Part shown: in pieces, positions 1-64,000 of the stretch
Position numbering within the stretch: position 1 is the stretch's first letter
How the letters are laid out: every line of letters begins with the position of its first letter
Sequence record: OR805292.1
DNA: 64,000 bases
Reading direction: 5' to 3' (one strand)
The notes under the pieces: model-generated
Seen by the model: the letters and a program-made list of their open reading frames with translations, nothing else
What the model was told of the DNA's origin: nothing
Database searches by the model: none
Translations under genes and position numbers: made by a program

Positions 1-380
1 TTAACGGGGTAGTAGTAGGGCAAGCTTTCCCGCTCTACAGCACAAAAACCCAGCGTAGCTGGAACGCGAGCATGCACGCTACCGTTAACGGCGTAGAGGT
101 GCAGTTTGCACAGGAAGGCGTGTTCAGTGCAATCCGCATTGCACGGGCGTTCGAGGATGCAGTAAAGCATGCCGTTAGCAACGGCGAACAAGGGCAACCC
201 CTCCCCGCGCCGGCGGCGGCAGAAGCGCAAGCAGAAGCGCAAGCAGAAGCGCAAGCAGAAGCCCCGGTAGCGCAGACCGAGGATGCGCCGGAGACCCCGG
301 CAGCCGAAGCTAAGCCCGCCCGCAAAGGCGGCAGCAAAGGCGGCAGCAAAGGCGGCAGCAAAGGCGGCAGCAAAAAGTAA
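1..380 (+). CDS. 5'-truncated early protein with Ala/Glu/Lys-rich low-complexity tail; paralog of 7188..7646
   Basis: Frame is open from the window edge (NGVVVGQAFPLYSTKTQRSWNASM...). It shares KTQRxW and GVFSAIRIARA with 7188..7646, is GC-rich in codon use, and has tandem AEAQ x3 and KGGS x4. Confidence 0.85.
   Translation, partial: NGVVVGQAFPLYSTKTQRSWNASMHATVNGVEVQFAQEGVFSAIRIARAFEDAVKHAVSNGEQGQPLPAPAAAEAQAEAQAEAQAEAPVAQTEDAPETPAAEAKPARKGGSKGGSKGGSKGGSKK
324..371 (+). repeat. 12-bp tandem repeat x4 (AAAGGCGGCAGC, encodes KGGS)
   Basis: Read directly. A second 12-bp repeat, GCAGAAGCGCAA x3, lies at 219-254. Confidence 0.95.
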
Positions 381-394
381 GCGCTGCTAACACA

Positions 395-422
395 GGAAAG
401 GGGCAACTGCCCCTTTCCTTTT
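395..422 (+). terminator. Rho-independent terminator (early-region GGGGC/GCCCC family)
   Basis: GGAAAGGGGC-AACT-GCCCCTTTCC followed by TTTT, directly after a stop codon. Confidence 0.9.
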
Positions 423-432
423 ATGTCCTAGT

Positions 433-459
433 TGTAAACGCAAATTAATCTTATTTGCA
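433..459. promoter_or_regulatory. 27-bp quasi-palindromic Fur-box-like site (representative of the family)
   Basis: TGTAAA-CGCAAAT-T-AATCTTA-TTTGCA. The half-site TCTTATTTGCA occurs 12 times exactly, in either orientation, between 449 and 8680. Confidence 0.75.
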
Positions 460-480
460 TTTGCACAAGTCAATCTCCGG

Positions 481-508
481 TTGCATTACTGCGGTAAGAT
501 GTTAGTAT
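481..508 (+). promoter_or_regulatory. sigma70-like early promoter
   Basis: TTGCAT-N16-TAGTAT with an extended TGn -10. It is repeated at 1358-1385, with a similar promoter near 2139-2166. Confidence 0.7.
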
Positions 509-534
509 ATATGTAGCTATACGGAGTAATTGCT

Positions 535-765
535 ATGAAGCGCAAGTACCTAAAGGCACAGTTCGAGCATGTCAGTGCCGGGCGAGTTGCAAAAGAACTC
601 GACGAGAAGTTCAATTTCGTTGTAGGCGATAATGTACACTACTGGGCCATCTTCGAAACTAATGTCAAACCCGAAGTTCTACAAAAGGCAATTCATGACA
701 TGAACGGTGGTGCTTACTGCCATGCATATTCTATTCCGTATGAGGATGTAGAGGAGTATCTCTAA
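535..765 (+). CDS. hypothetical early protein (76 aa)
   Basis: ORF with GGAG SD downstream of a promoter. Confidence 0.8.
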   Translation: MKRKYLKAQFEHVSAGRVAKELDEKFNFVVGDNVHYWAIFETNVKPEVLQKAIHDMNGGAYCHAYSIPYEDVEEYL

Positions 766-979
766 TGCTCTACTATCGCGATGTTTATGCAGGTGTTTGC
801 TGTTAAACTTGTATAGCCGGCACCAGGTCGCATATAACACGCCTAGCCCCATGCAAACTGCGGACATGATCCATTCACGCCTGCAGCGTATGTTCGAAGA
901 ATTCGGTTGCAAGCCCGATGGTTGCTCTGCTAGCATGTACGAGGATAAGACGCACATTACACTAGCCTGGAGCAAGTAA
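765..979 (+). pseudogene. probable frameshifted small gene (start 765 in one frame, body 797..979 in the -1 frame)
   Basis: GAGGAG SD plus a TAATG-coupled ATG at 765 gives only 13 aa. One extra T in the T run at 796-798 would join it to the 797..979 ORF. Confidence 0.45.
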
Positions 980-1270
980 ATGGATATGTCGATTGTGAAC
1001 AAGCGCTTCGAGAAAGAACTAGCGCTGTTTAATGTCGAAGTTCTCAGTAAGCGCACAGTGAATCATATAACGAAACCGAACATCGAAGTTTCGTTCAAAC
1101 TAAAGGGTCATACTACTGAAGAAGAGATGACCACTGTTACTCAGCTCGCACGTCCCATTATGGAGTATGTAAGCGGACGTAGGGTGGTCTGGGCACATAC
1201 CGGTCTTTGGCGCTCAATGAAAGACGACCTCGAAGTAGCAGTGCTGACAATGAAGTTATCCAAACAATAA
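980..1270 (+). CDS. hypothetical early protein (96 aa)
   Basis: ORF abutting the upstream stop, with GGAG SD, followed by a terminator. Confidence 0.8.
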   Translation: MDMSIVNKRFEKELALFNVEVLSKRTVNHITKPNIEVSFKLKGHTTEEEMTTVTQLARPIMEYVSGRRVVWAHTGLWRSMKDDLEVAVLTMKLSKQ

Positions 1271-1272
1271 GA

Positions 1273-1385
1273 GAAAGGGGCAACTGCCCCTTTCCTTTTA
1301 TGTCCTAGTTGTAAACGCAAATTAATCTTATTTGCATTTGCACAAGTCAATCTCCTGTTGCATTACTGCGATAAGATGTTAGTAT
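1273..1385 (+). repeat. 113-bp regulatory cassette copy 2
   Basis: Near-identical to 396-508. Confidence 0.95.
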
Positions 1386-1425
1386 GTGCTTGGCAGTAAC
1401 ACATAACTAGCAGGAGCAACAGACA

Positions 1426-1674
1426 ATGGCTAAAGTATTGCACGTTAACAGCATCGGCAACGTCGCCGAAGTGTTTACATCTGTAGACCTCGACAGCGCC
1501 TTGTTGCACGCAATCAAGCGCTGTGCAATGATGGGCAAGGTTAAGGTTGTCGGTCCCAACGCTCCCGTGTTTGCTAGCCACTACTACGCACTGAGAGCGT
1601 ACGACGTGCAGTGGCGCCTCGTTCCACCGGGCTGCGACGTTACTTTGTACGTCATCGCCGAGGACAACAACTAA
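1426..1674 (+). CDS. hypothetical early protein (82 aa)
   Basis: AGCAGGAG SD at 1409-1416. Confidence 0.8.
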   Translation: MAKVLHVNSIGNVAEVFTSVDLDSALLHAIKRCAMMGKVKVVGPNAPVFASHYYALRAYDVQWRLVPPGCDVTLYVIAEDNN

Positions 1675-1685
1675 GGAGAGACACC

Positions 1686-1988
1686 ATGAATCTCGTTCAT
1701 CTGTGGATCAACGGGCGTGTTGTGACTGCCCGCAAGGTTGTCAGTAAGCATACTGTCCGCAATCCGAACAGTCCGATCGATATCGAGACTATCGACGTTG
1801 TTCGACTGCGTCTGCCCCGCGGTGTGCGTGCTAGCAGTTGGGCACTCCGTAAGGCAGTGTACCAGCTCATGGAGCAAAGCTGTAGCTGCTCGAGAGACTG
1901 TTGTGGACACTGGTTCGGCGGCGCACGCAAGATCTACATTAAAGGCAGAGACGTCAGTGTAGTTGCCGGGTACCAGCGCAATTACTAA
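1686..1988 (+). CDS. hypothetical protein with CSCSRDCCGHW Cys cluster (100 aa)
   Basis: AGGAGAG SD precedes ATG 1686 (the track ORF start of 1611 is likely too long). A terminator follows at 1989-2018. Confidence 0.8.
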   Translation: MNLVHLWINGRVVTARKVVSKHTVRNPNSPIDIETIDVVRLRLPRGVRASSWALRKAVYQLMEQSCSCSRDCCGHWFGGARKIYIKGRDVSVVAGYQRNY

Positions 1989-2208
1989 AGGAAAGGGGGC
2001 AGTTGCCCCTTTCCTTTTATCCATTAATGTGCAAACGCGAATTATTCTTATTTGCACAGGGCAGTGAGATGCGAATGCAAATAAGAGGTATTCTTAATAC
2101 TGCCGGGTGATAAGAATTGTTCACAAAAAGAAAAAAGCTTGCATTATGCTACACAGGTGCTAGTATGTGTATTGCAGTACCTATAAACATTAATAGCAGG
2201 ATAAGAAA

Positions 2209-2529
2209 ATGGTTGACTTCAAAGGTTTTAACTGGGACGCACTAGTTCCAGAGGACAACGTTTCCACAGTTTCCATTAAAAATCACTACGAGGAACTCCT
2301 ACAAAGTTTTGTTGACAACGGCATAGACTATGTGTTAGTCCGGCTGTCCCAGGAACTGCCGCACTACGAGGATTCAGATTATCCCTGCTACAAATTGGTT
2401 GACAAGTATGCAGGATGGATAGTAGGCTGGGACTACTACGGATTTGTTGTGGAACGCATGGACACGCACCTTTTCTTTGACAACTGCACTGCAAAGGGTG
2501 TAATGGACTTCTTGGAAGCTAACGGCTAG
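2209..2529 (+). CDS. hypothetical acidic protein (106 aa)
   Basis: Promoter and AGGA SD upstream; terminator at about 2534-2564. Confidence 0.8.
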   Translation: MVDFKGFNWDALVPEDNVSTVSIKNHYEELLQSFVDNGIDYVLVRLSQELPHYEDSDYPCYKLVDKYAGWIVGWDYYGFVVERMDTHLFFDNCTAKGVMDFLEANG

Positions 2530-2750
2530 CACAAAAAAGGAAGGGGCGCAAGCCCTTTTCTTTTGTCTGCAATTTCTGTGCAAATAAGAACTATTACTGA
2601 TGTGGTAAAAGCACAATGCAAATAAGACGCATTCTTGATTAGGCCTGATAATAAGTTCTTATTAACAACAAAGAAACTGAATAAGAATAATTCTGAAAAA
2701 TAACCTGCAGCGTAACACAAATTTGCAAGCCCTTTTTAATATGCGTTTGT

Positions 2751-2810
2751 TAAGATTAGTTCTTATTTGTAATGATAATATCCCTGCCTTACAAATAAGA
2801 ACTAATCTTA
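2751..2810. repeat. perfect 22-bp inverted repeat with 16-nt spacer containing box variants
   Basis: TAAGATTAGTTCTTATTTGTAA (2751-2772) and TTACAAATAAGAACTAATCTTA (2789-2810). Confidence 0.95.
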
Positions 2811-2959
2811 GAACAAATATTCACTTGATTTTTCTCCCGATATAGTGTATGTGTATATTAGATAAGATTAAGTCTTGTTTGCTTGTTACATTTTATATGT
2901 TGCAATGCTAAGGCAATGACACTATTATATGTACAGCAACACAAAACAGGAGATATAAC

Positions 2960-3265
2960 ATGTCAGCAGAATTGAAGCGGTTGTTAGAGATTTTTCCAAC
3001 CTTTAAATCATTCATTTATGCTGAAGGGGCATATGGCATTGATGTTTGGAAGGCTACGGGTAGTGTTACTTTGGAACAGGTATTCAATGCTGTTAATGCA
3101 GGTAATGCAGAATGGCAATGTAAAGGTGATCCAACATGCAGCCTGGAACAAAACAGCATGTATATTTTTATTACTATTCGGGAACCAGACTACACAGGAA
3201 TGGTTGACATCGATGTTTGTGTAAAGATTACTAACGGTAATGAAGTAAGTTACCAAATAGCATAA
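2960..3265 (+). CDS. hypothetical protein (101 aa)
   Basis: CAGGAG SD; terminator at about 3268-3294. Confidence 0.8.
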   Translation: MSAELKRLLEIFPTFKSFIYAEGAYGIDVWKATGSVTLEQVFNAVNAGNAEWQCKGDPTCSLEQNSMYIFITIREPDYTGMVDIDVCVKITNGNEVSYQIA

Positions 3266-3401
3266 TAAAGGAAAGGGGCAACTGCCCTTTTTCTTATGAC
3301 CATTGATGCAAACTATTCTTATTTGCACATCAAAAAAATATCTATTGAATTCTATCAATATGATGCTATTATATATAGTGTAATTAACTAGGAGTAAAGT
3401 T

Positions 3402-3689
3402 ATGCAACCTCTAAAGCAATTGCCACAAAACTACGCAATAATCACTCCAACTAGTGTTACTAATTTTAACTGCACCTTTTCTCAAGCCTATTGCAGAATA
3501 AAAGCAGAATGCAAAAACGTTTTCTGCTGGGTTCGTTGGGGTGACCACGGCGTTGCAATGAAGCGCCGAATTGATCCACCGTATGTAGTGTATAGAAACA
3601 ACGGACGACAACGAAAAGTAGTTCTTGTAAACGTAGACAAAGCCCCTGTTAATTGGCAAGACGAACTTAAACAACTATACAAATGGTAA
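3402..3689 (+). CDS. hypothetical basic protein (95 aa)
   Basis: TAGGAG SD; terminator at 3692-3720. Confidence 0.8.
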   Translation: MQPLKQLPQNYAIITPTSVTNFNCTFSQAYCRIKAECKNVFCWVRWGDHGVAMKRRIDPPYVVYRNNGRQRKVVLVNVDKAPVNWQDELKQLYKW

Positions 3690-3691
3690 TT

Positions 3692-3720
3692 AAGAAAAGG
3701 GCTATAATAGCCCTTTTCTT
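3692..3720. terminator. symmetric Rho-independent terminator
   Basis: AAGAAAAGGGCTA-TAA-TAGCCCTTTTCTT. Confidence 0.9.
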
Positions 3721-3870
3721 ATGACCGTTAATGCAAACTATTCTTATTTGCACGATCCCGCACTTATAACACAAGTATGCTACAAAAGCAAGAATAAAAT
3801 TAACTTGACACCTATATGTAGAATATAGCACAATGTGTTTATAAATTATATTACTACAGGAGTGCTAACC

Positions 3871-4242
3871 ATGTTCAAATGCAAATTGTTTGTAGTAGAT
3901 CCTGTTTATAACAACCTTTGCTACACTCAACAAATATGGCTCGATAGTGACATAAATGTGTGTAGCCAAATAAAGCGTATTATTTCTGACGCAGAATTGG
4001 CATGCGCAAACAGGATAGTAAATAATCCTCATAGTCCGCTGTGCGTTAAATCGGCAGCATTAAAAATGGTTATGGACGGGCGCATTGACATCGAACTCAA
4101 AGATGTCGATAGTTACGTTGATCAATATAAAGACATTCTCCCTAGCACAAATATTTTGGGTGTTTTTAAACCGACGTTTTTATCTAACTGGAAAGAAGAG
4201 TGTGAACTTTATTTCCTCACTTGTGTTGAAAAAGACAATTAA
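3871..4242 (+). CDS. hypothetical protein (~123 aa)
   Basis: CAGGAG SD supports ATG 3871 over the track start of 3835. Confidence 0.75.
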   Translation: MFKCKLFVVDPVYNNLCYTQQIWLDSDINVCSQIKRIISDAELACANRIVNNPHSPLCVKSAALKMVMDGRIDIELKDVDSYVDQYKDILPSTNILGVFKPTFLSNWKEECELYFLTCVEKDN

Positions 4243-4253
4243 TATAATATAAT

Positions 4254-4541
4254 ATGGAAGATGATTTAAAAAATATTGTTTCGAAGACTATCTTATCTAA
4301 TAAAATTAAGATAGTCTCTTTACGTACTGTAGTAAAAACTCAGTATAAAAGAGTAGACTTCCATTATAAGATAGAATGTGAAAATAGTTCTACAAAACGT
4401 AATTTGGTATTTGCCCGTATATGCAAACCATTAGAACACACATTAGGTTCAAAACTTGTTTATGTAGATGTTGTGCCTATCAAGTTTAAGAAAGATGAAA
4501 TGCCATCTACTATTCTATCGGTAAGTGTAATGACTAGTTGA
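4254..4541 (+). CDS. hypothetical protein (95 aa)
   Basis: ORF directly downstream of the previous gene. Confidence 0.7.
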   Translation: MEDDLKNIVSKTILSNKIKIVSLRTVVKTQYKRVDFHYKIECENSSTKRNLVFARICKPLEHTLGSKLVYVDVVPIKFKKDEMPSTILSVSVMTS

Positions 4542-4692
4542 TATTTGGATTTTATATTTGGAAATATAATAGTAATTCTTATTTGCAATTATAATATATT
4601 CTTGTTTACTTTTAAAATAAAAGCAAATTCTAGTTGCATAGCTAGCGGCAATGTGCTAGTATATTAAAAAATAAAGACAGGAGTGTTATTAC

Positions 4693-4875
4693 ATGCAAAC
4701 CAAAGCAACCGAGTTGGCAGTAGGCGATGTTGTTTTCTACAATGGCATGAAAATGACTATCCAGAAAATTTCAAAAGGTCGGTGTGCAATAGATATTACA
4801 CTAGTAAATACTTTGGCTAAACTCACATCTTATGTGACAGTCGACTATGATGAAGAATTTGAAGAAGTATTATAA
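4693..4875 (+). CDS. small beta-rich (possibly SH3/KOW-like) protein (60 aa)
   Basis: CAGGAG SD; the ELAVGDVVFYNG pattern suggests the fold (inference). Confidence 0.7.
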   Translation: MQTKATELAVGDVVFYNGMKMTIQKISKGRCAIDITLVNTLAKLTSYVTVDYDEEFEEVL

Positions 4876-4893
4876 TGCAGAAATTATAGTCAT

Positions 4894-4920
4894 AAGAAAA
4901 GGGGCAATGCCCCTTTTCTT
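4894..4920. terminator. bidirectional terminator between convergent genes
   Basis: AAGAAAAGGGGCAATGCCCTTTTCTT. Confidence 0.85.
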
Positions 4921-5158
4921 ATAGTCCCAACAAATGTTTGCCACTTTTGACTTGCATCATACGTACTTTCTTTTTGCGCATTTGCGTTCTTACGTTCAGG
5001 CTGTTGGGACCTTTGAAGCTATACAGTATTTCAGTAGTCCCGTCTTCATAGTTGCGTACCACATTTGCAACAATTTGACTGCCTTCCTGGAACGCTTCGA
5101 TAAACACACAGTAATTGAAATTTTCCTTGTTAGCGTTATGTGCGCGTAGTTGCATCAT
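4919..5158 (-). CDS. hypothetical protein (79 aa), the only clear minus-strand early gene
   Basis: GCAGGAG SD on the minus strand, with a minus-strand TTGCAT..TACTAT promoter upstream. Confidence 0.75.
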   Translation of the reverse strand: MMQLRAHNANKENFNYCVFIEAFQEGSQIVANVVRNYEDGTTEILYSFKGPNSLNVRTQMRKKKVRMMQVKSGKHLLGL

Positions 5159-5512
5159 TTTCTGTTACTCCTGCGTTGTTTTGCTTTGTTATGTGTAGTA
5201 TACGCTATGTGTGTACTAATGCAAGAATTTTCTTCCATTTTCTTTCAAATAAAATGTTATTAGCATCTATTCTGTTATAACATTTTCTACAACTTCATGC
5301 TTTGCAAATAAGAATTAATCGCATTTGCATTCCTACCTATTTGCCTAAAATTTAGGCAGCCTGGGTGATTGTCTCCCCCTCCCTATTACTGGTCTCTGTA
5401 TAAAGATAATAGCATATTTGTATCTGCATGCAAGCATTTTTTTGTAGAATTTTCCTCTTGACATTCCTTGCTGTAGGCTACATTATGCACACACGAAGCA
5501 GGAGATACCATT

Positions 5513-5893
5513 ATGGCACTCATAGCATTAGTAGCAACTGCGTATGACAAAGAAGGCGATAAGTTCGACTATGTTCGATATCTTAAAGCTCATATCAATT
5601 TTGTTTCTGCTCAAGATCAACTGAAAGAATGGATCAAAAACAAAATTGATGCAAGTATAGCAGAAGTTAAAATCGGATTACGTGCAGAAATCGAAGTATT
5701 GGCCTATTTGGGAAACTATATAAGCCATAGTCAACGGATTATTAGTCCCGCCGGGATCATCATGTACATTGTTCTTGATGAGAAGTATGTTAATGAACTT
5801 CACGGTCAAATTTCTAATGCAATTGATTGTGAAGAAAAGAAACATGTAATAAAGAAAGAAGAAAACGTCACTTATATTGATTTTAAAAAATAA
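5513..5893 (+). CDS. hypothetical protein (126 aa)
   Basis: TTGACA promoter at 5458; AGCAGGAG SD. Confidence 0.8.
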   Translation: MALIALVATAYDKEGDKFDYVRYLKAHINFVSAQDQLKEWIKNKIDASIAEVKIGLRAEIEVLAYLGNYISHSQRIISPAGIIMYIVLDEKYVNELHGQISNAIDCEEKKHVIKKEENVTYIDFKK

Positions 5894-5929
5894 CTTGCAT
5901 TAGCTGTAATGTATATGTATTATGTACTC

Positions 5930-6086
5930 AAGTTTGCAGCAAGACGTATTAATTTGTTTTGCTGTTAGTTGTAACTCCTGCTACCAAGTATGTGTTGAGC
6001 TAATGCTCCTGACTTGGTTCTTGGTACACTGGTTTGGGTGTACCGTTCTTGAGCTGCAAAGGGCTTGCCCGGAGCAGCTTTTTTTT
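5930..6086 (+). ncRNA. candidate ~155-nt structured sRNA
   Basis: TTGCAT-N17-TATTAT promoter (5895-5923), no plausible ORF, stems 5936-5945/5956-5965, 5984-5989/6012-6017 and 6023-6029/6038-6044, and a terminator ending in T8. Confidence 0.65.
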
Positions 6087-6167
6087 GACTAATAATATTC
6101 ATTTGACAAAAAATAATAATTAAAAATATAATAGCTTAGTGTATAACTTTCCCATATTAGGCTAATT

Positions 6168-6539
6168 ATGAAATTTGTTATTGCTGCTATTGCATTGTCT
6201 TTGTCCACACTAGTTTCTGCAGAATCTATTTCTGAAGTTAAGATAACTAAAGAAACATGCCTTACACTTCTAGAATTATCTAAGATTCATGTTGATATGG
6301 TAGTAAATGAACATATGAATGCAATACAAATTGCATCTCATATGGATATTGTATCTAATTTGTATAAGAATAATAATAGTAAATGGCTTGCATTCTTGCA
6401 AGCTCAAGCAAATATTTCAAAATTAATTGATAACGTATATGAGTTTTCATCTACCGAAGAAAGAAAGATTATTCCTCTAGCCATATTTAACGGTTGTATG
6501 GAAAGAGTTGGTAATACTTTTGAAATATATAAGAAATAA
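6168..6539 (+). CDS. secreted/periplasmic protein with signal peptide (123 aa)
   Basis: MKFVIAAIALSLSTLVSA is a Sec-type signal; TTGACA-N18-TATAAT promoter at 6103-6132. Confidence 0.8.
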   Translation: MKFVIAAIALSLSTLVSAESISEVKITKETCLTLLELSKIHVDMVVNEHMNAIQIASHMDIVSNLYKNNNSKWLAFLQAQANISKLIDNVYEFSSTEERKIIPLAIFNGCMERVGNTFEIYKK

Positions 6540-6855
6540 TATGTATAATGTATATGTAGTCCATAGAATAGTCAATACAGGCGTTGAGACTAATATTTGC
6601 GATATAGAACGTTACGTTACAATTAACGACGTCGGTGCTATATCAAAGTTTCTTACTTTTAAAGAACATATAGCAGCAAACCCAAACTTATATATACGAT
6701 TAATTACTACTGGATTTAATACTAAAAAGAACATATTAGAATTAAATTTATCCAAAAAAGAATATGTAGTATCAGGTTTTAGAGTTACATCAACTAATAT
6801 AAATGAATGTATTGAATATTACCTGTGTAGAAGGATATTTAAGTTACATGATTGA
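6540..6855 (+). CDS. hypothetical protein (~105 aa; start probably ATG near 6541)
   Basis: Track ORF 6508..6855; an ATG follows the previous stop. Confidence 0.65.
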
Positions 6856-6973
6856 ATTTATATTAAAATCCCTTTTATTAACTTCAGTTGTCAGTGTTGG
6901 CATACTACTGTTATTCATTATTATTTCATTGTTAATGTTTGGCTTAGCACCGATAGTTCCATTCCTTATTTAA
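6848..6973 (+). CDS. 41-aa hydrophobic membrane peptide (not in ORF track)
   Basis: MIEFILKSLLLTSVVSVGILLLFIIISLLMFGLAPIVPFLI; its start overlaps the upstream stop. Confidence 0.6.
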   Translation: MIEFILKSLLLTSVVSVGILLLFIIISLLMFGLAPIVPFLI

Positions 6974-7187
6974 TTTTAATTATTTGCAAGCAAATGCAAA
7001 TGCGAATAATTCTTATTATCCAGCAGGCCACTGTACCTAATCTTCGTTAGATAAAATCTATTAGAATCTACAAAGTCCATTAAAACGTTCAATTGTACAT
7101 GGTGGCCAGATCTGCATATACTACACACATGAAGCAAGCAAACAGCGCTTCATAAACAAACCCAAATACAGCTAGGAGTTCCAAATC

Positions 7188-7646
7188 ATGACCAAAGCAA
7201 CCGTTACCGTCGAGCAATCCGCAATCAAACTGGTTCGCCGCAACCTGGAAGGGCACCGGCAAGCCCTGTTGCTGAACGGCGTCGAAGTAGGCAGCAGCGA
7301 AGCGTTCTACAAGACCAAAACCCAGCGCACCTGGTCGGCGAAGATCGACGCCAACATCAACGGCAAGGACATCGTCCTCGAACAGAAAGGCGTGTTCAGC
7401 GCGATCCGGATCGCCCGGGCGATGGAACAAGCAATCCTGTTCATCCTGACCGACGGCAAAGAAGGCGCCGAGATGCCGGCCAGCACGCTGAGCAAGGAAG
7501 AGCAAGCCCACAACCTGGTCAAGGCAGTAGTCCAGGTCGCCGGCCACGCAGTCCAGTCCGGCGCCGAGGGCAAGGGCGATGCCGACGCTGCCCCGGCGAA
7601 GAAAGGCAGCTCGAAGAAGCGCAAAGAAGCCCAGCCGGAAGCATAA
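7188..7646 (+). CDS. early protein, paralog of <1..380, GC-rich host-like codon usage
   Basis: AGGAG SD; shared GVFSAIRIARA block; basic Ala/Lys tail. Confidence 0.9.
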   Translation: MTKATVTVEQSAIKLVRRNLEGHRQALLLNGVEVGSSEAFYKTKTQRTWSAKIDANINGKDIVLEQKGVFSAIRIARAMEQAILFILTDGKEGAEMPASTLSKEEQAHNLVKAVVQVAGHAVQSGAEGKGDADAAPAKKGSSKKRKEAQPEA

Positions 7647-7660
7647 TCCGGACTACACCG

Positions 7661-7684
7661 AGAAAGCACCGAAAGGTGCTTTCT
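7661..7684 (+). terminator. terminator with GAAA tetraloop
   Basis: AGAAAGCACC-GAAA-GGTGCTTTCT. Confidence 0.9.
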
Positions 7685-7802
7685 CTATGACTGTTAATAG
7701 CAAATATTCTTATTTGCATCTAATCTGAAATAATAATAACTCTTATTTACAAATCATACTGAATACTGTATTTTACACACTAAACATTGTAGGTAATATA
7801 AA

Positions 7803-8291
7803 TTGAATATATTTGTGACTGACACAAATCCTTATATATGTGCCAAACATCATTGTGATATTCATCTAAGAAAGATGATAGTAGAAACAGCACAATTGTT
7901 AAGCACTACTCATTATATAATAAACGGATATACTCCTGCATATAAACCTACTCATAAAAATCACCCATGTGCCGTTTGGATTAGAGAAAGTTCAAATAAC
8001 TATAAATGGACTTATGAACTTCTTACAAGTCTTATAAATGAATTTGAATATAGATTTGACAAACAACATGCAACTAAAATTCACCTTTCGTCATTAAAAA
8101 CTATACCAAAACTCCCTAATATAGAAAGAACAGAGTTTGTCTTAGTTATGCCAGACGAATTTAAAACAGATAATGTAACACATTCATATCAGATATATTT
8201 GAATAACAAATTTAAAGAATGGGCATCGAGATCTAACAGACCCATTTATGCTACATATACAAAGACACCTAAACCATATTTTATTAGTTGA
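7803..8291 (+). CDS. pyrimidine-dimer DNA glycosylase / endonuclease V-like family protein
   Basis: MNIF..NP..CA..HCD.H..KM..E.AQLLST and YKPTH.NHPC..W.R.S..NY.W motifs. Confidence 0.85.
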   Translation: MNIFVTDTNPYICAKHHCDIHLRKMIVETAQLLSTTHYIINGYTPAYKPTHKNHPCAVWIRESSNNYKWTYELLTSLINEFEYRFDKQHATKIHLSSLKTIPKLPNIERTEFVLVMPDEFKTDNVTHSYQIYLNNKFKEWASRSNRPIYATYTKTPKPYFIS

Positions 8292-8363
8292 AATATAATA
8301 AAAATGATTGACACGTACATAAGATCACATTATGCTGTATAAAACAGCAAGGAGTAGATATAC

Positions 8364-8597
8364 ATGTACCGCAAACTGAATACAAATCCACGCCCAATGC
8401 CAAAAACAAAGGCAATTCCAACTAAATTTGTCATTCAGTACACTGCACGGAATAAAGCAACAGAAAGTTTGTTCAAAAAAAGAACTATTACATTACATGC
8501 GTTTGGGCGTCTCGATGCACAAACACTCCTATCAAAACATATCCGAAAAAATAATTTGGAATTAGGTGTAATTATTGATTTCGGTGAAACAGTTTAG
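8364..8597 (+). CDS. hypothetical basic protein (77 aa)
   Basis: TTGACA promoter at 8308, AAGGAG SD, terminator at 8608-8633. Confidence 0.8.
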   Translation: MYRKLNTNPRPMPKTKAIPTKFVIQYTARNKATESLFKKRTITLHAFGRLDAQTLLSKHIRKNNLELGVIIDFGETV

Positions 8598-8762
8598 TTA
8601 GTGACTAAGGAAAGGGGGCAATACCCCTTTCCTATTATTAAGTCAAATGCAAATGCAAATACAAATTATTCTTATTTGCATAGATCAGACCCTGTTGTAT
8701 TCTCCATTACGTGGTGCTACACTGTAAACAGTTGCACAAAACCATAAGCAGGAGTGTTAAAA

Positions 8763-9059
8763 ATGAACCAAGTGAATAACACCGAAGAGATGGCGTACAT
8801 CCGCAATCTGCTTCAGTCTGAAGATGCAGTAAAATACTTTGCTCGCAAAGTCAACGACCTCATCGGCAAAGAGGCATTCGAGCGGCTCCTTAACGGCTTG
8901 TCCTACGAGGAGAATGTGGCACTGAACCTGATGATCGAAAACAATCTCGTTAGCTTGCACAGCGATGGCTTTGTCGGTATCAAGTTCGATCTCAAACTGG
9001 AAGACGTGCGGTCAGACGTCGACTTCACCAACGAAGGCTTCGAGCTAGAGGAAGAGTGA
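8763..9059 (+). CDS. hypothetical acidic protein (~98 aa)
   Basis: AGCAGGAG SD fits ATG 8763; GC-rich codons. Confidence 0.8.
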   Translation: MNQVNNTEEMAYIRNLLQSEDAVKYFARKVNDLIGKEAFERLLNGLSYEENVALNLMIENNLVSLHSDGFVGIKFDLKLEDVRSDVDFTNEGFELEEE

Positions 9060-9196
9060 TGGCTTACTACAATGAATTCTGAATACTGAAAAGTGCCTAA
9101 GAAGTAATTCCAGTTGTATCTAAAACACTATGTGTTATTATACATATAGTGTTTTTATTTCTTATAATTATATTCAATAATAATGGTAAAACATAT

Positions 9197-9520
9197 ATGA
9201 TTGAAGTAATTAAATGCATTATATGTAATGAATCACCCCGTCCCGGTGCATTTGCAGCATTTATTACTCAAATGCGTCAAGTAGTAAAACCTCATGCAAC
9301 TATAACTAGTTGGAATATTCTGCCCGGCATTAATGATGATCCAACTAGTTATATTCATGCATTCAGTATAAAATCAAAAACAGCATACAACATTAATCAA
9401 GCTGTTACCTTATTACTAATGTCATTATATAATGCTAGTGAACATAAAACTAGTTATATACCTACTTCGTTTAAAGACTATGAATCTACAATAAAGCATT
9501 TATCTAAGATCAAACAATAG
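9197..9520 (+). CDS. hypothetical protein with CxxC (~107 aa)
   Basis: The ATG at 9197 lies within track ORF 9149..9520. Confidence 0.65.
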   Translation: MIEVIKCIICNESPRPGAFAAFITQMRQVVKPHATITSWNILPGINDDPTSYIHAFSIKSKTAYNINQAVTLLLMSLYNASEHKTSYIPTSFKDYESTIKHLSKIKQ

Positions 9521-9584
9521 CCAGTTGCATATTTACAAATATACATGTATGCTAATGCATATACACAATTATGAGTACATTATC

Positions 9585-9743
9585 ATGACAAAAGAAATTG
9601 CTTTTACTGAAGGATTAAAAGCAGGCACTCAAATAAAAGAAGGCAAAGCTATCCTAACTGACTTCTTTCGATATTTCAATTCCTTACCAACTAATATGAG
9701 AACTTCTTTTATTATCGGTATCAAAACCGGTAGAAACTATTAA
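9585..9743 (+). CDS. small hypothetical protein (~52 aa)
   Basis: In-frame ATG within track ORF 9525..9743. Confidence 0.55.
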   Translation: MTKEIAFTEGLKAGTQIKEGKAILTDFFRYFNSLPTNMRTSFIIGIKTGRNY

Positions 9744-9827
9744 GCATATTAATTTTTATATTTTGGTAGACAAAGGTACTCACTGGATGCATACTGTATA
9801 CATACAGAACATACGGAGTACAAAGGG

Positions 9828-10097
9828 ATGGATGCGCGTAGCCTGCTTAACCTTATCGAAGACCTCCCTATAGCTGTCTTCGGTAGCACAATGGATATTG
9901 TTCATCGAGTCAATTTTGAAGCTCTGGACAATGCCGCTCACACCGACGGGGTAAAAGTCCACGAAGATGGAACCAACCGTTATACGGACGCTTTTGTCGA
10001 TTGTTGGCTCTGCAGCGTCGAAACAATTTTGGCCTGTTGCGATTTTGTGACTGAGGACGCAGCGAAGTGGTATATCGAGCACGGTGTCAAGTTTTGA
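9828..10097 (+). CDS. hypothetical protein (89 aa)
   Basis: GGAG SD; plausible codon usage. Confidence 0.75.
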   Translation: MDARSLLNLIEDLPIAVFGSTMDIVHRVNFEALDNAAHTDGVKVHEDGTNRYTDAFVDCWLCSVETILACCDFVTEDAAKWYIEHGVKF

Positions 10098-10127
10098 CAT
10101 CCTCTGCCTCGCTTGCAGATAAAAAGG

Positions 10128-10156
10128 TTGACGTAGACTAGCATTGGACACATAAT
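10128..10156 (+). promoter_or_regulatory. sigma70 promoter, second class (AAGGTTGACGT...CATAAT)
   Basis: TTGACG-N17-CATAAT; sister copy TTGACG-N18-CATAAT at 11214-11243. Confidence 0.75.
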
Positions 10157-10210
10157 AATCACAACACAGCGCAACACAATGCAACGCAACCAGCCCAGGA
10201 GGGCAAAACT

Positions 10211-10360
10211 ATGTGCAACATCCAATGCATGAACAGCAAAGCAGGCGAGTCCTACGCATGGATTTGGAGCGATAGTGATAACGATATCTGCTACGAAGTC
10301 ATCTTCAGGCATGGCCAGGTCATTACCCAGGTTTGGCTCGGCTATGATATTGTAGCCTAA
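10211..10360 (+). CDS. 49-aa hypothetical protein (not in track)
   Basis: CAGGAGG SD; MCNIQCMNSKAGESYAWIW...; terminator at 10369-10393. Confidence 0.65.
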   Translation: MCNIQCMNSKAGESYAWIWSDSDNDICYEVIFRHGQVITQVWLGYDIVA

Positions 10361-10409
10361 CACCAACTAAAGCCCCGTCCCAGGCGGGGCTTTACCGAAG
10401 GAAAAGATC

Positions 10410-10619
10410 ATGATCGAACAACTGAAAGACATGCTCGTAGCGCAACGCATGCGCATGAACCAACTCGAAAAACTGCGCTACACCGGACGGGTCGCTAGCG
10501 AGTTGCATGCCCACGCCAGGGAATTGTGTGAAGCCTTGGAACTGGCAATTGCAAATGCCCAGTGCCTGGAAATGCGCAAGCCCGAAGAAGCCGCCCTGCA
10601 CGCCCTGTTCGCACAATAA
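10410..10619 (+). CDS. small coiled-coil protein (69 aa)
   Basis: AAGGA SD; GC-rich. Confidence 0.75.
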   Translation: MIEQLKDMLVAQRMRMNQLEKLRYTGRVASELHAHARELCEALELAIANAQCLEMRKPEEAALHALFAQ

Positions 10620-10652
10620 CCCACCACGCACAACCCGACAAGGAAACCAACC

Positions 10653-11144
10653 ATGAGCACCACAATCCCTGTTTCGATTAACCCAAGTGATCTTCCTGAA
10701 ATCGGCCAGCCGCTGGCCGATGGAACCTTCTTTGCCCGCCAATGGCTCAATGGCAAGGAATACGCCTACGTCGATCTCGGCAAAAGCGCCGAGTTCACTG
10801 GAGAATGGGGCGAGTATGGGCAGGACGTGGTCGGCGCCGTCAGCTATCGAGACGGAGCTTCGAACACGGTCGCCATGGCTGAAGCTGGCAGCCCGATTGC
10901 TAAGCAAGCTATGGAGATCGGAGAAGGCGTATTCATTCCCTCTGTTCTGGAACTGGCTCTTCTGTTCTCCGCCAAGCAAGCAGGCGAGCTGTCTGGTTTC
11001 GCAGATCGCTGGTACTGGTCGAGTTCGCAGTACTCCGCATGCGGCGCCTTCAACACGCACCTCGGCGACGGTGACACAGGTCTCGACCCCAAGTACGTCT
11101 ACTTCCGTGTCCGACCCGTCCGCAAGATTCTCATCCTTCAGTAA
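10653..11144 (+). CDS. DUF1566 / Lcl C-terminal (C-type-lectin-fold-like) protein
   Basis: FIPS..EL, WYWSSSQYS and terminal FRVRPVR motifs, typical of the family seen in Pseudomonas temperate phages. Confidence 0.85.
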   Translation: MSTTIPVSINPSDLPEIGQPLADGTFFARQWLNGKEYAYVDLGKSAEFTGEWGEYGQDVVGAVSYRDGASNTVAMAEAGSPIAKQAMEIGEGVFIPSVLELALLFSAKQAGELSGFADRWYWSSSQYSACGAFNTHLGDGDTGLDPKYVYFRVRPVRKILILQ

Positions 11145-11282
11145 TATAGCCCCGGCGAGCAAACATTGCTCGGAAGGTGCTAACTGAACGACTGGCGGAA
11201 CAATAAATAAAGGTTGACGTGCGTCTAGCGGCGGATGCATAATAGCTACAAGACAACACAGCAAGCCCCGGAGGGCGCAACC

Positions 11283-11483
11283 ATGTCCCAGATCGTAGAT
11301 GTCAAGCAAATTGCAATTGATGCAAACCGTCGCCCGGCCTACAATGCGGTCATGGTGCGCTGGTTGATGCAGGAAGCTGAATTGCACCGTAGCTGCGGAC
11401 GCACCGCTACCCTGTTCTGCATCGTTCGCAACCGCCCCGACGGCACACAGCGCCAGCTTGTGCAGCTTGTGGCTAGCGAATAA
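11283..11483 (+). CDS. hypothetical protein (~66 aa)
   Basis: GGAGG SD supports MSQIVDVK over the track start of 11235. Confidence 0.7.
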   Translation: MSQIVDVKQIAIDANRRPAYNAVMVRWLMQEAELHRSCGRTATLFCIVRNRPDGTQRQLVQLVASE

Positions 11484-11513
11484 CCTCAATCACCCTACGC
11501 CCAGGAGACCGCC

Positions 11514-11681
11514 ATGAACGCCGCATTGGCCAGACTTCAAAACGAGCGCTGTGTGCTACTCCGCCGCATGCTTTGCCTTCATCGGTGGGGTGGCTTTAGC
11601 TTTGCCGGCCACCCGTGGGCGGAGCAAGCCCGCAGTTTGCACGACGAAGCCGAGTGCGTCCGAGAACATCACAGTAAGTAA
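11514..11681 (+). CDS. 55-aa hypothetical protein (not in track)
   Basis: CAGGAG SD; MNAALARLQNERCVLLRR...HHSK. Confidence 0.65.
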   Translation: MNAALARLQNERCVLLRRMLCLHRWGGFSFAGHPWAEQARSLHDEAECVREHHSK

Positions 11682-11715
11682 TCCAATCCCACTGGATCTT
11701 ACTGAGGATAAGATA

Positions 11716-11817
11716 ATGACCTACGCAGAACTAATAAAGAAACTACATAACATAGAAGCTTGTCATTATCTTTCCAATAATGAAGTTAATTTTCAAAACG
11801 CAGGAGAACTAAAATGA
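11716..11817 (+). CDS. 33-aa peptide
   Basis: GAGGA SD; ATGA-coupled to the next ORF. Confidence 0.5.
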   Translation: MTYAELIKKLHNIEACHYLSNNEVNFQNAGELK

Positions 11818-12110
11818 ATTGCGAACATTTTTTCCTCAGTGCAGTAAAAGAACTTCTGTCCCTGTACCACATTAAGAGTACTATTCAACCGTCTTCTGAT
11901 AACCTCGAAGAATTGGTAGTAGTTATTACTGATACTGCTTTTGGTACTATCAGATATGTTGGCAATAACACTGGATCAGTTATGTGTTATACTATGGGCG
12001 GTAATTACCCGTTCTATGACACTGAGTGTTATTCCAACCGAACTATGATAGATTGTGTTATGTTGATATCAGTTTGGTATTCAATGTTCCCGACATTCGA
12101 TAATAAGTAA
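11814..12110 (+). CDS. hypothetical protein (98 aa)
   Basis: CAGGAG SD. Confidence 0.75.
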   Translation: MNCEHFFLSAVKELLSLYHIKSTIQPSSDNLEELVVVITDTAFGTIRYVGNNTGSVMCYTMGGNYPFYDTECYSNRTMIDCVMLISVWYSMFPTFDNK

Positions 12111-12368
12111 TATAATGGTTGCTCTATATAGTGTATGATGTTAGTTGTATACTATATAGAATAATTCTATTAACTGGGAGGGATTAATAAAAATATTTTC
12201 TTGACAATAGCAGGTATAGGATAATTCTATTATACTGAAAATTGTTATAGAAAAATATAGTTGACAAATTTTGAAAGTGATGAATTCCAACACCGGGTGG
12301 CTGTAAGCTGAGACGGTTGACATTCGGTGGGTGGTGGATTGTTACGCGGGTAGATTTTGAAATTCACC

Positions 12369-12516
12369 GTCTATAGGTTCGTCTATAGGTCCACTTATAA
12401 GTCACTTTCATTTATAACACTTCCGTCTATAGGTTCACTTATAAGTCACTTTCATTTATAAGTCATTTATAACACTTTAGTCTATAGGTTCGTCTATAGG
12501 TTCACTTATAAGTCAC
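12369..12516. repeat. non-coding short-repeat array A
   Basis: GTCTATAGGT x5 (12369, 12381, 12425, 12480, 12492) and CACTTATAAGTCAC x3 (12392, 12436, 12503). Confidence 0.9.
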
Positions 12517-12743
12517 CTTCAGTACTGTTACTACACACATTCGCGCCTATAAGTTATTTCACTGTATTGTACTGTACTGACTGTTGACTGTACCGTATCA
12601 TATATACTTCATACAATTCTCTTCTTTATCATGCTGCTAGTAAACAATCTATGTTATTATGCGTAGAAATGTTGTATAGTATATTATAGCAAGTATAGTA
12701 TGATTGCTATACACTATTCCTAATCTCATATTGTAATTTCATA

Positions 12744-14105
12744 TTGTTGTTTAACTTTCCAAATCTGTCTCGGCTGTTCTACTTTATGTCTCATAGTTAC
12801 GTATTTTCTTTATCTAGGCGTATACGTAATAAACAAAGTAACTTTATAAAAAATTACTATAACTCATTAAAATGGGTATACGGCGAAAGAGACATTAATA
12901 GATATATTACACGATACACACTTAATAGAGCATTATATAGAGGCCATTAAATAAAAATGAGTGGTATAATAAAAACATCTGCGTATTATAATAATACTAA
13001 TATATCTTCGTATGTTACAATCATTAAACTAGCTACAACATATAGGTTAAAAGAATTTTCATACATTGGAAATTTAAATATATCTTTAATACGCAATAAA
13101 ACCTATGTTACATTGAGTGTAAGTAAATATGGTATAAAAATTAATGTTAATATTAGAAATATCTAGGTTAGCAAGGGTTATACGATATGATACATTCCTT
13201 AATGCTAAATACACACTTTTTAATAGTATACCGAATTTAAGCATGTATAAAATAGGCATTGATGTTGATGATAACGTTATATCTATAATAGTTTACCAAA
13301 CATATGAATAAGATATTTTTAATTTCTAACAATATTACTTTAATGAAGTATAACATACTTTACTATTATTATTCTGCTATTGCAGTTAATACACATAAAT
13401 TTTGGAAGGATAGAAGTTACGATATTGAAATAACATATACAGGAGGCAATGCAATTATTCTGGAGTTGTTATTTCTAAATTGTAGAATAAAGGTTAGGAA
13501 ACAATATGACTACGAATGAGATTATACGCTGTTCGCGTATTGTAGGGAAGTACTGCATACGAAGATACATTGCTGTATTTTATAGTTGTGAGTTTAAAAG
13601 TTTATATATACAGCTTAGTGAGCTTGGCTCTTATAGAAGTTTAGGTTTAATGTATAGAGAGTCTGATTCAAATATACTTTTTTGTATACTTAGATAATTA
13701 TGAATATATTTAAAATTAGTGTTTTATCATATGAAACAATGCAATTAGATACATTGCTTCGATATATTACAATACCCCAACATGTACCTATAAAGACTGT
13801 TTCCATAGTATATTTAAATGATTCAAAATTTGAAGTATACATTATCTTTGATAACATGAATTATATAATACTCACACATGAATAGTATTTTATTAAGATC
13901 TAGAATTTTATCATACGAAACTATAAATTCTTTTTTTAATATACTCTCGGCTATCAGTAGTAAGCGTAATCATACCTGGTCTGCTGTACGAAGCGTATCG
14001 TGCGAGTGTTTTAGAGACAATAATTACACACGGGTAAATTTCTCTGTTAACACCTTTGCAGATAATACATTTATTTTAGCAAAATATAGAAGTAACAAAG
14101 CATAA
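12744..14105 (+). CDS. array of ~7 overlapping AT-rich micro-ORFs (12744-12950, 12957-13166, 13144-13311, 13304-13519, 13506-13697, 13700-13885, 13878-14105)
   Basis: Uninterrupted start/stop coupling, 55-75 aa each, Ile/Tyr/Asn-rich. Confidence 0.6.
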
Positions 14106-14198
14106 CTCTATAATAAACATATATCGATATACACTAGGGTAAAGGGTGAAACTTGTATATAAGAAAGTGGATCATACATAATAAAATGAATAAACATG

Positions 14199-14348
14199 TA
14201 GGAATAAGTTATATGAGCGAAGTGGTGAAGTGATGGTGCGAAGTGGAACATACATGATACCATGTAGGAATGAGTTATATGAGTGATTATATGAGTGAAG
14301 TGGAACATACATGATAACACATAGGAATGAGTTATATGAGTGAAGTGG
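14199..14348. repeat. non-coding short-repeat array B
   Basis: TAGGAATRAGTTATATGAG x3 (14199, 14265, 14322) and GAAGTGGAACATACATGATA x2 (14240, 14297). Confidence 0.9.
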
Positions 14349-14480
14349 ATTATCTACTAGCACAATTGATTTAAAAAAATGCGTGCTAGCTCCACCAATC
14401 TAAAAAAAATAAAATCTTGCTATGCAAATGCATGCAGTTTTGCTATAATATTATTATATCTAATATAACGGAATTTTAAA

Positions 14481-14855
14481 ATGATATTTGTTTTTGGTAG
14501 TAATGAAGCGGGTCGACATGGTGCCGGCGCAGCAAAATTTGCACTACAGCGTAAAGGTGCAATCTACGGTATCGGTGTAGGTCATCATGGACAAAGTTAT
14601 GCAATTCCTACTAAAGATCATAACATAATTACACTACCGTATGCCGATGTAGAAAAATATGTTAAACAGTTTTTAGAATATGCGAAAAATAATCCACAAT
14701 TGCAATTTCAAGTAACCCGAATCGGTTGTGGTCTAGCAGGTTTTACTGATAACGAAATAGCTCCTCTGTTTGTTACTGCATCGGATAATTGCTATTTCGA
14801 TAGCGCCTGGTCGCCTTATCTTCCTAGCAATTTTAAATTTTGGGGAAGTTTATGA
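14481..14855 (+). CDS. macrodomain-like protein (FVFGSN..G.HG.GAA family)
   Basis: IFVFGSNEAGRHGAGAA, SYAIPTK and VTRIGCGLAG motifs. Confidence 0.75.
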   Translation: MIFVFGSNEAGRHGAGAAKFALQRKGAIYGIGVGHHGQSYAIPTKDHNIITLPYADVEKYVKQFLEYAKNNPQLQFQVTRIGCGLAGFTDNEIAPLFVTASDNCYFDSAWSPYLPSNFKFWGSL

Positions 14856-16779
14856 ATATAATAGAGAAAATACAAGACTATAATAGTGTTTTTGATAGAA
14901 TAACAGTCTCATATTTATTGCAATTAATAACAGGGAGTGAAAAGTTAATTAACTTTGATTTTATCAATATAAAGATAGTAACATATAAAACTAGTGTAAC
15001 TAGTAAACCTAGTGCAACATTAGAATATAGAACATGCAGTTTTCCTATAAAAATAGGATTAGTATAGTGAATAAACAACAAGCAGAATATATTCACGCAT
15101 ACATTAAGGTGTTAAGTGTCTGTTCTATTAATAAAATAATTAATAAGCGAGTGAAACATTTTAGTATATACATAACAGAAGTTATTCATGATTTTGATGG
15201 AAAATATTTAATTGTGAGATCTAAATTTTATATTGTAGGCATTTACGGTTGTTATAGTCAGCCGGTTATATACAAATGCATATAGATATATTAGATTATT
15301 CAGCACGTTTCGGTAGAAGGTCTAATGCCGTATCTATGTTAATTTACCTTGCGTTTTTAACGGTTAATACTAAGCATATAAAAATAAAAATAGATAAATC
15401 GTCTAGAGTTTTCTTTTCTATGATAGAAAATAACAATTTAAGATATAGTATAGGTATAGTATGTCAGTAAAGGATATACTAATTTTATCTAATTTCTTTA
15501 ATAAAGAAAAGTCAAATGCATCTATTTGTCTTATGCTAACAGTAACTTCAAATCTTGCTCCTTTAAAAATGCCGCTCGAAAACATAAAACTTTTAACTGT
15601 AAATATACATTTTTCCAAAGCTACATCAAACCACATAAAATATGAGTTTACTTTTGTAACAGACAGCACCGTACTTAACTACTTAAATGGATATGCAGTG
15701 TATATAAGACATGATTAAACTTTTTGACAGTGTTACTAATATCCTATTTTTATCCCATTATATTATTGTAAATGATAAACTTATATCTGCATTTGTAAAA
15801 TTTTACAATACGGATAAAAATAAAGATGTTAAACCGCATTTTATTATAGTTACAGACTATTATAATAGAATATCGAAAAATATATTTTTCGTAGTAGACG
15901 ATGCGTATTATGTAACCAGGTATAACGAATGAATTATCATACCAAACTTTTTACATTAGTTAATACATTTTCTATATCACATGCCATGCACTGTAATATA
16001 TGTAATGCACATTTAGCTAACATAACGTTTTTATTTTATATTAAAGATGCATATTGTGTCGATTTGCATCACGTTAAGTTAACAACAAAAAAATTGTTTA
16101 ATAAAGATGAAATTTATATGTTTACTAATATAAATTCTTTAAAAATATGTGAAATACGTTGTGTATAACTTTTTATATTATAATAAAAAGATTATAGTTT
16201 TATAACATGATTGAGAATCATCTAAATTTATGTTCATTGTATATACAAATGCCTAATAATCTTACTTATTAACGTACTATTCAATATTATAGGATTTTAT
16301 AATTGATATGTATATAATAGACCTGCAATATTTTTATTCCTACAAATCTATAATAAAATCTATAATATATATTAACCCACATTCCATTAATGTACGTTTT
16401 TCATTAATAAAATACCACTACGCATGGCTAGTATATACTAGTCACGGTCATACATTATTCAACAAAATAATAACAGATAATATTGCTAAGTAATCGTTTC
16501 ATATTTGCTTATAAACAAATGTTTACATAATTGTATTATATAGTGTATTATTAAGTATTGTTGCAAGGATCGCAACAACGGAGATAACAAGGAATGTTAA
16601 CAATTTCATCAGTAGAATTGGCATATGTAAATACTACATGCCTTTTTAGGGCATCTATGTTGCTAAGGGAAATGCCAGGTAGTAATATAAGAGTTTATCT
16701 AGGTAAAAAAGTACAAACGATGGTAATGTTGTCACGTACATTACCTGTTAAAATTGGATATATTCCGCAGAAGGGCTAA
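14840..16779 (+). CDS. second array of ~8 AT-rich micro-ORFs (14840-15067, 15034-15285, 15276-15470, 15461-15718, 15711-15932, 15929-16168, 16308-16493, 16594-16779)
   Basis: Overlapping starts and stops; 60-85 aa; same composition as the first array. Confidence 0.6.
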
Positions 16780-16782
16780 GAA

Positions 16783-17760
16783 ATGACTATAGTATATGCA
16801 CATGAAATAAAAAATGATGTTTTTGTAGTTAGAACTGGTGCATATCTGTTTAACAATAATACAGCAATTCCTAGGCAAAATAACGGAAAACCTATTGTTT
16901 CTGTCGATTTTGCCATACATGACGGAATAAAAGAATATGCAGTAAAAAGTAATGGTTTGATAGAATTTTATGCATCTAAAGACGACATAGAAACTAAACA
17001 GTACACAATAATAACATATATTCATTATGTTTCTCATTATATCCATTCTGTAGATAATACCATATTGTCTGTTCAAGACTATGACACATTTAAACTATGT
17101 AATGAAATAGATAAAGGATATTTAAATCTTTATTCCGAGTGCTATGCTAAGACAAAATACAAAGAAGATACAATCCAAATTGTTATACAAAATAAGCTCG
17201 AAAGTATTGAAGACGAAATGCTAAGAAAGCATGCAATGCCTGTATTTTTGCCAGATCCGTACAACGTAAGTTCCGGAAAATCGGTGTATTCTATAAATTT
17301 AGAAAATGTAATTATAGATTACATTGAAACTAATGTTAATTCTGTAGTTAAAAATAAACTTGAACAAAAAATAAAAAATCCTTCTGATCCGTATTTTTAT
17401 AAATCAAAAATTCTTAGAAACCAATATTATATAGAAAAAACAAACATTTCTATTGCACTAAGTATAGGACAGTCACTACACAGTACACTCTATACTAGTA
17501 ATACGTTCGTCGGGTCTATAGAAAGTATTAACATATCGTTAAAACATGCTATGAAACAATTAAAAATGATGTGCGATCTTTATATATCGTTAAATGATAC
17601 ATCAAATACCGATATGACCTTTTTAGTTGGCCATCTCGACTCATTAGCTAGAATAGTACGACAGATAGATTTTAAAATAAAAGATAAAGACAAAAGAACT
17701 TTATTAATTGATTCGATTGATAAAATAAAAGAAAGTATAATAAAAAGAAAAGAAGATTAA
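16783..17760 (+). CDS. hypothetical protein (325 aa)
   Basis: Long ORF ending at a bidirectional terminator; no family recognised. Confidence 0.85.
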   Translation: MTIVYAHEIKNDVFVVRTGAYLFNNNTAIPRQNNGKPIVSVDFAIHDGIKEYAVKSNGLIEFYASKDDIETKQYTIITYIHYVSHYIHSVDNTILSVQDYDTFKLCNEIDKGYLNLYSECYAKTKYKEDTIQIVIQNKLESIEDEMLRKHAMPVFLPDPYNVSSGKSVYSINLENVIIDYIETNVNSVVKNKLEQKIKNPSDPYFYKSKILRNQYYIEKTNISIALSIGQSLHSTLYTSNTFVGSIESINISLKHAMKQLKMMCDLYISLNDTSNTDMTFLVGHLDSLARIVRQIDFKIKDKDKRTLLIDSIDKIKESIIKRKED

Positions 17761-17775
17761 ATCTTCTTTTCTTTT
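17743..17775. terminator. bidirectional terminator at the early/late convergence
   Basis: AAAAGAAAAGAAGAT-TAA-ATCTTCTTTTCTTTT. Confidence 0.9.
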
Positions 17776-18994
17776 ATATTATTAAAATTGTTTTTGTATA
17801 AGTATACGTATTATTGTCGTATGTAGTTACTCGCCATGTTATGTCTTGCGTCTGTCCCACTGTGCCGGAATTTGACGAAAAAGTCCATGTTCTGTTAACT
17901 ACAACAGGATCATTTGGTCTTACATAATTAACAGAGCCCTTTGAATTTGTTCTAGTTGTATTAGATCCTACAGGCAGAGGGTATGCAACTCCGTCAAATA
18001 CTATTTCTTCAGATACGATTGCTTGATAGCCGAATGTAAATATTGCAGATCCGGTTACACTAGCACCCTGCTGTACTTGGTTAGGACCAGAAATGTTCAT
18101 AGTAGGAACTATTGCTGCACTATTTGTTAAATTATATAACAGTGCATAAGTAGGCGATATAACAGGATATATTGCACTAGAAATATGTTCTATTACTGTA
18201 AATTGCAAATTTCCTTGAACTATAGTTTGTGTGTCAAATTCCGTAAATATTACATAAAATGATATAACAGATGGACTGTTTAACTTTGCTTGAACAGACA
18301 TTTGGACGTTGTCTATTTTAAGTATAAAAACTGTTTGATATGTATTATTTAATTCATAGAACGTTTTAGTACATGGTTTGCTGTTAGTTGGTACGCTCGG
18401 TGCAGATATTCCAAAAAATACAACAGAGTTTATATTTTCTAAAAGCTCCTTCATCTTTGTAGAAATAGTAGTGCTCGGCGAGGTCAACTGAGGCGTTATT
18501 CTTATTGCGCCGCCTGTATTGAAAAATTGTCTTGCATGATCATTATCGTTAAATGTAACAGTAAACTCAGAATATACAGATTGATCCCACGGAGCACTCG
18601 TCGATCTACTAGATGTTAGTTTAGTAGTATAAGTTGGATTTGCTAATTTACCTCTATTAGTTTCTAATAAAGATAATGCATCGCCTAATGGCAATAATGT
18701 ACCGGGCGGTTGCATTACATCATAGTTATATGCAGCAATTGTATTATTTGAAGATACAATTGCTGGCCAGGCAGCGCCTAGTAACGATGTGCCTTGATGT
18801 AATGCAATGGTTTGCATAGTAGAAAACAGTGTATTCCAGTTAGATGCACTGATTATATTTCCTATAGCAACTTGTTGTACAGGAACAGTCTGTCCGTATC
18901 CGTAACTACCTGTTCCTGTACCTAAAATATTTTGTATTTTAGAAGAAAATAGATTATAATCAGCAGCCTGTATTACCTGATTTCTTGCGTACAT
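17774..18994 (-). CDS. virion structural protein (tail/baseplate-associated, 406 aa)
   Basis: Last gene of the tail operon; Thr/Ser-rich; N-terminal I.AADYN....KI..ILGTG.GSYGYGQ. Confidence 0.75.
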   Translation of the reverse strand: MYARNQVIQAADYNLFSSKIQNILGTGTGSYGYGQTVPVQQVAIGNIISASNWNTLFSTMQTIALHQGTSLLGAAWPAIVSSNNTIAAYNYDVMQPPGTLLPLGDALSLLETNRGKLANPTYTTKLTSSRSTSAPWDQSVYSEFTVTFNDNDHARQFFNTGGAIRITPQLTSPSTTISTKMKELLENINSVVFFGISAPSVPTNSKPCTKTFYELNNTYQTVFILKIDNVQMSVQAKLNSPSVISFYVIFTEFDTQTIVQGNLQFTVIEHISSAIYPVISPTYALLYNLTNSAAIVPTMNISGPNQVQQGASVTGSAIFTFGYQAIVSEEIVFDGVAYPLPVGSNTTRTNSKGSVNYVRPNDPVVVNRTWTFSSNSGTVGQTQDITWRVTTYDNNTYTYTKTILII

Positions 18995-20445
18995 TATTTA
19001 GAGCCTATTGCACATAAAACTAATTCTACATCCGATGTTGATTTAGAACTAATAGCACGTCCTATAATACTATATACACCCATCGGACCTAACTGTTGCA
19101 ATTCTGACATTGTTATTCTGCGGGCAACACCAGGAACATCACTTGCAACTAATCTATCGCCCTTAGATATGGGTCCTATTACTTTCACAGGTACTCTTCC
19201 TGCTAACGCGACAAACGGATGAGTGTCATCTGTCCCTGCGTCAGCATTCATCATTATACCTGCACTTGTACTTATTACACCGAATACTTCTGTATCTGCA
19301 TCGAGTGTTGTCATTGTTATTTCTTTAGAACCACCTAATTTAACTACAGTTCCTGTATCTAATTCTCCATCAGCTTCATATCTTTCTGCAAGATCTGCAT
19401 ATTTACTTGATGTAGACGTACCTATTAAATTAGTTCCGTAAATATTTTGGAAAGGACTAACTTGGCTTCCTATAGAAGAAGTAGTTGTTCTAGCATTTAT
19501 TTTAGATGTTGTTATTTCGTTTATGTATGATAGGCCAAATGCATTATTAACATCGCCCATTGTGGTAGTATCAGGTACACCAGGAATTATCTTATCTCTT
19601 GCATATAATTCCATACCGTATATTTTAGAATATCTATTTGTATCTGAACCTAAAGTAAATGCATTAGTTGTGCTAGGTATTAAGTTAGTAATAACACCAT
19701 AACCTGGCTGCCCGGATCCGACTGATAAACTATTAGCATACATCCCGCTTGCATACATCCCGCTTGCATATATACCTGCAATTCTACTCGAAGCACTACC
19801 TAGAGTATCAGTTGTGTTTTTCATCCCAACTGCTGTGTCACTAAGAGGTATAAAACCTAAAGTAATATTACCGTTTGATCTAGAAAATACAATTTCTTGT
19901 GTTGCAAGAAATCTTCTTGCATATATATCTGCAAATGTTAAACTTGCCGAACCTATAGAATATTGGGAAGTTGTACTAGGTAGTACATTACCGCCTATAG
20001 TAGTAGCACCTAACTGGGTTGTTCCTGCAACTAAATTAGTTGTATTAACTGTGCTGAAATAACCGACTCTGAATCTATTTGCGGCAGCGCCTAAATCTAC
20101 TGTATTTGTTGCAGGAATTATTGTAGAATCTACTGTACTTATTAACGATTTCCACGATGCATGATTTGGGTTTGCACTAGTGTTATCTGTAGAATTGACA
20201 GGATCGTTTCCTATCCACACTTTCATTACATTAGTTCTAGTATCAAACCAAAGTTGCCCTTTTATTGCACCCCGAGGAGATGTATTATTTGCAAAGTTTT
20301 CTAATGTTCTTATTGTAGACTGTGCTAAAGATTGTCCATATGCAGGTGTTATTCTACCAACTAAGCTAGTAGAATATACGTTAGATATAGTACCATCAGG
20401 TATTGCTATTATATTTCCGTTTGACTTTGTAATTGTATATGACAT
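18994..20445 (-). CDS. tail fibre-like protein with C-terminal YADLAERY chaperone-like domain (483 aa)
   Basis: Repeated LGS....(F/Y)..IY fibre motifs; N-terminal domain shared with 20448..22193. Confidence 0.8.
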   Translation of the reverse strand: MSYTITKSNGNIIAIPDGTISNVYSTSLVGRITPAYGQSLAQSTIRTLENFANNTSPRGAIKGQLWFDTRTNVMKVWIGNDPVNSTDNTSANPNHASWKSLISTVDSTIIPATNTVDLGAAANRFRVGYFSTVNTTNLVAGTTQLGATTIGGNVLPSTTSQYSIGSASLTFADIYARRFLATQEIVFSRSNGNITLGFIPLSDTAVGMKNTTDTLGSASSRIAGIYASGMYASGMYANSLSVGSGQPGYGVITNLIPSTTNAFTLGSDTNRYSKIYGMELYARDKIIPGVPDTTTMGDVNNAFGLSYINEITTSKINARTTTSSIGSQVSPFQNIYGTNLIGTSTSSKYADLAERYEADGELDTGTVVKLGGSKEITMTTLDADTEVFGVISTSAGIMMNADAGTDDTHPFVALAGRVPVKVIGPISKGDRLVASDVPGVARRITMSELQQLGPMGVYSIIGRAISSKSTSDVELVLCAIGSK

Positions 20446-20447
20446 TA

Positions 20448-22193
20448 TTAACCTACCCTAATCCATACGTATGCACATTGCCACGGAGATTGGTTATTAT
20501 GTTTTCCGTCGCCGCCGACAGAAGAAGTTAGAGGCGCTGTAGTAACGCTCTGGAATCCGTAACCGTCTTCGACCCTAGCAGATTGACCTCCAACTGAACC
20601 GAATCTACCCGATTGCGAAACGTTATTCCCGAAACCTTGTATATGCTGGTGTGCTGGCATCTCTGCTACAGTAAGTTTATGGAAATAAGTTCCTCCTGTT
20701 GATCCAGCAGCATATCCGCCCGAATCTCCATTTGCATCGGTAGTAGATCCGTTACCGACTATAGATCTACCCTGTGCATACGGATTCCAAACCCCGAATC
20801 CTAAATAAGTTGCTGGGTTAGCCGAATTAGTTGCGTTAATGTATACAGAACCTATGGGATATACTAATTCTCTAGTAGCTGCAATGGCAGTTAAAATTTT
20901 CTGATCTACTTGGTCTTGGGTATAAACAGTAGGAAGATTGCCAGTATGCCATATTCTTTGACCGTTTATATATAGTGCGCCGTCGTTTACGCCATCTGTA
21001 TGCAGTCGGACATCGTAATCAGTAGAAGAGTTTGTGCCATGGTGAAAATCTAAATACCTAGCTATTTCTGTAACACCAGATGTACTAACAACAGGAATCT
21101 TGTTAGCCATATTTCCAGGAACACCAGGTGCTATAACATCGTGTGACGCTGCCGTACCTAATCCAACTACAGTTGTGTTCATTGTAACGTTTGCAGTACC
21201 GTCTAATACTACTGAACCTAAAACATTTCCAGTTAGTGTTAATGTTCTGCCAAACGTCCATTTATCTGCAGAAGCTGCTCTGGTTGCATTAGTCGCACTT
21301 GATGCATTACCTACGAAATTTACAGAATACATGTTTCTATAGCGCCGAGCAGTAGAACCTAAGTCATACGTATTGTCTATTACAGGCATCAAATGAGAAT
21401 TTAAACCTTGATTTGTGCCAGTTCCTAATGTTAATAACGTCGTATTTACATCTTGACCGAAGAATCTTGTTACTCTATATGAAGTACCACCTATAATCCA
21501 TGTACCCCTACAGAATAAATCGTTATTAGGACCGTTTTCTAATGCTATAACAGAAGAACCATTAGTAAAAGTTATACCACCGGAATTAATCCATGCTTTC
21601 TTTGTATATAAATTATCCCATTGTTTTGCAGACGAACCCAAACTAGAAGATGTTATATACTGACAAGGGTTCGGCATAGTCGATTGGGTTTCGGGTAGTA
21701 TGTCACCTTGAACTGAAGTATTTCCTACAACTGTAAGAGCAGTTCTGTTAGAACTAGATGTACATTTTCTTAAAGTTGCTTCTGTTCCGAAAAAGCCTAC
21801 TGCATAGATATTTTTAAATCTAAGTGTAGGAGACCCTATATTAATTGTATTATCAACCTTTGGCAATAGATCTTGTATTAATGCTCCGCCGATAGGAGTC
21901 CACATTTCGTTAGATCTATCTGCACTAGTGTTATCGTTGGGAGATAGGGGGTCTGCTCCTTTCCATACTTTAAGTATTTCCTGCTGGGTATCATACCACA
22001 ATTGGCCCTTAATAGCCCCCCGAGGCGGAATTGCATTGGCAAAATTTTCTAAATGCCTAATTGTACTCTGTGCTATTTCTCCGCCATATGGTGATATGTC
22101 TTTGCCTAGCAATGGCAAAGTATAATTCTCTAATATTGTTTGGTCTGCAACAGTAATAGGGGTGCCGTTACTTTTGGAAATATTATATGACAT
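20448..22193 (-). CDS. tail fibre / baseplate protein with gp10/collar-like C-terminus (581 aa)
   Basis: YPIGSVYINAT..NP...LGFG.W and GG...H.LT..EMP.H.H motifs. Confidence 0.85.
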   Translation of the reverse strand: MSYNISKSNGTPITVADQTILENYTLPLLGKDISPYGGEIAQSTIRHLENFANAIPPRGAIKGQLWYDTQQEILKVWKGADPLSPNDNTSADRSNEMWTPIGGALIQDLLPKVDNTINIGSPTLRFKNIYAVGFFGTEATLRKCTSSSNRTALTVVGNTSVQGDILPETQSTMPNPCQYITSSSLGSSAKQWDNLYTKKAWINSGGITFTNGSSVIALENGPNNDLFCRGTWIIGGTSYRVTRFFGQDVNTTLLTLGTGTNQGLNSHLMPVIDNTYDLGSTARRYRNMYSVNFVGNASSATNATRAASADKWTFGRTLTLTGNVLGSVVLDGTANVTMNTTVVGLGTAASHDVIAPGVPGNMANKIPVVSTSGVTEIARYLDFHHGTNSSTDYDVRLHTDGVNDGALYINGQRIWHTGNLPTVYTQDQVDQKILTAIAATRELVYPIGSVYINATNSANPATYLGFGVWNPYAQGRSIVGNGSTTDANGDSGGYAAGSTGGTYFHKLTVAEMPAHQHIQGFGNNVSQSGRFGSVGGQSARVEDGYGFQSVTTAPLTSSVGGDGKHNNQSPWQCAYVWIRVG

Positions 22194-22196
22194 AAA

Positions 22197-22802
22197 TTAC
22201 CCCATTTGCACTCTAACAGTATATTGTATTTGTAATGCTCTATTAGATGATTTTTGTATAGGATGGAATATTACATGAGTAATCATTATTGCTTCACTTT
22301 GATCTAAATTTCCAGCTATACTAGGCGGACCTACATATAACGCAATTTCATCGAATACAGAACTATCTTTATTATCTTCTGCAAAACTAGGAGCTCTGTC
22401 TATAATTTGTTGTTGTAGTCCTGCTTCATCGTATGCAAGAGTAGTGGTTACTTTTAAATCTGAAAAGTTTGTACTTCCTAAAATAACTTCTATTTTATTT
22501 TGAAGTGTATTATCTATTTCTTTTTTAAATGTTTCGTTATATAACGAATCGTCGGGATTGCGTATAATAGAAACATTGGGTTCCCTATAAATTATTTCAC
22601 CCTCAGCAGTCACTCGAGTGCCACCGTTGCCGAAAGCCATATATCTTACGTGCCCGTTATCTTGTCCAGCCAATGCAGATACTATAGCAGCAGCCAAATT
22701 ACCGAAATGAATTGCATTCTTTTTGCTAAGAAGTATTTCACCCGTGTCTTTATCTACAATAGTAAGATGCCCAATAGCACGGATAGTTCCACTATCTTGC
22801 AT
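22197..22802 (-). CDS. conserved baseplate/tail-fibre adaptor-like structural protein (201 aa)
   Basis: Position in the operon; MAFGNGG, FDEIALY and ITHVIFHPIQKS motifs. Confidence 0.7.
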   Translation of the reverse strand: MQDSGTIRAIGHLTIVDKDTGEILLSKKNAIHFGNLAAAIVSALAGQDNGHVRYMAFGNGGTRVTAEGEIIYREPNVSIIRNPDDSLYNETFKKEIDNTLQNKIEVILGSTNFSDLKVTTTLAYDEAGLQQQIIDRAPSFAEDNKDSSVFDEIALYVGPPSIAGNLDQSEAIMITHVIFHPIQKSSNRALQIQYTVRVQMG

Positions 22803-22803
22803 A

Positions 22804-22929
22804 TTAACCCCTTTTATTTAATAATTCTTTATTTGTTTTCAGATCTACAATTTTAACGTGATCGAGGGCGTGACCGAGCACGTCCTCGTCTGGTTTTTTA
22901 TTGTTACTGTTATCTTTCTTATCATCCAT
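22804..22929 (-). CDS. 41-aa peptide resembling the N-terminus of the 201-aa protein (not in track)
   Basis: MDDKKDNSNNKKPDEDVLGHALDHVKIVDLKTNKELLNKRG; late-promoter motif GATAAATAT at 22934-22942 directly upstream. Confidence 0.65.
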   Translation of the reverse strand: MDDKKDNSNNKKPDEDVLGHALDHVKIVDLKTNKELLNKRG

Positions 22930-22953
22930 ATCGATATTTATCTGTGTTTTAAA

Positions 22954-25900
22954 CTACGGAGTTAATCCACTTCCGGGTCTGTTTTGTAAAAATATAGCCC
23001 AGGGAGTTGTACTTAGAGCAAGTCCACCGTTATTATTTTCCCATATGTACTTACCTGTATCTTCTTGTTCTTGTTTATACGAACCGTCAAATACCCTAGT
23101 ATATAGCGGCACAGTTGTATCTCCGTTTGTTCCGGTATATACAGATGTCCCTAATGATCCCCTAGTCAATCCATGTAATTTATTACCGCGTTTATATAAG
23201 AATTCTATACGTTCTGTTCCTATCCAAACTACACCGGGTTTACTACTAGACGGATCTACTATTGCAGATGCATCTACTAACTCTATAGATTTATCTGTAA
23301 GTTTTAATGGTTTAGCTAATCTAGTGCTATAATAATCAGAAATCCTAACATAGTGTGTTTCGCCCATTTCATCTAGGTGTACCCTAAAGCTTAGTGGTTT
23401 GGCAGGATATTTGATTACAACATTATCACCTTGCATTGTAACTGGATTTATGAAATTGTGTTGTTCATTGAATACCGCTACCCACGAATTATTAACAATA
23501 TCGGTTACTTTTTGAATGTTTGTTTCAGTCCAATCGATTCGTATAATATCGCCTGCGTTAAGAGTACCCTTATATACTACTAATAACTTAGCATTATCAC
23601 CTGTTATATTTGTAAATTCTATAGTGTAGTCTTTGTCTTTAGTTTTACTAATTCCATTTATATAAACTGTCTCTCCTACAAAATTACGTATACTAGTATC
23701 TACAGTGAAAAGTTTTGTATTTGTATACAACATTTCTTTACTCTTACGAGTATATAAATTATTAGACACACTGATCATTCTTTTGTTAGCAGCAACAAAC
23801 ATGTCTATTGTTTGCAACTTATATTCAGACGTAGTAACAGAAGTTATGTTATATTTGTTCATTACATATGAAACATAATCATCTAACTTCATTATAGAAT
23901 AAGATTGATATTTAACTGTAATTACAGTTCCTGCACTCGGTGCAATTTCAAAGTTAATAACAAGTTCAGGAGTAATTCCACTATTATCTACAACTACTGT
24001 ATAGCCATACATTGCAACTCCGCTCGAATAAACACCCTGGACTCTGTTGGGGAGAATATTCATACCTGTATGTATCATAGTATCTACACCATTTGCAGTA
24101 ATATCTACGAACTTGTATGTAAGTTGTCCCGATGCCTGTGCGACTACTTCGTCAGGATTAGCAATAGTTGGCATATCTATAGGTAGTAAATACACACTAT
24201 CTGCATTTTCTGGAGAATCTATGCTCGGATCCCAAGCAAATGTATCCCATGTGTTTATATCTTTATTTTGTTTTGTATTTCTTAAATCTACAGTTATGTA
24301 TCCTTGAGTATTATCCCTTACTACCGAATTAGTATCAAACCTATAATCGTTAGCTACAGTAGTTTGTGAAGTATAATTATCTTTATAGACTACTGATATA
24401 ATATCACCTGCACTGAAACTAGTAGGATATGCAATGACTACGGTATTAATGCCGTTGTTATCTATATTAAACTTCAATTTGTCTTCAGTATTAGGATCTC
24501 CGTTTATAACTAACCCTATTATGTCCTGTAACACTATTTTTTCAGTTAATACTATTTTAACAAACGGGTTCGAAGTATCTGTATTAGTAACAACATACTG
24601 AACTTCTGTAGTCTTCGCATTAGAATCTACAATAATAACCATGTTCTCTGTAGGAGATACTAATGCTTGTTCTTCCGGGATTCCTTCTCTTACGTTAGTA
24701 TCTTCAAAATATGCACCATCTATTATAGGCTTACTAGTGTCACTGTTAAATGTATTAGTAACAGGATTAAAAGTAAATACTATTTCGTCACCTTCTGCTG
24801 CGCTAGGAACTTCTATAGATGTAAAATTAGAACCTTTTGTAGCAGTGTATTGTGTAGAAGATCCATTTAGTGTTACGCCAGTTATATCTACTACATATCG
24901 TATGACAAATGTTGTTTTTCCTTCCGATATAACTGTTGCACTTGTTTCAGTATAATTAGGAGTAATAACATACGTAGCAGTAGAGGCATCCCACGCGTAT
25001 TCGTCCCATTTTGTACTATCCCACGGTCTGCTAAATATGTACTCAAAATCTTTAGCATCTATTACCTTACCTTCATAGTCACAACCATATTCGTCACCGA
25101 ATCGTTCGTTGAATTGGAATAAAACATCTCTCTCGCCGGCTGAACTTTCGTATAGACGTTCAGTAAACGAACTGTATGGATATGAACCGTTTATGGGTGC
25201 GGCACTTAAAATATCCCGTTGGAGGTCAGTTTGATATAAGATATATCTTCCAGCAGCACCAGAATATTGTAAGTATTCAGTCCATAATTGACGATTACCT
25301 TCTTGTATTGTGCCCGGTATACCCCAACGTAATTGACCCCACTTAGGAATACCCCAGCCGCCTGCGATTTTACCAGCCGGATCTATTGCTAAATCAAATA
25401 TAGGTTTAAGCACTTTACCGGGTTGTCTAGCATTATATTCTAATCTCATTTCCTCTAACGGAGTTTGGGTGAATTCTGTACCAGAATATAATTTTATTTT
25501 AGATCCTATTTTAATAAGAGTATTTGATTTAAATGTTACTTGTAGATAACCATTCTCGTTTATTTCTACATCATATTGCTCTTTAGTAATAGTTTTTCCA
25601 TCTACCTTAATTTTCCAAACAGATTTTATATCAGTGTAGTTTACTGTTATTACATCACCTGCATCAGGAGTAGAAGGAAGTATTATAAATGTTGCATTTA
25701 ATATTGTAGTGAATGTGTAACCTTCTATTTCTTGCCCATTTATTGTTACAGATGTTATTCTAGAAATATCTTTATTAGCACCTAATCGATATTGAGAAAT
25801 TCCATCTAATGCTATAAATTCATCATTAGGAGTATTTGCTATAAGAACTACTTGACCACCGGTACCGATAAATGTTTGGTCGCCTAAGTCTATATAATTC

Positions 25901-28900
25901 GGTTTAGTTATGTAACCACATTGTACTCGATCGTATAACGAATTTATATCAAATAATCTAGGTACTTCTATCGGACGGAATGGTGCTTGTTCTCCCTCGT
26001 GATCGTCTGGCCAATCATATAATGAATCATAGTCATACGCTGTTCCGTTTGCGATATCCATAGGAACATTATATTTTACCCCTAAGTCTCTTATTTTTGT
26101 AGTATACGGTTTAATTTCTTTTATATAAGAAATAAAACTCTGTATAGGATCAGTTGTAACCGATTCTTGCTGAGTTAAACTTTCTCCTTCTTGATTAACT
26201 TTTATATAAGTAGTCTTGAATACCCAATCTAAGTTTTGTTGCTCAGATAAAATATAATTTATTAACGCAAAGAACACTAAGTTCCTCATTACTAAGTTTG
26301 CGTCTTTAAATACATTGTTATAAAGAGCAAATATTAGTTCTCGCAGTGCATTATCATTTGTATACGATCTAGATACTGTATAGATTGCAGGCAACAACTG
26401 AATAGCACTGTTCTGACGTCCGATCAGCGTAAAATTTTGATTACTGTATTGATAAAGTGTAAATTCTTCAGGTCTTACTAATTTAACTATATCGCCGTCT
26501 TTTAGTTTTCCTACAAGTCCCGTTAATTCGCCTACAGTAGACACCTGTTTTACAGGTGTTGTATTAAATTGATTAAATCCGTCAGCATACCAGTTTACAT
26601 ATCTCCAAAGAACAGAAGACGCTAATCCGTCAGCCCATGCAGGATTAAAATCTTTTATAGATATAGTAGACAGAAGACTGTTTGCATTTTGAACAAATAC
26701 TTTTCTTGCTGCCATTCTATTATCTATCATAGATTGTCTAGGTCTTACTTTTATACCCAATTTACTAAATTCAGACAACGTAGGATCAGGAACTATATCT
26801 CCGTTTATGTTATATCCAACTAAACTATCTACTAATCTATTCCATAGATATGTAGGGATAACCGAAACTTCGTCGCCTTCCCTTAGTAGTTTCCATTCTG
26901 TATGTTTCTCGTTTATATTTTTAGTGTATCTATAATTAACCTGGAATACTGGTGTTTTTCCATTAATAGTTTTTGATACATTAGAAAATACAAACGAATT
27001 ATTTCCTATAAACGAGAACCATTTATAACCCTGCGATTTAGGATTAGTTATAAGATTTTCTACACTAGTAGAAGTCATATTTCTACTTTTTATATTATTA
27101 GGTATTTCTTGTTTACCTTTTACCCAATAATAATATATAGGTGTTGCTTGGCCAGCAGAATTAGTGTCATACCTAACAACATAATCTGTTAACGATTTCG
27201 GTGTGCCAGTGCCGTTATATAAATCAGGCGTAAACGGACTTGAAACCCATTCGTAAACATTTATTACTGAACCCGGGAATAGTTTACCCCAATTATCTCT
27301 TCTATATTCTAGAATTTGTTCTTTGGTTTCAGATCCATCTAATTTTCCGGGTTGTTCGTATTGTAAATACCTGCAAGTAGATGTATCCCACCATAATCTT
27401 CCCACTTCAGAATCTGTAAATGCTAATTCGTCGTCTATATTTGCAGAATTAGCCGAAACAGAATATGTAGTAGGATCTATTTCTGATTTATAGTGAATGT
27501 TTCTATCAGCAGTTCCCGGTATTAATCCTTTAACTGGATCGTAAACTGGTAGAAAATCTATAGTTTGTTTAGTGTCTTTATCATAGAAGTATGCATTTTC
27601 AAATAATCTACTATCTACTAAATTTTGTCTAGAACGAATATTTGTTATAGTAGATCCGGAAACAACAGCAACAGCCCAGTCATTATCTGAATTTATACTA
27701 TCAATCCATACTTTACCTGATGTTACGTTAACAGATGCATTATTTTTAAATCTCACATTTTTAAAGAATAAAGGATTCTGTATAGGTACATTAGTTACTT
27801 GTTTACCTTCTTTATCAAATATTGCATCTATAACACCGTCTGAATCTACAGTATACGAATATACCATATTGTTTATAACACAATACGGATATAGCGCATT
27901 AGTAGCAGGTGTTAGTCCAGAGGATATAACAAATACACCCCAGTCGATACCTACCGACGAGGCATTACCTACCCAAATGTAGCTAGTTAGACTCGGTTTA
28001 GAAACATCTTTTCTTTCCCACAATGTAAATATATTTTTAGGATATAGTATTTGATGAGTAACATCTTTAGTGTTTACATACCCAGCTGTAGGTATATTTC
28101 CGTCTAGCTGTTTTGTAGTAGGAACTAATCTATCATTATACTTAATCTCATTACCTACTATTACTGGCATTCTGCCATTAGGTTTAGATAGCCAACGTTC
28201 GTTGTCATCGCTATCTATAGTAATAATCATGTCATATGGACTATCTTCGTCTATTTTATTTTTTATAATAGAAATTAACTTATCTATAGTTATGACAGTC
28301 TGGTTATAAATTATTGCTATCTTGGGAGGTTTTATATAACCGTATCCTGGTTCAGTTATAGTAACAGAATCAATTCTTCCATTTTTTAATACAATCTGTC
28401 CTGTTGCTCTAATTTCCTCTACAATACTATTATTGGGGCTATTTAATTGATTGCCTTGCAAATACGCATCTACATTAGGATCTAAGCCAGCATTAGCTTC
28501 TTCGGGTGTAGCAAATACTATTATAGGTGTAGTAGTATAAATCATTTCCGAACTTAATACTCTAACTTCAGAAACTTTACCTGTTCCGTATGATACAGGG
28601 TATGATAATTCTACTATTTGCGGATCACTTTTTACTAAATCGCCGTCAATTAATACTTCTAATTGTGCATTACTATTAGTAGCACCAAAATCTGCTAACT
28701 TAAATGCAAATTCCTCGTAAATCTGAATATTTTCATTACTTTTAATAAATTCAGATCGTAAGAGTTTATCTACAGACTGCTTTGTACCTTTCTGAGAAAT
28801 CATGCCTTTATAGAATAGATATTGCTGATCGCCTGTAATACGTAGATTGTTTAAATACTCTCTATCTTGGAATCCTATTAAATGTCTAGCAGTTTGTTCT

Positions 28901-31900
28901 ATTATGGGATTATCTAATGTATTTTCAGTATCGTAATAATGCCATATTGAATCAGTTAAATTCTCAAAGTTTTGTAATAGATTATCATCTTGTATTAAAT
29001 AACCATCCGCCTCAAATTTACCGTACCAATCGTTTGTGCGAATGCCGCGCAACTGAAGTCTTTTTTGTCTAGAGTATAGTAGCGGATCGTATATGGTATC
29101 ATTAAATATAGTTTTGTTATCAAATAGTATAGCGTGTTCTGTATCGCTTGTAGAAACACGGAATAAATATATTCCAATTTGGTCGCTTTCGTGAGATACA
29201 GAGATAGTTCTTCTGTCCCTGTCTATAATAGTATCATTAGGCGATATAGCATATCCATTTTGATCTAATATACTATAAACACCATTTGATATTCTTTCTA
29301 CCTTCTCAGGATAACCTTCGTTTACTTCTAATGTAATTTTAGAAGCGCCAGGGGCGACGAATAAAGTGTTATTTGGTGCCCATTGAGTAGTTGCCCAGAA
29401 TAAGAATCCCTTAGCAGAAGTAACCCAATTTAATACTTCTCCTGTAGTTTGGTCTATTTCATTAAATTTCCATCCGTTTAATTCTAAATACTGACCATAT
29501 CCTATTAGGAAATCAAATACATCTTGAGGAGTATCTAATTCACTTCCGTATTCTATTTCGTAGAATTCGCTATAATCACCTTCATTAATATAGTTTACTG
29601 CTATACCGCCAGTTGCAGGAAGTGATTTTAGACGCATCCAGTTATCTTGATTAAATTTTCCCTGTGCTGCAATAACAACGCATTGATAGTAGACTCCGTT
29701 GTACCGAACTACATCTCCGTAATTGTACTGAACATTAGTGTCATAAATTGTGAAATTAGAAGTTGTTCCGCCTACATTTATTGTAGTTCCAGATACTAAT
29801 GTACTTCTAGGAACAACTTTAAATACAGGATTTAATACATCATATCCTCTTACTTCAAATTTTCCATATTCGTTTACACGTATTGCAACACCGCTGAATA
29901 CGTATTCAGTTATAGGTTTGCCGGTGTATACTCTTACATGTATATTTTCGTTAGGTAACAACATGCTAGAATTAGTAGAGCCGCCAGATATACTATCAGC
30001 ATATACGTTCAATGTATCTACATTGGTATATCCTGCAAGTCTATGTGCTAAACAAACATCTAACGAACGTATCTTACTACCGAAATTGTATGTAACATCT
30101 TGTTTACCCATAAAGGACAATCTATCAAACACATATTGTTGATATCCAGAGTTTAACACTACATTTCCATTTACCACTTCGCCATGGGCATATGTGTTAC
30201 TATTAGCAATTCTTGTATATGTAGAACTTGATATATACTGCTTAGCGTTTATGGGTGCTCTTGTGTCGTCAAGTGGATTCCAATATCTTTCACCGAAATC
30301 TGCAGGTTTCATTAAATATAACAATTCTAACTGAACAAATGGCCATTCCGAATTGGTATACCATGCTTCTTCTACAGGACTATTGTCCCCGAATATCCAT
30401 TCGTCTTGAAGTGTTTCTATTTCTTGATTAGAAAGCTGCGGAACTATACCTAACTCCTCTGGTGTTTTTAAATCACCAGAAGCATCCGACGGTATTAGAT
30501 TTGGAACTAATCCAGTTCTTTTATACTTTTCGTGGGTGCCTGCTCTATTGCCACGGCGAATTATACCGTTTTCAATATCAGTCCACATATCAGTATTTTG
30601 TGAAGTATAATCTCCATTATATTCTTCATCCCACCAGGTCGGCTTTTCTACAAACCCTAACATTTCCCATGGTGTTTTATTAGGTGTTAGTGTGTTATAG
30701 TAGTATTTGTATAATCCGCGCCAGGATCCGATAGAATCGTTACTAACTGGACGATAATTCCAGGTTTTCCAGTTTAACGAATTAAATCCAGAATATAATT
30801 TATAATTAAGACTATTCTTTAAACACCATTTTAAGAAATAAGGTTTTACTATTTCATTATATTGTTGCAGAGTATACCCGTTTTCATAAAATTTTGTCGG
30901 TTTTACATCGTCTAATTTAAGTAATAAATTGTAATCTAGTCTAAATTTGTCGGCAATATTGTTATATATTCTTGTTTCGAATTCTAATAATAGATCATCC
31001 CTAATATCGCCGTAGGTGGGTATTTTAGAACCATCATGACCTAAAATTACTTCTGTAGGAGTAACATAACTAGTATCTACAATTATTTTAGGTTGATATA
31101 CAGGATAACATCCTATTTTAGAAGGTGTTGCAGGTATTTTTGCAGAAAGTATGTTATTGTATGTACGAACAATATACGACGTATTCGAAGGTGTACTAGA
31201 CAGCTTAACAACTAAATTATTATTAGAATACGATAGTGTATAGTCTTTATCTATTGTTAATGTATTGTAATCAACAGAAGTGCCAGATCTTCTAAATACA
31301 AGAACAGAAGAATCCATTTTACCTAATATGTTATTAGTCGGTACTAATAATGTATTTCCTGCTGATACGCTAGAGAAATTGTATTCATCATATACATCAC
31401 CCCATGCAGCCATATATGACTGTGTGAAGGCACCATTGTATTCGAATGTACTAGTAACGCGATTTATCACATACGTAAACAATGCATCTATGTTTACTGG
31501 GTTTGTATTTTGATTTAAAGGCGTAGCTATTAATTCTTTTGCATATTTTATGAACTTATCTTTATATCTAGTATACTCGTCGCGTGCAAATCTTATAGCA
31601 GAATTTATATTTAATTCTTCGCTAGAAGATACAAGCATTGTTTTTAACAATGGACTTCTATTTTGTAGAATAAATGTACCTAAAGATTTGTCTTCAGCAG
31701 TATCTCTGTAATTATTATTAGAACTATAAGGATCTCCTTTAAATCCTATTTGATTAGTCATTATACTAACAAAATGGTTTGTTAACTCATTCGACGAGTA
31801 TTCATTTACTTCTAAGTTGTTAGGGTTATTCTCTAATTGTTGTGGAATTTGATAATACCCTAGTGCGTTATCCGGTAAAGCTTCTTTAGAATAGGTGTAT

Positions 31901-34527
31901 GTTTGAATAACATCAGTTGCAGAGAGTGATCTCAATATTTTTATAGTTTTAGTGGGTTTCCCGTCGTTATCTAGGACTATAGTAAATTCCACATTCTGTG
32001 CAAGGGTAGATTTATTGTATTCTACTCTTATGTCAAATACACCCGTTTCCAACTCTTCAGGTGTTACGCTTAGTTCGTATTCTTTTTGCGAAGAATCTGA
32101 TACTACAAATCTATCTATTACTCTTTGTTTAGAATTTCCGTCAAATGGCACCCAAGTATGCTCATATGTGGGATTAGAGCCAGATATTGTATAATTCCAT
32201 TGTTTAAAATAATAATAACCTTTTATTGGTTCAAATTCATTTCCATTGAAGTATTGGAATACATCCATGTGAAGATCGTGTCTAAACACAATATCGGATA
32301 TTTGACCTAAGTTTTTTACTTCAATAGGAAATCCTAGTATTTCGTCGTCGTATGCACTTTCTTCATTTACTTTATACGAAAAAATCTTAGATCCAGCAAA
32401 TGTAGATTGCGGGAAACTATCCAACGAAATTGCATTGTTATTAGAGTCTAAATCAGTATAATATAAATTAAATAAAGGAGCTTGGTTAGCATTTGTTTTT
32501 CTATTATAAGTCCTTTCCCATTGTACTCCACTATAATAGAACATGTCTCCTGCAAATGTATCTCCTTCAGTTACTAATACTACATCTCCTTTAGCAACTT
32601 TTGTATATTTGTTAGGAACAGGGATTATACTGTTTACTACAGTATTGTCTGGTTGTTCTACTTTAACTATTTTCCATATATAGTCTGTTGCATTTAGTGT
32701 AAGAGTTTCGTTATCTCTTACTATTAATTTAACAATACTATCGTCAGGCACTATATTTTTAAATTCTACTAATAGTGCATTATCTTGTTCTATTGTAAAA
32801 CTAACAAAATCATCTGCAGGATTATATAAGTAGTCATACGATACTGGATCATTGTTTGCATCTCTTGTATATGCATCTATTTGAATACCTATTATATGAT
32901 TACCTATATTTTGTTGAGTAAAATTAAAAGTAAAATCATTATTAAATAAAAATGTTCTTCTGGCGCCTGGTCCTTCTATTGCTTCGGCAGCAGGCTTCTT
33001 ATACATGTTTACTTTATTGTTTACATTTATTTCTACTTGGTCACCAGGCAATAACCCATCTATGTTATCATTTATGATTACATCAAATGCTAAATTAGTA
33101 GGTAAGGTAGTTCCTGTAATGGTTACAATGCTATTATTCTTGCCAACCGGTGTATTTAATGTTTCTACATTAAATGTAAACGAAGTTCTTGGCTGTCTTA
33201 TAGATGTTCCTCTGTTAACTACATCTATAGTCTTAATAGTTCCTACGCTAGATGGTGTATAAAATTTATATTCAATGCCATTTGTTATGTTTTCAAAACT
33301 AACATTGTTTATATCATACGAAATAGGATTCCATTGCAATCCTTTTGTGTCTGCAATGAAATTCATTTGGTTTAATTCATCTTCGTACGAATACCATTCG
33401 GGATTGTAAAACATTTTGTTACCACGTTTTACAATTACAAATATATCATCTGTATCAGTAAATGGTTTTCGTAATATTATATTGTATGGTGCTGCATCTG
33501 CAATAAATGTATCTACAATTGGATAAGTTATTGTGCTATTAGATAAGAAAATTAACTTATCTTGATCTTCTAATAGTTTTCCATCAATAGTGTATGATGC
33601 AGAATTTGATATACTAGAAATATTATCAGACTCGGCTACTAGATTAACTTCACCTAAGTAATTATTTCCAGATTTAAATAACTCTATATCTCTATCAAAC
33701 TCTATAATAGGTCTTCTTGCCTTAACTGCGTTGTTATATGTAGATGTATTGGTTGCAGAGGCAGAAGTTGCCATTACAGATTTATGATACCATTTGTTAG
33801 TGCGCGACCAGGCGTTGCCATCTCTGCAGCCACGTTCTATAGTGATATAATCTACCGAACCGACCGTATCTACTAAGTGAGATTCATCTTTTACTAAAAT
33901 AATACCTTTTCCAACACCTTCTACAGTTAATGGTCTATTAAATGAGGACGAGTTAGTATATTGTATTCTAAGTCCGTTAGAAAGCTGAATAGTATTACCG
34001 TTTTCTAATGTTATACTGGCGTTCTTTTTTCCTATTATATTGTTTATTATCCATTCGTCTGCGTTTATACCACTTTCGTTTTCTACTGTTAACATAATAA
34101 CAGGCAGCCGATCTTCTATCCAATAATAATTTTGGAAATTTATAAATTTATCTAAATCTATCGGCGGACCGAAAGAATAATATCCACCAGAAAATAAAGT
34201 GTCATTATTCTTTGTATTGGCACCATAATAATTTAACCTGTTTAACAAGTCTTGGTAAAACATTATATTTGTTTGATCTAACGTAGTAGAATCAATACTA
34301 TACGAGGTTGCTTCTAACTGATACCAAGTCCGTTCTTTAGTAGGTTCTGCTAAGTAATAATCGTTTATAGGATCATGTCTACCAGGAACTCTTCTACCTA
34401 TGTAGGCAGTTATATCCTCTACATTCTTTTTAGAAAATAGTTGTTCAAATGTAGCTAAAAAGAATCTTTTTTGGGTATCTGTTCTAAATATACCAGGTAA
34501 CTTGTTAAACGTTTTTAATGTTGCCAT
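22954..34527 (-). CDS. giant virion structural protein (baseplate wedge, gp7-like position; 3857 aa)
   Basis: 11.6-kb uninterrupted ORF directly downstream of the gp6-like gene. Confidence 0.8.
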   Translation of the reverse strand: MATLKTFNKLPGIFRTDTQKRFFLATFEQLFSKKNVEDITAYIGRRVPGRHDPINDYYLAEPTKERTWYQLEATSYSIDSTTLDQTNIMFYQDLLNRLNYYGANTKNNDTLFSGGYYSFGPPIDLDKFINFQNYYWIEDRLPVIMLTVENESGINADEWIINNIIGKKNASITLENGNTIQLSNGLRIQYTNSSSFNRPLTVEGVGKGIILVKDESHLVDTVGSVDYITIERGCRDGNAWSRTNKWYHKSVMATSASATNTSTYNNAVKARRPIIEFDRDIELFKSGNNYLGEVNLVAESDNISSISNSASYTIDGKLLEDQDKLIFLSNSTITYPIVDTFIADAAPYNIILRKPFTDTDDIFVIVKRGNKMFYNPEWYSYEDELNQMNFIADTKGLQWNPISYDINNVSFENITNGIEYKFYTPSSVGTIKTIDVVNRGTSIRQPRTSFTFNVETLNTPVGKNNSIVTITGTTLPTNLAFDVIINDNIDGLLPGDQVEINVNNKVNMYKKPAAEAIEGPGARRTFLFNNDFTFNFTQQNIGNHIIGIQIDAYTRDANNDPVSYDYLYNPADDFVSFTIEQDNALLVEFKNIVPDDSIVKLIVRDNETLTLNATDYIWKIVKVEQPDNTVVNSIIPVPNKYTKVAKGDVVLVTEGDTFAGDMFYYSGVQWERTYNRKTNANQAPLFNLYYTDLDSNNNAISLDSFPQSTFAGSKIFSYKVNEESAYDDEILGFPIEVKNLGQISDIVFRHDLHMDVFQYFNGNEFEPIKGYYYFKQWNYTISGSNPTYEHTWVPFDGNSKQRVIDRFVVSDSSQKEYELSVTPEELETGVFDIRVEYNKSTLAQNVEFTIVLDNDGKPTKTIKILRSLSATDVIQTYTYSKEALPDNALGYYQIPQQLENNPNNLEVNEYSSNELTNHFVSIMTNQIGFKGDPYSSNNNYRDTAEDKSLGTFILQNRSPLLKTMLVSSSEELNINSAIRFARDEYTRYKDKFIKYAKELIATPLNQNTNPVNIDALFTYVINRVTSTFEYNGAFTQSYMAAWGDVYDEYNFSSVSAGNTLLVPTNNILGKMDSSVLVFRRSGTSVDYNTLTIDKDYTLSYSNNNLVVKLSSTPSNTSYIVRTYNNILSAKIPATPSKIGCYPVYQPKIIVDTSYVTPTEVILGHDGSKIPTYGDIRDDLLLEFETRIYNNIADKFRLDYNLLLKLDDVKPTKFYENGYTLQQYNEIVKPYFLKWCLKNSLNYKLYSGFNSLNWKTWNYRPVSNDSIGSWRGLYKYYYNTLTPNKTPWEMLGFVEKPTWWDEEYNGDYTSQNTDMWTDIENGIIRRGNRAGTHEKYKRTGLVPNLIPSDASGDLKTPEELGIVPQLSNQEIETLQDEWIFGDNSPVEEAWYTNSEWPFVQLELLYLMKPADFGERYWNPLDDTRAPINAKQYISSSTYTRIANSNTYAHGEVVNGNVVLNSGYQQYVFDRLSFMGKQDVTYNFGSKIRSLDVCLAHRLAGYTNVDTLNVYADSISGGSTNSSMLLPNENIHVRVYTGKPITEYVFSGVAIRVNEYGKFEVRGYDVLNPVFKVVPRSTLVSGTTINVGGTTSNFTIYDTNVQYNYGDVVRYNGVYYQCVVIAAQGKFNQDNWMRLKSLPATGGIAVNYINEGDYSEFYEIEYGSELDTPQDVFDFLIGYGQYLELNGWKFNEIDQTTGEVLNWVTSAKGFLFWATTQWAPNNTLFVAPGASKITLEVNEGYPEKVERISNGVYSILDQNGYAISPNDTIIDRDRRTISVSHESDQIGIYLFRVSTSDTEHAILFDNKTIFNDTIYDPLLYSRQKRLQLRGIRTNDWYGKFEADGYLIQDDNLLQNFENLTDSIWHYYDTENTLDNPIIEQTARHLIGFQDREYLNNLRITGDQQYLFYKGMISQKGTKQSVDKLLRSEFIKSNENIQIYEEFAFKLADFGATNSNAQLEVLIDGDLVKSDPQIVELSYPVSYGTGKVSEVRVLSSEMIYTTTPIIVFATPEEANAGLDPNVDAYLQGNQLNSPNNSIVEEIRATGQIVLKNGRIDSVTITEPGYGYIKPPKIAIIYNQTVITIDKLISIIKNKIDEDSPYDMIITIDSDDNERWLSKPNGRMPVIVGNEIKYNDRLVPTTKQLDGNIPTAGYVNTKDVTHQILYPKNIFTLWERKDVSKPSLTSYIWVGNASSVGIDWGVFVISSGLTPATNALYPYCVINNMVYSYTVDSDGVIDAIFDKEGKQVTNVPIQNPLFFKNVRFKNNASVNVTSGKVWIDSINSDNDWAVAVVSGSTITNIRSRQNLVDSRLFENAYFYDKDTKQTIDFLPVYDPVKGLIPGTADRNIHYKSEIDPTTYSVSANSANIDDELAFTDSEVGRLWWDTSTCRYLQYEQPGKLDGSETKEQILEYRRDNWGKLFPGSVINVYEWVSSPFTPDLYNGTGTPKSLTDYVVRYDTNSAGQATPIYYYWVKGKQEIPNNIKSRNMTSTSVENLITNPKSQGYKWFSFIGNNSFVFSNVSKTINGKTPVFQVNYRYTKNINEKHTEWKLLREGDEVSVIPTYLWNRLVDSLVGYNINGDIVPDPTLSEFSKLGIKVRPRQSMIDNRMAARKVFVQNANSLLSTISIKDFNPAWADGLASSVLWRYVNWYADGFNQFNTTPVKQVSTVGELTGLVGKLKDGDIVKLVRPEEFTLYQYSNQNFTLIGRQNSAIQLLPAIYTVSRSYTNDNALRELIFALYNNVFKDANLVMRNLVFFALINYILSEQQNLDWVFKTTYIKVNQEGESLTQQESVTTDPIQSFISYIKEIKPYTTKIRDLGVKYNVPMDIANGTAYDYDSLYDWPDDHEGEQAPFRPIEVPRLFDINSLYDRVQCGYITKPNYIDLGDQTFIGTGGQVVLIANTPNDEFIALDGISQYRLGANKDISRITSVTINGQEIEGYTFTTILNATFIILPSTPDAGDVITVNYTDIKSVWKIKVDGKTITKEQYDVEINENGYLQVTFKSNTLIKIGSKIKLYSGTEFTQTPLEEMRLEYNARQPGKVLKPIFDLAIDPAGKIAGGWGIPKWGQLRWGIPGTIQEGNRQLWTEYLQYSGAAGRYILYQTDLQRDILSAAPINGSYPYSSFTERLYESSAGERDVLFQFNERFGDEYGCDYEGKVIDAKDFEYIFSRPWDSTKWDEYAWDASTATYVITPNYTETSATVISEGKTTFVIRYVVDITGVTLNGSSTQYTATKGSNFTSIEVPSAAEGDEIVFTFNPVTNTFNSDTSKPIIDGAYFEDTNVREGIPEEQALVSPTENMVIIVDSNAKTTEVQYVVTNTDTSNPFVKIVLTEKIVLQDIIGLVINGDPNTEDKLKFNIDNNGINTVVIAYPTSFSAGDIISVVYKDNYTSQTTVANDYRFDTNSVVRDNTQGYITVDLRNTKQNKDINTWDTFAWDPSIDSPENADSVYLLPIDMPTIANPDEVVAQASGQLTYKFVDITANGVDTMIHTGMNILPNRVQGVYSSGVAMYGYTVVVDNSGITPELVINFEIAPSAGTVITVKYQSYSIMKLDDYVSYVMNKYNITSVTTSEYKLQTIDMFVAANKRMISVSNNLYTRKSKEMLYTNTKLFTVDTSIRNFVGETVYINGISKTKDKDYTIEFTNITGDNAKLLVVYKGTLNAGDIIRIDWTETNIQKVTDIVNNSWVAVFNEQHNFINPVTMQGDNVVIKYPAKPLSFRVHLDEMGETHYVRISDYYSTRLAKPLKLTDKSIELVDASAIVDPSSSKPGVVWIGTERIEFLYKRGNKLHGLTRGSLGTSVYTGTNGDTTVPLYTRVFDGSYKQEQEDTGKYIWENNNGGLALSTTPWAIFLQNRPGSGLTP

Positions 34528-34533
34528 TTTTAG

Positions 34534-37500
34534 TTAAATTCTCATATTCATTTCTGTTAAGTTATTTACTATCTCTACATTAGCTACAGTTGCAGTAGAT
34601 ATAAACAATTCATCTGATTCTGCTCTAATTTGGAATAAATTACCAAATTTAGAAGTTTGTTCTATAGGTACTATAACAACCGAACCTATAACTCCCGCTA
34701 GGGTTTGGTGAATGTATGCTGCTAATTCTGTATAATAGAATGATTCACCGAAATCCCAGTTGTTTATGTTGAAATATTCGTCTATTGCAGAAACAACTTT
34801 AGATTTTATTTCGTTATCGGTTAAAGTAGTGGAACCTACTTTAACTACTTTAAATGTACATTTGTATTCTTCTCTTGCTTGCTGGCCAAATAATACTTTA
34901 AATCTAGCAGGCTGGAATACAATTTGGTCCGACAGCATTTTGTATGTACTAAGATCACCAAATTGTATTCTTAGTTCTTCAGTAGTAGGCGATTCGGGGA
35001 AACGTTCGATAGGTAAATTTTGATTTTTCCATTTAAGGATATCGTCATAATACGATTGTGTTAAAGTTACCATATCTACAATATTACTTATACTAGGATC
35101 TATTCTGTTATCCGAAGGAGCATAATGTTTCCATTTATAATGCAACGGATAAAACTGAGAATCCTCGTTCTGTGTATATCCCCTTCCGTTACTAACACTA
35201 TGGTCGTCATCAAACACATATGATAATACAGCATAACTTGCAGTTAATGTCATAAACTGTGCTAATGAAGACGAATTAGCCTTCGCCGCGGTTATACCTG
35301 TTATTTCGTTAATAGTTTGATTATTTCCATTGTTAATGCGTATTGTTTCGAAAATACGACTACCAGGAGAATCTAAATTCTGTGTTACAATATTTATTCC
35401 GTCATTTTCTATGCGTTCTATAAAAATAGTTGTCCCATCAACACTATTGTTACTATTATAATTATCAGAATATATTGCTTCTAATACTTTAGTCCTTAGC
35501 AATGATTTAAAAGATGATTCTGCTGCACTTGCAATTAAAACTAAGTCCCTTGCAACAACATCATTATAATTAAAATCTAAACTATTAGGATTCTGTTGTC
35601 GAAGATCTAACCAAGATGCTTGCCATAATCTATTATATTCATACCCGTCGTAATCTGTAGTTTTTTCGTGAAAAACTAAATCCGTAGGTGAAACAAATTG
35701 TTCGAAAATAAAAGTATTATCTGGTATACCGTCTCTATCTCTGTCTGCAGGAACTACTACTATTTTTCTGGGATCACTATATCCGTCAGATTCTATAAAT
35801 GTTTGGAAAGAATTCCAGACAATAGAATTACCCAACTGGCCTTGATTAGAATAAAATATTCGTATAATATCGTTAACTTGTTGCCCTACGTATTCTGCAT
35901 CTAAAACGCCAGCAGATGCAGCTCCAGTTGGCAATGCACCCGGTAATAGTATGCCGTTTTGCCAGTACTGAATTTCTTTAGGTAAAGTATCTCTGTATTT
36001 TAAAATTATTTTGTTGTCAGGATATGTTAAACTAACTATACCATTAACCAAACGCCATTGACCGTTTCCGATAAACTGCCAATTTTCTACTATAGTAGGA
36101 CCTGTGTTAATTCCTAGTATTTCTATTTCATCTCGTTGTGCAGAACCAGTGTTTATATCAAATTCGGTTTCGTCAGTATCGTAGTAAAATTCTACAGTAC
36201 CGTTTGTTTCAAATATAAACTTTGTTCCTCTCGATAAAAATGTATAATTATCTGTTTCAGTAGAATATGTTAAAACAAGCATCCAGTCTTTTCTAACTGC
36301 AGGTTGAGATAAAGATAAATCGAATTCAAAATTATCTAAATTTGTAGTAGGTACGCCTAATACAATAAACCACGAACCTTCTGGATCTACATCTATATCG
36401 TACTTTAAACCAAATTCATTTCTTCTAAATAGTTGATTTGCTATATCTGTAGTTTCTTCTGTATCAAACGTTGTTTTATATCTAGGATATACACTATCTA
36501 CATACCAATTGGCCGGAATTTCTATATCAAATACAAACAAACTTGCGTTTAATCTAGTTGCAATAAACTCATTATCTGTAGTTGCATCCCCTTGTGACAC
36601 CGGGTTAGTAATACTTTTAACGGTTACTTCTTTATATTCTGTACCGTTTGTAAATTTAATTTTAGATCCGACAGAAAGGAATCTAAATTCCCCTTCTGGT
36701 CTATTATTATAATTCGTAGGATATATATAGTTGGTAGATCCTTTAACTAAGTATCCTGTATTAGTTGCATCAGACGACGGATACGTTACCCACCTTGCTT
36801 GAGTAGAAGTGTATCTAAATATATTAGGAACTCCAGGGCGAACAATGGAGGTATTTATGGGGTTAGGAGTTGGGTTTTGTCTATATCTTATATACTCACT
36901 TAGGTAATTATTCCAATAAAAGTTGATTAAATCTTGATTTCTGATAAATGTCTGTAAATTATTTCTAACTACTATATTTTCGCTAACTAATTTATCACCC
37001 ATTGCTACTGTAGTAGAAGGCACAGTACTCTGATTGTATATAGAACCATCTTCGCCGAAAATATTTAAATTTTGATGAAATCCAGTTGGATCGTTAATAT
37101 CTATGTATCTAGAATGTCCAGAATGAGTTCTATTGATAGCATGAACTTTTGCAATAGAACTACCCTGCGTTAACGGGAAAACATTATAATCCTCGTTGTT
37201 TACCATTCTATCTTGGGTATAGTATACTTGAGGTGCTCTGGTTTTTATCTCATCGTTTGTTTCTGTAGGCGAAGAATTAGATATAGTTTGTTCTAAACTA
37301 AAAATTAATCTAAGGTCATATTGTTGAGAATCTGCACCTATATACGGTATTACTAATTCCATTCCGGATGCTTCTTCCGGGCGTAAAGTAAAAGTAGTGT
37401 TAGATGAAACTCTATACCATACTCTAAATGTACCTGTAGGAATAGTACCGAAATTTCCATCAGAGAATTTAACAGAAATTTGATCATTAACTCTAGAAAC

Positions 37501-38493
37501 TACTTCAAATATATTTCTTATACCTAAGTTAATACTATTATAAATTATATTTGTTCCGCCAGAAACGTTAGGTACCTTAGTCCATTTTTCTTCAACAGTT
37601 CCGATTTCGTTAATCTCTTGGACCCACACATCGGTTTCGTTTATATTTCTATCATTTATATCTATAATTCTATTTTGAACAGGGAAATCGAATGCAAAAT
37701 CTTTAAATGCAAGAGTACCCTGTTTAAATTGTAAAAAGAAACCTGTGTTTGCAGAATCTAGCCCTTGGCCATCGTTCCTGTATATAACATGAAACGCATC
37801 GTCTGGATCGGGTTGTCTTTCCGTAAATGTTTCGTCAAAATCTGAGTTAACTACTTCAAACGGTAGGGCTACATTATTAACAACTATCGGTATAGGAAAT
37901 GCAACGTTTACCCTTTTTACGTTGTTTAATTGATATAAGCTAGTAGGTATATTACCTACTGTTCCACTTTTAAATGGTCTACCAAATGGATTAGTAGAAG
38001 CGAATGCCGCATTTAATATAGTTATAAACTTGTCATAACTATCTATATCATTGGGATCATTCCAAAATACAGTTCTATTATTTAAATTCCTTTCTTGAGA
38101 ATCTGTAACTGGTTCTGACGTTTGCACACCTATTAATTTAAATAATCCTTTAGCAGGTATATTTCGTTTAGGTTGATAGTTTATCATTCTAGCTAAACGT
38201 ATAATGCTATCCCTACGCTCAGCAGTATCCATAAAGTTTTCTCTAGAATTTAAATCCATTCTAAATGCAAGGCTAGTTCCTAGATATGCAAGCAATTCTA
38301 TAATAGCAATAAATTCAGAGCTTTCTATGTAGTCATTAAAATCTTCAGGATAATGAATTTGAACATAATTAACTAACGCAGTCTTTAAGGAATCAAAATC
38401 ATATGCTTTGAAATCGACGTCCTTGAAACTTTTATATATTTTTCTATAATCTTCCGCTGCGAACAGATTAGATTGTCTTACGTCTTGTGACAT
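34534..38493 (-). CDS. gp6: baseplate wedge subunit, T4 gp6-like (1319 aa)
   Basis: YDFDSLK..L..Y, DFNDYIESS, LAFR.D...RE.F..TA and DR.V...DY motifs; adjacent to gp25. Confidence 0.85.
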   Translation of the reverse strand: MSQDVRQSNLFAAEDYRKIYKSFKDVDFKAYDFDSLKTALVNYVQIHYPEDFNDYIESSEFIAIIELLAYLGTSLAFRMDLNSRENFMDTAERRDSIIRLARMINYQPKRNIPAKGLFKLIGVQTSEPVTDSQERNLNNRTVFWNDPNDIDSYDKFITILNAAFASTNPFGRPFKSGTVGNIPTSLYQLNNVKRVNVAFPIPIVVNNVALPFEVVNSDFDETFTERQPDPDDAFHVIYRNDGQGLDSANTGFFLQFKQGTLAFKDFAFDFPVQNRIIDINDRNINETDVWVQEINEIGTVEEKWTKVPNVSGGTNIIYNSINLGIRNIFEVVSRVNDQISVKFSDGNFGTIPTGTFRVWYRVSSNTTFTLRPEEASGMELVIPYIGADSQQYDLRLIFSLEQTISNSSPTETNDEIKTRAPQVYYTQDRMVNNEDYNVFPLTQGSSIAKVHAINRTHSGHSRYIDINDPTGFHQNLNIFGEDGSIYNQSTVPSTTVAMGDKLVSENIVVRNNLQTFIRNQDLINFYWNNYLSEYIRYRQNPTPNPINTSIVRPGVPNIFRYTSTQARWVTYPSSDATNTGYLVKGSTNYIYPTNYNNRPEGEFRFLSVGSKIKFTNGTEYKEVTVKSITNPVSQGDATTDNEFIATRLNASLFVFDIEIPANWYVDSVYPRYKTTFDTEETTDIANQLFRRNEFGLKYDIDVDPEGSWFIVLGVPTTNLDNFEFDLSLSQPAVRKDWMLVLTYSTETDNYTFLSRGTKFIFETNGTVEFYYDTDETEFDINTGSAQRDEIEILGINTGPTIVENWQFIGNGQWRLVNGIVSLTYPDNKIILKYRDTLPKEIQYWQNGILLPGALPTGAASAGVLDAEYVGQQVNDIIRIFYSNQGQLGNSIVWNSFQTFIESDGYSDPRKIVVVPADRDRDGIPDNTFIFEQFVSPTDLVFHEKTTDYDGYEYNRLWQASWLDLRQQNPNSLDFNYNDVVARDLVLIASAAESSFKSLLRTKVLEAIYSDNYNSNNSVDGTTIFIERIENDGINIVTQNLDSPGSRIFETIRINNGNNQTINEITGITAAKANSSSLAQFMTLTASYAVLSYVFDDDHSVSNGRGYTQNEDSQFYPLHYKWKHYAPSDNRIDPSISNIVDMVTLTQSYYDDILKWKNQNLPIERFPESPTTEELRIQFGDLSTYKMLSDQIVFQPARFKVLFGQQAREEYKCTFKVVKVGSTTLTDNEIKSKVVSAIDEYFNINNWDFGESFYYTELAAYIHQTLAGVIGSVVIVPIEQTSKFGNLFQIRAESDELFISTATVANVEIVNNLTEMNMRI

Positions 38494-38507
38494 GAATTAA
38501 TTCCTAC

Positions 38508-38900
38508 TTATAATCTATCTATGTTAGAACTATTTTCTTGAGTAAAAATAGCAATAAGCCTTTCTGGTGTTTGGTATGGCAAAAATGTAAGTAATACCTC
38601 TATTCTTATTCCGTTGTGAAGTTGTATTACTTTTATATCGTCATCGCTGTTTAATTGAACTCTCGGATCAGAACCGATTACGTCCTTAACATCATCTACA
38701 ACTATTCCTACTGTATATTCGTCTAGGGGATCCATTACATAGTCGTGTATAATACTTCCGAATTCGGGTAACATAACTCGTTCGCCCTTTCTTGTATAGA
38801 AATGATTCATTAAATCTACTTTAACTAAATCTATATCATTTACTTGATACGGTGGCCTAACTTTACCTACCGTAGAAAATCCAATAAACACTTTTGCCAC
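38508..38900 (-). CDS. gp25: baseplate wedge subunit gp25-like
   Basis: D.DLVK.DL.NHF.TRKGERVM.PEFGS.I motif. Confidence 0.9.
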   Translation of the reverse strand: MAKVFIGFSTVGKVRPPYQVNDIDLVKVDLMNHFYTRKGERVMLPEFGSIIHDYVMDPLDEYTVGIVVDDVKDVIGSDPRVQLNSDDDIKVIQLHNGIRIEVLLTFLPYQTPERLIAIFTQENSSNIDRL

Positions 38901-38922
38901 TTTATTATTCCTGTTTATTTCA

Positions 38923-38931
38923 ATATTTATC
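38923..38931 (-). promoter_or_regulatory. late promoter motif GATAAATA(T/C), T4-late (TATAAATA)-like
   Basis: The same motif precedes late genes at 22934-42(-), 44027-35(-), 52077-85(-), 52058-66(+), 50468-75(+), 49068-76(+) and 63622-30(+). TATAAATA occurs at 56537-44(+). Confidence 0.8.
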
Positions 38932-38955
38932 TGGATATTTTTCTACATACTTAAC

Positions 38956-38984
38956 TTGACGGATAACAGTAAAATTAGTATACT
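38956..38984 (+). promoter_or_regulatory. sigma70 promoter
   Basis: TTGACG-N17-TATACT. Confidence 0.8.
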
Positions 38985-39036
38985 GTATGCATGTTAAGTA
39001 ATTCCGCTTAACAGTAACTAAGCAAAGAAAAAGAAA

Positions 39037-39279
39037 ATGGCAAAAGAAAAAGTAACTTTCCCTATCTATAAATTCAACCGCATTGCAGAAATGGCTGACA
39101 AATATAATTCTAAAACTAAGACACAACGGTTTCAAGTTATGTCTAAGTTTAAAGGAACTCAGCTCATAGAAGTTGGACTGTACGATACTAAAGATAAGAA
39201 ATATGTACTAGTAGATACACGCCATTATACAATGGATGATTGTATAAAAGAAATGGAATCTATGATTTCGGGAAAGTAA
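39037..39279 (+). CDS. small basic hypothetical protein (80 aa)
   Basis: Own sigma70 promoter; antisense insertion within the baseplate cluster. Confidence 0.75.
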   Translation: MAKEKVTFPIYKFNRIAEMADKYNSKTKTQRFQVMSKFKGTQLIEVGLYDTKDKKYVLVDTRHYTMDDCIKEMESMISGK

Positions 39280-39323
39280 CTTAAACAGAAGGGAGGGGGT
39301 TAAGTAACTAACCCCCTATTTTT

Positions 39324-39608
39324 ATGCCCGGAAAATTAAAGTATCATAATAGCTATGACTTTATATATGGAGTCTATGTTATTGCAAAAGATTCCCACAA
39401 GGGACAATATGTATGCATAGCTTTATCTGAAGACTTAGACGAAGAATATATATTTAATGAAATCAATTTTTATAGTGTACGCTATATAAAAGATAATTTC
39501 TACGATGTATATTGCAAATTTGATTTATTTACTTTTGCTAGAATGTTGGCAACACATTTAGAATTATTGTACGACAGAAGATATAATTATTTTAATGATG
39601 ATTTATAA
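39324..39608 (+). CDS. hypothetical protein (94 aa)
   Basis: ORF ending at a bidirectional terminator. Confidence 0.65.
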   Translation: MPGKLKYHNSYDFIYGVYVIAKDSHKGQYVCIALSEDLDEEYIFNEINFYSVRYIKDNFYDVYCKFDLFTFARMLATHLELLYDRRYNYFNDDL

Positions 39609-39629
39609 AGGAGCATTATGCTCCTTTAT
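39605..39629. terminator. bidirectional terminator
   Basis: ATAAAGGAGCA-TTA-TGCTCCTTTAT; same core as 63592-63618. Confidence 0.85.
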
Positions 39630-41049
39630 TTTTGTGCTCAGGACACGGTTCGAATGTATTAAATCTAGATACTATAGTAGTTACTCCTGGCTGAGACATT
39701 CTATTATATCTATTTGCATCACTAAACTCAGGCAATATATTAGTTTTGCCATTAGTAGTAGGTGTACTTGCTTCAGTAGGAGAATCAGGTGCCGGCGGCT
39801 GCGGACCGTTCATATGTATATTAGCACCTAACTCGATAATATCCCCGCCTGCACTTAATCCATATGTTCCGTTAGTAGCAGTTGCTATCTGTCCTGCAGC
39901 TTGTAAATTATAATTAGAACCTGCTTTTAAAGATATATCAACTCCGGCAGTGTTATGCAAACTGCCTCCTAATTGATTTAGTAATGTATCTTTTTGCGAT
40001 TGAATATTTAAATTATTATTAGCTTGTATAAATATATCTCCGCCTTGACCTGTTAGTTCCGGGGCTATGCCTCCGGTAGAAACGGTAGTGTAGTCTTTAG
40101 ATGCTTTAATGTTTATATTTCTTCCTGCCTCTATATTAATATCTCTATCTGCTCGTATATTGAAATCTTCCATAAAACGTAAAGATCCGGATTTTGCACC
40201 AAATACATCTACGTTACCTGAGTTATCTAATTCTATCCAAGCAGTGCCCAATTTATTAATTATATAAATTATTCCATTAGTTTCATCTAATCTTATTTGA
40301 GCACCAGATCTAGTTCTTAATGTGATATGTTCGGATGTGGGTGCATCATCCATAACGAACTGATGACCGCCATGCCTTCTTGCATTTGCACCGTCTATTA
40401 CTGGACCTGGGGTAAGAATACCGAATACCTGACTAGGTGCTTCCCTGCGTGCGGATGATGAAGATACACCCCGTATATTATCGTTAATAAGCCCTTGCGT
40501 TTTTAATCCTTGGGCAAGACTAGCAACAGGTTTATTAATAGTTTGTGCATTTACTTTTTCTAGTGTGTTTTTATTATATTCACCTACAGGTAGAGATTTG
40601 CCTGCTGTCTCATAATTATTAACACTGCCAGCAACTGCAGGAATCATATGATTCATCTGTTGTTGCCATATGCATCCAAACCAAAATCCCTTTGCAGGGT
40701 CGCCGTTAGCAAACATTACAGCTACCTGATTTTCAAGATCTGGCGGTACTGCCCACATACCGTAAGATGTTTGTGTTTCGTGGAATGCAGATACATCTTG
40801 TGAGCCGCCGATTGTCATAGGATTAGTTGCGCCAGCAAATGGCGAACAGTATCCAACTAACAACCAACCAGATTCATCGCTCGGATCAGTACCGAATTCC
40901 GGCACCCAAACCCTAAGTCTTCCCATTCTGTTGCTATCGACATTATCTTTGACAAACCCAATATACATTCCGTAATATTTTTGTGCTCTGCCTGTCGGTG
41001 TTTTGCTAGCAGACGGATTTACACCTACTGTTCTAGAATATGTACTCAT
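39616..41049 (-). CDS. gp5: baseplate central spike, gp5/VgrG-like, no lysozyme domain recognised (477 aa)
   Basis: OB-fold G.V.DN.D..RMGRLRVWVP, GMWAVPPD..NQV.V.F.NGD and beta-helix repeats. Confidence 0.85.
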   Translation of the reverse strand: MSTYSRTVGVNPSASKTPTGRAQKYYGMYIGFVKDNVDSNRMGRLRVWVPEFGTDPSDESGWLLVGYCSPFAGATNPMTIGGSQDVSAFHETQTSYGMWAVPPDLENQVAVMFANGDPAKGFWFGCIWQQQMNHMIPAVAGSVNNYETAGKSLPVGEYNKNTLEKVNAQTINKPVASLAQGLKTQGLINDNIRGVSSSSARREAPSQVFGILTPGPVIDGANARRHGGHQFVMDDAPTSEHITLRTRSGAQIRLDETNGIIYIINKLGTAWIELDNSGNVDVFGAKSGSLRFMEDFNIRADRDINIEAGRNINIKASKDYTTVSTGGIAPELTGQGGDIFIQANNNLNIQSQKDTLLNQLGGSLHNTAGVDISLKAGSNYNLQAAGQIATATNGTYGLSAGGDIIELGANIHMNGPQPPAPDSPTEASTPTTNGKTNILPEFSDANRYNRMSQPGVTTIVSRFNTFEPCPEHKNKGA

Positions 41050-43073
41050 TATTGATTAAACCTTTGGATGTCTATGTCTGTTATATCAGTTAATTTATCT
41101 CTTACTGCTTGCAATTCTTGGCGGAATATGCCTTTGGAAAAAACATGCTTCACTACTATAACTTGATATATGCCGTTTATAATAGTATTTTGTTTCATGG
41201 AAGATGTTACTGTTCCTTCTATATAGTTTAAATTAGGAGTCTGACTAGTAAACAAAAAGAATACTTGAGACGAAGTAGGATTAACATAAGATGTATTTGT
41301 ATTGTTTATCCTATCCTCTACTGTACTTATTTTATTAGTTGTGGGCGGACCTAGCCAATAAGGATCTCCTTTTATAGATAAATCTATTTTAAGCAATTCG
41401 GCGTTATCATCATACATTATTTGAGAAAATAATGAAGATAAAAAAGATTTACCTGCATGATAGTTGTCTTCTACACCTATATCATCATTTGAAGTATCTG
41501 GGGTTTCTATAGTTGTAATAGGAAGTTTACTTAATGAATCTGCAGTAGCATCTTCTATAAATTGTATGGCATTTTGCCTTACTTCAGTTTCTTGATCTGT
41601 ATCGGGATCTGCATTTGTATTTTCTCTAATCCTTGCTTGCCTTCCTTTTGACACCAAAGACGATTGTTCTGTATTTGTATCTACTGTAGATACATTTCTA
41701 GGATCCTGGCGATCGGTGCCGGGAGTAACTGTTGAATTAAATTTGCTTTTTACAGATGCACTTGTTGACATCTTCTGTTTTAATAATAACTGATCAGGAG
41801 ACATTCTTCTACCCGGATCAACAGATGTATATGTATCTACTGTTCCTGTTTGTCTAGGTAGCGTAGCATACCACATAAAATTAAATTTCAAATTAAAATC
41901 TAATATTTGATCATTTAATCCAGTAAATAGATAATTATAATGCTTCCTTAGTACACTTCTGCCTAAATATTCATTAAATCTGTTTTCTGAAGACTCGGGT
42001 GTAACTCTAGATTCATCCTTCGATGCAACTATTGTCATTGTATCGTACGGTACGATAACATACCTAAAATTCCTGGCATAATCCCCTCTTCCTGGGTCAT
42101 ATTCTAGCGTGTCTACTTGAGACAAAACCCTATATAATTTTTTAACCATAGACCTGTTCGGATCTGGATTAAATTGGGGGTGAGCCGGAACATCTGAACC
42201 CGCAATTTCCTTTTCAATAACTTCCGTAGAATTTATTATAGTTTCAATTATATACTGAATACTAGTATTATCATAAAATTGAACAGTAGTTACTGAGTTA
42301 TCATCCACTACATAGTCGGATAATCTATCAATTGTTTGGTCGGAATTAGATATTTTTAACGGAGCATTTATTAATCTCTCATCCGAAATTATTATTTCGT
42401 ACTTATCTGGCTTTAATTGTTTATTAGATGCTCGCTGTGGCTGTCTATCATTGAGCGATTGTTTCAATTTTTCTAACATTTCGCCTACAGTTTTGCCAGA
42501 AAGAGATATACCTTGTTGCATATCGCCGTATTGGTTTGTATATCCTAGTTCACTGTATACTGCTCCTACAAAATCATAAGTTGTACCCGATCCTGTAACA
42601 ACCATATCCATTTTAGTTATAGTAATAGGAAATACCCATTTTGCCTTCATAACAGACGGCAACGAAGAAGTTGTTGTTCTGCCTTTAAAAGTCAATTCCA
42701 TAAAATATGGTGCTTTTAAGTAATTATCTATACCTAAACTAACAGCAGATGCATATAATTGATCTAACATACTACTGCCATGTGGTTCTTGAATTTTAAA
42801 AGATAATGTTGTAGACTCGCCCGTGCCGGTTTCTACTGTCATTCCGGGAACAGTTGTTAATATGAAGTCGTCTATACCTAATCCAGTAACACCCGATTCT
42901 GCAATTGTTATTTGCCTAGACCTGTCTAATACATTATTGTTTACTATATCTTCTATAGAGCACATATATAGTCGTAAATGATATGTAGTGCTAGTTATAG
43001 AATCCAAGGGATTAGGTAAAAACGGATACATATTTGTATCCGTATTAGTAGGAGTAGGTTTGTTTAATGACAT
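41049..43073 (-). CDS. baseplate hub protein (gp27/gp44-like; 674 aa)
   Basis: Synteny upstream of gp5; C-terminal I.GDPYWL...G.YQV..V.H.FS.G.F.Q.L motif. Confidence 0.7.
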   Translation of the reverse strand: MSLNKPTPTNTDTNMYPFLPNPLDSITSTTYHLRLYMCSIEDIVNNNVLDRSRQITIAESGVTGLGIDDFILTTVPGMTVETGTGESTTLSFKIQEPHGSSMLDQLYASAVSLGIDNYLKAPYFMELTFKGRTTTSSLPSVMKAKWVFPITITKMDMVVTGSGTTYDFVGAVYSELGYTNQYGDMQQGISLSGKTVGEMLEKLKQSLNDRQPQRASNKQLKPDKYEIIISDERLINAPLKISNSDQTIDRLSDYVVDDNSVTTVQFYDNTSIQYIIETIINSTEVIEKEIAGSDVPAHPQFNPDPNRSMVKKLYRVLSQVDTLEYDPGRGDYARNFRYVIVPYDTMTIVASKDESRVTPESSENRFNEYLGRSVLRKHYNYLFTGLNDQILDFNLKFNFMWYATLPRQTGTVDTYTSVDPGRRMSPDQLLLKQKMSTSASVKSKFNSTVTPGTDRQDPRNVSTVDTNTEQSSLVSKGRQARIRENTNADPDTDQETEVRQNAIQFIEDATADSLSKLPITTIETPDTSNDDIGVEDNYHAGKSFLSSLFSQIMYDDNAELLKIDLSIKGDPYWLGPPTTNKISTVEDRINNTNTSYVNPTSSQVFFLFTSQTPNLNYIEGTVTSSMKQNTIINGIYQVIVVKHVFSKGIFRQELQAVRDKLTDITDIDIQRFNQ

Positions 43074-43372
43074 TAAATTATACCTTCTAACGATTCTATA
43101 GTGGGTGCATATATAGATTTTCCTGCAGTAAAATCATATATAGGATCGATTAATTCATCCATATTTCTTACCGCAAATACCCACCAAAGTTCTTCTGTTC
43201 CGTATAAATCATACGAAAGCAAATCAGGTCTTTGATCATATTTAGGTGCAATAACAATTAATTCATCAGTTATATTAGGTAATATTTTCCTAGGAACCCA
43301 TAAATCTAAATAAAAATCTTTTATAGGTGTATCATAATATCGGCTTTTCGTAGAAGAAATGTTATTTGCCAT
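43073..43372 (-). CDS. gp53/LysM-like baseplate wedge initiator (99 aa)
   Basis: RPDLLSYDLYG...LWWVFA..N....DP motif. Confidence 0.8.
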   Translation of the reverse strand: MANNISSTKSRYYDTPIKDFYLDLWVPRKILPNITDELIVIAPKYDQRPDLLSYDLYGTEELWWVFAVRNMDELIDPIYDFTAGKSIYAPTIESLEGII

Positions 43373-44007
43373 TATATAAATCCTTTATTATTCTTCAGTA
43401 ACTCACCTGTCCTAAATTTACTTAGATCAAATGTCTGCCTAACCTCTTGGGGGTTATATTGAGGCTCTAACGTTATCGTCATAGTTAATTGAGTAGGAAC
43501 ATCTGTATTTTCACTTATATTGTTAAATCTTACAGGAACATAATCTACTTTGTTGTCTAAAATAATACTGAAATTTTTAACAACTACTGGCACATTTTTG
43601 AACATGTATGTTCCTAAGTAATTAAATGATAAAATAGGCGGCGGTGTGCCTGCTCTTACTAAATCTGTTTGTCCGAAGTAATTTTTTGTTACTGTTCGCA
43701 TAAAATGCATTGCTGCTAATGTATATCTTGCCTCTACATCTGTTTGTGATGTAAATATTGCTTCTACTGATATAGGCTGAGGTGCAGATTTAACATATGC
43801 AAGGTATTTGTAGTTAGTATGAGTAAAATGAAAGGATTCATCGTATTCTGCATCTGCTGCTAATGTAACTATCGGTCTGAACGGAAATATCAAACCGCCT
43901 GTCTTTTTTAGAGGTGCAAGAATGTTAACAAGCTGGTCGTTACTTTCTCCAAATAAATCATTTGCAGCTAACGCATTCTTTGGTTTTAAAATTGCTCTAC
44001 TATCCAC
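43372..44007 (-). CDS. baseplate-tail tube initiator (gp48/gp54-like; 211 aa)
   Basis: FPF.P....., HFMRTVTK, G.PPP.L.F...G..MF..VPVV motifs. Confidence 0.7.
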   Translation of the reverse strand: MDSRAILKPKNALAANDLFGESNDQLVNILAPLKKTGGLIFPFRPIVTLAADAEYDESFHFTHTNYKYLAYVKSAPQPISVEAIFTSQTDVEARYTLAAMHFMRTVTKNYFGQTDLVRAGTPPPILSFNYLGTYMFKNVPVVVKNFSIILDNKVDYVPVRFNNISENTDVPTQLTMTITLEPQYNPQEVRQTFDLSKFRTGELLKNNKGFI

Positions 44008-44056
44008 GATATATAATCTCTTTTATATATTTATCAGTAGGTTTATATGCTAATAT

Positions 44057-44085
44057 TTGACTTTGAAAATATTTTGTTGTAAAAT
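44057..44085 (+). promoter_or_regulatory. sigma70 promoter for the gp55-47-46 operon
   Basis: TTGACT-N17-TAAAAT. Confidence 0.75.
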
Positions 44086-44109
44086 AATAATAAAAAGCAT
44101 GGATGCACA

Positions 44110-44952
44110 ATGAATACAAAAATTGTAGTTAATTATATTAATAATAAAGAAATGTTAAAGGAAATACATCGTAGTAAAAATTCATTCTGCGAATATATTT
44201 CCCCAAAGTATAAAGATTACGATATTATCTTTACTTCAAAAGAAGACTGTCTGAAACAAGAAAATATAAACGCAGCAATACTTAAACGAGCAGAGCGTTT
44301 AACTCAAGTACAGATAGATGAATATGCATTAAGAACAAATACTAGTTCTAAAAAAGCAAAAGCATCTATAACCCAAGTAGATCCTGCAACAATAAATAAA
44401 CATGATGTTGTTTTTCGTGTTATCACATACGAACATATTCCAGAAGATCATGATAGGAAAAAGACAAAAAAATCAATTAAAGACTATCATGTTAAGTTAA
44501 ATTTTACTCCTTTTAAGCATTTTATTATAGACGAAAATAATAACTTAGTAGAAGTAGGCAGAAGTCACAGCAAAAAAGGAGAGTTTTGCTTAACTGGAGG
44601 ATCTATATCAGATAGATTAGCAAAAATGTTTATGTTGTTAATTGACAAATTCGGTCAAAAAAGCAACTGGCGTGGATATTCATATCTAGATGAAATGAAG
44701 GGACAAGCTTTACTTCAGTTAGCGTCTATGGGGTTGCAATTCGACGAACATTTAAGTGATAATCCCTTTGCATATTACACTTCGTCTATAAACAATTCTT
44801 TTACTAGGGTATTCAACATAGAAAAACGTAATCAAATAATCAGGGACGATTTATTACAAAATATGGGACAAAATCCTAGCCTTACTAGACAATTAGAACA
44901 CGATGAGCAAATTCGGTTGCTCAGAGAATTAAATGATTCTAAAGATGATTAA
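44110..44952 (+). CDS. gp55: late-transcription sigma factor, T4 gp55-like
   Basis: NYINNKEML, NWRGYSY.DEM...A and FD...S.NPFAYYT..I.NSF motifs; gp55-gp47-gp46 synteny. Confidence 0.8.
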   Translation: MNTKIVVNYINNKEMLKEIHRSKNSFCEYISPKYKDYDIIFTSKEDCLKQENINAAILKRAERLTQVQIDEYALRTNTSSKKAKASITQVDPATINKHDVVFRVITYEHIPEDHDRKKTKKSIKDYHVKLNFTPFKHFIIDENNNLVEVGRSHSKKGEFCLTGGSISDRLAKMFMLLIDKFGQKSNWRGYSYLDEMKGQALLQLASMGLQFDEHLSDNPFAYYTSSINNSFTRVFNIEKRNQIIRDDLLQNMGQNPSLTRQLEHDEQIRLLRELNDSKDD

Positions 44953-44963
44953 AAGGATTTAAA

Positions 44964-45977
44964 GTGGGTAATTTATTTAAGAAAGTTGCATGTTTTAGTG
45001 ATATTCACTTCGGATTGCATCATAACTCTAAAATTCACAATCAAGACTGTGAAGATTTCATTAAGTGGTTTTGTAAAACTGCTAAAGAAAAAAATGCAGA
45101 AACATGTATATTTTTAGGCGATTGGCATCATACAAGAAACACCATTAATGTATCTACGCTAAACTACACTATGTCTAGTTTAGAACTACTAAACGATACG
45201 TTCGAAAAAGTATATTTTATCACTGGCAATCATGACCTTATGTATAGAGAAAAAAGAGAAGTACATTCTATTCCGATGGGTCACAAATATCCTAATATAG
45301 TTATGATAGAAGATCCGTTCGAACAAGGAGATGTATCTATTCTACCGTGGTTAGTAGGAGATGAATGGAAAGACGTTCCTAAAATAAAAGCAAAATATTT
45401 GTTTGGGCATTTAGAAATTCCAGGATTTAAACTAAATGCAATGGTAGAAATGCCCGATGTAGGAGAAATAAAATCCGAACATTTTGTTAATCAAACATAT
45501 GTATTTTCTGGACATTTTCATAAGAGACAAGTAAATGGAAAAATTAATTATATCGGCAATCCATTTGGTCACAACTATTCTGATGTATGGGATTTTGATA
45601 GGGGTGCAATGTTTTTAGAATGGGGAGGGGAGCCTGAATATGTTAATTACGAAGACGGACCCAGGTTCATATCCACTACATTGAAACAAATACTAGAAAA
45701 TCCAGATTATTATCTTAAGCCAAAAACTCACGTAAAAGCAACTATAGATGTAGATATAACATACGAAGAAGCCAATTTCTTACGTGAAACATTCTTGTCT
45801 TCATATAAAGTTAGAGAATTTAAATTATTACAGTCTAAATACAGCGAACACGAAATAGAAAGTGATACTGAAACAGAATTCGAAACTGTAGATGAAATTG
45901 TTATTTCCGAACTAACTAATATTCAAAGTGATAACTTTGATAAAAACATACTTATAAGCATTTACACAAACCTATAA
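44964..45977 (+). CDS. gp47: recombination endonuclease subunit (Mre11/SbcD-like)
   Basis: SDIHFG, LGDW.H, GNHD and SGHFH metallophosphoesterase motifs. Confidence 0.95.
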   Translation: MGNLFKKVACFSDIHFGLHHNSKIHNQDCEDFIKWFCKTAKEKNAETCIFLGDWHHTRNTINVSTLNYTMSSLELLNDTFEKVYFITGNHDLMYREKREVHSIPMGHKYPNIVMIEDPFEQGDVSILPWLVGDEWKDVPKIKAKYLFGHLEIPGFKLNAMVEMPDVGEIKSEHFVNQTYVFSGHFHKRQVNGKINYIGNPFGHNYSDVWDFDRGAMFLEWGGEPEYVNYEDGPRFISTTLKQILENPDYYLKPKTHVKATIDVDITYEEANFLRETFLSSYKVREFKLLQSKYSEHEIESDTETEFETVDEIVISELTNIQSDNFDKNILISIYTNL

Positions 45978-47731
45978 TGTTAAAATTTAAATCTATATCA
46001 ATGCGAAATTTTATGTCTGTCGGTAATAATACACAGACTATATTGCTAGACGAAAACGATCTAACATTAGTTTTAGGAGAAAATTTAGATCTCGGTGGCA
46101 ATGACAGTAAAAACGGAACCGGTAAGACTGCAAAATTAAATGCACTTTCATACGCACTCTTTGGTACAGCATTAACTAATATAAGAAAAGAAAATCTAAT
46201 TAATAAAACAAATGAAAAAAATATGTATGTTAAATTAGAATTTTCGTTGAATAATAAAGAATACAAAATAGAAAGGGGAAGAAAACCTAATATATTTAAA
46301 GTTATAATCAACAACAAAGAATTAGAAACAGACGAAACTGACGAAGCGCAAGGCGACAGCAGACAAACCCAACTTGCATTAGAAAAGGAATTAGGTTTTA
46401 GTCATAATATGTTTAAAAACATAATTGCACTAAACACTTATTCCACTCCTTTTCTTTCTATGAAAACTACCGAACAAAGAGAATTAATAGAACAACTGCT
46501 AGGCATAACTAAACTAAGTGAAAAAGCAGATATTCTAAAAAATTTAGTTAAAGATACTAAAGATAGAATTAAAGAAGAAGAATTTAGAATTAAAGCAATC
46601 CAAGAAGCAAATAAAAGCATAGAACAAAACATTGCTTCTATGGAACTTAGAAGCAAAGCTTGGGATAAAAGACATTTAGATACTTTACAAGAATACAGAG
46701 AATCGCTAGAGCATCTAAATAAAATAGATATAGATACTGAAATAGAAATGCATAAAGTTTTAAAAGAGATTTCTATTAAAGAAAGAGAAAAAAATGATAT
46801 TTTAAAAGAATATAATATTGTAGAACGAGAAATACAGTCATTATCTACAACAGTATCTCACCTTTCGTCACAATTACTAAAAACTACAGAACACAACGAA
46901 TGTCCTACGTGCGGACAAGAATTAAATGATAGTCATACTTCATTAACTGAATCTTTAAAATTAAAGTTAGAATCTGCAACTAATTCACTTAAAGAAAAAG
47001 AAAATGAAAAAGAATTAATTTTAAATACATTGAATTCTATTTTTATACCGGAAAAACCATCTACGTTTTATTCGTCTTTAGATGATGTTTATAATCATAA
47101 AACTATGATTAATACACTAGAGCATTCTATAGAAAAAGAAGAAATGCTAACTAACCCTCACGTAGAAAATGTTTCTATTTTACGAGATAGCATAAAACCG
47201 GTGGATTTCGAAACTATTAATACGTTAGTTTCGTTACGAGATCATCAAGAATTTTTATTAAAACTGCTAACCTCAAAAGATAGTTTTATAAGAAAAAAGA
47301 TTATAGATCAAAATTTATCTTATCTAAATACAAGACTTGCACACTACTTAATAAAAATAGGATTGCCACACGAAGTAAAATTTATGTCTGACCTAGAAGT
47401 TCAGATTACAGAACACGGCAGAGAATTAGATTTTGATAATTTAAGTAGAGGTGAACGCACCCGTTTAATTCTTTCACTAAGTTGGGCATTTAGAGATGTA
47501 TTTGAAAGTCTTAACTATAAAATAAATCTGCTATATATAGACGAATTAATAGACAATGGATTAGATACCAGAGGTGTAGAATCTGCTCTAAGCATTCTAA
47601 AACAAATGTCAAGGGATTCTAGCAGAAAAGTATTTTTAGTGTCACACAGAGAAGAATTAATTGGACGAGTTGATGTTCAACTAAAAGCAGTAAAAGAAGG
47701 TGGATTTACTTCTTATACAATCGAAGGATAA
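45977..47731 (+). CDS. gp46: recombination ATPase subunit (Rad50/SbcC-like)
   Basis: Walker A NGTGKT, CPTCGQ zinc hook, LSRGE signature, Walker B LYIDE. Confidence 0.95.
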   Translation: MLKFKSISMRNFMSVGNNTQTILLDENDLTLVLGENLDLGGNDSKNGTGKTAKLNALSYALFGTALTNIRKENLINKTNEKNMYVKLEFSLNNKEYKIERGRKPNIFKVIINNKELETDETDEAQGDSRQTQLALEKELGFSHNMFKNIIALNTYSTPFLSMKTTEQRELIEQLLGITKLSEKADILKNLVKDTKDRIKEEEFRIKAIQEANKSIEQNIASMELRSKAWDKRHLDTLQEYRESLEHLNKIDIDTEIEMHKVLKEISIKEREKNDILKEYNIVEREIQSLSTTVSHLSSQLLKTTEHNECPTCGQELNDSHTSLTESLKLKLESATNSLKEKENEKELILNTLNSIFIPEKPSTFYSSLDDVYNHKTMINTLEHSIEKEEMLTNPHVENVSILRDSIKPVDFETINTLVSLRDHQEFLLKLLTSKDSFIRKKIIDQNLSYLNTRLAHYLIKIGLPHEVKFMSDLEVQITEHGRELDFDNLSRGERTRLILSLSWAFRDVFESLNYKINLLYIDELIDNGLDTRGVESALSILKQMSRDSSRKVFLVSHREELIGRVDVQLKAVKEGGFTSYTIEG

Positions 47732-47732
47732 T

Positions 47733-47758
47733 AAAAAAGAGGCTTAAGCCTCTTTTTT
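47733..47758. terminator. bidirectional terminator
   Basis: AAAAAAGAGGC-TTAA-GCCTCTTTTTT. Confidence 0.9.
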
Positions 47759-48493
47759 ATTAGTTTCTATTTTTGCTTTATCTAGTTGCTGTTTACTAAT
47801 ATATTTCGCATTAATTGTTATATTTTTGTTATCTCTTGCTTTAGTTAACCTATGAGCACCGTCTATTACATATAGTTTACCGTTGTCTTTATACACTATT
47901 ATAGGGATGCTCACATCGGCAGCTTTTACTCTCGACGGCGCTAATTTGGTATATCGTAATATCCATGTTAAGTCTTTTATTTTAACACTTTCCACAGGAG
48001 CATGCTCTGTACTTCTAAAAATATCATCTAATCTATATTCATTACCATTATGCGTTAATGTACTATGTTTACCTTCTGTATAAGATTCAGAAATAGTATT
48101 AATGTTGTTGCCTATGTTAGATATTCTTGTTAAACTAGATTCAGTATCAGAAGCTATTATGTCTCTACTATCTCCTGATCCTTTAAAATCGTAAACAATT
48201 ATTCTTACTACATTAGGGAATATAGAAGATTTATTTACTTTAAGTCTTTTTATACGGTTACCCTGGGTGTCGTATAATGTTTCGTCAATTATATTAATAT
48301 TAAAAGATTTTGCTAAATCCTTTGCAGTAATACCTACCTCTGCGGGCGATTCTTTAGAATATCTAGCCCTATTATCTATTACTAACTCGGTATTGTTAAA
48401 AAATGGATATTTATTCAATACATTGTTTAGTATTTTTTTAAATTTTGTATCTATAGGCTTAAACGGTAAAATCTCACCTTCTATAAATCTCAT
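47744..48493 (-). CDS. ParB/Srx-like domain protein (249 aa)
   Basis: C-terminal PIIV......LYVIDGAHRL..A motif. Confidence 0.8.
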   Translation of the reverse strand: MRFIEGEILPFKPIDTKFKKILNNVLNKYPFFNNTELVIDNRARYSKESPAEVGITAKDLAKSFNINIIDETLYDTQGNRIKRLKVNKSSIFPNVVRIIVYDFKGSGDSRDIIASDTESSLTRISNIGNNINTISESYTEGKHSTLTHNGNEYRLDDIFRSTEHAPVESVKIKDLTWILRYTKLAPSRVKAADVSIPIIVYKDNGKLYVIDGAHRLTKARDNKNITINAKYISKQQLDKAKIETNKKEA

Positions 48494-48495
48494 TA

Positions 48496-48993
48496 TTATT
48501 TACTCAGCTGTTTTACTTTCTCTTTATTCTCTTCTGTCCAGAAATTATTCCAACTACAGAATACCCAACCCTTATAATCTATACTATTATTTACTTTAAT
48601 ACCGGTTTTTTCTTCAAATACTACCCATTTGCCTTGCCGCGTTATTTTTATAAAAATAATATTAAAATCACCCTCGCTAGCAGTATCGCGTACCTGTGAT
48701 ATCCATGTATCTAACTGTTTGCACTCTCCTTCGAACAACGAAGTAAATGAAAATTTTGCATACGATTTACATTCAGAATTAAAATGTTCCCATGTATCCG
48801 GAGGGAAAATATCACCTTTATAGGATTTGATTTGATTATTACCTAGTGATGTTTTTCTGACAGAATTTTGTCCTCCTATAAAGGCACCTGAATGTGCTGT
48901 TCTGGTAAAGGGTTCGTTGTAAAATGAGGTAAGATCTTTTGCTACATCTCGTTCCCAGCTACTACCTTTAATTTTACTTTTCGATCCAGACAT
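48496..48993 (-). CDS. Holliday junction resolvase (Hjc-like PD-(D/E)XK)
   Basis: SK.KGSSWERDVA..L, GDI and ECKSY motifs. Confidence 0.85.
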   Translation of the reverse strand: MSGSKSKIKGSSWERDVAKDLTSFYNEPFTRTAHSGAFIGGQNSVRKTSLGNNQIKSYKGDIFPPDTWEHFNSECKSYAKFSFTSLFEGECKQLDTWISQVRDTASEGDFNIIFIKITRQGKWVVFEEKTGIKVNNSIDYKGWVFCSWNNFWTEENKEKVKQLSK

Positions 48994-49124
48994 GTTTTGT
49001 TAACCTTTTATATACCTGTTAAATTTTACATTATTTAGTTAATTTTATACCCATATAATACTGTCGAGATAAATATGTGTGTAGATAACTTATAGCATTA
49101 TTTTTAACGATTTTAGTACAATGG

Positions 49125-49153
49125 TTGACAGTATTAATGTCGTATGCTATAAT
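49125..49153 (+). promoter_or_regulatory. perfect consensus sigma70 promoter
   Basis: TTGACA (49125-30)-N17-TATAAT (49148-53), with extended -10 TG. Confidence 0.9.
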
Positions 49154-49159
49154 CCGCAA

Positions 49160-50065
49160 CATAATAAAACTAAAGGACGTATGTAACAAAACAGACGTTC
49201 TCCTAAGTGTTTTAAAGTTTTTGCTTAGGAAGACCCAGTTGTATGTTTAAAGGGTGAACGGTAACGGGCATTCTTGTTTAAGACTAGTTCTTATGAAGAC
49301 ATTGGCAACTAACATAGCAGCTTTGTTCCATAATTGGATATTGGTAGTAGAAACTATCCCCATCGTGCCTTTACTGTAGTACCGTTAGAGACGGAGATAA
49401 CGCAGGAAAAAAGGTTATTTAAATTATGATTTTGGGTGCTGCAGAACACTTTCGTAAACAAAAGGAATATAGTTTACGTATACACAACGGGAACGGGAAA
49501 AAGCTTTTTAAGCAAAAACGAGTCCCTGGTAATTGGTGTTTAACGGGAGTGACGTCCCAAATGTTATCCATCGATTAACACTGTAAGAAGGTTGTAAGGG
49601 TTATTGTGTTCGAAGTGGTTTACACAACTGTTCTTCCTACATTTATGTACAGAAGTGTAAACGAAAGGATGTTGCTCTGGTAGAAAAAGATCAACGTACT
49701 TTATGACACTATCCTTGTGACATATGTACTTGTACCAACAACAGCCGCAGGTTACGGATATGGTATTACAAACTGTACTGCGGTTCCGGGAGTTGAAAGT
49801 GGATGTTAGCTTAGGTGGCTGTTTGCTTAATTATAATGTTTAATTTAGGCAATATAAGCGTCGGGTGAGGCTTTCGTAGGTTGCGTGTTTATGCTACGGT
49901 GTAAATGGGCTAGACTACTGGCGCATACATGAGTATTGTAGGATTGGCGCTTTAATAAAGAAATTTGTTAAAGTTTGAGTTTAGCTCCCCGCTCATTAGC
50001 AATAAACGTTGCTAGTCGATAGTATACCCACGCCTAAATAATGCCGTCATTGTTTAGTTTTTTTT
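49160..50065 (+). ncRNA. candidate ~900-nt large structured non-coding RNA
   Basis: Consensus promoter, no ORF >=60 aa, 5'/3' closing helix, many nested helices with G-U pairs, a cUACGg tetraloop and a T8 end. Confidence 0.7.
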
Positions 50066-50097
50066 AAAAAATATAATTGTCAATTATATGTCGTACG

Positions 50098-50126
50098 CAT
50101 CTACCCCGAAAAGGGGTAGATGTTTA
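50098..50126 (+). terminator. strong hairpin/terminator
   Basis: CATCTACCCC-GAAAA-GGGGTAGATG then TTT. Confidence 0.75.
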
Positions 50127-50507
50127 TGACTTTCGTTTACACTCATGTCATAATCAGTACACGCCATTTTAGGCCATTCTACATCAATACACTGCTTCTA
50201 GCAGTGTATTGGACATACAAAATAATCTTAAATTATATCAAATTTGTTTAATTACTTTAATTTTGTTACTTTAGTAATTTGTATTTTGTTTATATGAGTT
50301 GTAGTTTACGAAAACGAATATAAACAAAATACATATGTGAACTGTAGTTCACATACTTACTAACGTTGTATATTACGGTAATTCTATAAAATATCTCTAT
50401 ATAATTATAAACGTTTTATGGCATACTACGACTGAACGAAATTGAAAATTAACTAGAGATTTAATTAGATAAATAATATTGTAAAAATTGTATAGAGGTA
50501 TACATCA

Positions 50508-50960
50508 ATGAACGATTACACACATTACACAGAGGAAGATTTCATATTTTTAGCATATGATTTAAATACTCAGCTTATAAATGATGGATATCCTGACGCT
50601 GCTGTAAAATTTATTACTAATCAGTTTATTTTAGAGCATAGACATCCTGACGAAATAAAACGTTGTATAGGATGTAATTCTAAAATGTACGAAGATGTTA
50701 TTGCTACTAAGAGAAATTTATCTGGTAAATCGCATTGCAGACATTGCGAATCGAAACTTAGTATGTATAAGGAAGTTGTTAAGGAAGTAGCAAATACAAC
50801 ACAAATACTTCGCATACCAGAAAAACATTTAAATTCAGTTAAACGATTAATTAGAATATATAATGAGCAAAACAAAACTAGTGCATATCAGAGTATATTA
50901 GTTAAAACAAAGAAACTTAACACAGGAGTTTCTAAAAAGTCAAAAAGAAAGGGACGTTAA
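50508..50960 (+). CDS. zinc-ribbon (CxxC..CxxC) protein with RHH-like segment and basic tail (150 aa)
   Basis: CIGC and CRHC; TTQILRIPEKHLNSVKRLI; KKSKRKGR tail; late motif at 50468. Confidence 0.75.
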   Translation: MNDYTHYTEEDFIFLAYDLNTQLINDGYPDAAVKFITNQFILEHRHPDEIKRCIGCNSKMYEDVIATKRNLSGKSHCRHCESKLSMYKEVVKEVANTTQILRIPEKHLNSVKRLIRIYNEQNKTSAYQSILVKTKKLNTGVSKKSKRKGR

Positions 50961-50976
50961 TTGTCCCTTTCTTTTT
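50942..50976. terminator. bidirectional terminator
   Basis: AAAAAGAAAGGGAC-GTTAATT-GTCCCTTTCTTTTT. Confidence 0.9.
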
Positions 50977-51202
50977 ATAGGAAGCTTCTACCTGTTTCTG
51001 CTTCAATTTTTTGTTTAATAAATTCTCCTAAACGTACCCGCTCTTGATATGATAACGACCAAGCAGTGTGCCAGTCAAACCCATTAATTTTATCACATAT
51101 TTGGACTATTTCGCCTTCTAATCCCAGTGATTCTTGTTCATATTCTTGTATAACGTTCCTAATATCATCTGGGGTTCCCGATACTAGGATTCTCTGAAAA
51201 AA
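50975..51202 (-). CDS. -1 frameshift extension (gp51/T-like, 75 aa) of the gp26-like gene
   Basis: Open frame with no ATG/GTG/TTG; it begins at slippery T TTT TTC (51196-51202); sequence GFDWHTAWSLSYQERVRLGEFIKQKIE. Confidence 0.8.
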   Translation of the reverse strand, partial: FFQRILVSGTPDDIRNVIQEYEQESLGLEGEIVQICDKINGFDWHTAWSLSYQERVRLGEFIKQKIEAETGRSFL

Positions 51203-52038
51203 CTTACTGGGTTAAAATCTACAGGTACTACAAAACTTTTATTACAGTTGTCACATACTGCATCAAAGTCGCCATTAACTCCTACTTGATTTATTTCTTT
51301 TAAAAGACTATCTATTTTATTAACATCTGCTCTATCTATATTTGCTATAAATTCTTTTATATCGGCTAGTGTCTGAGCAGTATTGTTAACTATATCTATA
51401 CCGTTAGTTTCATCTACAATACGAACTATTGTTTTTGCAATTAATTCAAAATTTAATGTTGACAGTTCATTTATTGTATTAGAAAATGCAGAAAGTTTTT
51501 CTTCATCTGAATACATATCGCTTTGCATTATTCTAATAAATTTTGCTTGTTCTAGTGCAGTTTTTGCAACTGTCATATTATCTGAAAAATCATATGGTCT
51601 AATAAATATAGATAGACCGTTATCAAGGTTCACGACGTATTGGTCTTCTAAATAAGTGGATGTATTAATGACATTTAATAAGTCTATTCCATATAAATTT
51701 TTATGATTACAATGCGGGCACGTAGAAGAAATATCTATTGTGTTACCGTATGATGCTGCTTTTATAGCAACACATATCATATGAATGTCATTAATCAAGA
51801 GTTTATTTACATCTTTAATTCCTGGTACACAACTCTTAATTACTTCTTTTAAGCCTTCACCGTTCACTAATGCATCAGGATTTTTTATTAATACTTCATC
51901 TTTTCCTGTCATAGCATATACCCCTAGTTCTCCGGAATCGGTGTATTCTACAACATTTGATGGATAAAATGAATTTCCGCTGGGCAAACGAATATAAGAT
52001 TTGAATGTTCTGTAATATTGATGTAATTTGTTGCTCAT
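51184..52038 (-). CDS. gp26: baseplate hub assembly / tail-assembly chaperone, T4 gp26-like (284 aa)
   Basis: LPS.G..Y, MTGKDE..IKNPD.L.NG and CPHC..CDNC motifs; divergent from tape measure. Confidence 0.8.
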   Translation of the reverse strand: MSNKLHQYYRTFKSYIRLPSGNSFYPSNVVEYTDSGELGVYAMTGKDEVLIKNPDALVNGEGLKEVIKSCVPGIKDVNKLLINDIHMICVAIKAASYGNTIDISSTCPHCNHKNLYGIDLLNVINTSTYLEDQYVVNLDNGLSIFIRPYDFSDNMTVAKTALEQAKFIRIMQSDMYSDEEKLSAFSNTINELSTLNFELIAKTIVRIVDETNGIDIVNNTAQTLADIKEFIANIDRADVNKIDSLLKEINQVGVNGDFDAVCDNCNKSFVVPVDFNPVSFFRES

Positions 52039-52107
52039 AATGTGTATATGCTCTTTTGATAAATATGCTATATACCGTATTTATCATAGCATTTTATAGA
52101 GGTTCTT

Positions 52108-54504
52108 GTGGCAGAAGATATTAGAATTGTTGGCGTTGATCCTAGTGTCCCCGGCTGGGCTAGAGAAGAAACTCTTAATAAAATAGTATCTGAGTTAAAA
52201 AAACTCAATGGATCTAATACAAGAGAAAACGACGAACTAAAAGATGCAGTAGATGAATTAGTTAGGGTCACCCGTAGAACTAGCGAAGATACATCTAGAA
52301 CAGATAATAACACTGAAATAAAAGAAGCATTAAACAGATTATCTTCTTCGTTAAAACAACAGAAAAAATCTGATAATTCTTTATCTGCAAAGCAAGGGGG
52401 AAACAAACCTCCCGTATTGCCGACTGACAATAAGAAATCTAAATTAGATACAGATACTATAGGCGCATTTATTACTGCCGTCGGTACTGCTTCAAAGGCA
52501 GTAGCAAAATTTACTTTAAGTATGGCATCTTTTGCAGTTGGTGGAAGTATATACGCTGCATTAAAGCAAGCTGCATCGTCTCAGCTTACTTTATCTAGAG
52601 ATTTATATAAATCAGGTTGGAACTTCGGAACGGTATTAGACGATGCATCTGGTATTATTAAATCTACTAACTTAGACGGTATTTCGTATGCCATAAAAGG
52701 TTTAGGTATAAATTCATCTGCACTATCTGAAGTATTAAAAGGCAATGAATTAGCAATACAAAAATACGGAATAAAATCGTTTGTAGATCTGTCTTCTAGC
52801 TTAAAAAGACAAGGCAATAGCTTAGGTATGTCTTTAAAAGAAACAGCAGATTATGTAGGAGAATATTTAGAATCTCAACGTTTAATGGGCACATTTGATA
52901 AAATGCGCCAAGTAAACATGACTGCCCTTGCATCTAAAGCACTTAAAGATACCCAAGCATTTGCTACTGCGTTAAGAATGTCTACAGAAGACCTTCAGGC
53001 AAAAATGAATGAAAGTTTAAAAGATGTAGACTTTCGTGTAGCAATAGAATCAGTTAACGCAAATTCTAAAGAAGCCGCTGCCCAAATTTATGCTGCTTTG
53101 CCGGAACAATTGCAAACTATGTTTAAGGTAGCTCTTAAAGATACTCCGTCTTTTATGGCATCTAAAGAATACGCCGATTTGATAAAATCTGGACAAGGAG
53201 AATTAGCTAGACAAATAATTGCAGTATCATCTGGACTGAAGTCTGGTAATATAACTAACGGTCAGGCAGATGATGCAATGAAACGACTTATAAAATCTAC
53301 TAGTTTTGCAGAAAGTACAATGCGTAGACTTGCTATGCTAGATGCTCGTGGACTAATAGATAGTAATGTTGCCGCTGCCGCATATGGATTAAAAGACCTT
53401 AGAGATAAAATGGATGGTCATTATGAAGGAATCCAAAATACAGAAGCTACAAATTTAGCAAAAGTTGAAGATGTAAGAAATAGAGCATTAGCTGTATTAG
53501 ATACGTTTGTATCATCTATAATGAGAGCAGGATTCGAATCTAGTGAATTTGCTAAATTATTAGATAATGCAAATGAAATGTTAAAAACAATTCATAATAC
53601 AGCAGAAGACTTAGGTAAACAACTAGGTCCGGAATTATTTAAATTTGTTAACAATGCTATGGAATATCTAAATGGTTTATTTAGTAAAGATGTAGCAGGA
53701 AATATAAATGTAAATTATTCTAAAATAATAGGAGATATTTTAACAAGTTCTGGTGCTGCTATAGTAGTTGGCGTTCTTGCTATTATGACTACATTTAAAG
53801 GTGTTGTTATTTCTTCGTTATCGTCGTGGCTTAAAGGTGCATCGGGACCTATGTCATCATTAGGTGGCACAGTAAAAACTATAGCAGGAAGATTAGGATC
53901 ATTTGCAGCACTAGCAGTATCGTTTACGAATGGAATAGGTAGATTAAGTCAATCAATTTCGGACGGCGGCGATGCAATAGAATCTGCATTAAATTTTTTA
54001 TCAGGCGCAGGCGAAGGTATAATAGATCCTGTGTTCAAATCCCTTACATGGGCAGCTAACAAATTAGGTATAGTATCTGATGAAGCAGCAGATGGATTTA
54101 GTAAATACATCAGTGATACTAATTTGCAACAGTTCTTGGGTCTACAAGATATACCTATAAAAGTAGAAACTACTAATAAACCTGCATATACACCGCCTGG
54201 ACCTACTGCTACTAAAACATCTGCATACGGTAAAATAGAAACTCCGAAAGCTCCTGCTATAATCCCTACAGCTCAGCCAGATGTAGCAGACGCAGCAAAA
54301 CAAAGTCCTACTCCTGTAGATCCTACTAGCAATATAAAGCCTATAGAAAATACAGGAATGAGTTCTCAAGACATGCTAAATAGAAGTACAGATAAACTTA
54401 TACGTTTACAAGAAGAACAAATACGACAGTTACAAGAGCTTGTAGATATTCAGCGCAGAGCATTAGCTGCTACTAGAGAAACTGGATTTACAAGAACTAG
54501 GTAA
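52108..54504 (+). CDS. tape-measure-like protein (798 aa)
   Basis: Ala/Ser/Gly-rich helical composition, amphipathic/hydrophobic segments, adjacent to the chaperone gene. Confidence 0.7.
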   Translation: MAEDIRIVGVDPSVPGWAREETLNKIVSELKKLNGSNTRENDELKDAVDELVRVTRRTSEDTSRTDNNTEIKEALNRLSSSLKQQKKSDNSLSAKQGGNKPPVLPTDNKKSKLDTDTIGAFITAVGTASKAVAKFTLSMASFAVGGSIYAALKQAASSQLTLSRDLYKSGWNFGTVLDDASGIIKSTNLDGISYAIKGLGINSSALSEVLKGNELAIQKYGIKSFVDLSSSLKRQGNSLGMSLKETADYVGEYLESQRLMGTFDKMRQVNMTALASKALKDTQAFATALRMSTEDLQAKMNESLKDVDFRVAIESVNANSKEAAAQIYAALPEQLQTMFKVALKDTPSFMASKEYADLIKSGQGELARQIIAVSSGLKSGNITNGQADDAMKRLIKSTSFAESTMRRLAMLDARGLIDSNVAAAAYGLKDLRDKMDGHYEGIQNTEATNLAKVEDVRNRALAVLDTFVSSIMRAGFESSEFAKLLDNANEMLKTIHNTAEDLGKQLGPELFKFVNNAMEYLNGLFSKDVAGNINVNYSKIIGDILTSSGAAIVVGVLAIMTTFKGVVISSLSSWLKGASGPMSSLGGTVKTIAGRLGSFAALAVSFTNGIGRLSQSISDGGDAIESALNFLSGAGEGIIDPVFKSLTWAANKLGIVSDEAADGFSKYISDTNLQQFLGLQDIPIKVETTNKPAYTPPGPTATKTSAYGKIETPKAPAIIPTAQPDVADAAKQSPTPVDPTSNIKPIENTGMSSQDMLNRSTDKLIRLQEEQIRQLQELVDIQRRALAATRETGFTRTR

Positions 54505-54533
54505 TAAACACAATATATATTGAGATAGAGTAC

Positions 54534-56249
54534 ATGTCTAGTTGGAAAAAACATTTTAAGCCTGCATCAAATTCAGCGCTGCCTATACAAACTAAAAATA
54601 CATCTGGTTATGCTTCTGCTGTTTCAAAATATAACACATGGCTTCCTGAAGTTTATATGGGTCCGCCTAACAGATTGGAGCGGTACATTCAATATGAACA
54701 AATGGATCTTGATCACGAAGTAAACACTGCATTAGATACTATAGCAGAGTTTTCCACACAACCGGACGGTGTAACCGGGTTGCCATTAAATATAAAATTT
54801 ACAGAAGAACCTACTGAAACAGAATTAAAAATTTTAACAAAAAGCTTAAAAAGATGGATACATCTTAATAAGTTTGAAGATAGGCTTTTCGGTATTTTTA
54901 GATCTACAATAATGTATGGAGATCAATTCTTTATAAGAGATCCGGAAACTTACGAATTATATTGGGTAGATCCGCACAAAGTAGAAAAAATAATTGTTAA
55001 CGAAAGTAAAGGAAAAGAAATAGAGACCTATTTCATTAAAGATGTCGATTTAAATACTGCAGAGTTAGTAGGATCTAATGTAACTAATAAAATACAAATA
55101 GGATACGGAAACACAGCATCTGCTTTCCCCCAAGCAACTATGGGAATAAATCCTGCAGGACCATACGCATCTGCAAATAATCCTAGTCAGAATGGCTCGT
55201 TAGCTAACAGCGAAGCTATGCCGATAAATGCAAAGCATATAGTTCATTTTTCTATGACGGAAGGTATGAATTCTGCGTGGCCGTTTGGTACTAGTGAATT
55301 AGAGACTATATTTAAAGTATATAAGCAAAAAGAAATGCTTGAAGATGCAATGCTTATATATAGAATTCATCGCGCACCAGAAAGACGTGTGTTTATTATT
55401 GACACAGGTAACTTACCTCCTAACAAAGCTCAGCAAGTGTTAGAGCGCGTTAAATATGAAGTACAACAAAAAAGGATTCCTAATAAAACTGGCGGCGGAA
55501 GTAATATTCTAGACTCGTCATATAACCCTCTTTCTACTCTTGAAGATTATTATTTTGCTCAGTCAGCAGACGGCAGAGGATCGAAAGTAGATGTTTTACC
55601 GGGAGGTTCTAATCTAGGCGAAATAGATGATATGCGTTATTTTAATAATAAAATGATGCGTGCGTTAGGAGTTCCTAGTTCGTATCTGCCTACAGGACCT
55701 GATGATGGTACAGCAGGGTATAATGACGGAAGAGTAGGAACTGCATATATACAAGAATTTAGATTTAGTGAAAGATGCAAAAGACATCAACGCCAAATAG
55801 TAAAAACATTAGATAAAGAATTTAAACTATATCTTAAGTTTAGTGGTATTACTATAGACAATAGTATATTTAATATAACATTTGTAGAGCCACAAAATTT
55901 TGCTAAATATCGACAAATAGATATGGATTCTGCTCAAGTTGCAGTTTTCAATGGAATTGCTGATGTCCCCTACATAAGTAAGCGGTTTGCATTAAAACGT
56001 TATTTAGGTTGGGGAGAAGCTGAAATTCTAGAAAACGAAAAGATGTATGCAGAAGAACAGAGTCTTAAAAACAAACGTGGTAAAAAAGCTGATGCTGGTA
56101 TGAGGCAAGTGGGTATTTCGCCAGCAGCGCTAGCTGGTGTCGGGGAGTTTGATACTAGTGCAGTTAGTGATAGTTCTGACTTCGGTGATGACGATATAGT
56201 CGATGATATCGATTTAGATCAAACAGTAGAAGACTTTGGGAAAGAATAA
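54534..56249 (+). CDS. gp20: portal protein
   Basis: EDAMLIYRI.RAPERRVF.ID.GNLP..KA.Q and EDY.F motifs. Confidence 0.95.
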   Translation: MSSWKKHFKPASNSALPIQTKNTSGYASAVSKYNTWLPEVYMGPPNRLERYIQYEQMDLDHEVNTALDTIAEFSTQPDGVTGLPLNIKFTEEPTETELKILTKSLKRWIHLNKFEDRLFGIFRSTIMYGDQFFIRDPETYELYWVDPHKVEKIIVNESKGKEIETYFIKDVDLNTAELVGSNVTNKIQIGYGNTASAFPQATMGINPAGPYASANNPSQNGSLANSEAMPINAKHIVHFSMTEGMNSAWPFGTSELETIFKVYKQKEMLEDAMLIYRIHRAPERRVFIIDTGNLPPNKAQQVLERVKYEVQQKRIPNKTGGGSNILDSSYNPLSTLEDYYFAQSADGRGSKVDVLPGGSNLGEIDDMRYFNNKMMRALGVPSSYLPTGPDDGTAGYNDGRVGTAYIQEFRFSERCKRHQRQIVKTLDKEFKLYLKFSGITIDNSIFNITFVEPQNFAKYRQIDMDSAQVAVFNGIADVPYISKRFALKRYLGWGEAEILENEKMYAEEQSLKNKRGKKADAGMRQVGISPAALAGVGEFDTSAVSDSSDFGDDDIVDDIDLDQTVEDFGKE

Positions 56250-56470
56250 TGAAAATAAACGATATTATAACAGAAGGTTATTATAATCCTGCAGACGATT
56301 CTAGTGCAATTGCACATAAGTCAGACACACGTAGACCTAGACTAACATTTTCTCATTTAAATAAGCTTAGAAAAATGAGAGAATTGCGTAAAGTAGAAAC
56401 AGAAGAACATTTAGTGTTAGTTAGACAAATGTATAGTCAACCGATACAATCGGACGATGCATTTGGATAA
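56249..56470 (+). CDS. small head-cluster protein (73 aa)
   Basis: Coupled to the portal stop; RRPRLT..HLNKLRKMRE. Confidence 0.75.
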   Translation: MKINDIITEGYYNPADDSSAIAHKSDTRRPRLTFSHLNKLRKMRELRKVETEEHLVLVRQMYSQPIQSDDAFG

Positions 56471-56493
56471 AATTTCTAAAAATGTTAGTTTTT

Positions 56494-56515
56494 GGGGCAT
56501 AAATGCCCCTTTTTT
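56494..56515 (+). terminator. terminator
   Basis: GGGGCA-TAAA-TGCCCC plus T run. Confidence 0.75.
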
Positions 56516-56575
56516 AATATTAAGTGTAAATACCGATATAAATAATATACAACGTTTTCCTAAAGGAGTAAAAAC

Positions 56576-57388
56576 ATGTCTCATCGTAAGGAACTAGAAA
56601 AAGTTCTAGATCTTCTACTAAATGAAAATGCAGAACAAGCTTCGGCTTTATTACATCAAATTGTTGTAGCTAAAGCTCGTGATATTTACGAACAAGAATC
56701 TGCAGATTTTGAAGAAGATTTTGTAAATGAAGAAGTAGGTGGCGACAGCCGCGAATCGTTTATTGACGACATTAAATCTGACGAAGAAGAAATTGATGCA
56801 GATGAAATGTTTGATGATCAGTCTAGCGAATTAAATTCTGAAGATGAAGAAGAAGCTGATGCTGATCAAGATATAGAAGATAAAGTAGAAGATCTAGAAG
56901 CTCAATTAGCTGCATTAAAAGCAGAATTTGAAACTCTAGTAAGTCAAGAGGAAGATGAACCGTATCATCCTAATTTAGAACAAGATTTAGATGATGCTGC
57001 TGCTGATGCCTTAGAAAAATTTGAAAGTTTAGAAGAAGCAACTAAGTTTAGTGATTCTGTAAACGTAGATATGAAACAAGAAGGTAAATTAGCAGGAACA
57101 GGTAATAAAAGTAAAACTGGTTCTGTAGATAAAGAATCACCTTTTAGTAAACCTACTCAAAAGAAAAATTACGGAGTAGATCCTGTTAAATTTGCTAAAT
57201 CTACTAATCAAGGCGCTGAAGCTTCAAAAAAAGCAGACGAATCGTGTGATTTGAATACAGAAGCTACTCCTGAAAAAGTTAGCGATCCTGCAATGAAACA
57301 AGAAGGTAAATTAGCAGGAACAGGTAATAAAAGTAAAACTGGTTCTGTAGATAAAGAATCACCCCTATCTAAAGCACCTAAGAAGTAA
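56576..57388 (+). CDS. acidic prohead core/internal protein with duplicated C-terminal motif (270 aa)
   Basis: Highly D/E-rich; sits between portal and protease as T4 gp67/68 do; TATAAATA promoter. Confidence 0.7.
   Translation: MSHRKELEKVLDLLLNENAEQASALLHQIVVAKARDIYEQESADFEEDFVNEEVGGDSRESFIDDIKSDEEEIDADEMFDDQSSELNSEDEEEADADQDIEDKVEDLEAQLAALKAEFETLVSQEEDEPYHPNLEQDLDDAAADALEKFESLEEATKFSDSVNVDMKQEGKLAGTGNKSKTGSVDKESPFSKPTQKKNYGVDPVKFAKSTNQGAEASKKADESCDLNTEATPEKVSDPAMKQEGKLAGTGNKSKTGSVDKESPLSKAPKK
57071..57363 (+). repeat. 71-bp exact direct repeat (57071-57141, 57293-57363), encoding MKQEGKLAGTGNKSKTGSVDKESP
   Basis: Read directly. Confidence 0.95.
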
Positions 57389-57406
57389 TTTAGGATAAGT
57401 ATAAGT

Positions 57407-58039
57407 ATGGCTAGACAGCTTTACGAATATATGTCCCAATCTAAGGGATCGATAATAATAGAACACGGCACCGGACCTGACGGTGCTCGTGATCTATTCA
57501 TGCGCGGAATATTTATTCAAGGTGATGTAAAAAATCATAATCAGCGCATCTATCCCCTACATGAAATATCTCATGCAGTTGAATCAGTAAAAGCAAAAAT
57601 ACAGGAAGGGTTTTCTGTTTTAGGAGAACTCGACCATCCAGAAGAATTAACTATTAATTTAGACAGAGTGTCTCATATAATCACAGAAATGTGGATGGAA
57701 GGCAACTGCGGCTACGGCAAATTAAAATTATTAGATACTCCTACTGGAATTATTGCTAAAAGCTTATTAACTGCCGGAGCCAAATTGGGCGTAAGTTCTC
57801 GCGGCTCAGGTAATGTAGGTTATGACGGTGTAGTGAGCGACTTTGATATTGTAACAGTCGATATTGTTGCACAACCGAGCGCTCCTAATGCATATCCTAA
57901 ACCTATATATGAAAGTTTATACAACATGAAAGGCGGCGAAATCATTATGGATTTAGCCCGTAACACACGACAGGATCCTAGTGCAGATAAATATCTCAGT
58001 AGGGAAATAATAAAACTTATATCCGAATTGAAAAAATAG
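57407..58039 (+). CDS. gp21: prohead core protease
   Basis: GIFIQG...N.N.RIYP, GELDHP, GVSSRG.G and DIVAQPSAP.A motifs. Confidence 0.95.
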   Translation: MARQLYEYMSQSKGSIIIEHGTGPDGARDLFMRGIFIQGDVKNHNQRIYPLHEISHAVESVKAKIQEGFSVLGELDHPEELTINLDRVSHIITEMWMEGNCGYGKLKLLDTPTGIIAKSLLTAGAKLGVSSRGSGNVGYDGVVSDFDIVTVDIVAQPSAPNAYPKPIYESLYNMKGGEIIMDLARNTRQDPSADKYLSREIIKLISELKK

Positions 58040-58051
58040 TAGGAGATTTAA

Positions 58052-59158
58052 ATGACAGTGAAGTTCGAACATATCCTAAACGAACAAACTTCTTTAAGTG
58101 CAGAAGTAAAATCTGCTATTACAGAAGCATGGGAAGCTCGTATAGGACAAGTAAAAGAAGAACTCACTGCTGAGCTTCGTGAAGAATTTGCTCGTAAGTT
58201 TGCACACGACAAAGAACAACTTGTCGAAGCAATGGACAAATTCTTAGAAGAAAAAATCCGCAGTGAAATCGAAGAATTTGCTCAAGACAAACGAGAACTA
58301 GCTGCCGAACGAGTTCAAGCTAAAATGCAAGTAAAAGAACATATCGAAATGCTCGATAAGTTCTTAATAGATGCAGTTTCTAAAGAAGTCAAAGAGCTTC
58401 GGGAAGATCGCCGTGCAATTAAAGGCAATCTAGAGAAATTAGAAGAGTTTGCACTCACTAATCTTGCAACTGAAGTCAAAGAGCTTCGGGAAGAAAAGCA
58501 AGCATTAGTTCGTCAGAAAGTTAAATTAATAAGTGAAGCAAAAAAACAACTAGCAGAAACTAAAAAGCAGTTCATAAAGAAAGCGTCGCAAATAGTAGAC
58601 ACAAACATTAATAGCGTATTGCAAGAAGAAATAAAGCAATATAAAGAAGATATTGATGCTGCTCGTCGAAATGACTTTGGACGTCGTTTATTTGAAGCTT
58701 TTGCTGCAGAGTACATGACTTCGCATCTAAACGAAGGTAGTGAACTTAAGAAACTCAAAAATATTCTTATACAAAAAGAAGAAGCCCTTAATGAAGCTTT
58801 ATCTCATGTAGAAGAACGTGAAGCACTTGCAGAAAATCTACGCACTCGCATTTCTGTATTAGAAGAGCGTGTTAAACGTAGCTCTGTAATGTCTGAATTG
58901 TTAGCTCCGCTAAATAAAGAAAAGCGTGGCGTAATGCAAGATCTTTTAGAGTCTGTAAAAACAGAACATTTAAAAGCTGCATATAACAAATATTTGCCAG
59001 CAGTGCTAGATTGTAGCGCAGCCCCGGCAAGTAAAAAAGAAGCTCTAACTGAGTCAGCAAGAGCTGTAAAAACTGGTAACAGGGCGTCTAGCGTTGCCCA
59101 GCAAGATGACTCATCTGTAGGCGTTGATGAATTAAGACGCCTAGCAGGCATTAAGTAA
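58052..59158 (+). CDS. gp22: prohead scaffold protein
   Basis: Coiled-coil and E/K-rich; between protease and capsid genes. Confidence 0.85.
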   Translation: MTVKFEHILNEQTSLSAEVKSAITEAWEARIGQVKEELTAELREEFARKFAHDKEQLVEAMDKFLEEKIRSEIEEFAQDKRELAAERVQAKMQVKEHIEMLDKFLIDAVSKEVKELREDRRAIKGNLEKLEEFALTNLATEVKELREEKQALVRQKVKLISEAKKQLAETKKQFIKKASQIVDTNINSVLQEEIKQYKEDIDAARRNDFGRRLFEAFAAEYMTSHLNEGSELKKLKNILIQKEEALNEALSHVEEREALAENLRTRISVLEERVKRSSVMSELLAPLNKEKRGVMQDLLESVKTEHLKAAYNKYLPAVLDCSAAPASKKEALTESARAVKTGNRASSVAQQDDSSVGVDELRRLAGIK

Positions 59159-59177
59159 TTAGGAGAATAACTTAAAA

Positions 59178-60365
59178 ATGTCTAATCGTCTATTTGAAAG
59201 CAACTGGGCTGCTACTAAAAGCGCCCTCACTGAAGGTCTAAAAGGTCAACGTAAGTCGACCATGGACGCAGTAATGGAAAACACTAAGCGTTTCTTAGTT
59301 GAAAATGCTTCCGCCGGTGCTACCCAAGCCGGTAACATAGCTACTATCAACAAAGTGATGCTACCCCTAATCCGTCGTGTTATGCCTTCCGTTATTGCTA
59401 ACGAAATTATGGGTGTACAGCCTATGACTGGTCCCGTAGGTCAGATACATACCCTACGTGTTCGTTATGCTGATACTGCATCTGGTGTTCAAGCTGGTAC
59501 TGAAGCACTAAGCCCGTTCGATATTGCAAAAGCATATTCCGGTAACGAAGCTTTAAACAACAGCACTAACCCAGTTCCAGGCGCTGCCAACACTTCTCGT
59601 ATGGAAGGTTTTGCTGGTAATCGCATGAACATTCAAATTCTAAAAGAAACCGTAGAAGCACGTACTCGTCGTCTAAGCGCTCGCTGGACCTTCGAATCTG
59701 CACAGGATGCTAACGCTCTTCACGGTATAGATATAGAAGCTGAAATCATGCAAGCTTTAGCTCAAGAAATTACCGTCGAAATCGACCAAGAAATGCTAAA
59801 TCGTCTACGTATTTTAGCTGGTCCGGCTCCTGTAACTTATAACCAAGCTGCTGTATCTGGTACTGCTACTTATGTTGGTGATGAACATGCTGCATTGGCT
59901 GTAATGATCAACCAACAGGCTAACTTAGTTGCTGCTCGTACTCGTCGCGGCGCTGCTAACTGGGCTGTTATTTCGCCTAACGCACTAACTGTTCTACAGT
60001 CTGCAACTACTTCGACTTTTGCTCGTACTACCGAAGGTGTATTTGAAGCGCCTACTAACGTTAAATTTGCAGGTACCTTAAACGGAACTATGCGCATTTA
60101 TGTAGATACTTATGCTGCTGAAGATGAAAAAGTTTTAATCGGTTATAAAGGTTCGACCGAAACTGATGCTGCTGCATTCTTCTGCCCGTATATTCCGTTA
60201 ATGAGCACTGGTCCGGTAATTGATCCTACTACTTTCGAGCCTGTAGTATCATTTATGTCCAGATACGGTTACTTAGAACTCACCAATACTGCTAACTCGC
60301 TGGGTAACGGTGCTGACTATCTAAGTTCGATTGCTATAGATGCATCCACTCTTAAATTCTTCTAA
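59178..60365 (+). CDS. gp23: major capsid protein (T4 gp23-like, 395 aa)
   Basis: GVQPMTGPVG.I, VEA.TR.L.A.WT.E.AQD, EID.E and FFCPYIPL motifs. Confidence 0.97.
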   Translation: MSNRLFESNWAATKSALTEGLKGQRKSTMDAVMENTKRFLVENASAGATQAGNIATINKVMLPLIRRVMPSVIANEIMGVQPMTGPVGQIHTLRVRYADTASGVQAGTEALSPFDIAKAYSGNEALNNSTNPVPGAANTSRMEGFAGNRMNIQILKETVEARTRRLSARWTFESAQDANALHGIDIEAEIMQALAQEITVEIDQEMLNRLRILAGPAPVTYNQAAVSGTATYVGDEHAALAVMINQQANLVAARTRRGAANWAVISPNALTVLQSATTSTFARTTEGVFEAPTNVKFAGTLNGTMRIYVDTYAAEDEKVLIGYKGSTETDAAAFFCPYIPLMSTGPVIDPTTFEPVVSFMSRYGYLELTNTANSLGNGADYLSSIAIDASTLKFF

Positions 60366-60401
60366 TAATAACAAGTTATACTTGTTATTCGAAGAATACC
60401 A

Positions 60402-60433
60402 AAAAAAGTGTAGTAGAAATACTACACTTTTTT
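60402..60433 (+). terminator. terminator after capsid gene
   Basis: AAAAAAGTGTAGTA-GAAA-TACTACACTTTTTT. Confidence 0.9.
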
Positions 60434-60434
60434 A

Positions 60435-60463
60435 TTGACTAGAAAAAAATAATTTGTTAGTAT
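60435..60463 (+). promoter_or_regulatory. sigma70 promoter
   Basis: TTGACT-N17-TAGTAT with TG extension. Confidence 0.75.
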
Positions 60464-60483
60464 TATAAAAAACTATTTTATAT

Positions 60484-62061
60484 ATGTCAGACTTAATAAT
60501 ACAAATAAAAGAATTGATAAAAAGTAAACCAAAGCATTTCAGTGTTTTGATTAAAAAAGATTTAAAATTAGCAGAATTTGTAGAGCAACACTGCACTAAT
60601 CCCTATAATACTGTGTATGCTGCTAAAGTGTATACTGCTATAACCGGCGAAAAAGAAGAATGCAAATACGGAAACACAAAAAAATTTAATTCAATAAATG
60701 ACGGGTTTAGATTTTGTGGTACTGCATCCTCGTGCAAGTGTTGTAAAGAAAGTGTATCTAATAACTTAGTGCAATCAAAAAAGATAGAAAATAAAGAAAT
60801 ATCAAAGAAAAAGCGTGAAAAAACTAATCTAAAAAAATACGGAGTATCAAATACTGGGCAATCTGCTATTGCTCTACAAAATCATGCAAAATTTTACGAA
60901 AATAAACAAAATGTAGACAAAGTAACGTCTAAGATAAAGCACACTAAGTCAATAAAATACGGTAACAAAAATTTTAATGGTAATAAATGGTATTCTAAAA
61001 TATCGGAAAAACTAAAAGAAAATAATTTATCTTTTACTATACAAGAACATGAATATAAAGGTATGGCAGAAACATATTGCATAAAATGTGGAACCTGTAA
61101 TACCACTTTTATGTCTAAGGTTAGATATAGTAGTATACCGACTTGTGCAATATGTATGCCAGAATTGACAGTATGTAATTCAACACAAGAACAAGAATTA
61201 TTTAATTTTATAAGACAACATTATTCTGGAGAAATAATAACTGGATCTAGAAAAATATTAGATTCTGGAAAAAGTTTAGATATATACCTCCCTGAAAAAA
61301 ATCTTGCAATAGAATATAATGGGCTTTATTGGCATGTAATGGATAACGATCGTTTACCGCACATAACCAAAACGTATCACTATGACAAATATATAGGATG
61401 TAAAGAAAAGGGAATATCGTTAATTACTATATATGGACATTTGTATAACTCTAAAAAAACTATAATAGAAAACAGATTACTTCATAAATTAGGCTATACA
61501 CAAGAGACGGTATATGCTAGAAAATGTATTATTAAAGATGTGCCTTCTGCAGAAGAAAAAGAATTTTTGAATAAAACGCATATACAAGGTTATGTTCCGT
61601 CATCTATAAAATACGGATTGTATTTTAATGATGTATTAGTTGCATTAATGAGTTTTATAAAGTCATCTAACAGAAACATTTCGGGAAATAACAGATACGA
61701 CTACGAATTGCTTAGATATGCAACATCTTGTTCGGTACTAGGCGGCGCATCTAAATTGTTTTCTCATTTTGTAAAGAATAATATTCCTAATTCTATAGTT
61801 TCATATTCACAAAATGAATGGAATACAGGCAATGTTTACCGTATATTAGGGTTCAAACAAGAACCTAAAATAAACATAGGATATTGGTATGTAAGTCCGG
61901 ATTTTTGTAAAGTATATCATAGGACTAATTATACTAAAAAGAAATTAATAGAACATGGTTTTAATTCAAATAAATCAGAACACCAGATAATGGAAGAGCG
62001 TGGATTCAGACGACTATATGACTGTGGTAATACCAAATGGGTGTGGGAAAACAAAATATAA
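60484..62061 (+). CDS. free-standing Hef/Vsr-like putative homing endonuclease with C-terminal GNAT-like domain (525 aa)
   Basis: KTNLKKYGV..., LDIY.PE.NLAIEYNGLYWH, EL.RYA....V.GGASKL and YDCG..KW motifs. Confidence 0.8.
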   Translation: MSDLIIQIKELIKSKPKHFSVLIKKDLKLAEFVEQHCTNPYNTVYAAKVYTAITGEKEECKYGNTKKFNSINDGFRFCGTASSCKCCKESVSNNLVQSKKIENKEISKKKREKTNLKKYGVSNTGQSAIALQNHAKFYENKQNVDKVTSKIKHTKSIKYGNKNFNGNKWYSKISEKLKENNLSFTIQEHEYKGMAETYCIKCGTCNTTFMSKVRYSSIPTCAICMPELTVCNSTQEQELFNFIRQHYSGEIITGSRKILDSGKSLDIYLPEKNLAIEYNGLYWHVMDNDRLPHITKTYHYDKYIGCKEKGISLITIYGHLYNSKKTIIENRLLHKLGYTQETVYARKCIIKDVPSAEEKEFLNKTHIQGYVPSSIKYGLYFNDVLVALMSFIKSSNRNISGNNRYDYELLRYATSCSVLGGASKLFSHFVKNNIPNSIVSYSQNEWNTGNVYRILGFKQEPKINIGYWYVSPDFCKVYHRTNYTKKKLIEHGFNSNKSEHQIMEERGFRRLYDCGNTKWVWENKI

Positions 62062-62112
62062 GTTTTTAAAATACAGAGTTGTGTTATACTTTAAAAATAA
62101 AAGGGGTTTTTA

Positions 62113-62577
62113 GTGTCAGACATAGTTGATATACGTTTTGAGTTTGTAGGATACGATTCAGACATAAAATACATAAATAATTGCGAAAATAGTGGATGTT
62201 ATGATGAAGGTATATGTCGTTGTGGACATTTTGAAGATACAGATATAAATGGTATACCAGATGATCCCGAATATATTTTTCCAACTAAAATGTCTGTATG
62301 GAGACGAGTAGGATATAATGGAAAATATGATGATTACAAACATAGTTACTATGAAATCACTGAATCCGATAGAAAGTATTTTGCAAAAATAATGCATTTT
62401 ATCGGTTATACACTAGATTCTTTTTATTTTGATATCGAATCGGGGTACTATGGCGAAGAAGGCGGAGATCTAGTACACAATAAACAGGGCTTGTTAAAAT
62501 CTGCCATGATTGACATTTTAAACAGACCCGACGAAGAAGACAGATTGGTGTATTTATTATCTAAAACTTGGGAATAA
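62113..62577 (+). CDS. Cys-motif hypothetical protein (154 aa), paralog of the next gene
   Basis: C..SGC...GICRC and GYYGEE motifs; GTG start. Confidence 0.75.
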   Translation: MSDIVDIRFEFVGYDSDIKYINNCENSGCYDEGICRCGHFEDTDINGIPDDPEYIFPTKMSVWRRVGYNGKYDDYKHSYYEITESDRKYFAKIMHFIGYTLDSFYFDIESGYYGEEGGDLVHNKQGLLKSAMIDILNRPDEEDRLVYLLSKTWE

Positions 62578-62578
62578 T

Positions 62579-63277
62579 ATGGATACATTCATTACATTTT
62601 ATGGCAGATACTATGCAACTTTAGATTACGAACTGCAACACAATTGTAATAACGATTGTATAGAAAGCGGCATATGCAGATGTTCTGTAATAACATCCCC
62701 TGTAGTGGTATCTATCAATAACTATAAAGTGTATGATATGGTTGAGGTGTTAGTAAATAAACCCGATTTAAACGGAACACCTAGATGTGTTAGATATATG
62801 TATAGTCAAATAGAGCAATATTGTGTAGAAAGAATCATAACAAAACATAAAATTTTAGACGGTTCACTGTATTATGTAACTGTAGAACGTGGTTATTACG
62901 GTGATGAAATCGGTGACATAATCCATGAAAATGAACAAAATGCAATGGATGATATATTAACAATGATTTCATTAAAAACCGATATAGAAAAACTACATTA
63001 TGTTTTAATGTTAGAATACGGGTATATTGCTCCTATAATTTCTGAGTGTAAAAACTTGGCTATTAAAAAAGTATGTATAAACGATATAGTTCCTACTATT
63101 GCATATAAAAGTATGGAACCTCAGCATACCTATCATTTAGATGTATATGATGATATGATAATGGGTGTGCTAAAGGGAAATAAATTGATTGATGGTAATC
63201 ATAGATATTCATTTTATATGAATAAAATGAGAGATAAAAACAAAGATAATTTTGTATATTATATAGAATTATCTTAA
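62579..63277 (+). CDS. Cys-motif protein with C-terminal ParB-like motif (232 aa)
   Basis: GICRC and GYYGDE motifs; LIDGNHR. Confidence 0.75.
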   Translation: MDTFITFYGRYYATLDYELQHNCNNDCIESGICRCSVITSPVVVSINNYKVYDMVEVLVNKPDLNGTPRCVRYMYSQIEQYCVERIITKHKILDGSLYYVTVERGYYGDEIGDIIHENEQNAMDDILTMISLKTDIEKLHYVLMLEYGYIAPIISECKNLAIKKVCINDIVPTIAYKSMEPQHTYHLDVYDDMIMGVLKGNKLIDGNHRYSFYMNKMRDKNKDNFVYYIELS

Positions 63278-63287
63278 AGGTGTATAT

Positions 63288-63593
63288 ATGAAAACAATAG
63301 GCGTGGATTATGATGACACTATATCACAAGATGATAACGGATGGTTATCTGTATTACTTGCACTTGAGCATATTGGATACAGGGTTGTTATTGTTACTTA
63401 CCGTAATCCTACCTGCTATCCAGAAGATCTTCAATTTTTAATAGATAAAGGATATAAGGTATACTTTACAAGTCAACATGCTAAAAGAACGTATATGGAA
63501 AATCTTGGCATAGATATAGATATTTGGATAGACGATAGTCCCGAATCTATATTATATAATTATGATTCATATTTAGGTAAGTATATAAAATAA
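63288..63593 (+). CDS. minimal HAD-superfamily phosphatase (101 aa)
   Basis: Motif I VDYDDT, motif II IVTYR, motif IV IDD.PE. Confidence 0.8.
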   Translation: MKTIGVDYDDTISQDDNGWLSVLLALEHIGYRVVIVTYRNPTCYPEDLQFLIDKGYKVYFTSQHAKRTYMENLGIDIDIWIDDSPESILYNYDSYLGKYIK

Positions 63594-63618
63594 AAAAGGA
63601 GCATTATGCTCCTTTTTT
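63592..63618 (+). terminator. terminator
   Basis: AAAAAAGGAGCA-TTA-TGCTCCTTTTTT. Confidence 0.9.
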
Positions 63619-63653
63619 ATTGATAAATATATGCATCTTAAGGAATAAGGTGT

Positions 63654-64000
63654 ATGTCGAGTAAAATTAAATTCACGGATCAATATATCCTATCTAGTGT
63701 TGGGCAAACTTCTAATAATATAGTATATTTGCAAGTAAATGATGATCAGCAATTAGTTGTTACTCATCCTATGTATGCAACTGAATGGTCTACATTAGGT
63801 GGGCTTAGAGTAACAGGTGATCAGTCTAAATTTGATGGATCATTAGAAGTTGGATATGAATTGCTAGTAGGACAAACATCTACCTTTAACAATGACATGG
63901 TAGTAAACGGTTTAGTTACAGTAAACAGAGATTCTCTAGATGCGATGCTCATTCACGGGAATGTTACATTACATGGCAACTTAACTGTAGTAGGTAGCAG
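63654..64000 (+). CDS. 3'-truncated late structural protein (beta-repeat, fibre-like)
   Basis: Late motif at 63622, AAGG SD, open to the window end (MSSKIKFTDQY...GNVTLHGNLTVVGS). Confidence 0.7.
   Translation, partial: MSSKIKFTDQYILSSVGQTSNNIVYLQVNDDQQLVVTHPMYATEWSTLGGLRVTGDQSKFDGSLEVGYELLVGQTSTFNNDMVVNGLVTVNRDSLDAMLIHGNVTLHGNLTVVGS

Follow-up and report, generated by a model that had tools for sequence, protein, structure and literature searches.

Several described systems place one short operator at many sites, or one compact cassette between many small genes. The OB sites of KorB in IncP plasmids and the C1 operators of phage P1 are dispersed global operators served by a known repressor that the element itself encodes. 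In both, one short operator is repeated over a genome segment, singly and in pairs, at variable distances from promoters. Fur, in Pseudomonas aeruginosa and other proteobacteria, recognizes a 19-bp box (GATAATGATAATCATTATC) composed of hexamers in F-F-x-R phasing, and as a repressor it usually sits over the core promoter. Fur can also act from upstream as an activator or anti-silencer, as at E. coli ftnA, where it opposes H-NS, and at the Fur-activated promoters of Neisseria. Finally, the promoter-early stem-loop (PeSL) cassettes of T4-type phages (Arbiol 2010; Comeau 2014) consist of an A3-4G3-4-loop-C3-4T3-4 stem-loop terminator followed closely by a sigma-70-like early promoter, a Shine-Dalgarno sequence and a start codon (definition from PMC4122927). 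Such cassettes recur between the small ORFans of hyperplastic regions and bound indels and replacements between sister phages, and the DNA between two of them can be excised as mini-circles.

The window analyzed here, a stretch of 64,000 nt from record OR805292.1, belongs to the Pseudomonas jumbo phage Cassandra, a PA5oct-like phage with a genome of 288 kb. As the preliminary description stated, the 11-mer TCTTATTTGCA occurs in it 12 times (Table 1), against a chance expectation of 0.07 and with none of 100 shuffles reaching 12. The variant copies it listed are likewise present, and its observation that the array ends before 9 kb holds, as the rest of the window gives only chance-like matches with one or two mismatches. 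However, the array also extends upstream past the window start and is therefore larger than could be seen at that time. The whole Cassandra genome carries 19 exact copies, all within 166,708-194,680, and when the entire 288 kb is searched with a box matrix at a threshold of at least 12 bits, 46 of 47 matches (about 32 distinct sites) fall inside this same 28-kb zone.

This zone is part of the 39-kb terminal repeat, which carries 105 small genes, and it coincides with DTR genes gp34-gp105. In PA5oct, RNA-seq has shown that these genes are highly transcribed at 5 min and that the box-bearing part of the repeat belongs to the early program read by host RNA polymerase; rifampicin blocks phage production (PMC7318152). 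The array occupies the whole early portion of the terminal repeat, a point not made previously. The claim that the boxes are always intergenic stands against the RNA-seq-curated annotation of PA5oct. In the automated Cassandra record, small, probably spurious ORFs cover several boxes.

Table 1. Boxes, terminators, promoters and GC-rich paralogs in the first 9 kb of the window. The 11-mer column gives the start (plus strand) or span (minus strand) of exact copies of TCTTATTTGCA; copies with one mismatch are marked.
Feature	Position	Strand	11-mer	Remarks
GC-rich paralog 2, 3' part	1..380	+		start in L003; triple-box cluster upstream, L003 45438-45516
Intrinsic terminator	394..424	+		AAAGGGGC-loop-GCCCCTTT type
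Box TGTAAACGCAAATTAATCTTATTTGCA	433..459	+	449	21 nt before -35 at 481
Early promoter, sigma-70 type	481..508	+		TTGCAT-N16-(TG)nTAGTAT
Terminator, same type	1273-1300			
Box	1310..1336	+	1326	identical copy; in 124-bp direct-repeat cassette; 21 nt before -35 at 1358
Early promoter, sigma-70 type	1358-1385	+		
Terminator, same type	1993-2018			
Box TGCAAACGCGAATTATTCTTATTTGCA	2030..2056	+	2046	top matrix score, 38 bits; left junction of Callisto deletion
Box, reverse orientation	2076..2102	-	2076-2086	19 nt from 2030..2056 box, outward-facing pair
Early promoter, sigma-70 type	2139-2166	+		
Terminator, same type	2539-2566			
Half-box, strong arm only	2579..2605	-	2579-2589	in 430-bp multi-box intergenic region 2530-2959
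Half-box, strong arm only	2617..2643	-	2617-2627	direct repeat of 2579..2605, 38 nt apart
Variant box TCTTATTTGTA	2745..2771	+	2761 (1 mismatch)	right junction of Callisto deletion
Variant box TCTTATTTGTA	2790..2816	-	2790 (1 mismatch)	inverted partner of 2761, 18-nt spacer
Early promoter, sigma-70 type	2900-2928	+		
Terminator, same type	3271-3295			
Box	3301..3327	+	3317	17 nt before -35 at 3345; cassette missing in PA5oct, Ettore and Callisto
Early promoter, sigma-70 type	3345-3372	+		
Terminator, same type	3693-3720			
Box	3726..3752	+	3742	homology to PA5oct, Ettore and Callisto breaks at 5' edge of 11-mer
Early promoter, sigma-70 type	3805-3834	+		
Box, strong arm only	4561..4587	+	4577	no preceding terminator; 46 nt before -35 at 4634
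Early promoter, sigma-70 type	4634-4662	+		
Bidirectional terminator	4891-4923			
Early promoter, sigma-70 type	5197-5224	-		
Near-perfect palindrome TGCAAATGCGATTAATTCTTATTTGCA	5303..5329	-	5303-5313	divergent region; faces minus-strand gene 5158-4919
Degenerate box TGCAAATGCGAATAATTCTTATTATCC	6995..7021	+		further TGCAAAT repeats starting at 6978; precedes GC-rich paralog gene 7188
Early promoter, sigma-70 type	7093-7122	+		
GC-rich paralog 3, 152 aa	7188..7646	+		beta-rich N-domain, acidic linker, basic tail
Terminator, same type	7661-7686			
Box	7692..7718	+	7708	follows terminator 7661-7686
Variant box TCTTATTTACA	7725..7751	+	7741 (1 mismatch)	20 nt before -35 at 7772
Early promoter, sigma-70 type	7772-7799	+		
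Terminator, same type	8612-8636			
Box TGCAAATACAAATTATTCTTATTTGCA	8654..8680	+	8670	14 nt before -35 at 8695; homology of three relatives stops 11 nt past box
Early promoter, sigma-70 type	8695-8723	+		

Each box is embedded in a compact terminator-box-promoter cassette that resembles a PeSL, which the preliminary description did not note, although it correctly placed most boxes just past a terminator and ahead of the next -35 element. The early promoters of PA5oct have been described (PMC7318152). At six promoters the box ends 14-21 nt before the -35, and at five others the distance is 36-83 nt. The boxes lie approximately 50-90 bp upstream of start sites. At none of these 11 promoters does any box overlap the -35 or -10. 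This anatomy speaks against classical Fur repression by occlusion of the promoter, but not against an action from upstream.

As in T4-type phages, terminator, promoter, Shine-Dalgarno sequence and start codon form a compact repeated unit that is concentrated among small ORFans of a hyperplastic region, here 28 kb of the 39-kb terminal repeat. The likeness has limits, because PeSLs have been described with sequence that is broadly AT-rich ahead of the -35 and not with a discrete invariant box, whereas in Cassandra, which is only distantly related to T4, the box is the most conserved element of the cassette.

The cassettes also bound differences between sister phages, as PeSLs do. Comparison of Cassandra with PA5oct, MIJ3, Ettore and Callisto gives five indel boundaries, all of which lie on cassette elements, and two are inside or at the edge of the 11-mer. 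The boundaries of the intervals 518-1272, 2057-2754, 3279-3739 and 8692-9058 are all located on such elements. The boxes mark recombination junctions between the sister phages, another feature absent from the earlier account. The box is retained in two divergent metagenomic relatives. One (L128) is 75-85% identical to Cassandra at the nucleotide level and has nine exact copies in 7 kb, and the other (L132) has the box even though its genes share almost no nucleotide similarity with those of Cassandra.

The element had been presented as a 27-bp palindrome, which is true of the consensus and of a few sites. Well-formed palindromes are found at 2030-2056, 5303-5329 and 8654-8680, and three more lie in tandem at 26708-26843 of L003. 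Most sites are imperfect palindromes in which one arm is degenerate. The strong arm, (A)ATTCTTATTTGCA, is near-invariant, whereas the weak arm reads tGCAAAyrmrAAT. Over its 11-13 nt the strong arm is 100% identical amid unrelated flanks, and its information content is sharp-edged. In full, the layout is T[GCAAAy][rmrAAT]T[ATTCTT][ATTTGC]A, and its four hexamers are phased F-F-x-R-R, as in an extended Fur box.

The resemblance to Fur sites that was originally proposed is upheld by quantitative comparison. Simple counting had made Fur look weak, with identity to the Fur consensus at only 10-13 of 19 positions. Scored with a matrix derived from 29 P. aeruginosa Fur sites that were defined by experiment, however, the boxes reach a median of 11.2 bits, which is within the range of true sites left out in turn (12.2 bits; IQR 8.3-15.3) and above the 99th percentile of phage background (6.5 bits). 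No column-permuted matrix matched the box score (0 of 500 for this matrix; 0 of 2000 for a 15-site version), and only 0.035-0.4% of arm-permuted palindromes scored equally well (palindrome-preserving null, p ~4e-4 to 4e-3). A Fur box is expected to have, within 19 bp, three or more NATWAT hexamers phased F-F-x-R. The phage box shares the hexamer arrangement nnnAAT/ATTnnn around a single central base, and G can open its forward hexamers. By the 15-site matrix, 12 of 14 informative Fur positions agree, including G1, G7, A10, T12, A14 and T16. The correlation between the box and Fur matrices peaks at r=0.66 and 0.64 in registers 6 bp apart, corresponding to two overlapping 19-mers as in extended Fur operators. 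Where the weak arm varies, it uses alternatives that Fur also accepts (position 6, T/C; position 11, A/T; position 14, A/G). Natural sites reading GAGAAT-N-ATT, as cited in the preliminary description, are consistent with the P. aeruginosa site table. A Fur protein has been crystallized on TTAATTGCAAATCATTTGCAATTGC, which shares the half-site TGCAAAT with the box (PMC4506495).

Other details fit Fur less well. Arg57 of Fur contacts a conserved G at position 7, the first base of the second hexamer, and the base symmetric to it. This G is present in 23 of 29 true Fur sites, whereas the strong arm always has A there; in the weak arm, 12 of 30 sites have G and the other 18 have A. At position 19 the box has T where Fur has C, although G and C are present in the outer hexamers, GCAAAT and ATTTGC. 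The strong arm is far more uniform than the sites of a regulon, being fixed even at hexamer positions 3 and 9, for which the Fur matrix shows no preference. Together with the A at position 7, this uniformity fits a reader more specific than Fur. Sixteen equally good Fur-matrix matches are scattered outside the box zone, a sign of limited matrix selectivity on AT-rich sequence, and the gene contexts of the 14 bacterial matches are only partly iron-related.

Given these observations, we tentatively favor, on the basis of sequence comparison, the hypothesis that Fur binds the boxes upstream of early promoters and modulates them. The boxes would be protein-binding operators within modular cassettes that drive the early terminal-repeat genes transcribed by host RNA polymerase. 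The protein most likely to occupy them would be iron-bound host Fur, which is in the cell before the DNA enters, and which might bind as pairs of dimers on the two overlapping 19-bp sites. Because the boxes lie off the -35 and -10, Fur would not obstruct polymerase. From its upstream position it might instead activate transcription, set a boundary or counter silencing of this AT-rich DNA, thereby coupling the strength of early transcription to the iron state of the host. The sequences show the array, its confinement to the early part of the repeat, the cassette layout, the recombination junctions, retention in divergent relatives and a likeness to Fur sites at the level of the matrix; that Fur binds, in which direction it would act and how strongly are inferences. 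The three roles suggested in the preliminary description (titration, iron-responsive early genes and anti-silencing) are likewise hypothetical. The ftnA and Neisseria precedents similarly have Fur sites upstream of promoters on silencing-prone AT-rich DNA, but these are single host promoters, whereas the putative array would serve about 30 phage promoters. The box might also be the crossover point at which early gene cassettes are shuffled among related phages, since it is the longest identical stretch common to otherwise unrelated cassettes. It is tempting to speculate, with less than even confidence, that a strictly lytic jumbo phage ties about 30 early promoters to the iron regulator of its host through approximately 64 extended Fur operators per packaged genome, such that the start of infection senses iron or escapes silencing, while the same box doubles as a crossover site.

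PA5oct-like phages are candidates for therapy, and Paride and Cassandra form the sole group isolated so far that replicates on deep-dormant P. aeruginosa. One conserved operator fronting most early transcription units offers a direct handle on the early program, and the roughly 32 natural sites with their natural variants constitute a ready test set. If Fur reads the box, phage take-over would be tied to host iron status, which is relevant in iron-poor infection sites. This would be unusual for a lytic phage and, to our knowledge, the first Fur-operator array in one.

The main rival, a serious one that is only somewhat less probable, was the fallback of the preliminary description. Here a sequence-specific phage protein, synthesized early or brought in with the virion, would use the box as its operator and activate early promoters or later shut them down. 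The exactness of the strong arm, maintained in divergent relatives, exceeds what a degenerate host matrix would lead one to expect, and the invariant A at Fur position 7 points the same way, as does the orientation of single sites in Cassandra, 14 of 14 of which face the gene downstream. The orientation is reversed, however, in the relative L132. The arrangement would recall the KorB and C1 operators, although the sequences are unrelated and the phage annotation includes no regulator besides a late sigma factor, with no HTH or Fur-like protein.

The sole candidate in hand for such a reader is the GC-rich paralog family, whose members are candidate box-associated proteins linked to the box by position. 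Multi-box clusters lie upstream of five of the seven family genes, in three lineages, a pattern suggestive of autoregulation. In PA5oct one of the paralogs is a virion protein and could therefore be present at time zero. Against this, searches of Pfam and PHROGs returned no match and no DNA-binding domain for the family, its AlphaFold N-domain (pLDDT ~85) has no significant structural match, and the relatives L129 and L130 have a family gene but no box was found in them. The Fur likeness would also have to be a coincidence, by convergence on an AT-rich hexamer-phased palindrome, despite the low probability of this under the palindrome-preserving null. If a phage or virion protein does read the box, it would be the missing early regulator of this phage family.

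It is quite unlikely that Fur binds but the array functions mainly as a decoy. The sites, doubled by the terminal repeat and multiplied by replication, would sequester Fur and thereby release the host iron regulon from repression, to the benefit of iron-demanding phage enzymes such as the class I ribonucleotide reductase that the phage encodes. The same matrix evidence and the location of the sites in non-coding gaps are compatible with this proposal. A pure decoy, though, leaves the tight spacing to promoters and terminators unexplained, and by our rough estimate, rather than by computation, a low-copy array would titrate a small share of an abundant regulator. Published PA5oct RNA-seq comes from iron-replete LB only, and the strong expression of early genes in that medium also counts against the favored Fur reading. 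So does the silence of the PA5oct transcriptome and host-response paper, in its main text, on iron, pyoverdine and siderophores, which is in addition weak evidence against strong Fur titration.

Least probable of all is that the box has no dedicated binding protein and is kept solely as the crossover core of a PeSL-like mobile cassette gained and lost by short homology or an unknown site-specific recombinase, because, well as this suits the indel boundaries and the published cassette layout, homology exchange neither needs nor alone maintains 11 exact nucleotides amid random flanks across approximately 20% and deeper divergence, no recombinase is linked to the array, and the specific match to the Fur matrix would go unexplained. 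Under either reader, Fur or a phage protein, the box explains where relatives exchange early gene cassettes.

A palindromic box is confined to one early region of the genome of Cassandra, a PA5oct-like Pseudomonas phage. The preliminary description had placed 12 exact copies of the 11-mer TCTTATTTGCA in the window, and all 12 are found where it put them (0.07 expected). When the Cassandra genome is read piecewise, each of the 19 exact copies falls between positions 166,708 and 194,680, a 28-kb zone of the terminal repeat. A genome-wide count, which that description had proposed, bears out this restriction. Using a 27-column matrix built from the box sites, we found 47 matches scoring at least 12 bits, 46 of which are located in the zone and represent about 32 distinct sites. 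The strong arm, (A)ATTCTTATTTGCA, is nearly invariant, and the weak arm is degenerate (tGCAAA, T/C, A/G, A/C, G/A/T, AAT), the first A of its AAT being shared by all 30 sites. Information content falls to about 0.1-0.3 bits just outside these 27 bases. The palindrome is a property of the consensus: most sites combine a strong and a weak arm, and a few have a strong arm only.

Window positions 1-9500 correspond to Cassandra OR805292.1 186,001-195,500 (100% identity) and are 96-97% identical to PA5oct, MIJ3, Paride, Ettore, Deifobo, Callisto, and other jumbo phages of the genus Wroclawvirus. The counterpart of this stretch in PA5oct falls within the terminal repeat (39,080 bp as annotated), where position 28,040 matches window base 1 and the repeat ends near window position 12,340. 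That repeat carries 105 genes, and transcription at 5 min is high for most of gp34-gp105, nearly all on the Watson strand (PMC7318152). The zone begins just past the equivalent of PA5oct ncRNA001 and ends ~3.6 kb short of the repeat end, and it is therefore inside this early, highly transcribed block. Because rifampicin abolishes PA5oct phage production (PMC7318152), transcription can be assigned to host RNA polymerase. The same study lists sigma-70-like promoters and terminators without any palindromic box, and our full-text literature search returned nothing relevant to the motif. The ncRNA001 homolog itself, with its terminator, occupies positions 26300-26850 of L003, the piece of Cassandra read 5' of the window (Cassandra 166,300-166,850). 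It is followed by direct repeats of roughly 30 nt (ttccttattcatctctatttcatttat...) and then by three full palindromic boxes in tandem, spaced 47 bp apart. A distant relative, L129, has a syntenic ncRNA and repeat region, and boxes are absent there.

The box is the central element of a terminator-box-promoter cassette. The strong arm is located 20-34 nt past a terminator (AAAGGGGC-loop-GCCCCTTT) and 14-21 nt (36-83 nt in some cassettes) before a promoter resembling TTGCAT-N16-TGnTAGTAT, which is followed by a Shine-Dalgarno sequence and an ATG. Boxes are present at 11 of the ~16 promoters predicted in the first 9.2 kb of the window. Among single sites in Cassandra, the strong arm is towards the downstream gene in 14 of 14 cases, and two reversed sites adjoin probable minus-strand genes. 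The T4-type PeSL (Arbiol and Comeau) has the same layout, stem sequence included, and in both systems cassettes delimit the stretches in which sister genomes differ.

Some classes of element can be set aside. A sigma-54 promoter is ruled out because there is no GG at -24, and a MotA-box-like middle promoter is unlikely because a -10 element does not recur consistently 11-13 nt past the box. An RNA element was likewise rejected, given the lack of an Rfam match over window positions 1-12,500, the location past terminators, and the use of both strands.

Comparisons among the 96-97% identical relatives have little power at such divergence: pooled boxes exhibit 3.9% mismatches versus 3.45% for other intergenic DNA, and thus no extra conservation. 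A per-box tally for the same relatives gives only a single mismatch among about 370 aligned cells for nine primary boxes, versus that 3.45%, and weak arms vary more (7.1% mismatches). Two divergent metagenomic contigs that we reached via a GC-rich protein family, L128 and L132, provide the stronger evidence. L128 (7.2 kb, 48% G+C) carries homologous ORFs at 75-85% nucleotide identity and nine exact 11-mers in the layout seen in Cassandra. L132 (4.2 kb) has nearly no nucleotide similarity to Cassandra, and its boxes read TGCAAATGCGAATTAATCTTATTTGC(G/A), with the orientation to the promoter reversed in two of three. Such exact arm retention amid unrelated flanks suggests selection on the sequence itself, and it points to a protein that reads the box as the simplest account. 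A scan of IMG/VR with a 14-mer gave single chance matches only, and a scan with the two-arm pattern gave no match.

We tentatively favor the possibility that host Fur binds the box and modulates early promoters from upstream. The preliminary description had likened the core to a Fur box, and this resemblance holds when it is quantified. Matches to the 19-mer Fur consensus GATAATGATAATCATTATC number only 10-13 of 19 per box (background mean 9). We abandoned the "not Fur" reading of this count, which is too blunt a measure, when it was overturned by matrix tests. A log-odds matrix was built from 29 P. aeruginosa Fur sites that have been defined experimentally and are tabulated in the supplement to a study of Fur-DNA structures (PMC4506495), with the phage's own AT-rich composition as background. 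The median score for 27 boxes is 11.2 bits, versus 12.2 bits for true sites left out in turn (interquartile range 8.3-15.3), and random phage windows of 35 bp have a mean of -3.3 bits (99th percentile 6.5). No column-permuted matrix equalled the observed median (0 of 500 for the 29-site matrix and 0 of 2000 for a 15-site version), and permuting the arm positions while keeping the palindrome gave an equal Fur score in only 0.035-0.4% of trials. Furthermore, the box and Fur matrices correlate best, column by column, in two registers exactly 6 bp apart and symmetric around the box center, with r=0.66 for one strand and r=0.64 for the opposite strand. From these results, the box can be read as four hexamers in an F-F-x-R-R array, T[GCAAAy][rmrAAT]T[ATTCTT][ATTTGC]A. 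It agrees with the 15-site matrix at 12 of 14 informative Fur positions, and the weak-arm alternatives are those of true Fur sites (T/C at position 6, A/T at 11, A/G at 14). A coincidental match is unlikely, even with so many host motifs available for comparison. A Fur protein has been crystallized on TTAATTGCAAATCATTTGCAATTGC, and Fur recognition is described as involving a single G, a single T, and a minor groove that is narrow and AT-rich, so that specificity is degenerate (PMC4506495).

Searching one genome per bacterial species for the two-arm pattern yielded 14 single genomic matches, where a rough estimate based on uniform composition predicts about 0.5, and 12 of these are in Gamma- or Betaproteobacteria. 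One precedes a TonB-dependent receptor gene by 48 bp and another is upstream of a DUF4198 gene, and these two are the only ones with a clearly iron-linked neighbor. The other neighbors are mostly not obviously iron-related, or the locus ends beside the match. The matches are suggestive only as support for Fur, and those at loci L143 and L144 are probably ordinary host Fur boxes.

Several observations count against Fur. The strong arm is fixed where true Fur sites vary freely, and it always has an A at Fur position 7, where 23 of the 29 true sites have a G. Sites under Fur selection alone should drift within the matrix, and this invariance argues against Fur, as does the position of the boxes, all of them clear of -35 and -10 elements. 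In addition, early genes show strong expression in iron-replete LB, and iron, pyoverdine, and siderophores go unmentioned in the main text of the PA5oct study (PMC7318152). Finally, sixteen Fur-matrix matches of equal quality are scattered elsewhere in the genome.

Somewhat less probable, and still a serious possibility, is that a phage or virion protein reads the box. Over-conservation of the strong arm and placement upstream of promoters are to be expected of a dedicated reader. Perhaps such a reader belongs to the GC-rich family, whose three paralogs in the zone are about 55-60% G+C in a 33% G+C phage. Each is preceded by a multi-box cluster, as are the homologs on L128 and L132, and mass spectrometry places the PA5oct ortholog of the first paralog among the virion proteins. 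PA5oct gp38, gp86, and gp98 are members of the family. The paralogs share a conserved ~90-aa N-domain with TQRTW and VFSAIRI motifs, followed by an acidic Pro/Ala linker and a short basic tail. An exhaustive profile search of 1.8 billion representative proteins recovered just 17 relatives, most of them encoded in metagenomes or by these phages, and AlphaFold (14-sequence alignment) confidently predicts that the N-domain comprises six strands and one helix. However, the family has no match in Pfam, PHROGs, or a PDB sequence search, and Foldseek with the N-domain found nothing significant in the PDB and only the family's own members in BFVD. More distant relatives also have the GC-rich gene and lack the box. 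The link between the family and the box is therefore positional only. In-frame tandem repeats at window positions 195-375 (GCAGAAGCGCAA units, then GGCGGCAGCAAA units) encode the (AEAQ)n and (KGGS)n tails of the second paralog, and the metagenomic homolog P0008 has a different number of copies.

It is improbable that the array, when bound by Fur, acts as a decoy. If this role and promoter modulation are taken together, binding by host Fur might be considered about an even proposition. The analysis demonstrates the cassette structure, the confinement to the early repeat, the recombination junctions, and the conservation; statements on binding and its effect are inferences.

Recombination alone, in the absence of any binder, is less probable again. 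Junctions among sister phages coincide with cassettes and twice with 11-mers, and the box is therefore a crossover point. However, a crossover role leaves the persistent identity of the box unexplained. The 124-bp direct repeat (394-517 and 1271-1393) spans a whole terminator-box-promoter cassette, and the genes at 535-1270 between its copies are missing in PA5oct and MIJ3. Other host factors take up the remaining probability; IHF, Fis, TyrR, PurR-type, and DnaA-box motifs do not appear to fit in sequence or spacing and serve as leads only.

Locations of indels, GC-rich paralogs, box clusters, and bacterial matches (window coordinates unless a handle is given)
Feature	Location	Details
Indel	518-1272	Absent in PA5oct and MIJ3; flanked by two 124-bp direct-repeat cassettes
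Indel	2057-2754	Callisto deletion; crossover within 11-mers of boxes 2046 and 2761
Indel	3279-3739	75 bp instead in PA5oct, Ettore, and Callisto; junctions at terminator and exact 5' edge of 11-mer 3742
Indel	8692-9058	Absent in three phages; begins 11 nt past box 8670
First GC-rich paralog	L003 27206-27910
Box cluster before first paralog	L003 26708-26843	Three tandem full palindromes
GC-rich paralog ending at 380 (starts in L003)	1-380
Box cluster before paralog ending at 380	L003 45438-45516	Three boxes
GC-rich paralog	7188-7646
Box cluster before paralog 7188-7646	6978-7021	Degenerate
Box cluster before homolog	L128 2692-2805	Five boxes
Box cluster before homolog	L132 3188-3295
Near-identical 27-mers, bacterial genomes	L143 5234-5258; L144 5755-5779	e.g., ATGCAAATAATAATAATTCTTATTTGCAT

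Fur boxes, PeSL cassettes, and dispersed global operators are each of an already known kind. Undescribed in the literature searched are an invariant Fur-type box at the core of PeSL-like cassettes, the presence of about 32 box copies in the terminal repeat of a lytic jumbo phage, and the conservation of the box across divergent relatives.

Several other features of the region were noted. Patches of about 51% G+C at window positions 1-2000 and 10000-12000, in surroundings of 28-37% G+C, suggest recently acquired terminal-repeat genes. In the automated annotation of Cassandra_0373 to 0407 (window 1-9500), many small ORFs are on the wrong strand or span terminators, boxes, and promoters (e.g., 35-406 minus, 2003-2110, 3296-3391, and 8601-8747); the RNA-seq-curated PA5oct record is free of such calls. 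The ORF at 7803-8291, labelled "DNA binding protein" in GenBank records, has matches to pyrimidine-dimer DNA glycosylases in both Pfam (Pyr_excise, below cut-off) and PHROGs (phrog_624, 1e-51) and is not likely to be a regulator. Genome-wide, the only annotated transcription factor is a gp55-like late sigma factor (44,610-45,452), which adjoins SbcCD-like nuclease genes. Lastly, window positions 5895-6092, annotated as a 56-aa ORF in Cassandra and as nothing in PA5oct, have no Rfam match and might encode a small RNA, with a promoter (TTGCAT-N17-TATTAT), four hairpins, a terminator with a T-run, and a folding z-score of -3.75.

What the first reader, a model, noticed from the sequence alone, without database searches (positions are those of the whole stretch)
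49125..50126. Candidate ~900-nt, highly structured non-coding RNA driven by a perfect sigma70 promoter
Seen in sequence: a 1.5-kb gap with no ORF >=60 aa in an otherwise densely packed genome. It contains the only perfect TTGACA-N17-TATAAT promoter I found in the window (49125-49153), plus a late GATAAATAT motif upstream (49068). The transcribed segment looks G/T-skewed and GC-richer than its flanks. Its ends can close a helix: AAAACTAAA 49166-74 with TTTAGTTTT 50053-61, and GACG 49176-79 with CGTC 50045-48, ending in T8. Internal helices include TCCTAAGTG/TGCTTAGGA (49201/49222), AACAGCC/GGCTGTT (49740/49817), CCGCAG/CTGCGG (49745/49778), ATTTAGGC/GCCTAAAT (49843/50032), AAGCGTC/GGCGCTT (49856/49946), a cUACGg-capped stem (49887-49906) and TAGCAA/TTGCTA (49997/50009). 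Established: large 'ornate' bacterial and phage RNAs (GOLLD, ROOL, OLE, HEARO) fall in this size range. I recognise no tmRNA, RNase P or intron signature. Inference: a possibly new large phage ncRNA, acting as an RNP scaffold, a decoy or an R-loop primer RNA.
Basis: partly seen in the sequence, partly recalled or inferred. Interest (0 to 1): 0.92.

Follow-up and report, generated by a model that had tools for sequence, protein, structure and literature searches.

The report
Three-copy structured RNA gene in jumbo phage
The ORF-free gap very probably holds a ~0.9-1 kb folded non-coding RNA gene with its own strong promoter, the largest of three related copies in this Pseudomonas jumbo phage; one copy was already seen as a transcript in phage PA5oct, and the function is unknown.

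Summary
Window 48994-50507 has no ORF above 52 aa. It carries the window's only perfect TTGACA-N17-TATAAT (49125-49153), is GC-richer than its flanks, and folds far better than shuffles (z = -5.0).

The window is Pseudomonas phage Cassandra, a PA5oct-like jumbo phage (genus Wroclawvirus). The main new result is that the element has two paralogues elsewhere in the genome, each with its own sigma70 promoter and terminator. One of them is PA5oct 'ncRNA004', annotated from RNA-seq as a putative lncRNA.

The three copies share:
- a 131-nt core domain with four compensatory base pairs;
- collinear short motifs;
- about ten helices at equivalent positions whose sequences are unrelated.

G-U pairs put the function on the + strand. 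No Rfam family matches. No homologue turned up outside Wroclawvirus in GenBank phages or, by exact-motif scans only, in IMG/VR, JGI metagenomes and GTDB genomes.

I read it as a real structured ncRNA gene family (about 0.9). Function is inferred only. A trans-acting protein-binding scaffold or decoy made early in infection is my first choice. An origin-linked primer RNA is the main rival. This copy has no direct transcript evidence.

The parts
49125..49153 (+). Sigma70 promoter: TTGACA, 17-nt spacer, TATAAT, with TG upstream of the -10
   Evidence: It is the only perfect match in the window and one of 8 in the genome. Paralogue B has another perfect one (L007 20870-20898). Paralogue C has TTGACA-N17-TAAACT (L006 17248-17276).
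49160..50127 (+). Predicted RNA 'copy A', about 906 nt if it ends at the U8 run (50065) or about 968 nt if it ends after the GC hairpin. The start is inferred from the -10 position.
   Evidence: Ends are inferred from the promoter and terminators and by analogy with PA5oct ncRNA004, which runs from its promoter to its terminator. MFE z = -5.0. There are no transcript data for this copy.
49160..49316 (+). 5' leader specific to copy A (hairpins 49175-49200 and 49201-49230). B and C have only 34-47 nt here.
49317..49442 (+). Conserved core domain: closing helix GCAGC/GCUGC, hairpins UCCA/UGGA and GGUAGU/ACUAUC (AGAA loop), helix CCCAUCGUG/UAUGA-UGGG, hairpin CCGUU/GACGG, helix UAAC/GUUA
   Evidence: A 36-nt and a 26-nt block are invariant in all three copies. 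RNAalifold gives 33 pairs, 4 of them compensatory. On 6 rows 98% of cells are paired, against 31-54% when partners are slid. The covariance model scores 148-157 bits on the three copies and at most 17 bits anywhere else in the genome.
49444..49611 (+). H7: outer helix GAACAC/GUGUUC enclosing hairpin CGUAAAC/GUUUACG (49453-49478), whose loop carries AAAAGGAAU, plus a ~125-nt insertion specific to copy A
   Evidence: B and C have 8-bp hairpins of unrelated sequence at the same distance after the core, with AAGGAU and AAGGAC loops.
49618..49662 (+). H8 hairpin (GUUUACAC/GUGUAAAC) ending directly before AAAGGAUG
   Evidence: Equivalent hairpins of 12 bp (13 positions, one mispaired; B) and 7 bp (C), with different sequences.
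49664..49692 (+). Block 2: invariant AAAGGAUG, 2 nt, GCUCUGGU, then a hairpin with a GUAGAAA-type loop
   Evidence: Across the three RNAs AAAGGA occurs 7 times (0.82 expected) and GTAGAAA 5 times (0.36 expected).
49696..49729 (+). H10 hairpin (GUAC...GUAC with inner UUAUG/CAUA and CAC/GUG)
   Evidence: Hairpins at the same position in B (UUGUAU/AUACAA) and C (CUUUCAGU/ACUGAAAG).
49734..49789 (+).
   Evidence: ACCAAC and UUCCGG are shared by all three copies. H11 is 8, 11 and 12 bp in A, B and C, with unrelated sequences and G-U pairs that are valid only on the + strand.
49790..49984 (+). Variable 3' region, expanded in copy A. It includes the UACG-capped stem near 49887-49906.
   Evidence: It cannot be aligned with B or C apart from a UUGAAAGU-like loop after UUCCGG.
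49985..50018 (+). CCCCGCUC block (49987-49994), which is CCCCGCCUC in B and CCCGCCUC in C, followed by hairpin UAGCAA/UUGCUA
   Evidence: Read by eye. The hairpin is in the MFE.
50034..50065 (+). First terminator-like element: AU-rich 10-bp hairpin plus U8
   Evidence: The simple scan did not call it because it has fewer than 3 GC pairs. PA5oct has U7 here.
50098..50127 (+). Second terminator: CAUCUACCCC/GGGGUAGAUG hairpin followed by UUUAU
   Evidence: The equivalent GC-rich hairpins of B and C sit where PA5oct ncRNA004 is annotated to end.
50277..50355 (.). Downstream module: long AT-rich hairpin (arms 50277-50305 and 50308-50336) followed by a 10-bp hairpin (50334-50355)
   Evidence: All three copies have one. 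A and C share an identical 32-nt centre, while the outer stem differs and stays paired. The small hairpin reads as a terminator on the - strand. Whether it belongs to the RNA gene or is a DNA-level element is unknown.

Best explanation
Window 49125-50127 (+) is an independent gene for a large structured non-coding RNA. It is the longest of three paralogues in Wroclawvirus (PA5oct-like) jumbo phages, a family that includes PA5oct 'ncRNA004'.

Shown or directly supported:
- Host RNA polymerase has a consensus sigma70 promoter to start from.
- The transcript region has a conserved multi-helix architecture on the + strand.
- It ends at intrinsic terminators.
- A paralogue is transcribed mainly early in infection.

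Inferred mechanism: the RNA acts in trans as a folded scaffold or decoy. Its invariant 131-nt core, together with recurring exposed motifs, binds a host or phage protein early in infection. The motifs are ANGGA in a hairpin loop and in a linker, and GUAGAAA(C)-type loops. Three copies give dosage or slightly different specificities.

Confidence is split: about 0.9 that this is a genuine structured ncRNA gene of this family, and about 0.4 that it works as a trans-acting protein-binding RNA. The figure given is for the whole statement.
For: Paralogy:
- BLAST finds two further copies in the same genome.
- A covariance model of the core scores 148-157 bits on exactly three loci and at most 17 bits elsewhere in 288 kb.

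Structure:
- The core has 4 compensatory pairs among 33. 98% of cells are paired, against 31-54% for slid controls.
- Ten helices occupy equivalent positions in A, B and C with unrelated sequences. Several contain G-U pairs that would be A-C on the other strand.
- MFE z-scores are -5.0, -4.4 and -4.0.

Expression:
- Copy C coincides with PA5oct ncRNA004. That feature is annotated from RNA-seq, from just after the promoter to the terminator, at 0.08%, 0.03% and 0.02% of phage reads in early, middle and late infection.
- Two of the genome's eight perfect sigma70 promoters drive copies A and B.
- PA5oct relies on host RNA polymerase.

Not coding:
- No ORF exceeds 52 aa.
- The 50-aa ORF that starts in the core is cut to 7 and 14 codons in B and C.
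- No ORF piece reaches significance in Pfam or PHROGs; the best E-values are 0.18 and 0.2.

Recurrent exposed motifs:
- AAAGGA occurs 7 times against 0.82 expected, and GTAGAAA 5 times against 0.36.
- They lie in loops or linkers.

GC is 37-39% against 33% for the genome and 20-31% in the spacers downstream.
Against: - There is no transcript evidence for copy A itself. PA5oct and Cassandra annotate tiny CDSs here.
- There are only three independent sequences, from one genus. Strain variants are at least 98% identical, so covariation statistics are weak and the long-range helices are untested.
- The measured abundance of paralogue C is low, which does not suit a stoichiometric sponge.
- No partner protein is identifiable. 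Neighbouring genes have no informative domains.
- No antisense target exists in the phage genome. The host genome was not searched for targets.
- Every copy is followed by an AT-rich region with a conserved long hairpin. A purely trans-acting model does not explain this.
Confidence: 0.45

Rival explanations
1. Origin-linked primer or R-loop RNA. On this view each of the three units is a replication origin. A strong host-polymerase promoter makes a folded RNA that hybridises to, or is processed at, the AT-rich hairpin region downstream. That primes or opens DNA for the phage replisome. The analogues are ColE1 RNA II and the T4 oriF/oriG transcripts.
For: - All three copies have the same layout: promoter, structured RNA, then an AT-rich spacer (GC 0.20-0.31) holding a 55-60-nt hairpin. 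The outer stem of that hairpin covaries and its centre is identical in A and C.
- Two of the three copies sit where gene orientation switches from - to +.
- The low abundance of ncRNA004 fits a cis-acting role better than a sponge.
- The phage has T4-like recombination and replication genes, including SbcCD directly upstream, and an RNase H-like protein is reported.
- The AT-rich region after copy C has 27-nt direct repeats.
Against: - Each RNA ends at one or two intrinsic terminators before the AT-rich hairpin, and the RNA-seq annotation of ncRNA004 stops there.
- A 131-nt core with about 60 invariant bases and recurring loop motifs is more than R-loop formation needs.
- Cumulative GC and AT skew follow gene orientation only and show no origin signature at the loci.
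- Copy B lies inside a co-oriented gene block.
Confidence: 0.2
2. A specific form of the decoy idea: a phage-made sponge or target for the host CsrA-family regulators RsmA and RsmF. These would be bound through ANGGA motifs in a hairpin loop and in a single-stranded linker, shifting host post-transcriptional control.
For: - The invariant AAAGGAUG lies between two hairpins.
- An (A)AGGA(U/C/A) motif sits in the loop of the first hairpin after the core, in all three copies.
- From my own knowledge, CsrA/RsmA sites are A(N)GGA in loops or linkers, with SELEX consensus near CANGGAYG.
- AAAGGA is about 8-fold enriched.
- These phages depend on host stationary-phase signalling to replicate in dormant cells, so host regulators are plausible targets.
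Against: - There are only 2-3 such sites per 540-970 nt, and GGA overall is not enriched (33 against 26.5 expected). Known sponges carry many sites in 110-370 nt.
- The third AAAGGA of copy A is GAA in PA5oct.
- No Rfam hit to RsmY, RsmZ or CsrB at E <= 10 for copy A, and none at gathering score for B or C.
- I see no GacA-box-like palindrome upstream.
- It does not explain the invariant core.
Confidence: 0.08
3. A selfish or decaying element. On this view it is an ORF-less remnant of a mobile intron or of another repeated mobile sequence that has spread to three sites, with structure kept for mobility or with no benefit to the phage.
For: - Three dispersed copies, with insertions and deletions specific to each.
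- The genome is rich in homing endonuclease genes.
- A conserved hairpin module travels with each copy.
Against: - No group I or group II intron model matches even at E <= 10.
- The copies are intergenic with their own promoters and terminators, not inside host genes.
- There are no terminal repeats or target duplications.
- The copies are old (about 56% mean column identity across the whole aligned unit), yet they keep about 60 invariant bases and compensated helices, which indicates selection on the RNA.
Confidence: 0.06
4. Short protein-coding genes, as currently annotated in GenBank (Cassandra_0457-0462; PA5oct gp338-gp341), or a long cis-regulatory leader for the downstream 150-aa gene.
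For: The depositors annotated 31-51-aa CDSs here, and some PA5oct CDSs were added on the basis of RNA-seq coverage.
Against: - The two annotations disagree with each other in strand and frame.
- The ORFs are not conserved between paralogues.
- No family match reaches significance.
- Substitutions are compensatory in helices rather than synonymous.
- Two terminators and about 380 nt of AT-rich spacer separate the RNA from the next gene.
Confidence: 0.04

Closest known systems
PA5oct ncRNA004 ('putative lncRNA', NC_071039 246116-246734; Lood et al. 2020, PMC7318152)
   Same: It is a true paralogue. It has the same 131-nt core (152-157 bits with one model), the same order of motifs and helices, the same kind of promoter, terminator and downstream hairpin, and the same strand.
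   Different: - Copy A is about 350 nt longer. It has a 157-nt leader, a ~125-nt insertion in H7 and an expanded 3' region.
- It has a perfect promoter, where ncRNA004 has a -10 of TAAACT.
- It is annotated as small CDSs, not as RNA, in the two annotated records read here, Cassandra and PA5oct; several of the other nine list only hypothetical proteins or no feature under the match.
- The passages of the paper retrieved here (term search) say the ncRNAs lack similarity to known GenBank sequences and mention neither paralogy nor a structure.
Large 'ornate' bacterial and phage RNAs (GOLLD, ROOL, OLE, HEARO, raiA)
   Same: Size class (0.5-1 kb), multi-domain conserved structure, a phage setting (as for GOLLD and ROOL), own promoter, unknown function.
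   Different: No match to any of their Rfam models, even at E <= 10. Known from one phage genus only. Three paralogues per genome.
ColE1 RNA II and T4 oriF/oriG origin transcripts
   Same: A strong host-polymerase promoter, a folded transcript several hundred nt long, and an AT-rich region with hairpins downstream.
   Different: Intrinsic terminators lie between the RNA and the AT-rich region. No sequence or model similarity. No evidence of DNA initiation.
CsrB/RsmY/RsmZ protein-sponge RNAs
   Same: ANGGA motifs in a hairpin loop and in a linker, conserved in all three copies.
   Different: Few sites, much larger RNA, no overall GGA enrichment, no model match, no Gac-type upstream element.
Structured RNA next to the PD-(D/E)XK gene in related uncultivated jumbo phages (IMG/VR contigs behind L018, L059, L022, L021)
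   Same: The same neighbourhood (SbcCD, PD-(D/E)XK nuclease, RNA, baseplate hub, tape-measure-like gene), an ORF-free stretch richer in GC, and covariation-supported structure (18 compensatory pairs of 112).
   Different: About 330 nt, directly behind the nuclease gene with no consensus promoter seen by eye (no scan was run), no sequence similarity and no hit by the core model. Homology is therefore unproven.

Membership tests
Wroclawvirus ncRNA004-type RNA | Homologous 131-nt core domain with the same helices | tested here: met
   The covariance model scores 156.8 bits on window 49315-49446. The only other hits above 17 bits in the genome are copies B and C.
Wroclawvirus ncRNA004-type RNA | Collinear downstream motifs (AAAGGAUG-GCUCUGG, ACCAAC, UUCCGG, CCCGC(C)UC) and helices H7-H11 at equivalent positions | tested here: met
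   the CCCGC(C)UC block was read by eye.
Wroclawvirus ncRNA004-type RNA | Own sigma70 promoter and intrinsic terminator | tested here: met
Wroclawvirus ncRNA004-type RNA | Discrete transcript detected during infection | not testable with these tools
   RNA-seq annotation exists only for copy C. Read data were not available for copy A.
GOLLD / ROOL / OLE / HEARO / raiA (Rfam) | Match to the family covariance model | tested here: not met
   No Rfam family reaches its gathering score in the window. At E <= 10 there are only chance-level hits to unrelated families. Copies B and C have none either.
Group I / group II introns | Match to the intron models, and insertion within a host gene with exons | tested here: not met
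   No model hit. The element is intergenic with its own promoter and terminator.
RNase P RNA, tmRNA, 6S, SRP RNA, tRNA | Match to the family model or ARAGORN | tested here: not met
CsrB/RsmY/RsmZ sponges | High density of GGA motifs | tested here: not met
   GGA occurs 33 times against 26.5 expected; 41 of 500 shuffles reach that.
CsrB/RsmY/RsmZ sponges | ANGGA presented in hairpin loops or single-stranded linkers | tested here: met
   Two conserved sites per copy, the H7 loop and the AAAGGAUG linker. AAAGGA occurs 7 times against 0.82 expected.
CsrB/RsmY/RsmZ sponges | Match to the Rfam models, and a Gac-dependent upstream element | tested here: not met
   No hit at E <= 10. By eye there is no TGTAAG-N6-CTTACA-like palindrome in 49000-49125.
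ColE1 RNA II / T4 oriF-type origin transcript | Promoter-driven transcript upstream of an AT-rich unwinding region | tested here: met
ColE1 RNA II / T4 oriF-type origin transcript | Transcript runs into the origin region without terminating | tested here: not met
   Terminator hairpins precede the AT-rich hairpin in all copies, and ncRNA004 is annotated to end there. Read-through cannot be excluded.
ColE1 RNA II / T4 oriF-type origin transcript | RNA-DNA hybrid formation and DNA synthesis starting at the site | not testable with these tools
   This needs DRIP, marker-frequency or nascent-strand data.

The most novel reading that the evidence does not exclude
This is a previously unrecognised class of large (0.55-1 kb) multi-domain RNA, present in three paralogous, strongly promoted copies. 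So far it is confined to the one phage genus reported to replicate lytically in deep-dormant P. aeruginosa. On this reading the RNA forms a defined particle, alone or with a host protein, that reprogrammes host physiology early in infection, and this contributes to the genus's unusual ability.
Probability: 0.12. Interest if true: 0.85.

Novelty: new member of a known kind. Interest (0 to 1): 0.6.

Why it matters
Few large structured RNAs of phages are known, and their functions are largely open. This family offers three natural variants in cultivable phages of a laboratory host (PAO1), which makes genetics, probing and structure work feasible.

The phages concerned (Paride, Cassandra, PA5oct) are studied for therapy and for killing dormant cells (PMC10761892). 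An abundant class of unannotated early RNA genes in them is therefore relevant to understanding their infection programme.

On a practical level, the small CDSs annotated across these loci in GenBank are probably spurious. The three loci should be annotated as one RNA family. A seed alignment for a new Rfam family could be built from them.

Tried and rejected
- **Rfam.** All 4227 families gave nothing at gathering score on the window, or on copies B and C. Permissive mode on 48900-50600 also gave nothing.
- **tRNA and tmRNA scan.** Nothing.
- **BLASTN, near and distant, against 50,697 phage records.** Only the 11 Wroclawvirus genomes match, all at 99% or more.
- **Exact or degenerate scans of the most conserved motifs.**
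  - IMG/VR: 4 scans.
  - JGI metagenomes: 1 scan.
  - GTDB genomes: 1 scan.
  - Result: no match, or chance matches inside unrelated, mostly coding-looking, sequence.
  - These scans need exact motif matches, so distant homologues could be missed.
- **Relatives fetched through the neighbouring nuclease gene.** 43 loci were fetched. The core model, run on 15 of them, found nothing, and BLAST against all 43 found nothing. The gene flanking copy C has no relatives in IMG/VR.
- **MAFFT/RNAalifold outside the core.** The diverged hairpins are misaligned, so I tabulated helices by hand and checked the pairing by script.
- **Pseudogene or small-protein reading.** ORF pieces gave no significant Pfam or PHROG match.
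- **Antisense targets of the invariant loops within the phage genome.** None.
- **Replication-origin signal in cumulative skew.** Skew follows gene orientation only.
- **Strain-level SNPs.** There are too few to test covariation: 6 differences in A and 12 in C between Cassandra and PA5oct.
- **Kinship with PA5oct ncRNA001, 002 and 003.** For ncRNA001 and ncRNA002 no alignable similarity to A, B or C appeared; apart from a shared 12-mer in ncRNA001 they are unrelated sequences. ncRNA003 was not compared directly: its locus was fetched, and only the whole-genome BLAST of copy A bears on it.
Full report
**What the window is.** The region is 100% identical to Pseudomonas phage Cassandra (OR805292.1, positions 234990-236510). 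It is 99.1-99.9% identical to ten other PA5oct-like jumbo phage records (genus Wroclawvirus, the only genus of Arenbergviridae) and matches nothing else among 50,697 phage records, even with sensitive BLASTN. The window corresponds to Cassandra 186001-250000. Upstream lie SbcD/SbcC-like genes (+), a 249-aa gene and a 165-aa nuclease gene (both -). Downstream lie a 150-aa gene (+), a baseplate-hub gene (-) and a 798-aa structural gene (+). The nuclease is annotated 'RusA-like', but Pfam places it in PDDEXK_15.

**Checking the observation.**
- Between 48994 and 50507 the longest ORF in any frame is 52 aa.
- TTGACA-N17-TATAAT lies at 49125-49153 with a TG before the -10. It is the only perfect match in the window, where 0.09 are expected.
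- The whole 288-kb genome has eight perfect matches.
- GC is 0.38-0.42 and GC skew is positive over 49200-50000, while the flanks are at 0.25-0.33.
- Folded from 49160 to 50130, the RNA reaches -276 kcal/mol against -239 +/- 7 for dinucleotide shuffles (z = -5.0).
The exceptions are listed in the observation check.
- Two terminator-like elements close the unit. One is an AU-rich hairpin (50034-50057) with U8 (50058-65). The other is a GC-rich 10-bp hairpin (50098-50122) with a short U tail.

**The key finding is three paralogues.** BLAST of the gap against the rest of the genome finds two more places on the same strand.
- Copy B is at Cassandra 170.9-171.4 kb (L007 20870-21442). This corresponds to PA5oct 12.8-13.4 kb, inside the 39-kb terminal repeat.
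- Copy C is at Cassandra 117.2-117.9 kb (L006 17248-17898).
- Both lie in gaps that hold only tiny annotated ORFs.
- Copy B has another perfect TTGACA-N17-TATAAT. Copy C has TTGACA-N17-TAAACT.
- Both end in GC-rich hairpins.
- Copy C coincides with the PA5oct feature 'ncRNA004, putative lncRNA, annotation based on RNA-Seq data' (246116-246734). That feature starts 17-18 nt after the -10 and ends just past the hairpin.
- Lood et al. report it at 0.08%, 0.03% and 0.02% of phage reads at 5, 15 and 25 min. They also report that the phage uses host RNA polymerase.
- A member of the family is therefore experimentally a transcript with the predicted borders.
- In PA5oct and in Cassandra, copy A is annotated as small CDSs that disagree between the two records.

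**Conserved architecture.** The copies are about 970, 537 and 615 nt long.
- *Core domain.* The shared 131-nt core (A: 49317-49442) contains a 36-nt and a 26-nt block that are invariant. RNAalifold predicts 33 pairs in seven helices.
  - The closing helix changes from GCAGC/GCUGC to GUGGC/GCCAC.
  - An inner hairpin changes from CCGUU/GACGG to CUGUU/GACAG and to CCGAU/GUCGG.
  - That gives four compensatory pairs.
- *Pair counts.* On six rows (Cassandra plus PA5oct), 98% of cells pair. Sliding the partners gives 31-54% paired and 0-1 compensatory pairs.
- *Beyond the core.* Sequence identity is lost, but short motifs stay in the same order (the last one was read by eye): AAAGGAUG-NN-GCUCUGG, ACCAAC, UUCCGG and CCCGC(C)UC.
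- *Helices between the motifs.* Between these motifs each copy has a helix at the same place with an unrelated sequence. All pairings were checked by script:
  - H7 outer and inner;
  - H8;
  - the block-2 hairpin;
  - H10;
  - H11 (8, 11 and 12 bp);
  - the terminator.
- *Strand.* H11 and the core contain G-U pairs, so the folded strand is the + strand.
- *Stability.* Copies B and C also fold better than shuffles (z = -4.4 and -4.0).
- *Size difference.* Copy A is larger because of a 157-nt leader, a ~125-nt insertion inside H7 and an expanded 3' region.

**Not coding.** The ORF beginning at the core's AUG is 50 codons in A, 7 in B and 14 in C. The ORF pieces give no significant Pfam or PHROG match.

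**Recurring motifs.** AAAGGA occurs 7 times in the three RNAs (0.82 expected; 0 of 500 shuffles reach it). GTAGAAA occurs 5 times (0.36 expected).
- The paralogues share ancestry, so these counts are not independent. Even so, each RNA carries each motif at least twice, except that C has GUUGAAA in its second loop.
- They lie in the H7 loop, in the linker before block 2, in the core's third hairpin and in the block-2 loop.
- GGA as such is not enriched.
- The third AAAGGA of copy A is GAA in PA5oct.

**A module downstream.** After the terminator, each copy has an AT-rich spacer (GC 0.20-0.31). The spacer holds a 55-60-nt hairpin followed by a shorter hairpin.
- A and C share an identical 32-nt centre, whereas the outer stems differ yet stay paired.
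- Copies A and C sit where gene orientation switches from - to +.
- Copy C is followed by 880 bp of AT-rich, repeat-bearing DNA.

**What it is not.**
- No Rfam family matches A, B or C. That covers GOLLD, ROOL, OLE, HEARO, raiA, group I and II introns, RNase P, tmRNA, 6S, and CsrB/RsmY/RsmZ.
- There are no tRNAs in the window.
- The core model finds exactly three loci in the genome.
- Motif scans of IMG/VR, JGI metagenomes and GTDB genomes gave no match or only chance matches.
- The full-text library holds no paper that describes this family beyond the PA5oct table entry.

**How it most likely works.**
- *Shown:* the promoter, the terminators, the strand-specific conserved fold, the paralogy, and a paralogue that is transcribed mainly early.
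- *Inferred:* a trans-acting folded RNA whose invariant core and exposed repeated motifs bind a protein partner.
- *Against this view:* the low read share of ncRNA004, and the unexplained downstream hairpin module.
- *Main rival (0.2):* the units are origins whose RNA primes or opens the AT-rich region, as with ColE1 RNA II or T4 oriF. The layout and the positions fit. The terminators, the elaborate invariant core and the absence of a skew signal argue against it.
- *Narrower idea (0.08):* binding of host RsmA or RsmF through the two ANGGA sites. This rests on my recollection of the CsrA consensus and on few sites.
- *Unlikely:* a mobile-element remnant or small coding genes.

**Context.** Cassandra was isolated with Paride as one of the close relatives able to replicate on deep-dormant P. 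aeruginosa. This trait needs host RpoS and (p)ppGpp signalling (PMC10761892). Nothing links the RNA to that trait, but the trait makes the family worth testing.

**Verdict.**
- The ncRNA reading is supported, at about 0.9 for 'structured RNA gene'.
- The function is open.
- Novelty is moderate: it is an unannotated paralogue of an RNA already listed as a putative lncRNA, and the three together define a new structured RNA family restricted to one genus.
- Interest is 0.6.

Noticed in passing
L018 4610-4925 (IMGVR_UViG_3300027736_001324, a 263.7-kb contig); also L019, L059, L022, L021: Related uncultivated jumbo phages have an ORF-free stretch of ~330-480 nt directly after their PD-(D/E)XK nuclease gene and before the baseplate-hub gene.
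- It is 76-78% identical between contigs.
- It has a consensus structure of 112 pairs, 18 of them compensatory, and ends in two hairpins.
- It has no Rfam match and no sequence similarity to copies A, B or C.
It may be a second unknown structured RNA at the syntenic site.
   Followed up: partly
window 49031-50251; L001 and L002: GenBank annotates 4-6 CDSs of 31-51 aa across the RNA (Cassandra_0457-0462; PA5oct gp338-gp341).
- The two records disagree in strand and frame.
- The ORFs are not conserved in the paralogues and have no significant family match.
They are probably annotation artefacts.
   Followed up: yes
window 48496-48993 (-): The gene annotated 'RusA-like Holliday junction resolvase' matches Pfam PDDEXK_15 (phage putative PD-(D/E)XK endonuclease; E = 1.8e-28), not RusA. 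MIJ3 calls it 'D14 protein/putative resolvase'.
   Followed up: partly
window 31-390 and 7200-7640: Two islands with GC 0.61-0.63 in a 33% GC genome. They are about 70% identical over 119 nt and look coding; the first ends in a tandemly repeated codon unit. They may be paralogous GC-rich morons, perhaps acquired from a host. Another GC-rich stretch (0.49-0.58) spans window 10000-11600.
   Followed up: partly
window 396-450, 1273-1327, 1989-2047, 3263-3295: A ~55-nt element containing the hairpin AGGAAAGGGGCAACUGCCCCUUUCCU recurs four times within 3.3 kb, apparently as a repeated terminator between small early genes.
   Followed up: no
L003 8300-8330 (PA5oct ncRNA001) and L006 17564-17575: The highly expressed PA5oct ncRNA001 contains AAGGAUGAUGCU. 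The same 12-mer forms block 2 of copy C. In ncRNA001 it lies in a predicted stem. It could be chance or a shared binding motif.
   Followed up: no
L003 21951-22401 (PA5oct ncRNA002; Cassandra L007 29877-30332): ncRNA002 is GC-rich, abundant (up to 5% of phage reads) and 93% identical between PA5oct and Cassandra. The Cassandra copy, inside L007, has no Rfam match at gathering score. It is another uncharacterised RNA of this phage.
   Followed up: partly
L006 18120-18146 and 18184-18210 (downstream of copy C): Two 27-nt direct repeats (96% identical) and many inverted repeats lie in an 880-bp ORF-free stretch with GC 0.20. This looks iteron-like or like a cluster of early promoters.
   Followed up: no

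Follow-up and report, generated by a model that had tools for sequence, protein, structure and literature searches.

A probable programmed −1 ribosomal frameshift in the gp26-like baseplate hub gene of Pseudomonas phage Cassandra and its T4-related relatives

Results

The gp26-like gene and its slippery site

The gp26-like gene of Pseudomonas phage Cassandra very probably yields two proteins, the longer one through programmed −1 slippage of the ribosome, judging from the signals at its 3′ end. A slippery heptamer with its downstream signals, their conservation in distant relatives and purifying selection in the −1 frame were all observed. Cassandra is a PA5oct-like jumbo phage with a genome of 288 kb, and the window, the whole stretch of 64,000 nucleotides that was analysed, originates from its record OR805292.1. 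The gene is located on the minus strand (51184..52038) and annotated in the record as 'baseplate hub'. Its 0 frame encodes a short product of 284 aa, which matched the family profiles PF12322 (T4_baseplate, E 3e-25) and phrog_150 ('baseplate hub', E 5e-23) over the full length. Comparison with gp26 proteins of T4 and cyanophages by hhalign gave a probability of 98.2%. The protein contains two zinc-ribbon-like Cys pairs and was modelled by AF2 with a pLDDT of 90.5. No relative was found in the PDB.

The 0 frame ends with AGT TTT TTC AGA GAA TCC TAG, the stop codon being at 51186..51184. The heptamer T TTT TTC proposed in the first-pass annotation was present on the minus strand (51196..51202), 9 nt upstream of this stop and in X XXY YYZ register with the 0 frame. 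Throughout the 288-kb genome, 525 in-phase heptamers of any kind were counted, and only four of them were T TTT TTC. The median opening of the −1 frame after a heptamer of any kind was 5 codons, with a 95th percentile of 29, compared with 73 codons in the gp26-like gene. The heptamer of this gene was the only one near a stop codon with a long startless −1 ORF downstream. Two other cases of a heptamer with a long −1 ORF proved to be conventional gene overlaps in which the −1 ORF starts at an ATG of its own.

The startless −1 ORF (50975..51211, minus strand) comprises 78 sense codons and a TAA. It is closed on the 5′ side by TAA 51214..51212, contains no ATG, GTG or TTG anywhere and ends with TAA 50977..50975, the first bases of a bidirectional terminator, all as originally described. 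The long opening had been given as 75 codons. The opening itself was found, with the count corrected to 78 sense codons, 73 of which follow the shift site (50978..51196). The long product would thus consist of about 281 + 73 residues. The extension domain occurred as a single copy in the genome (E 6.6e-20). An AF2 model from the single sequence, calculated with no alignment, was all-helical with a pLDDT of 64. No significant match to the extension was obtained in Pfam, NCBIfam or PDB sequences, and none in PHROG.

Downstream RNA structure and terminator

A stem-loop with a 10-bp stem and a 13-nt loop was predicted by folding at 51157..51189 on the minus strand, 6 nt past the heptamer. The spacer AGAGAA covers 51195..51190. 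The arms of the stem (51189..51180 and 51166..51157) include one G-U pair, and the 0-frame TAG lies inside the 5′ arm. The spacer and stem first described were confirmed in the sequence, and the hairpin was the ViennaRNA minimum free energy structure (−13.8 kcal/mol, z = −3.2), which was equalled by 2 of 200 shuffles. In the closest outgroup (L190), a stem of equal energy was present in the matching position with one compensatory pair change. An additional pseudoknot (51123..51173, minus strand) had been suggested, in which CCCAG of the loop pairs with CTGGG further downstream. The two motifs exist, CTGGG beginning 29 nt past the stem. However, when the 60 nt downstream were shuffled, 10.6% of the permutations also contained a 5-nt complement to the loop, so the pairing is not more than expected by chance and the pseudoknot was not supported as a feature.

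Hairpins were also detected in other clades, starting 3–6 nt 3′ of the heptamer and showing covariation. These structures were clade-specific. RNAalifold detected no structure common to all 58 relatives, and several lineages had no notable hairpin 3′ of the heptamer. The Rfam search gave no family at gathering score. The hairpin of an intrinsic terminator, with an A-run on one side and a T-run on the other, is located at 50941..50977 and has the sequence of a terminator on either strand. It starts at the stop of the −1 ORF and was the only terminator-like hairpin on the minus strand, with none between the 0-frame stop and this position. The terminator arrangement was the same in the closest outgroup.

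Conservation of the heptamer and of the −1 frame

Conservation of the heptamer in homologs, proposed as a check on the frameshift, was borne out to an extent far exceeding chance. An in-phase heptamer 0–18 nt before the stop was present in 78 of 79 IMG/VR relatives with 30–43% identity. Their −1 frame was open for 69–91 codons versus about 8 codons for the +1 frame. All 80 loci of the cyanophage clade (80/80) carried the heptamer and a −1 ORF, and over metagenomic, cyanophage and cultured relatives the −1 ORFs ranged from 56 to 91 codons. Among 58 distant relatives, the seven heptamer columns were invariant at a mean column identity of 59%. After clustering below 60% identity, the heptamer was found in 31 of 34 clusters, with a joint probability from codon usage of about 10^-11.7. 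It was common to every cultured non-T4-type lineage checked. Carriers were Atu_ph07, Ecwhy_1, RaK2, XacN1, RsoM2USA, P-SSM2, Melnitz, OLIVR6, PhiW-14, RL2RES, AsFcp_1 and putative PX29 and Aeh1 contigs, as well as the closest outgroup. In RL2RES, it was exactly T TTT TTG. One relative (L020) kept the −1 ORF and had no canonical heptamer. FF residues at this position were partly conserved at the protein level. T4 gp26 has FF too, so part of the T-richness is not owed to the slip site.

The same protein products would be expected from transcriptional slippage, in which a single extra U inserted by RNA polymerase at the T-run would bring the extension in frame in a minority of mRNAs. The run of six T in Cassandra, extended to seven in Melnitz, XacN1 and RsoM2USA, would suit this process, as would the lineages lacking a notable downstream hairpin. 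However, the run was always in X XXY YYZ codon phase, and one whole clade has the heptamer A AAT TTT with five T only. Phe is preferentially encoded by TTT (0.68), yet position 7 was C in 31/31 clusters, and the T-run is thereby kept short. The spacing of the covarying hairpins is typical of ribosomal stimulators. Transcriptional slippage is considered unlikely.

The −1 ORFs aligned across clades. Entropy at −1-frame codon positions 1, 2 and 3 was 0.18, 0.06 and 0.46, respectively, and precisely from the heptamer onwards substitutions fell periodically on third positions of the −1 frame. Between the Cassandra extension and that of the closest outgroup, 40 of 73 residues were identical. Eleven independently sequenced isolates were identical in this stretch except for −1-frame third-position changes, with all substitutions in PAC2 (3/3) and PA5oct (3/3) falling on such positions. 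No in-frame fusion extending more than about 10 residues beyond the domain was found in the top 150 representatives of the clade.

As another alternative, the −1 ORF might encode a separate, unfused small protein, the 'gp51' of cyanophage annotations, translated through coupling or re-initiation from a canonical or non-canonical start. Such a CDS is annotated from an internal ATG in P-SSM2, Melnitz, OLIVR6 and PhiW-14 and likewise in Ecwhy_1, Atu_ph07, XacN1 and RL2RES, and phrog_634 and phrog_18291 were built from such CDS calls. Against this stand the Cassandra ORF with its lack of ATG, GTG and TTG, and the closest outgroup, which has none before codon 47. Homologs with an independent start and no slippery site had been named as evidence against a frameshift. 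Candidates for an independent start were few: an ATG within the first 10 codons occurred in just 5 of 70 −1 ORFs, and a start codon in this range preceded by a Shine-Dalgarno-like motif in 2/70. Conservation starts at the heptamer and not at the annotated ATGs, T4-type phages carry the tail covalently on a gp26-like domain, and a collection of 5.8 billion called proteins gave no match to the extension. A separate protein is accordingly regarded as very unlikely. That the stretch is a non-functional gene remnant or an assembly error, or that the real gene is the plus-strand ORF 51066..51197, is scarcely credible: most records leave the stretch unannotated and PAC2 lists a 43-aa plus-strand ORF there, but the arrangement recurs in many families, at over 170 independent loci, with purifying selection in the minus-strand −1 frame and only third-position changes in this frame among the 11 isolates. 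An artefact of common assembly software is opposed by the records of cultured phages, which come from many laboratories.

Relation to T4 gp26 and gp51

The statement that T4 encodes gp26 and gp51 as separate genes was correct. At the sequence level the two proteins are paralogs with 20% identity. Their genes are divergently transcribed, and gene 25 directly follows gene 26. T4 gp51 consists of a PF12322 domain (E 7.7e-55) and a C-terminal tail belonging to phrog_634 ('baseplate hub assembly catalyst'). The same PHROG was matched by the −1 ORFs of cyanophages and other T4-like phages, with E-values of 1e-28 to 5e-5 for cyanophages, OLIVR6, PhiW-14 and AsFcp_1. The Cassandra extension had no phrog_634 match, and the A4 profile HMM did not detect the jumbo-phage type of extension to which it belongs. 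Comparison of this type with the gp51 tail by hhalign showed a moderate similarity (probability 74%, E 2.8e-5). The extension profile found nothing in the single T4 gp51 and gp25 sequences, and the link is made only via PHROG profiles and the larger alignment. The profile comparison with gp51 suggested at the outset gave this moderate match to the tail, and the extension would be equivalent to the tail and not to the whole of gp51.

The five T4-type phages examined, of five genera (T4, Stupor, FL20, MP1 and 60AhydR15PP), possess a separate gp51 and no heptamer. A second PF12322 paralog was not present in the 288 kb of Cassandra, which holds a single gene and a single extension domain. Since gp51 combines a gp26 paralog with a tail homologous to the −1 ORFs, gp26 would be the equivalent of the short form and gp51 that of the entire long form. 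Both T4 proteins have been listed among the chaperones of hub assembly, with gp51 missing from the virion (PMC3004832). Cassandra and T4 share the PF12322 N-domain, present in both T4 proteins, and the tail of gp51 has homologs in the −1 ORFs of T4-related lineages. They differ in that T4 has two genes and no slippery site, whereas Cassandra has one gene with putative recoding.

Genomic neighbourhood

The gp26-like gene is surrounded by a divergent gene for a virion protein, a portal gene and a convergent unknown ORF. The divergent neighbour (52108..54504, plus strand) encodes 798 aa and was identified as a virion protein by ESI-MS/MS in PA5oct. The PA5oct record has an MS note for this neighbour and none for the gp26-like protein. 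Tail-assembly chaperones of the lambda G/GT type had been described as lying next to the tape-measure gene. Such a position could not be demonstrated for the gp26-like gene, the 798-aa protein being just a candidate tape-measure protein that may serve as a lead. The syntenic gene of RaK2 is annotated as similar to tail tape measure protein, and the divergent neighbour in the closest outgroup encodes 800 aa. By a crude count, a divergent large ORF was syntenic at 20 of 80 loci. The 798-aa protein had no family matches and no homologs outside the genus. Tube genes are about 45 kb away, and a location of the gp26-like gene between tube and tape-measure genes was not found.

Discussion

Comparison with known frameshift systems

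The conserved heptamer, the startless −1 ORF and the link to gp51 support the initial reading of a G/GT-style product related to gp26 and gp51. The lambda G/GT frameshift was reportedly described by Levin in 1993 and Xu in 2004. Both systems feature two products with a shared N-terminus, an X XXY YYZ heptamer a few codons before the stop, a startless −1 ORF and an arrangement that is conserved while sequences diverge. The T4 counterpart, gp51, is absent from virions and has a role in tail or hub assembly. In contrast to lambda, there was no sequence similarity to gpG or Phage_TAC, the only hint being a weak phrog_15960 match (E 0.01). The N-domain of about 280 aa with zinc-ribbon-like Cys4 compares with about 140 aa of gpG, and the Cassandra-family extension has just 56–90 aa. 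The gp26-like gene is also outside the tail tube/tape-measure interval, and some gp26-family lineages have a covarying stem-loop after the heptamer. The gpG/gpGT shift of lambda represents a conserved −1 frameshift of long-tailed phages, as summarised in PMC5009743.

A T-run heptamer, TTTTTTG, drives the E/E+E′ shift in P2 (PMC3091744). P2 is a contractile-tailed phage and shares with the present case the T-run heptamer and a short −1 extension; many gp26-family lineages, like P2, appear to need no hairpin. P2 E belongs to a protein family unrelated in sequence, has 91 aa and is encoded between tube and tape-measure genes. The same arrangement is seen at loci of P-SSM2 and other cyanophages, with the heptamer 3 nt before the stop, a −1 ORF of 58–61 codons and a hairpin 5 nt downstream. 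Their records differ from our reading, letting the small ORF start at an internal ATG as a gene in its own right, with slippage unmarked. In P-SSM2, Melnitz and OLIVR6, the −1 ORF bears the annotation 'gp51' or baseplate hub assembly (catalyst). No record examined carried a ribosomal slippage annotation.

Proposed mechanism

We infer that the shift is ribosomal and propose the following sequence of events. Most ribosomes would end at TAG 51186..51184 and release the 284-aa short form. A fraction would move back by one nucleotide at T TTT TTC, aided in the Cassandra lineage by the stem-loop. The slipped ribosomes would read 73 codons in the −1 frame, yielding a long form of about 354 aa that ends in a small helical domain. 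The short form would match T4 gp26 and the long form gp51, the pair known as 'hub assembly chaperones'. T4-type Straboviridae encode them in two paralogous genes, while this phage, cyanophages and most other T4-related lineages would use recoding. If the G/GT and E/E+E′ systems of lambda and P2 are taken as models, the N-domain common to both forms may bind the assembling hub/tape-measure complex. The rare extension may add a second contact, and both forms may leave before completion of the virion.

We also lean towards a wider evolutionary interpretation. The −1 frameshift in the gp26 gene is somewhat likely to be ancestral and near-universal in the T4-related assemblage. This assemblage includes Kyanoviridae, Pootjesviridae, Aeh1-type Straboviridae and RaK2/121Q/PA5oct-type jumbo phages, with the T4 group as the exception. 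T4 and its close relatives would then, with similar likelihood, have replaced recoding by gene duplication into gp26 and gp51.

Significance

No description of a gp26 frameshift, in T4 or its relatives, was found in the literature. The PA5oct omics paper does not mention a frameshift product, and the 2016 recoding review mentions neither T4-like phages nor cyanophages nor baseplates. A programmed shift would place the gp26 family in the conserved class of tail-chaperone frameshifts, a hallmark of long-tailed phages, and would account for the presence of a paralogous pair of 'hub assembly chaperones' in T4. Records of many lineages would mis-annotate or omit the long product in a family of about 3,500 protein clusters. 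For the study of recoding, the loci would also provide a defined set of natural −1 frameshift cassettes of diverse sequence, some with stimulatory hairpins and others lacking them. The roles of gp26 and gp51 in the assembly of hub and tape measure would become testable. If the ancestral reading is true, gp26 and gp51 would be the long-missing T4 equivalents of G/GT and would exemplify how, in nature, two genes can take the place of a programmed frameshift.

Probable frameshift signal at the end of the gp26-like gene

The gp26-like gene (51184..52038, minus strand, 284 aa) ended in an in-phase T TTT TTC (51202..51196, minus strand), three codons and a TAG. The first-pass annotation was correct in calling this a canonical slippery heptamer followed, after a 6-nt spacer, by a 10-bp stem with one G-U pair (predicted MFE -13.8 kcal/mol, z -3.2). 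Its pseudoknot was not upheld: the proposed pairing exists, but an equivalent arose in 10.6% of shuffles. The -1 frame was closed upstream by a TAA (51214..51212, minus strand), contained no ATG, GTG or TTG and stopped at a TAA at the terminator (50977..50975, minus strand), as described, but its length was 78 sense codons, 73 of them past the shift site, rather than 75. The only terminator-like hairpin on this strand (50977..50941) began at the -1 ORF stop codon, so the transcript spans the whole -1 ORF. This bidirectional terminator was shared with a convergent ORF of 150 aa (50508..50960, plus strand), for which no family matches were found. For in-phase heptamers throughout the complete 288-kb genome, the median open length of the -1 frame was 5 codons (95th percentile 29), and a near-stop heptamer followed by a long start-less -1 ORF occurred only here. 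Two other cases of a heptamer with a long -1 ORF were ordinary overlapping genes, each with its own ATG.

The region matched Pseudomonas phage Cassandra (OR805292.1) at 100% identity; for PA5oct and nine further Wroclawvirus jumbo phages, identity was 98.8-99%. Their records labelled the 284-aa gene 'baseplate hub', 'baseplate protein' or hypothetical, and those inspected held no minus-strand annotation in the ~210 bases from gene stop to terminator; the PAC2 record placed just one ORF in this interval, of 43 aa and on the other strand. The product matched PF12322 (T4_baseplate, E 3e-25) and phrog_150 ('baseplate hub'), and its AF2 model was confident (pLDDT 90.5, pTM 0.85). Queries in all searches were single-frame. 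The family comprised 3,514 clusters (50% identity) at E <= 1e-3. Among the best 150 of these, the profile ended within ~10 residues of the protein end, hence no in-frame extension follows the domain in that part of the family. A near-invariant Phe-Phe lay a few residues ahead of the stop at the family C-terminus. When the whole Cassandra genome was searched in six frames with HMMs, PF12322 was represented by a single gene (E 3e-110, the runner-up having E > 0.1) and the extension domain also occurred once (E 6.6e-20); recoding would therefore be this phage's only route to a gp51-like protein.

Conservation and coding evidence

Conservation of the heptamer in homologs, a check proposed in the first-pass annotation, was assessed in 80 IMG/VR loci (30-43% identity), of which 79 were readable past the stop. 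An in-phase heptamer lay 0-18 nt ahead of the stop in 78/79, as T TTT TTC or, in one clade, A AAT TTT. Past the stop, the -1 frame was open for 69-91 codons (three loci ended at contig ends) and the +1 frame for about 8. When 58 such sites were aligned without gaps (mean column identity 59%), the seven heptamer columns and just one other column were invariant. Among 34 clusters below 60% identity, 31 carried T TTT TTC, two A AAT TTT and one neither; the joint probability of encoding NNT TTT TTY under local codon usage was ~10^-11.7. The exception, locus L020 (3300-3560), kept a 70-codon -1 ORF with TCT TTT TCT at the site; it may rely on slippage of a single tRNA or on some other mechanism. 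In the closest outgroup (L190, 56% identical), the spacing from heptamer to stop was as in the gp26-like gene of the window, the stem matched in position and energy with one compensatory pair change, and the terminator was likewise present, plus an 800-aa divergent neighbour. Its 73-codon extension was identical at 40/73 positions, with no start codon before codon 47. The same layout was found in the cultured jumbo phages Atu_ph07, Ecwhy_1 (121Q type), RaK2, XacN1 and RsoM2USA, and in the cyanophage clade the heptamer lay 3 nt ahead of the stop in 80/80 loci.

The extensions were alignable across all clades. Variation changed from 0-frame to -1-frame periodicity exactly at the heptamer, whose columns had zero entropy; cyanophage-clade entropies at -1-frame codon positions 1, 2 and 3 were 0.18, 0.06 and 0.46. 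Upstream of the heptamer, 14/17 differences between PAC2 and the window and 10/12 between PA5oct and the window fell at 0-frame third positions; past it, all fell at -1-frame third positions (3/3 each). A single-sequence AF2 model of the extension, made without alignment, gave four helices (pLDDT 64). Independent initiation of the -1 ORF was made unlikely by the scarcity of early starts: an ATG occurred within the first ten codons in just 5/70 distinct -1 ORFs, any early start codon with an upstream Shine-Dalgarno-like motif in 2/70, and the -1 ORF of the window lacked start codons altogether.

RNA structure and mechanism

The downstream 50 nt folded better than 95% of same-gene control windows in 43/69 distinct loci. 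No family-wide consensus RNA structure was found, and covariation supported clade-specific hairpins beginning 3-6 nt past the heptamer. In a 19-locus clade, the hairpin was 83% paired, slid controls reaching 33-50%, and it had 15 compensatory cells (0/500 shuffles). The A AAT TTT clade (IMG/VR loci L004-L015) had, starting 5 nt downstream, a strong hairpin of 11 bp in which four pairs showed compensatory changes, and the cyanophage clade showed a mean MFE of -13.2 versus -5.9 kcal/mol (34/38 in the lowest 5%). Other lineages tested showed no notable downstream hairpin; the P2 frameshift site is likewise reported to lack one, and the T-run heptamers of P2 E/E+E' are proven shift sites (PMC3091744). 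Tandem -1 ribosomal slippage is indicated by a canonical heptamer locked in phase, by its A AAT TTT form in one clade, by a bias towards C at position 7 and by spaced hairpins that covary. The same features make it improbable that polymerase stuttering yields the long product.

Relation to T4 gp26 and gp51

As previously noted, T4 (OL964735.1) encodes gp26 and gp51 separately: gene 26 (208 aa) is directly followed by gene 25, and gene 51 (249 aa) is divergent. The Phe-Phe of gp26 is retained but encoded TTC TTT, so the slippery site is absent. Relative to gene 26, gene 25 is read in the -1 frame in T4 (L086), Stupor (L092), L173 and L175, occupying the place of the extension in other lineages; in T4 its ATG overlaps the gene 26 stop codon (L086:7316). 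Gene 25 starts at an ATG of its own and showed no resemblance to the extension (hhalign 0.2%).

T4 gp51 and gp26 are 20% identical paralogs. Residues 1-201 of gp51 matched PF12322 (E 7.7e-55), and gp51 covered phrog_150 end to end, including ~55 C-terminal profile positions missing from the 284-aa protein. Its last ~50 residues matched phrog_634 ('baseplate hub assembly catalyst'), as did the -1 ORFs of P-SSM2, Melnitz, OLIVR6, PhiW-14 and AsFcp_1 (E 1e-28 to 5e-5), with which gp51 C-termini from five Straboviridae genera aligned from just past the heptamer. Since gp51 joins a PF12322 domain to a tail homologous to these -1 ORFs, it is, judged by sequence, the in-frame counterpart of the long product, and gp26 that of the short. 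All five T4-type phages examined (T4, Stupor, FL20, MP1, 60AhydR15PP) had a separate gp51 and no heptamer. BLAST found gp51-type genes in 1,380 phage records, the listed hosts being mainly enterobacterial, Acinetobacter and Aeromonas. The heptamer and -1 ORF were present in place of a separate gp51 in cyanophages, Melnitz, OLIVR6, PhiW-14, RL2RES, AsFcp_1 (Aeromonas Straboviridae) and further IMG/VR contigs.

The N-domains of the jumbo and T4/cyanophage types are clearly homologous by profile comparison (hhalign 98.2%, E 2.8e-14). For the extensions, the suggested comparison with the gp51-type tail gave only a moderate match (74%, E 2.8e-5 over 31 columns); aided by position, homology of the two types is probable. 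The G/GT-style gp26/gp51 pair proposed earlier is supported by the single PF12322 gene and the conserved recoding signal, but the jumbo extension is only moderately gp51-tail-like.

Function and genomic neighbours

Both gp26 and gp51 are listed as hub assembly chaperones, gp51 being required yet absent from particles (Leiman et al., PMC3004832). In lambda G/GT, the domain that binds the tape measure is shared, and a rare extension serves to recruit the tube protein (PMC5009743). In the Stupor record (MN662249.1), gp26 and gp51 each bear the name 'tape measure protein assembly chaperone', a functional view that some annotators therefore already take; no source for the naming was found in the searchable literature. 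From these three lines, a chaperone function is inferred for the products of the gp26-like gene.

The PA5oct record carries no MS note on the gp26-like protein and one on its 798-aa divergent neighbour (52108..54504, plus strand), a virion protein. No homologs of this neighbour were found beyond the genus. In RaK2, the gene at the syntenic position carries a tail-tape-measure-like annotation, and the L190 counterpart has 800 aa. The neighbour is a possible tape-measure gene, an identity that family and homology searches did not confirm; if true, the classic chaperone-beside-tape-measure layout would be restored.

A 1,319-aa baseplate wedge protein (34534..38493, minus strand, phrog_10646) was followed immediately by a giant ORF of 3,857 aa (22954..34527, minus strand). 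Homing-endonuclease ORFs stood beside or within core genes, one of them after the major head gene (60484..62061, plus strand). The annotations of DNA polymerase, UvsX-like recombinase and tail tube were each split into several parts flanking such ORFs (linked entries in OR805292.1: Cassandra_0110-0112, 0005/0007 and 0514-0516). Outside the window, Cassandra encodes a ribosomal protein S21 homolog (OR805292.1 42165..42371, Cassandra_0054), which could affect translation or recoding in infected cells.

All GenBank records inspected lacked a ribosomal slippage mark at the gp26-like gene, and no description of a gp26-family frameshift was found in openly searchable literature, which included the PA5oct omics paper and the 2016 review on recoding. 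The gp26-family frameshift would be an addition to the known tail-chaperone frameshift class, although a prior description in subscription-only literature is possible. The added result is that the T4 gp26/gp51 pair would represent this class resolved into two genes.
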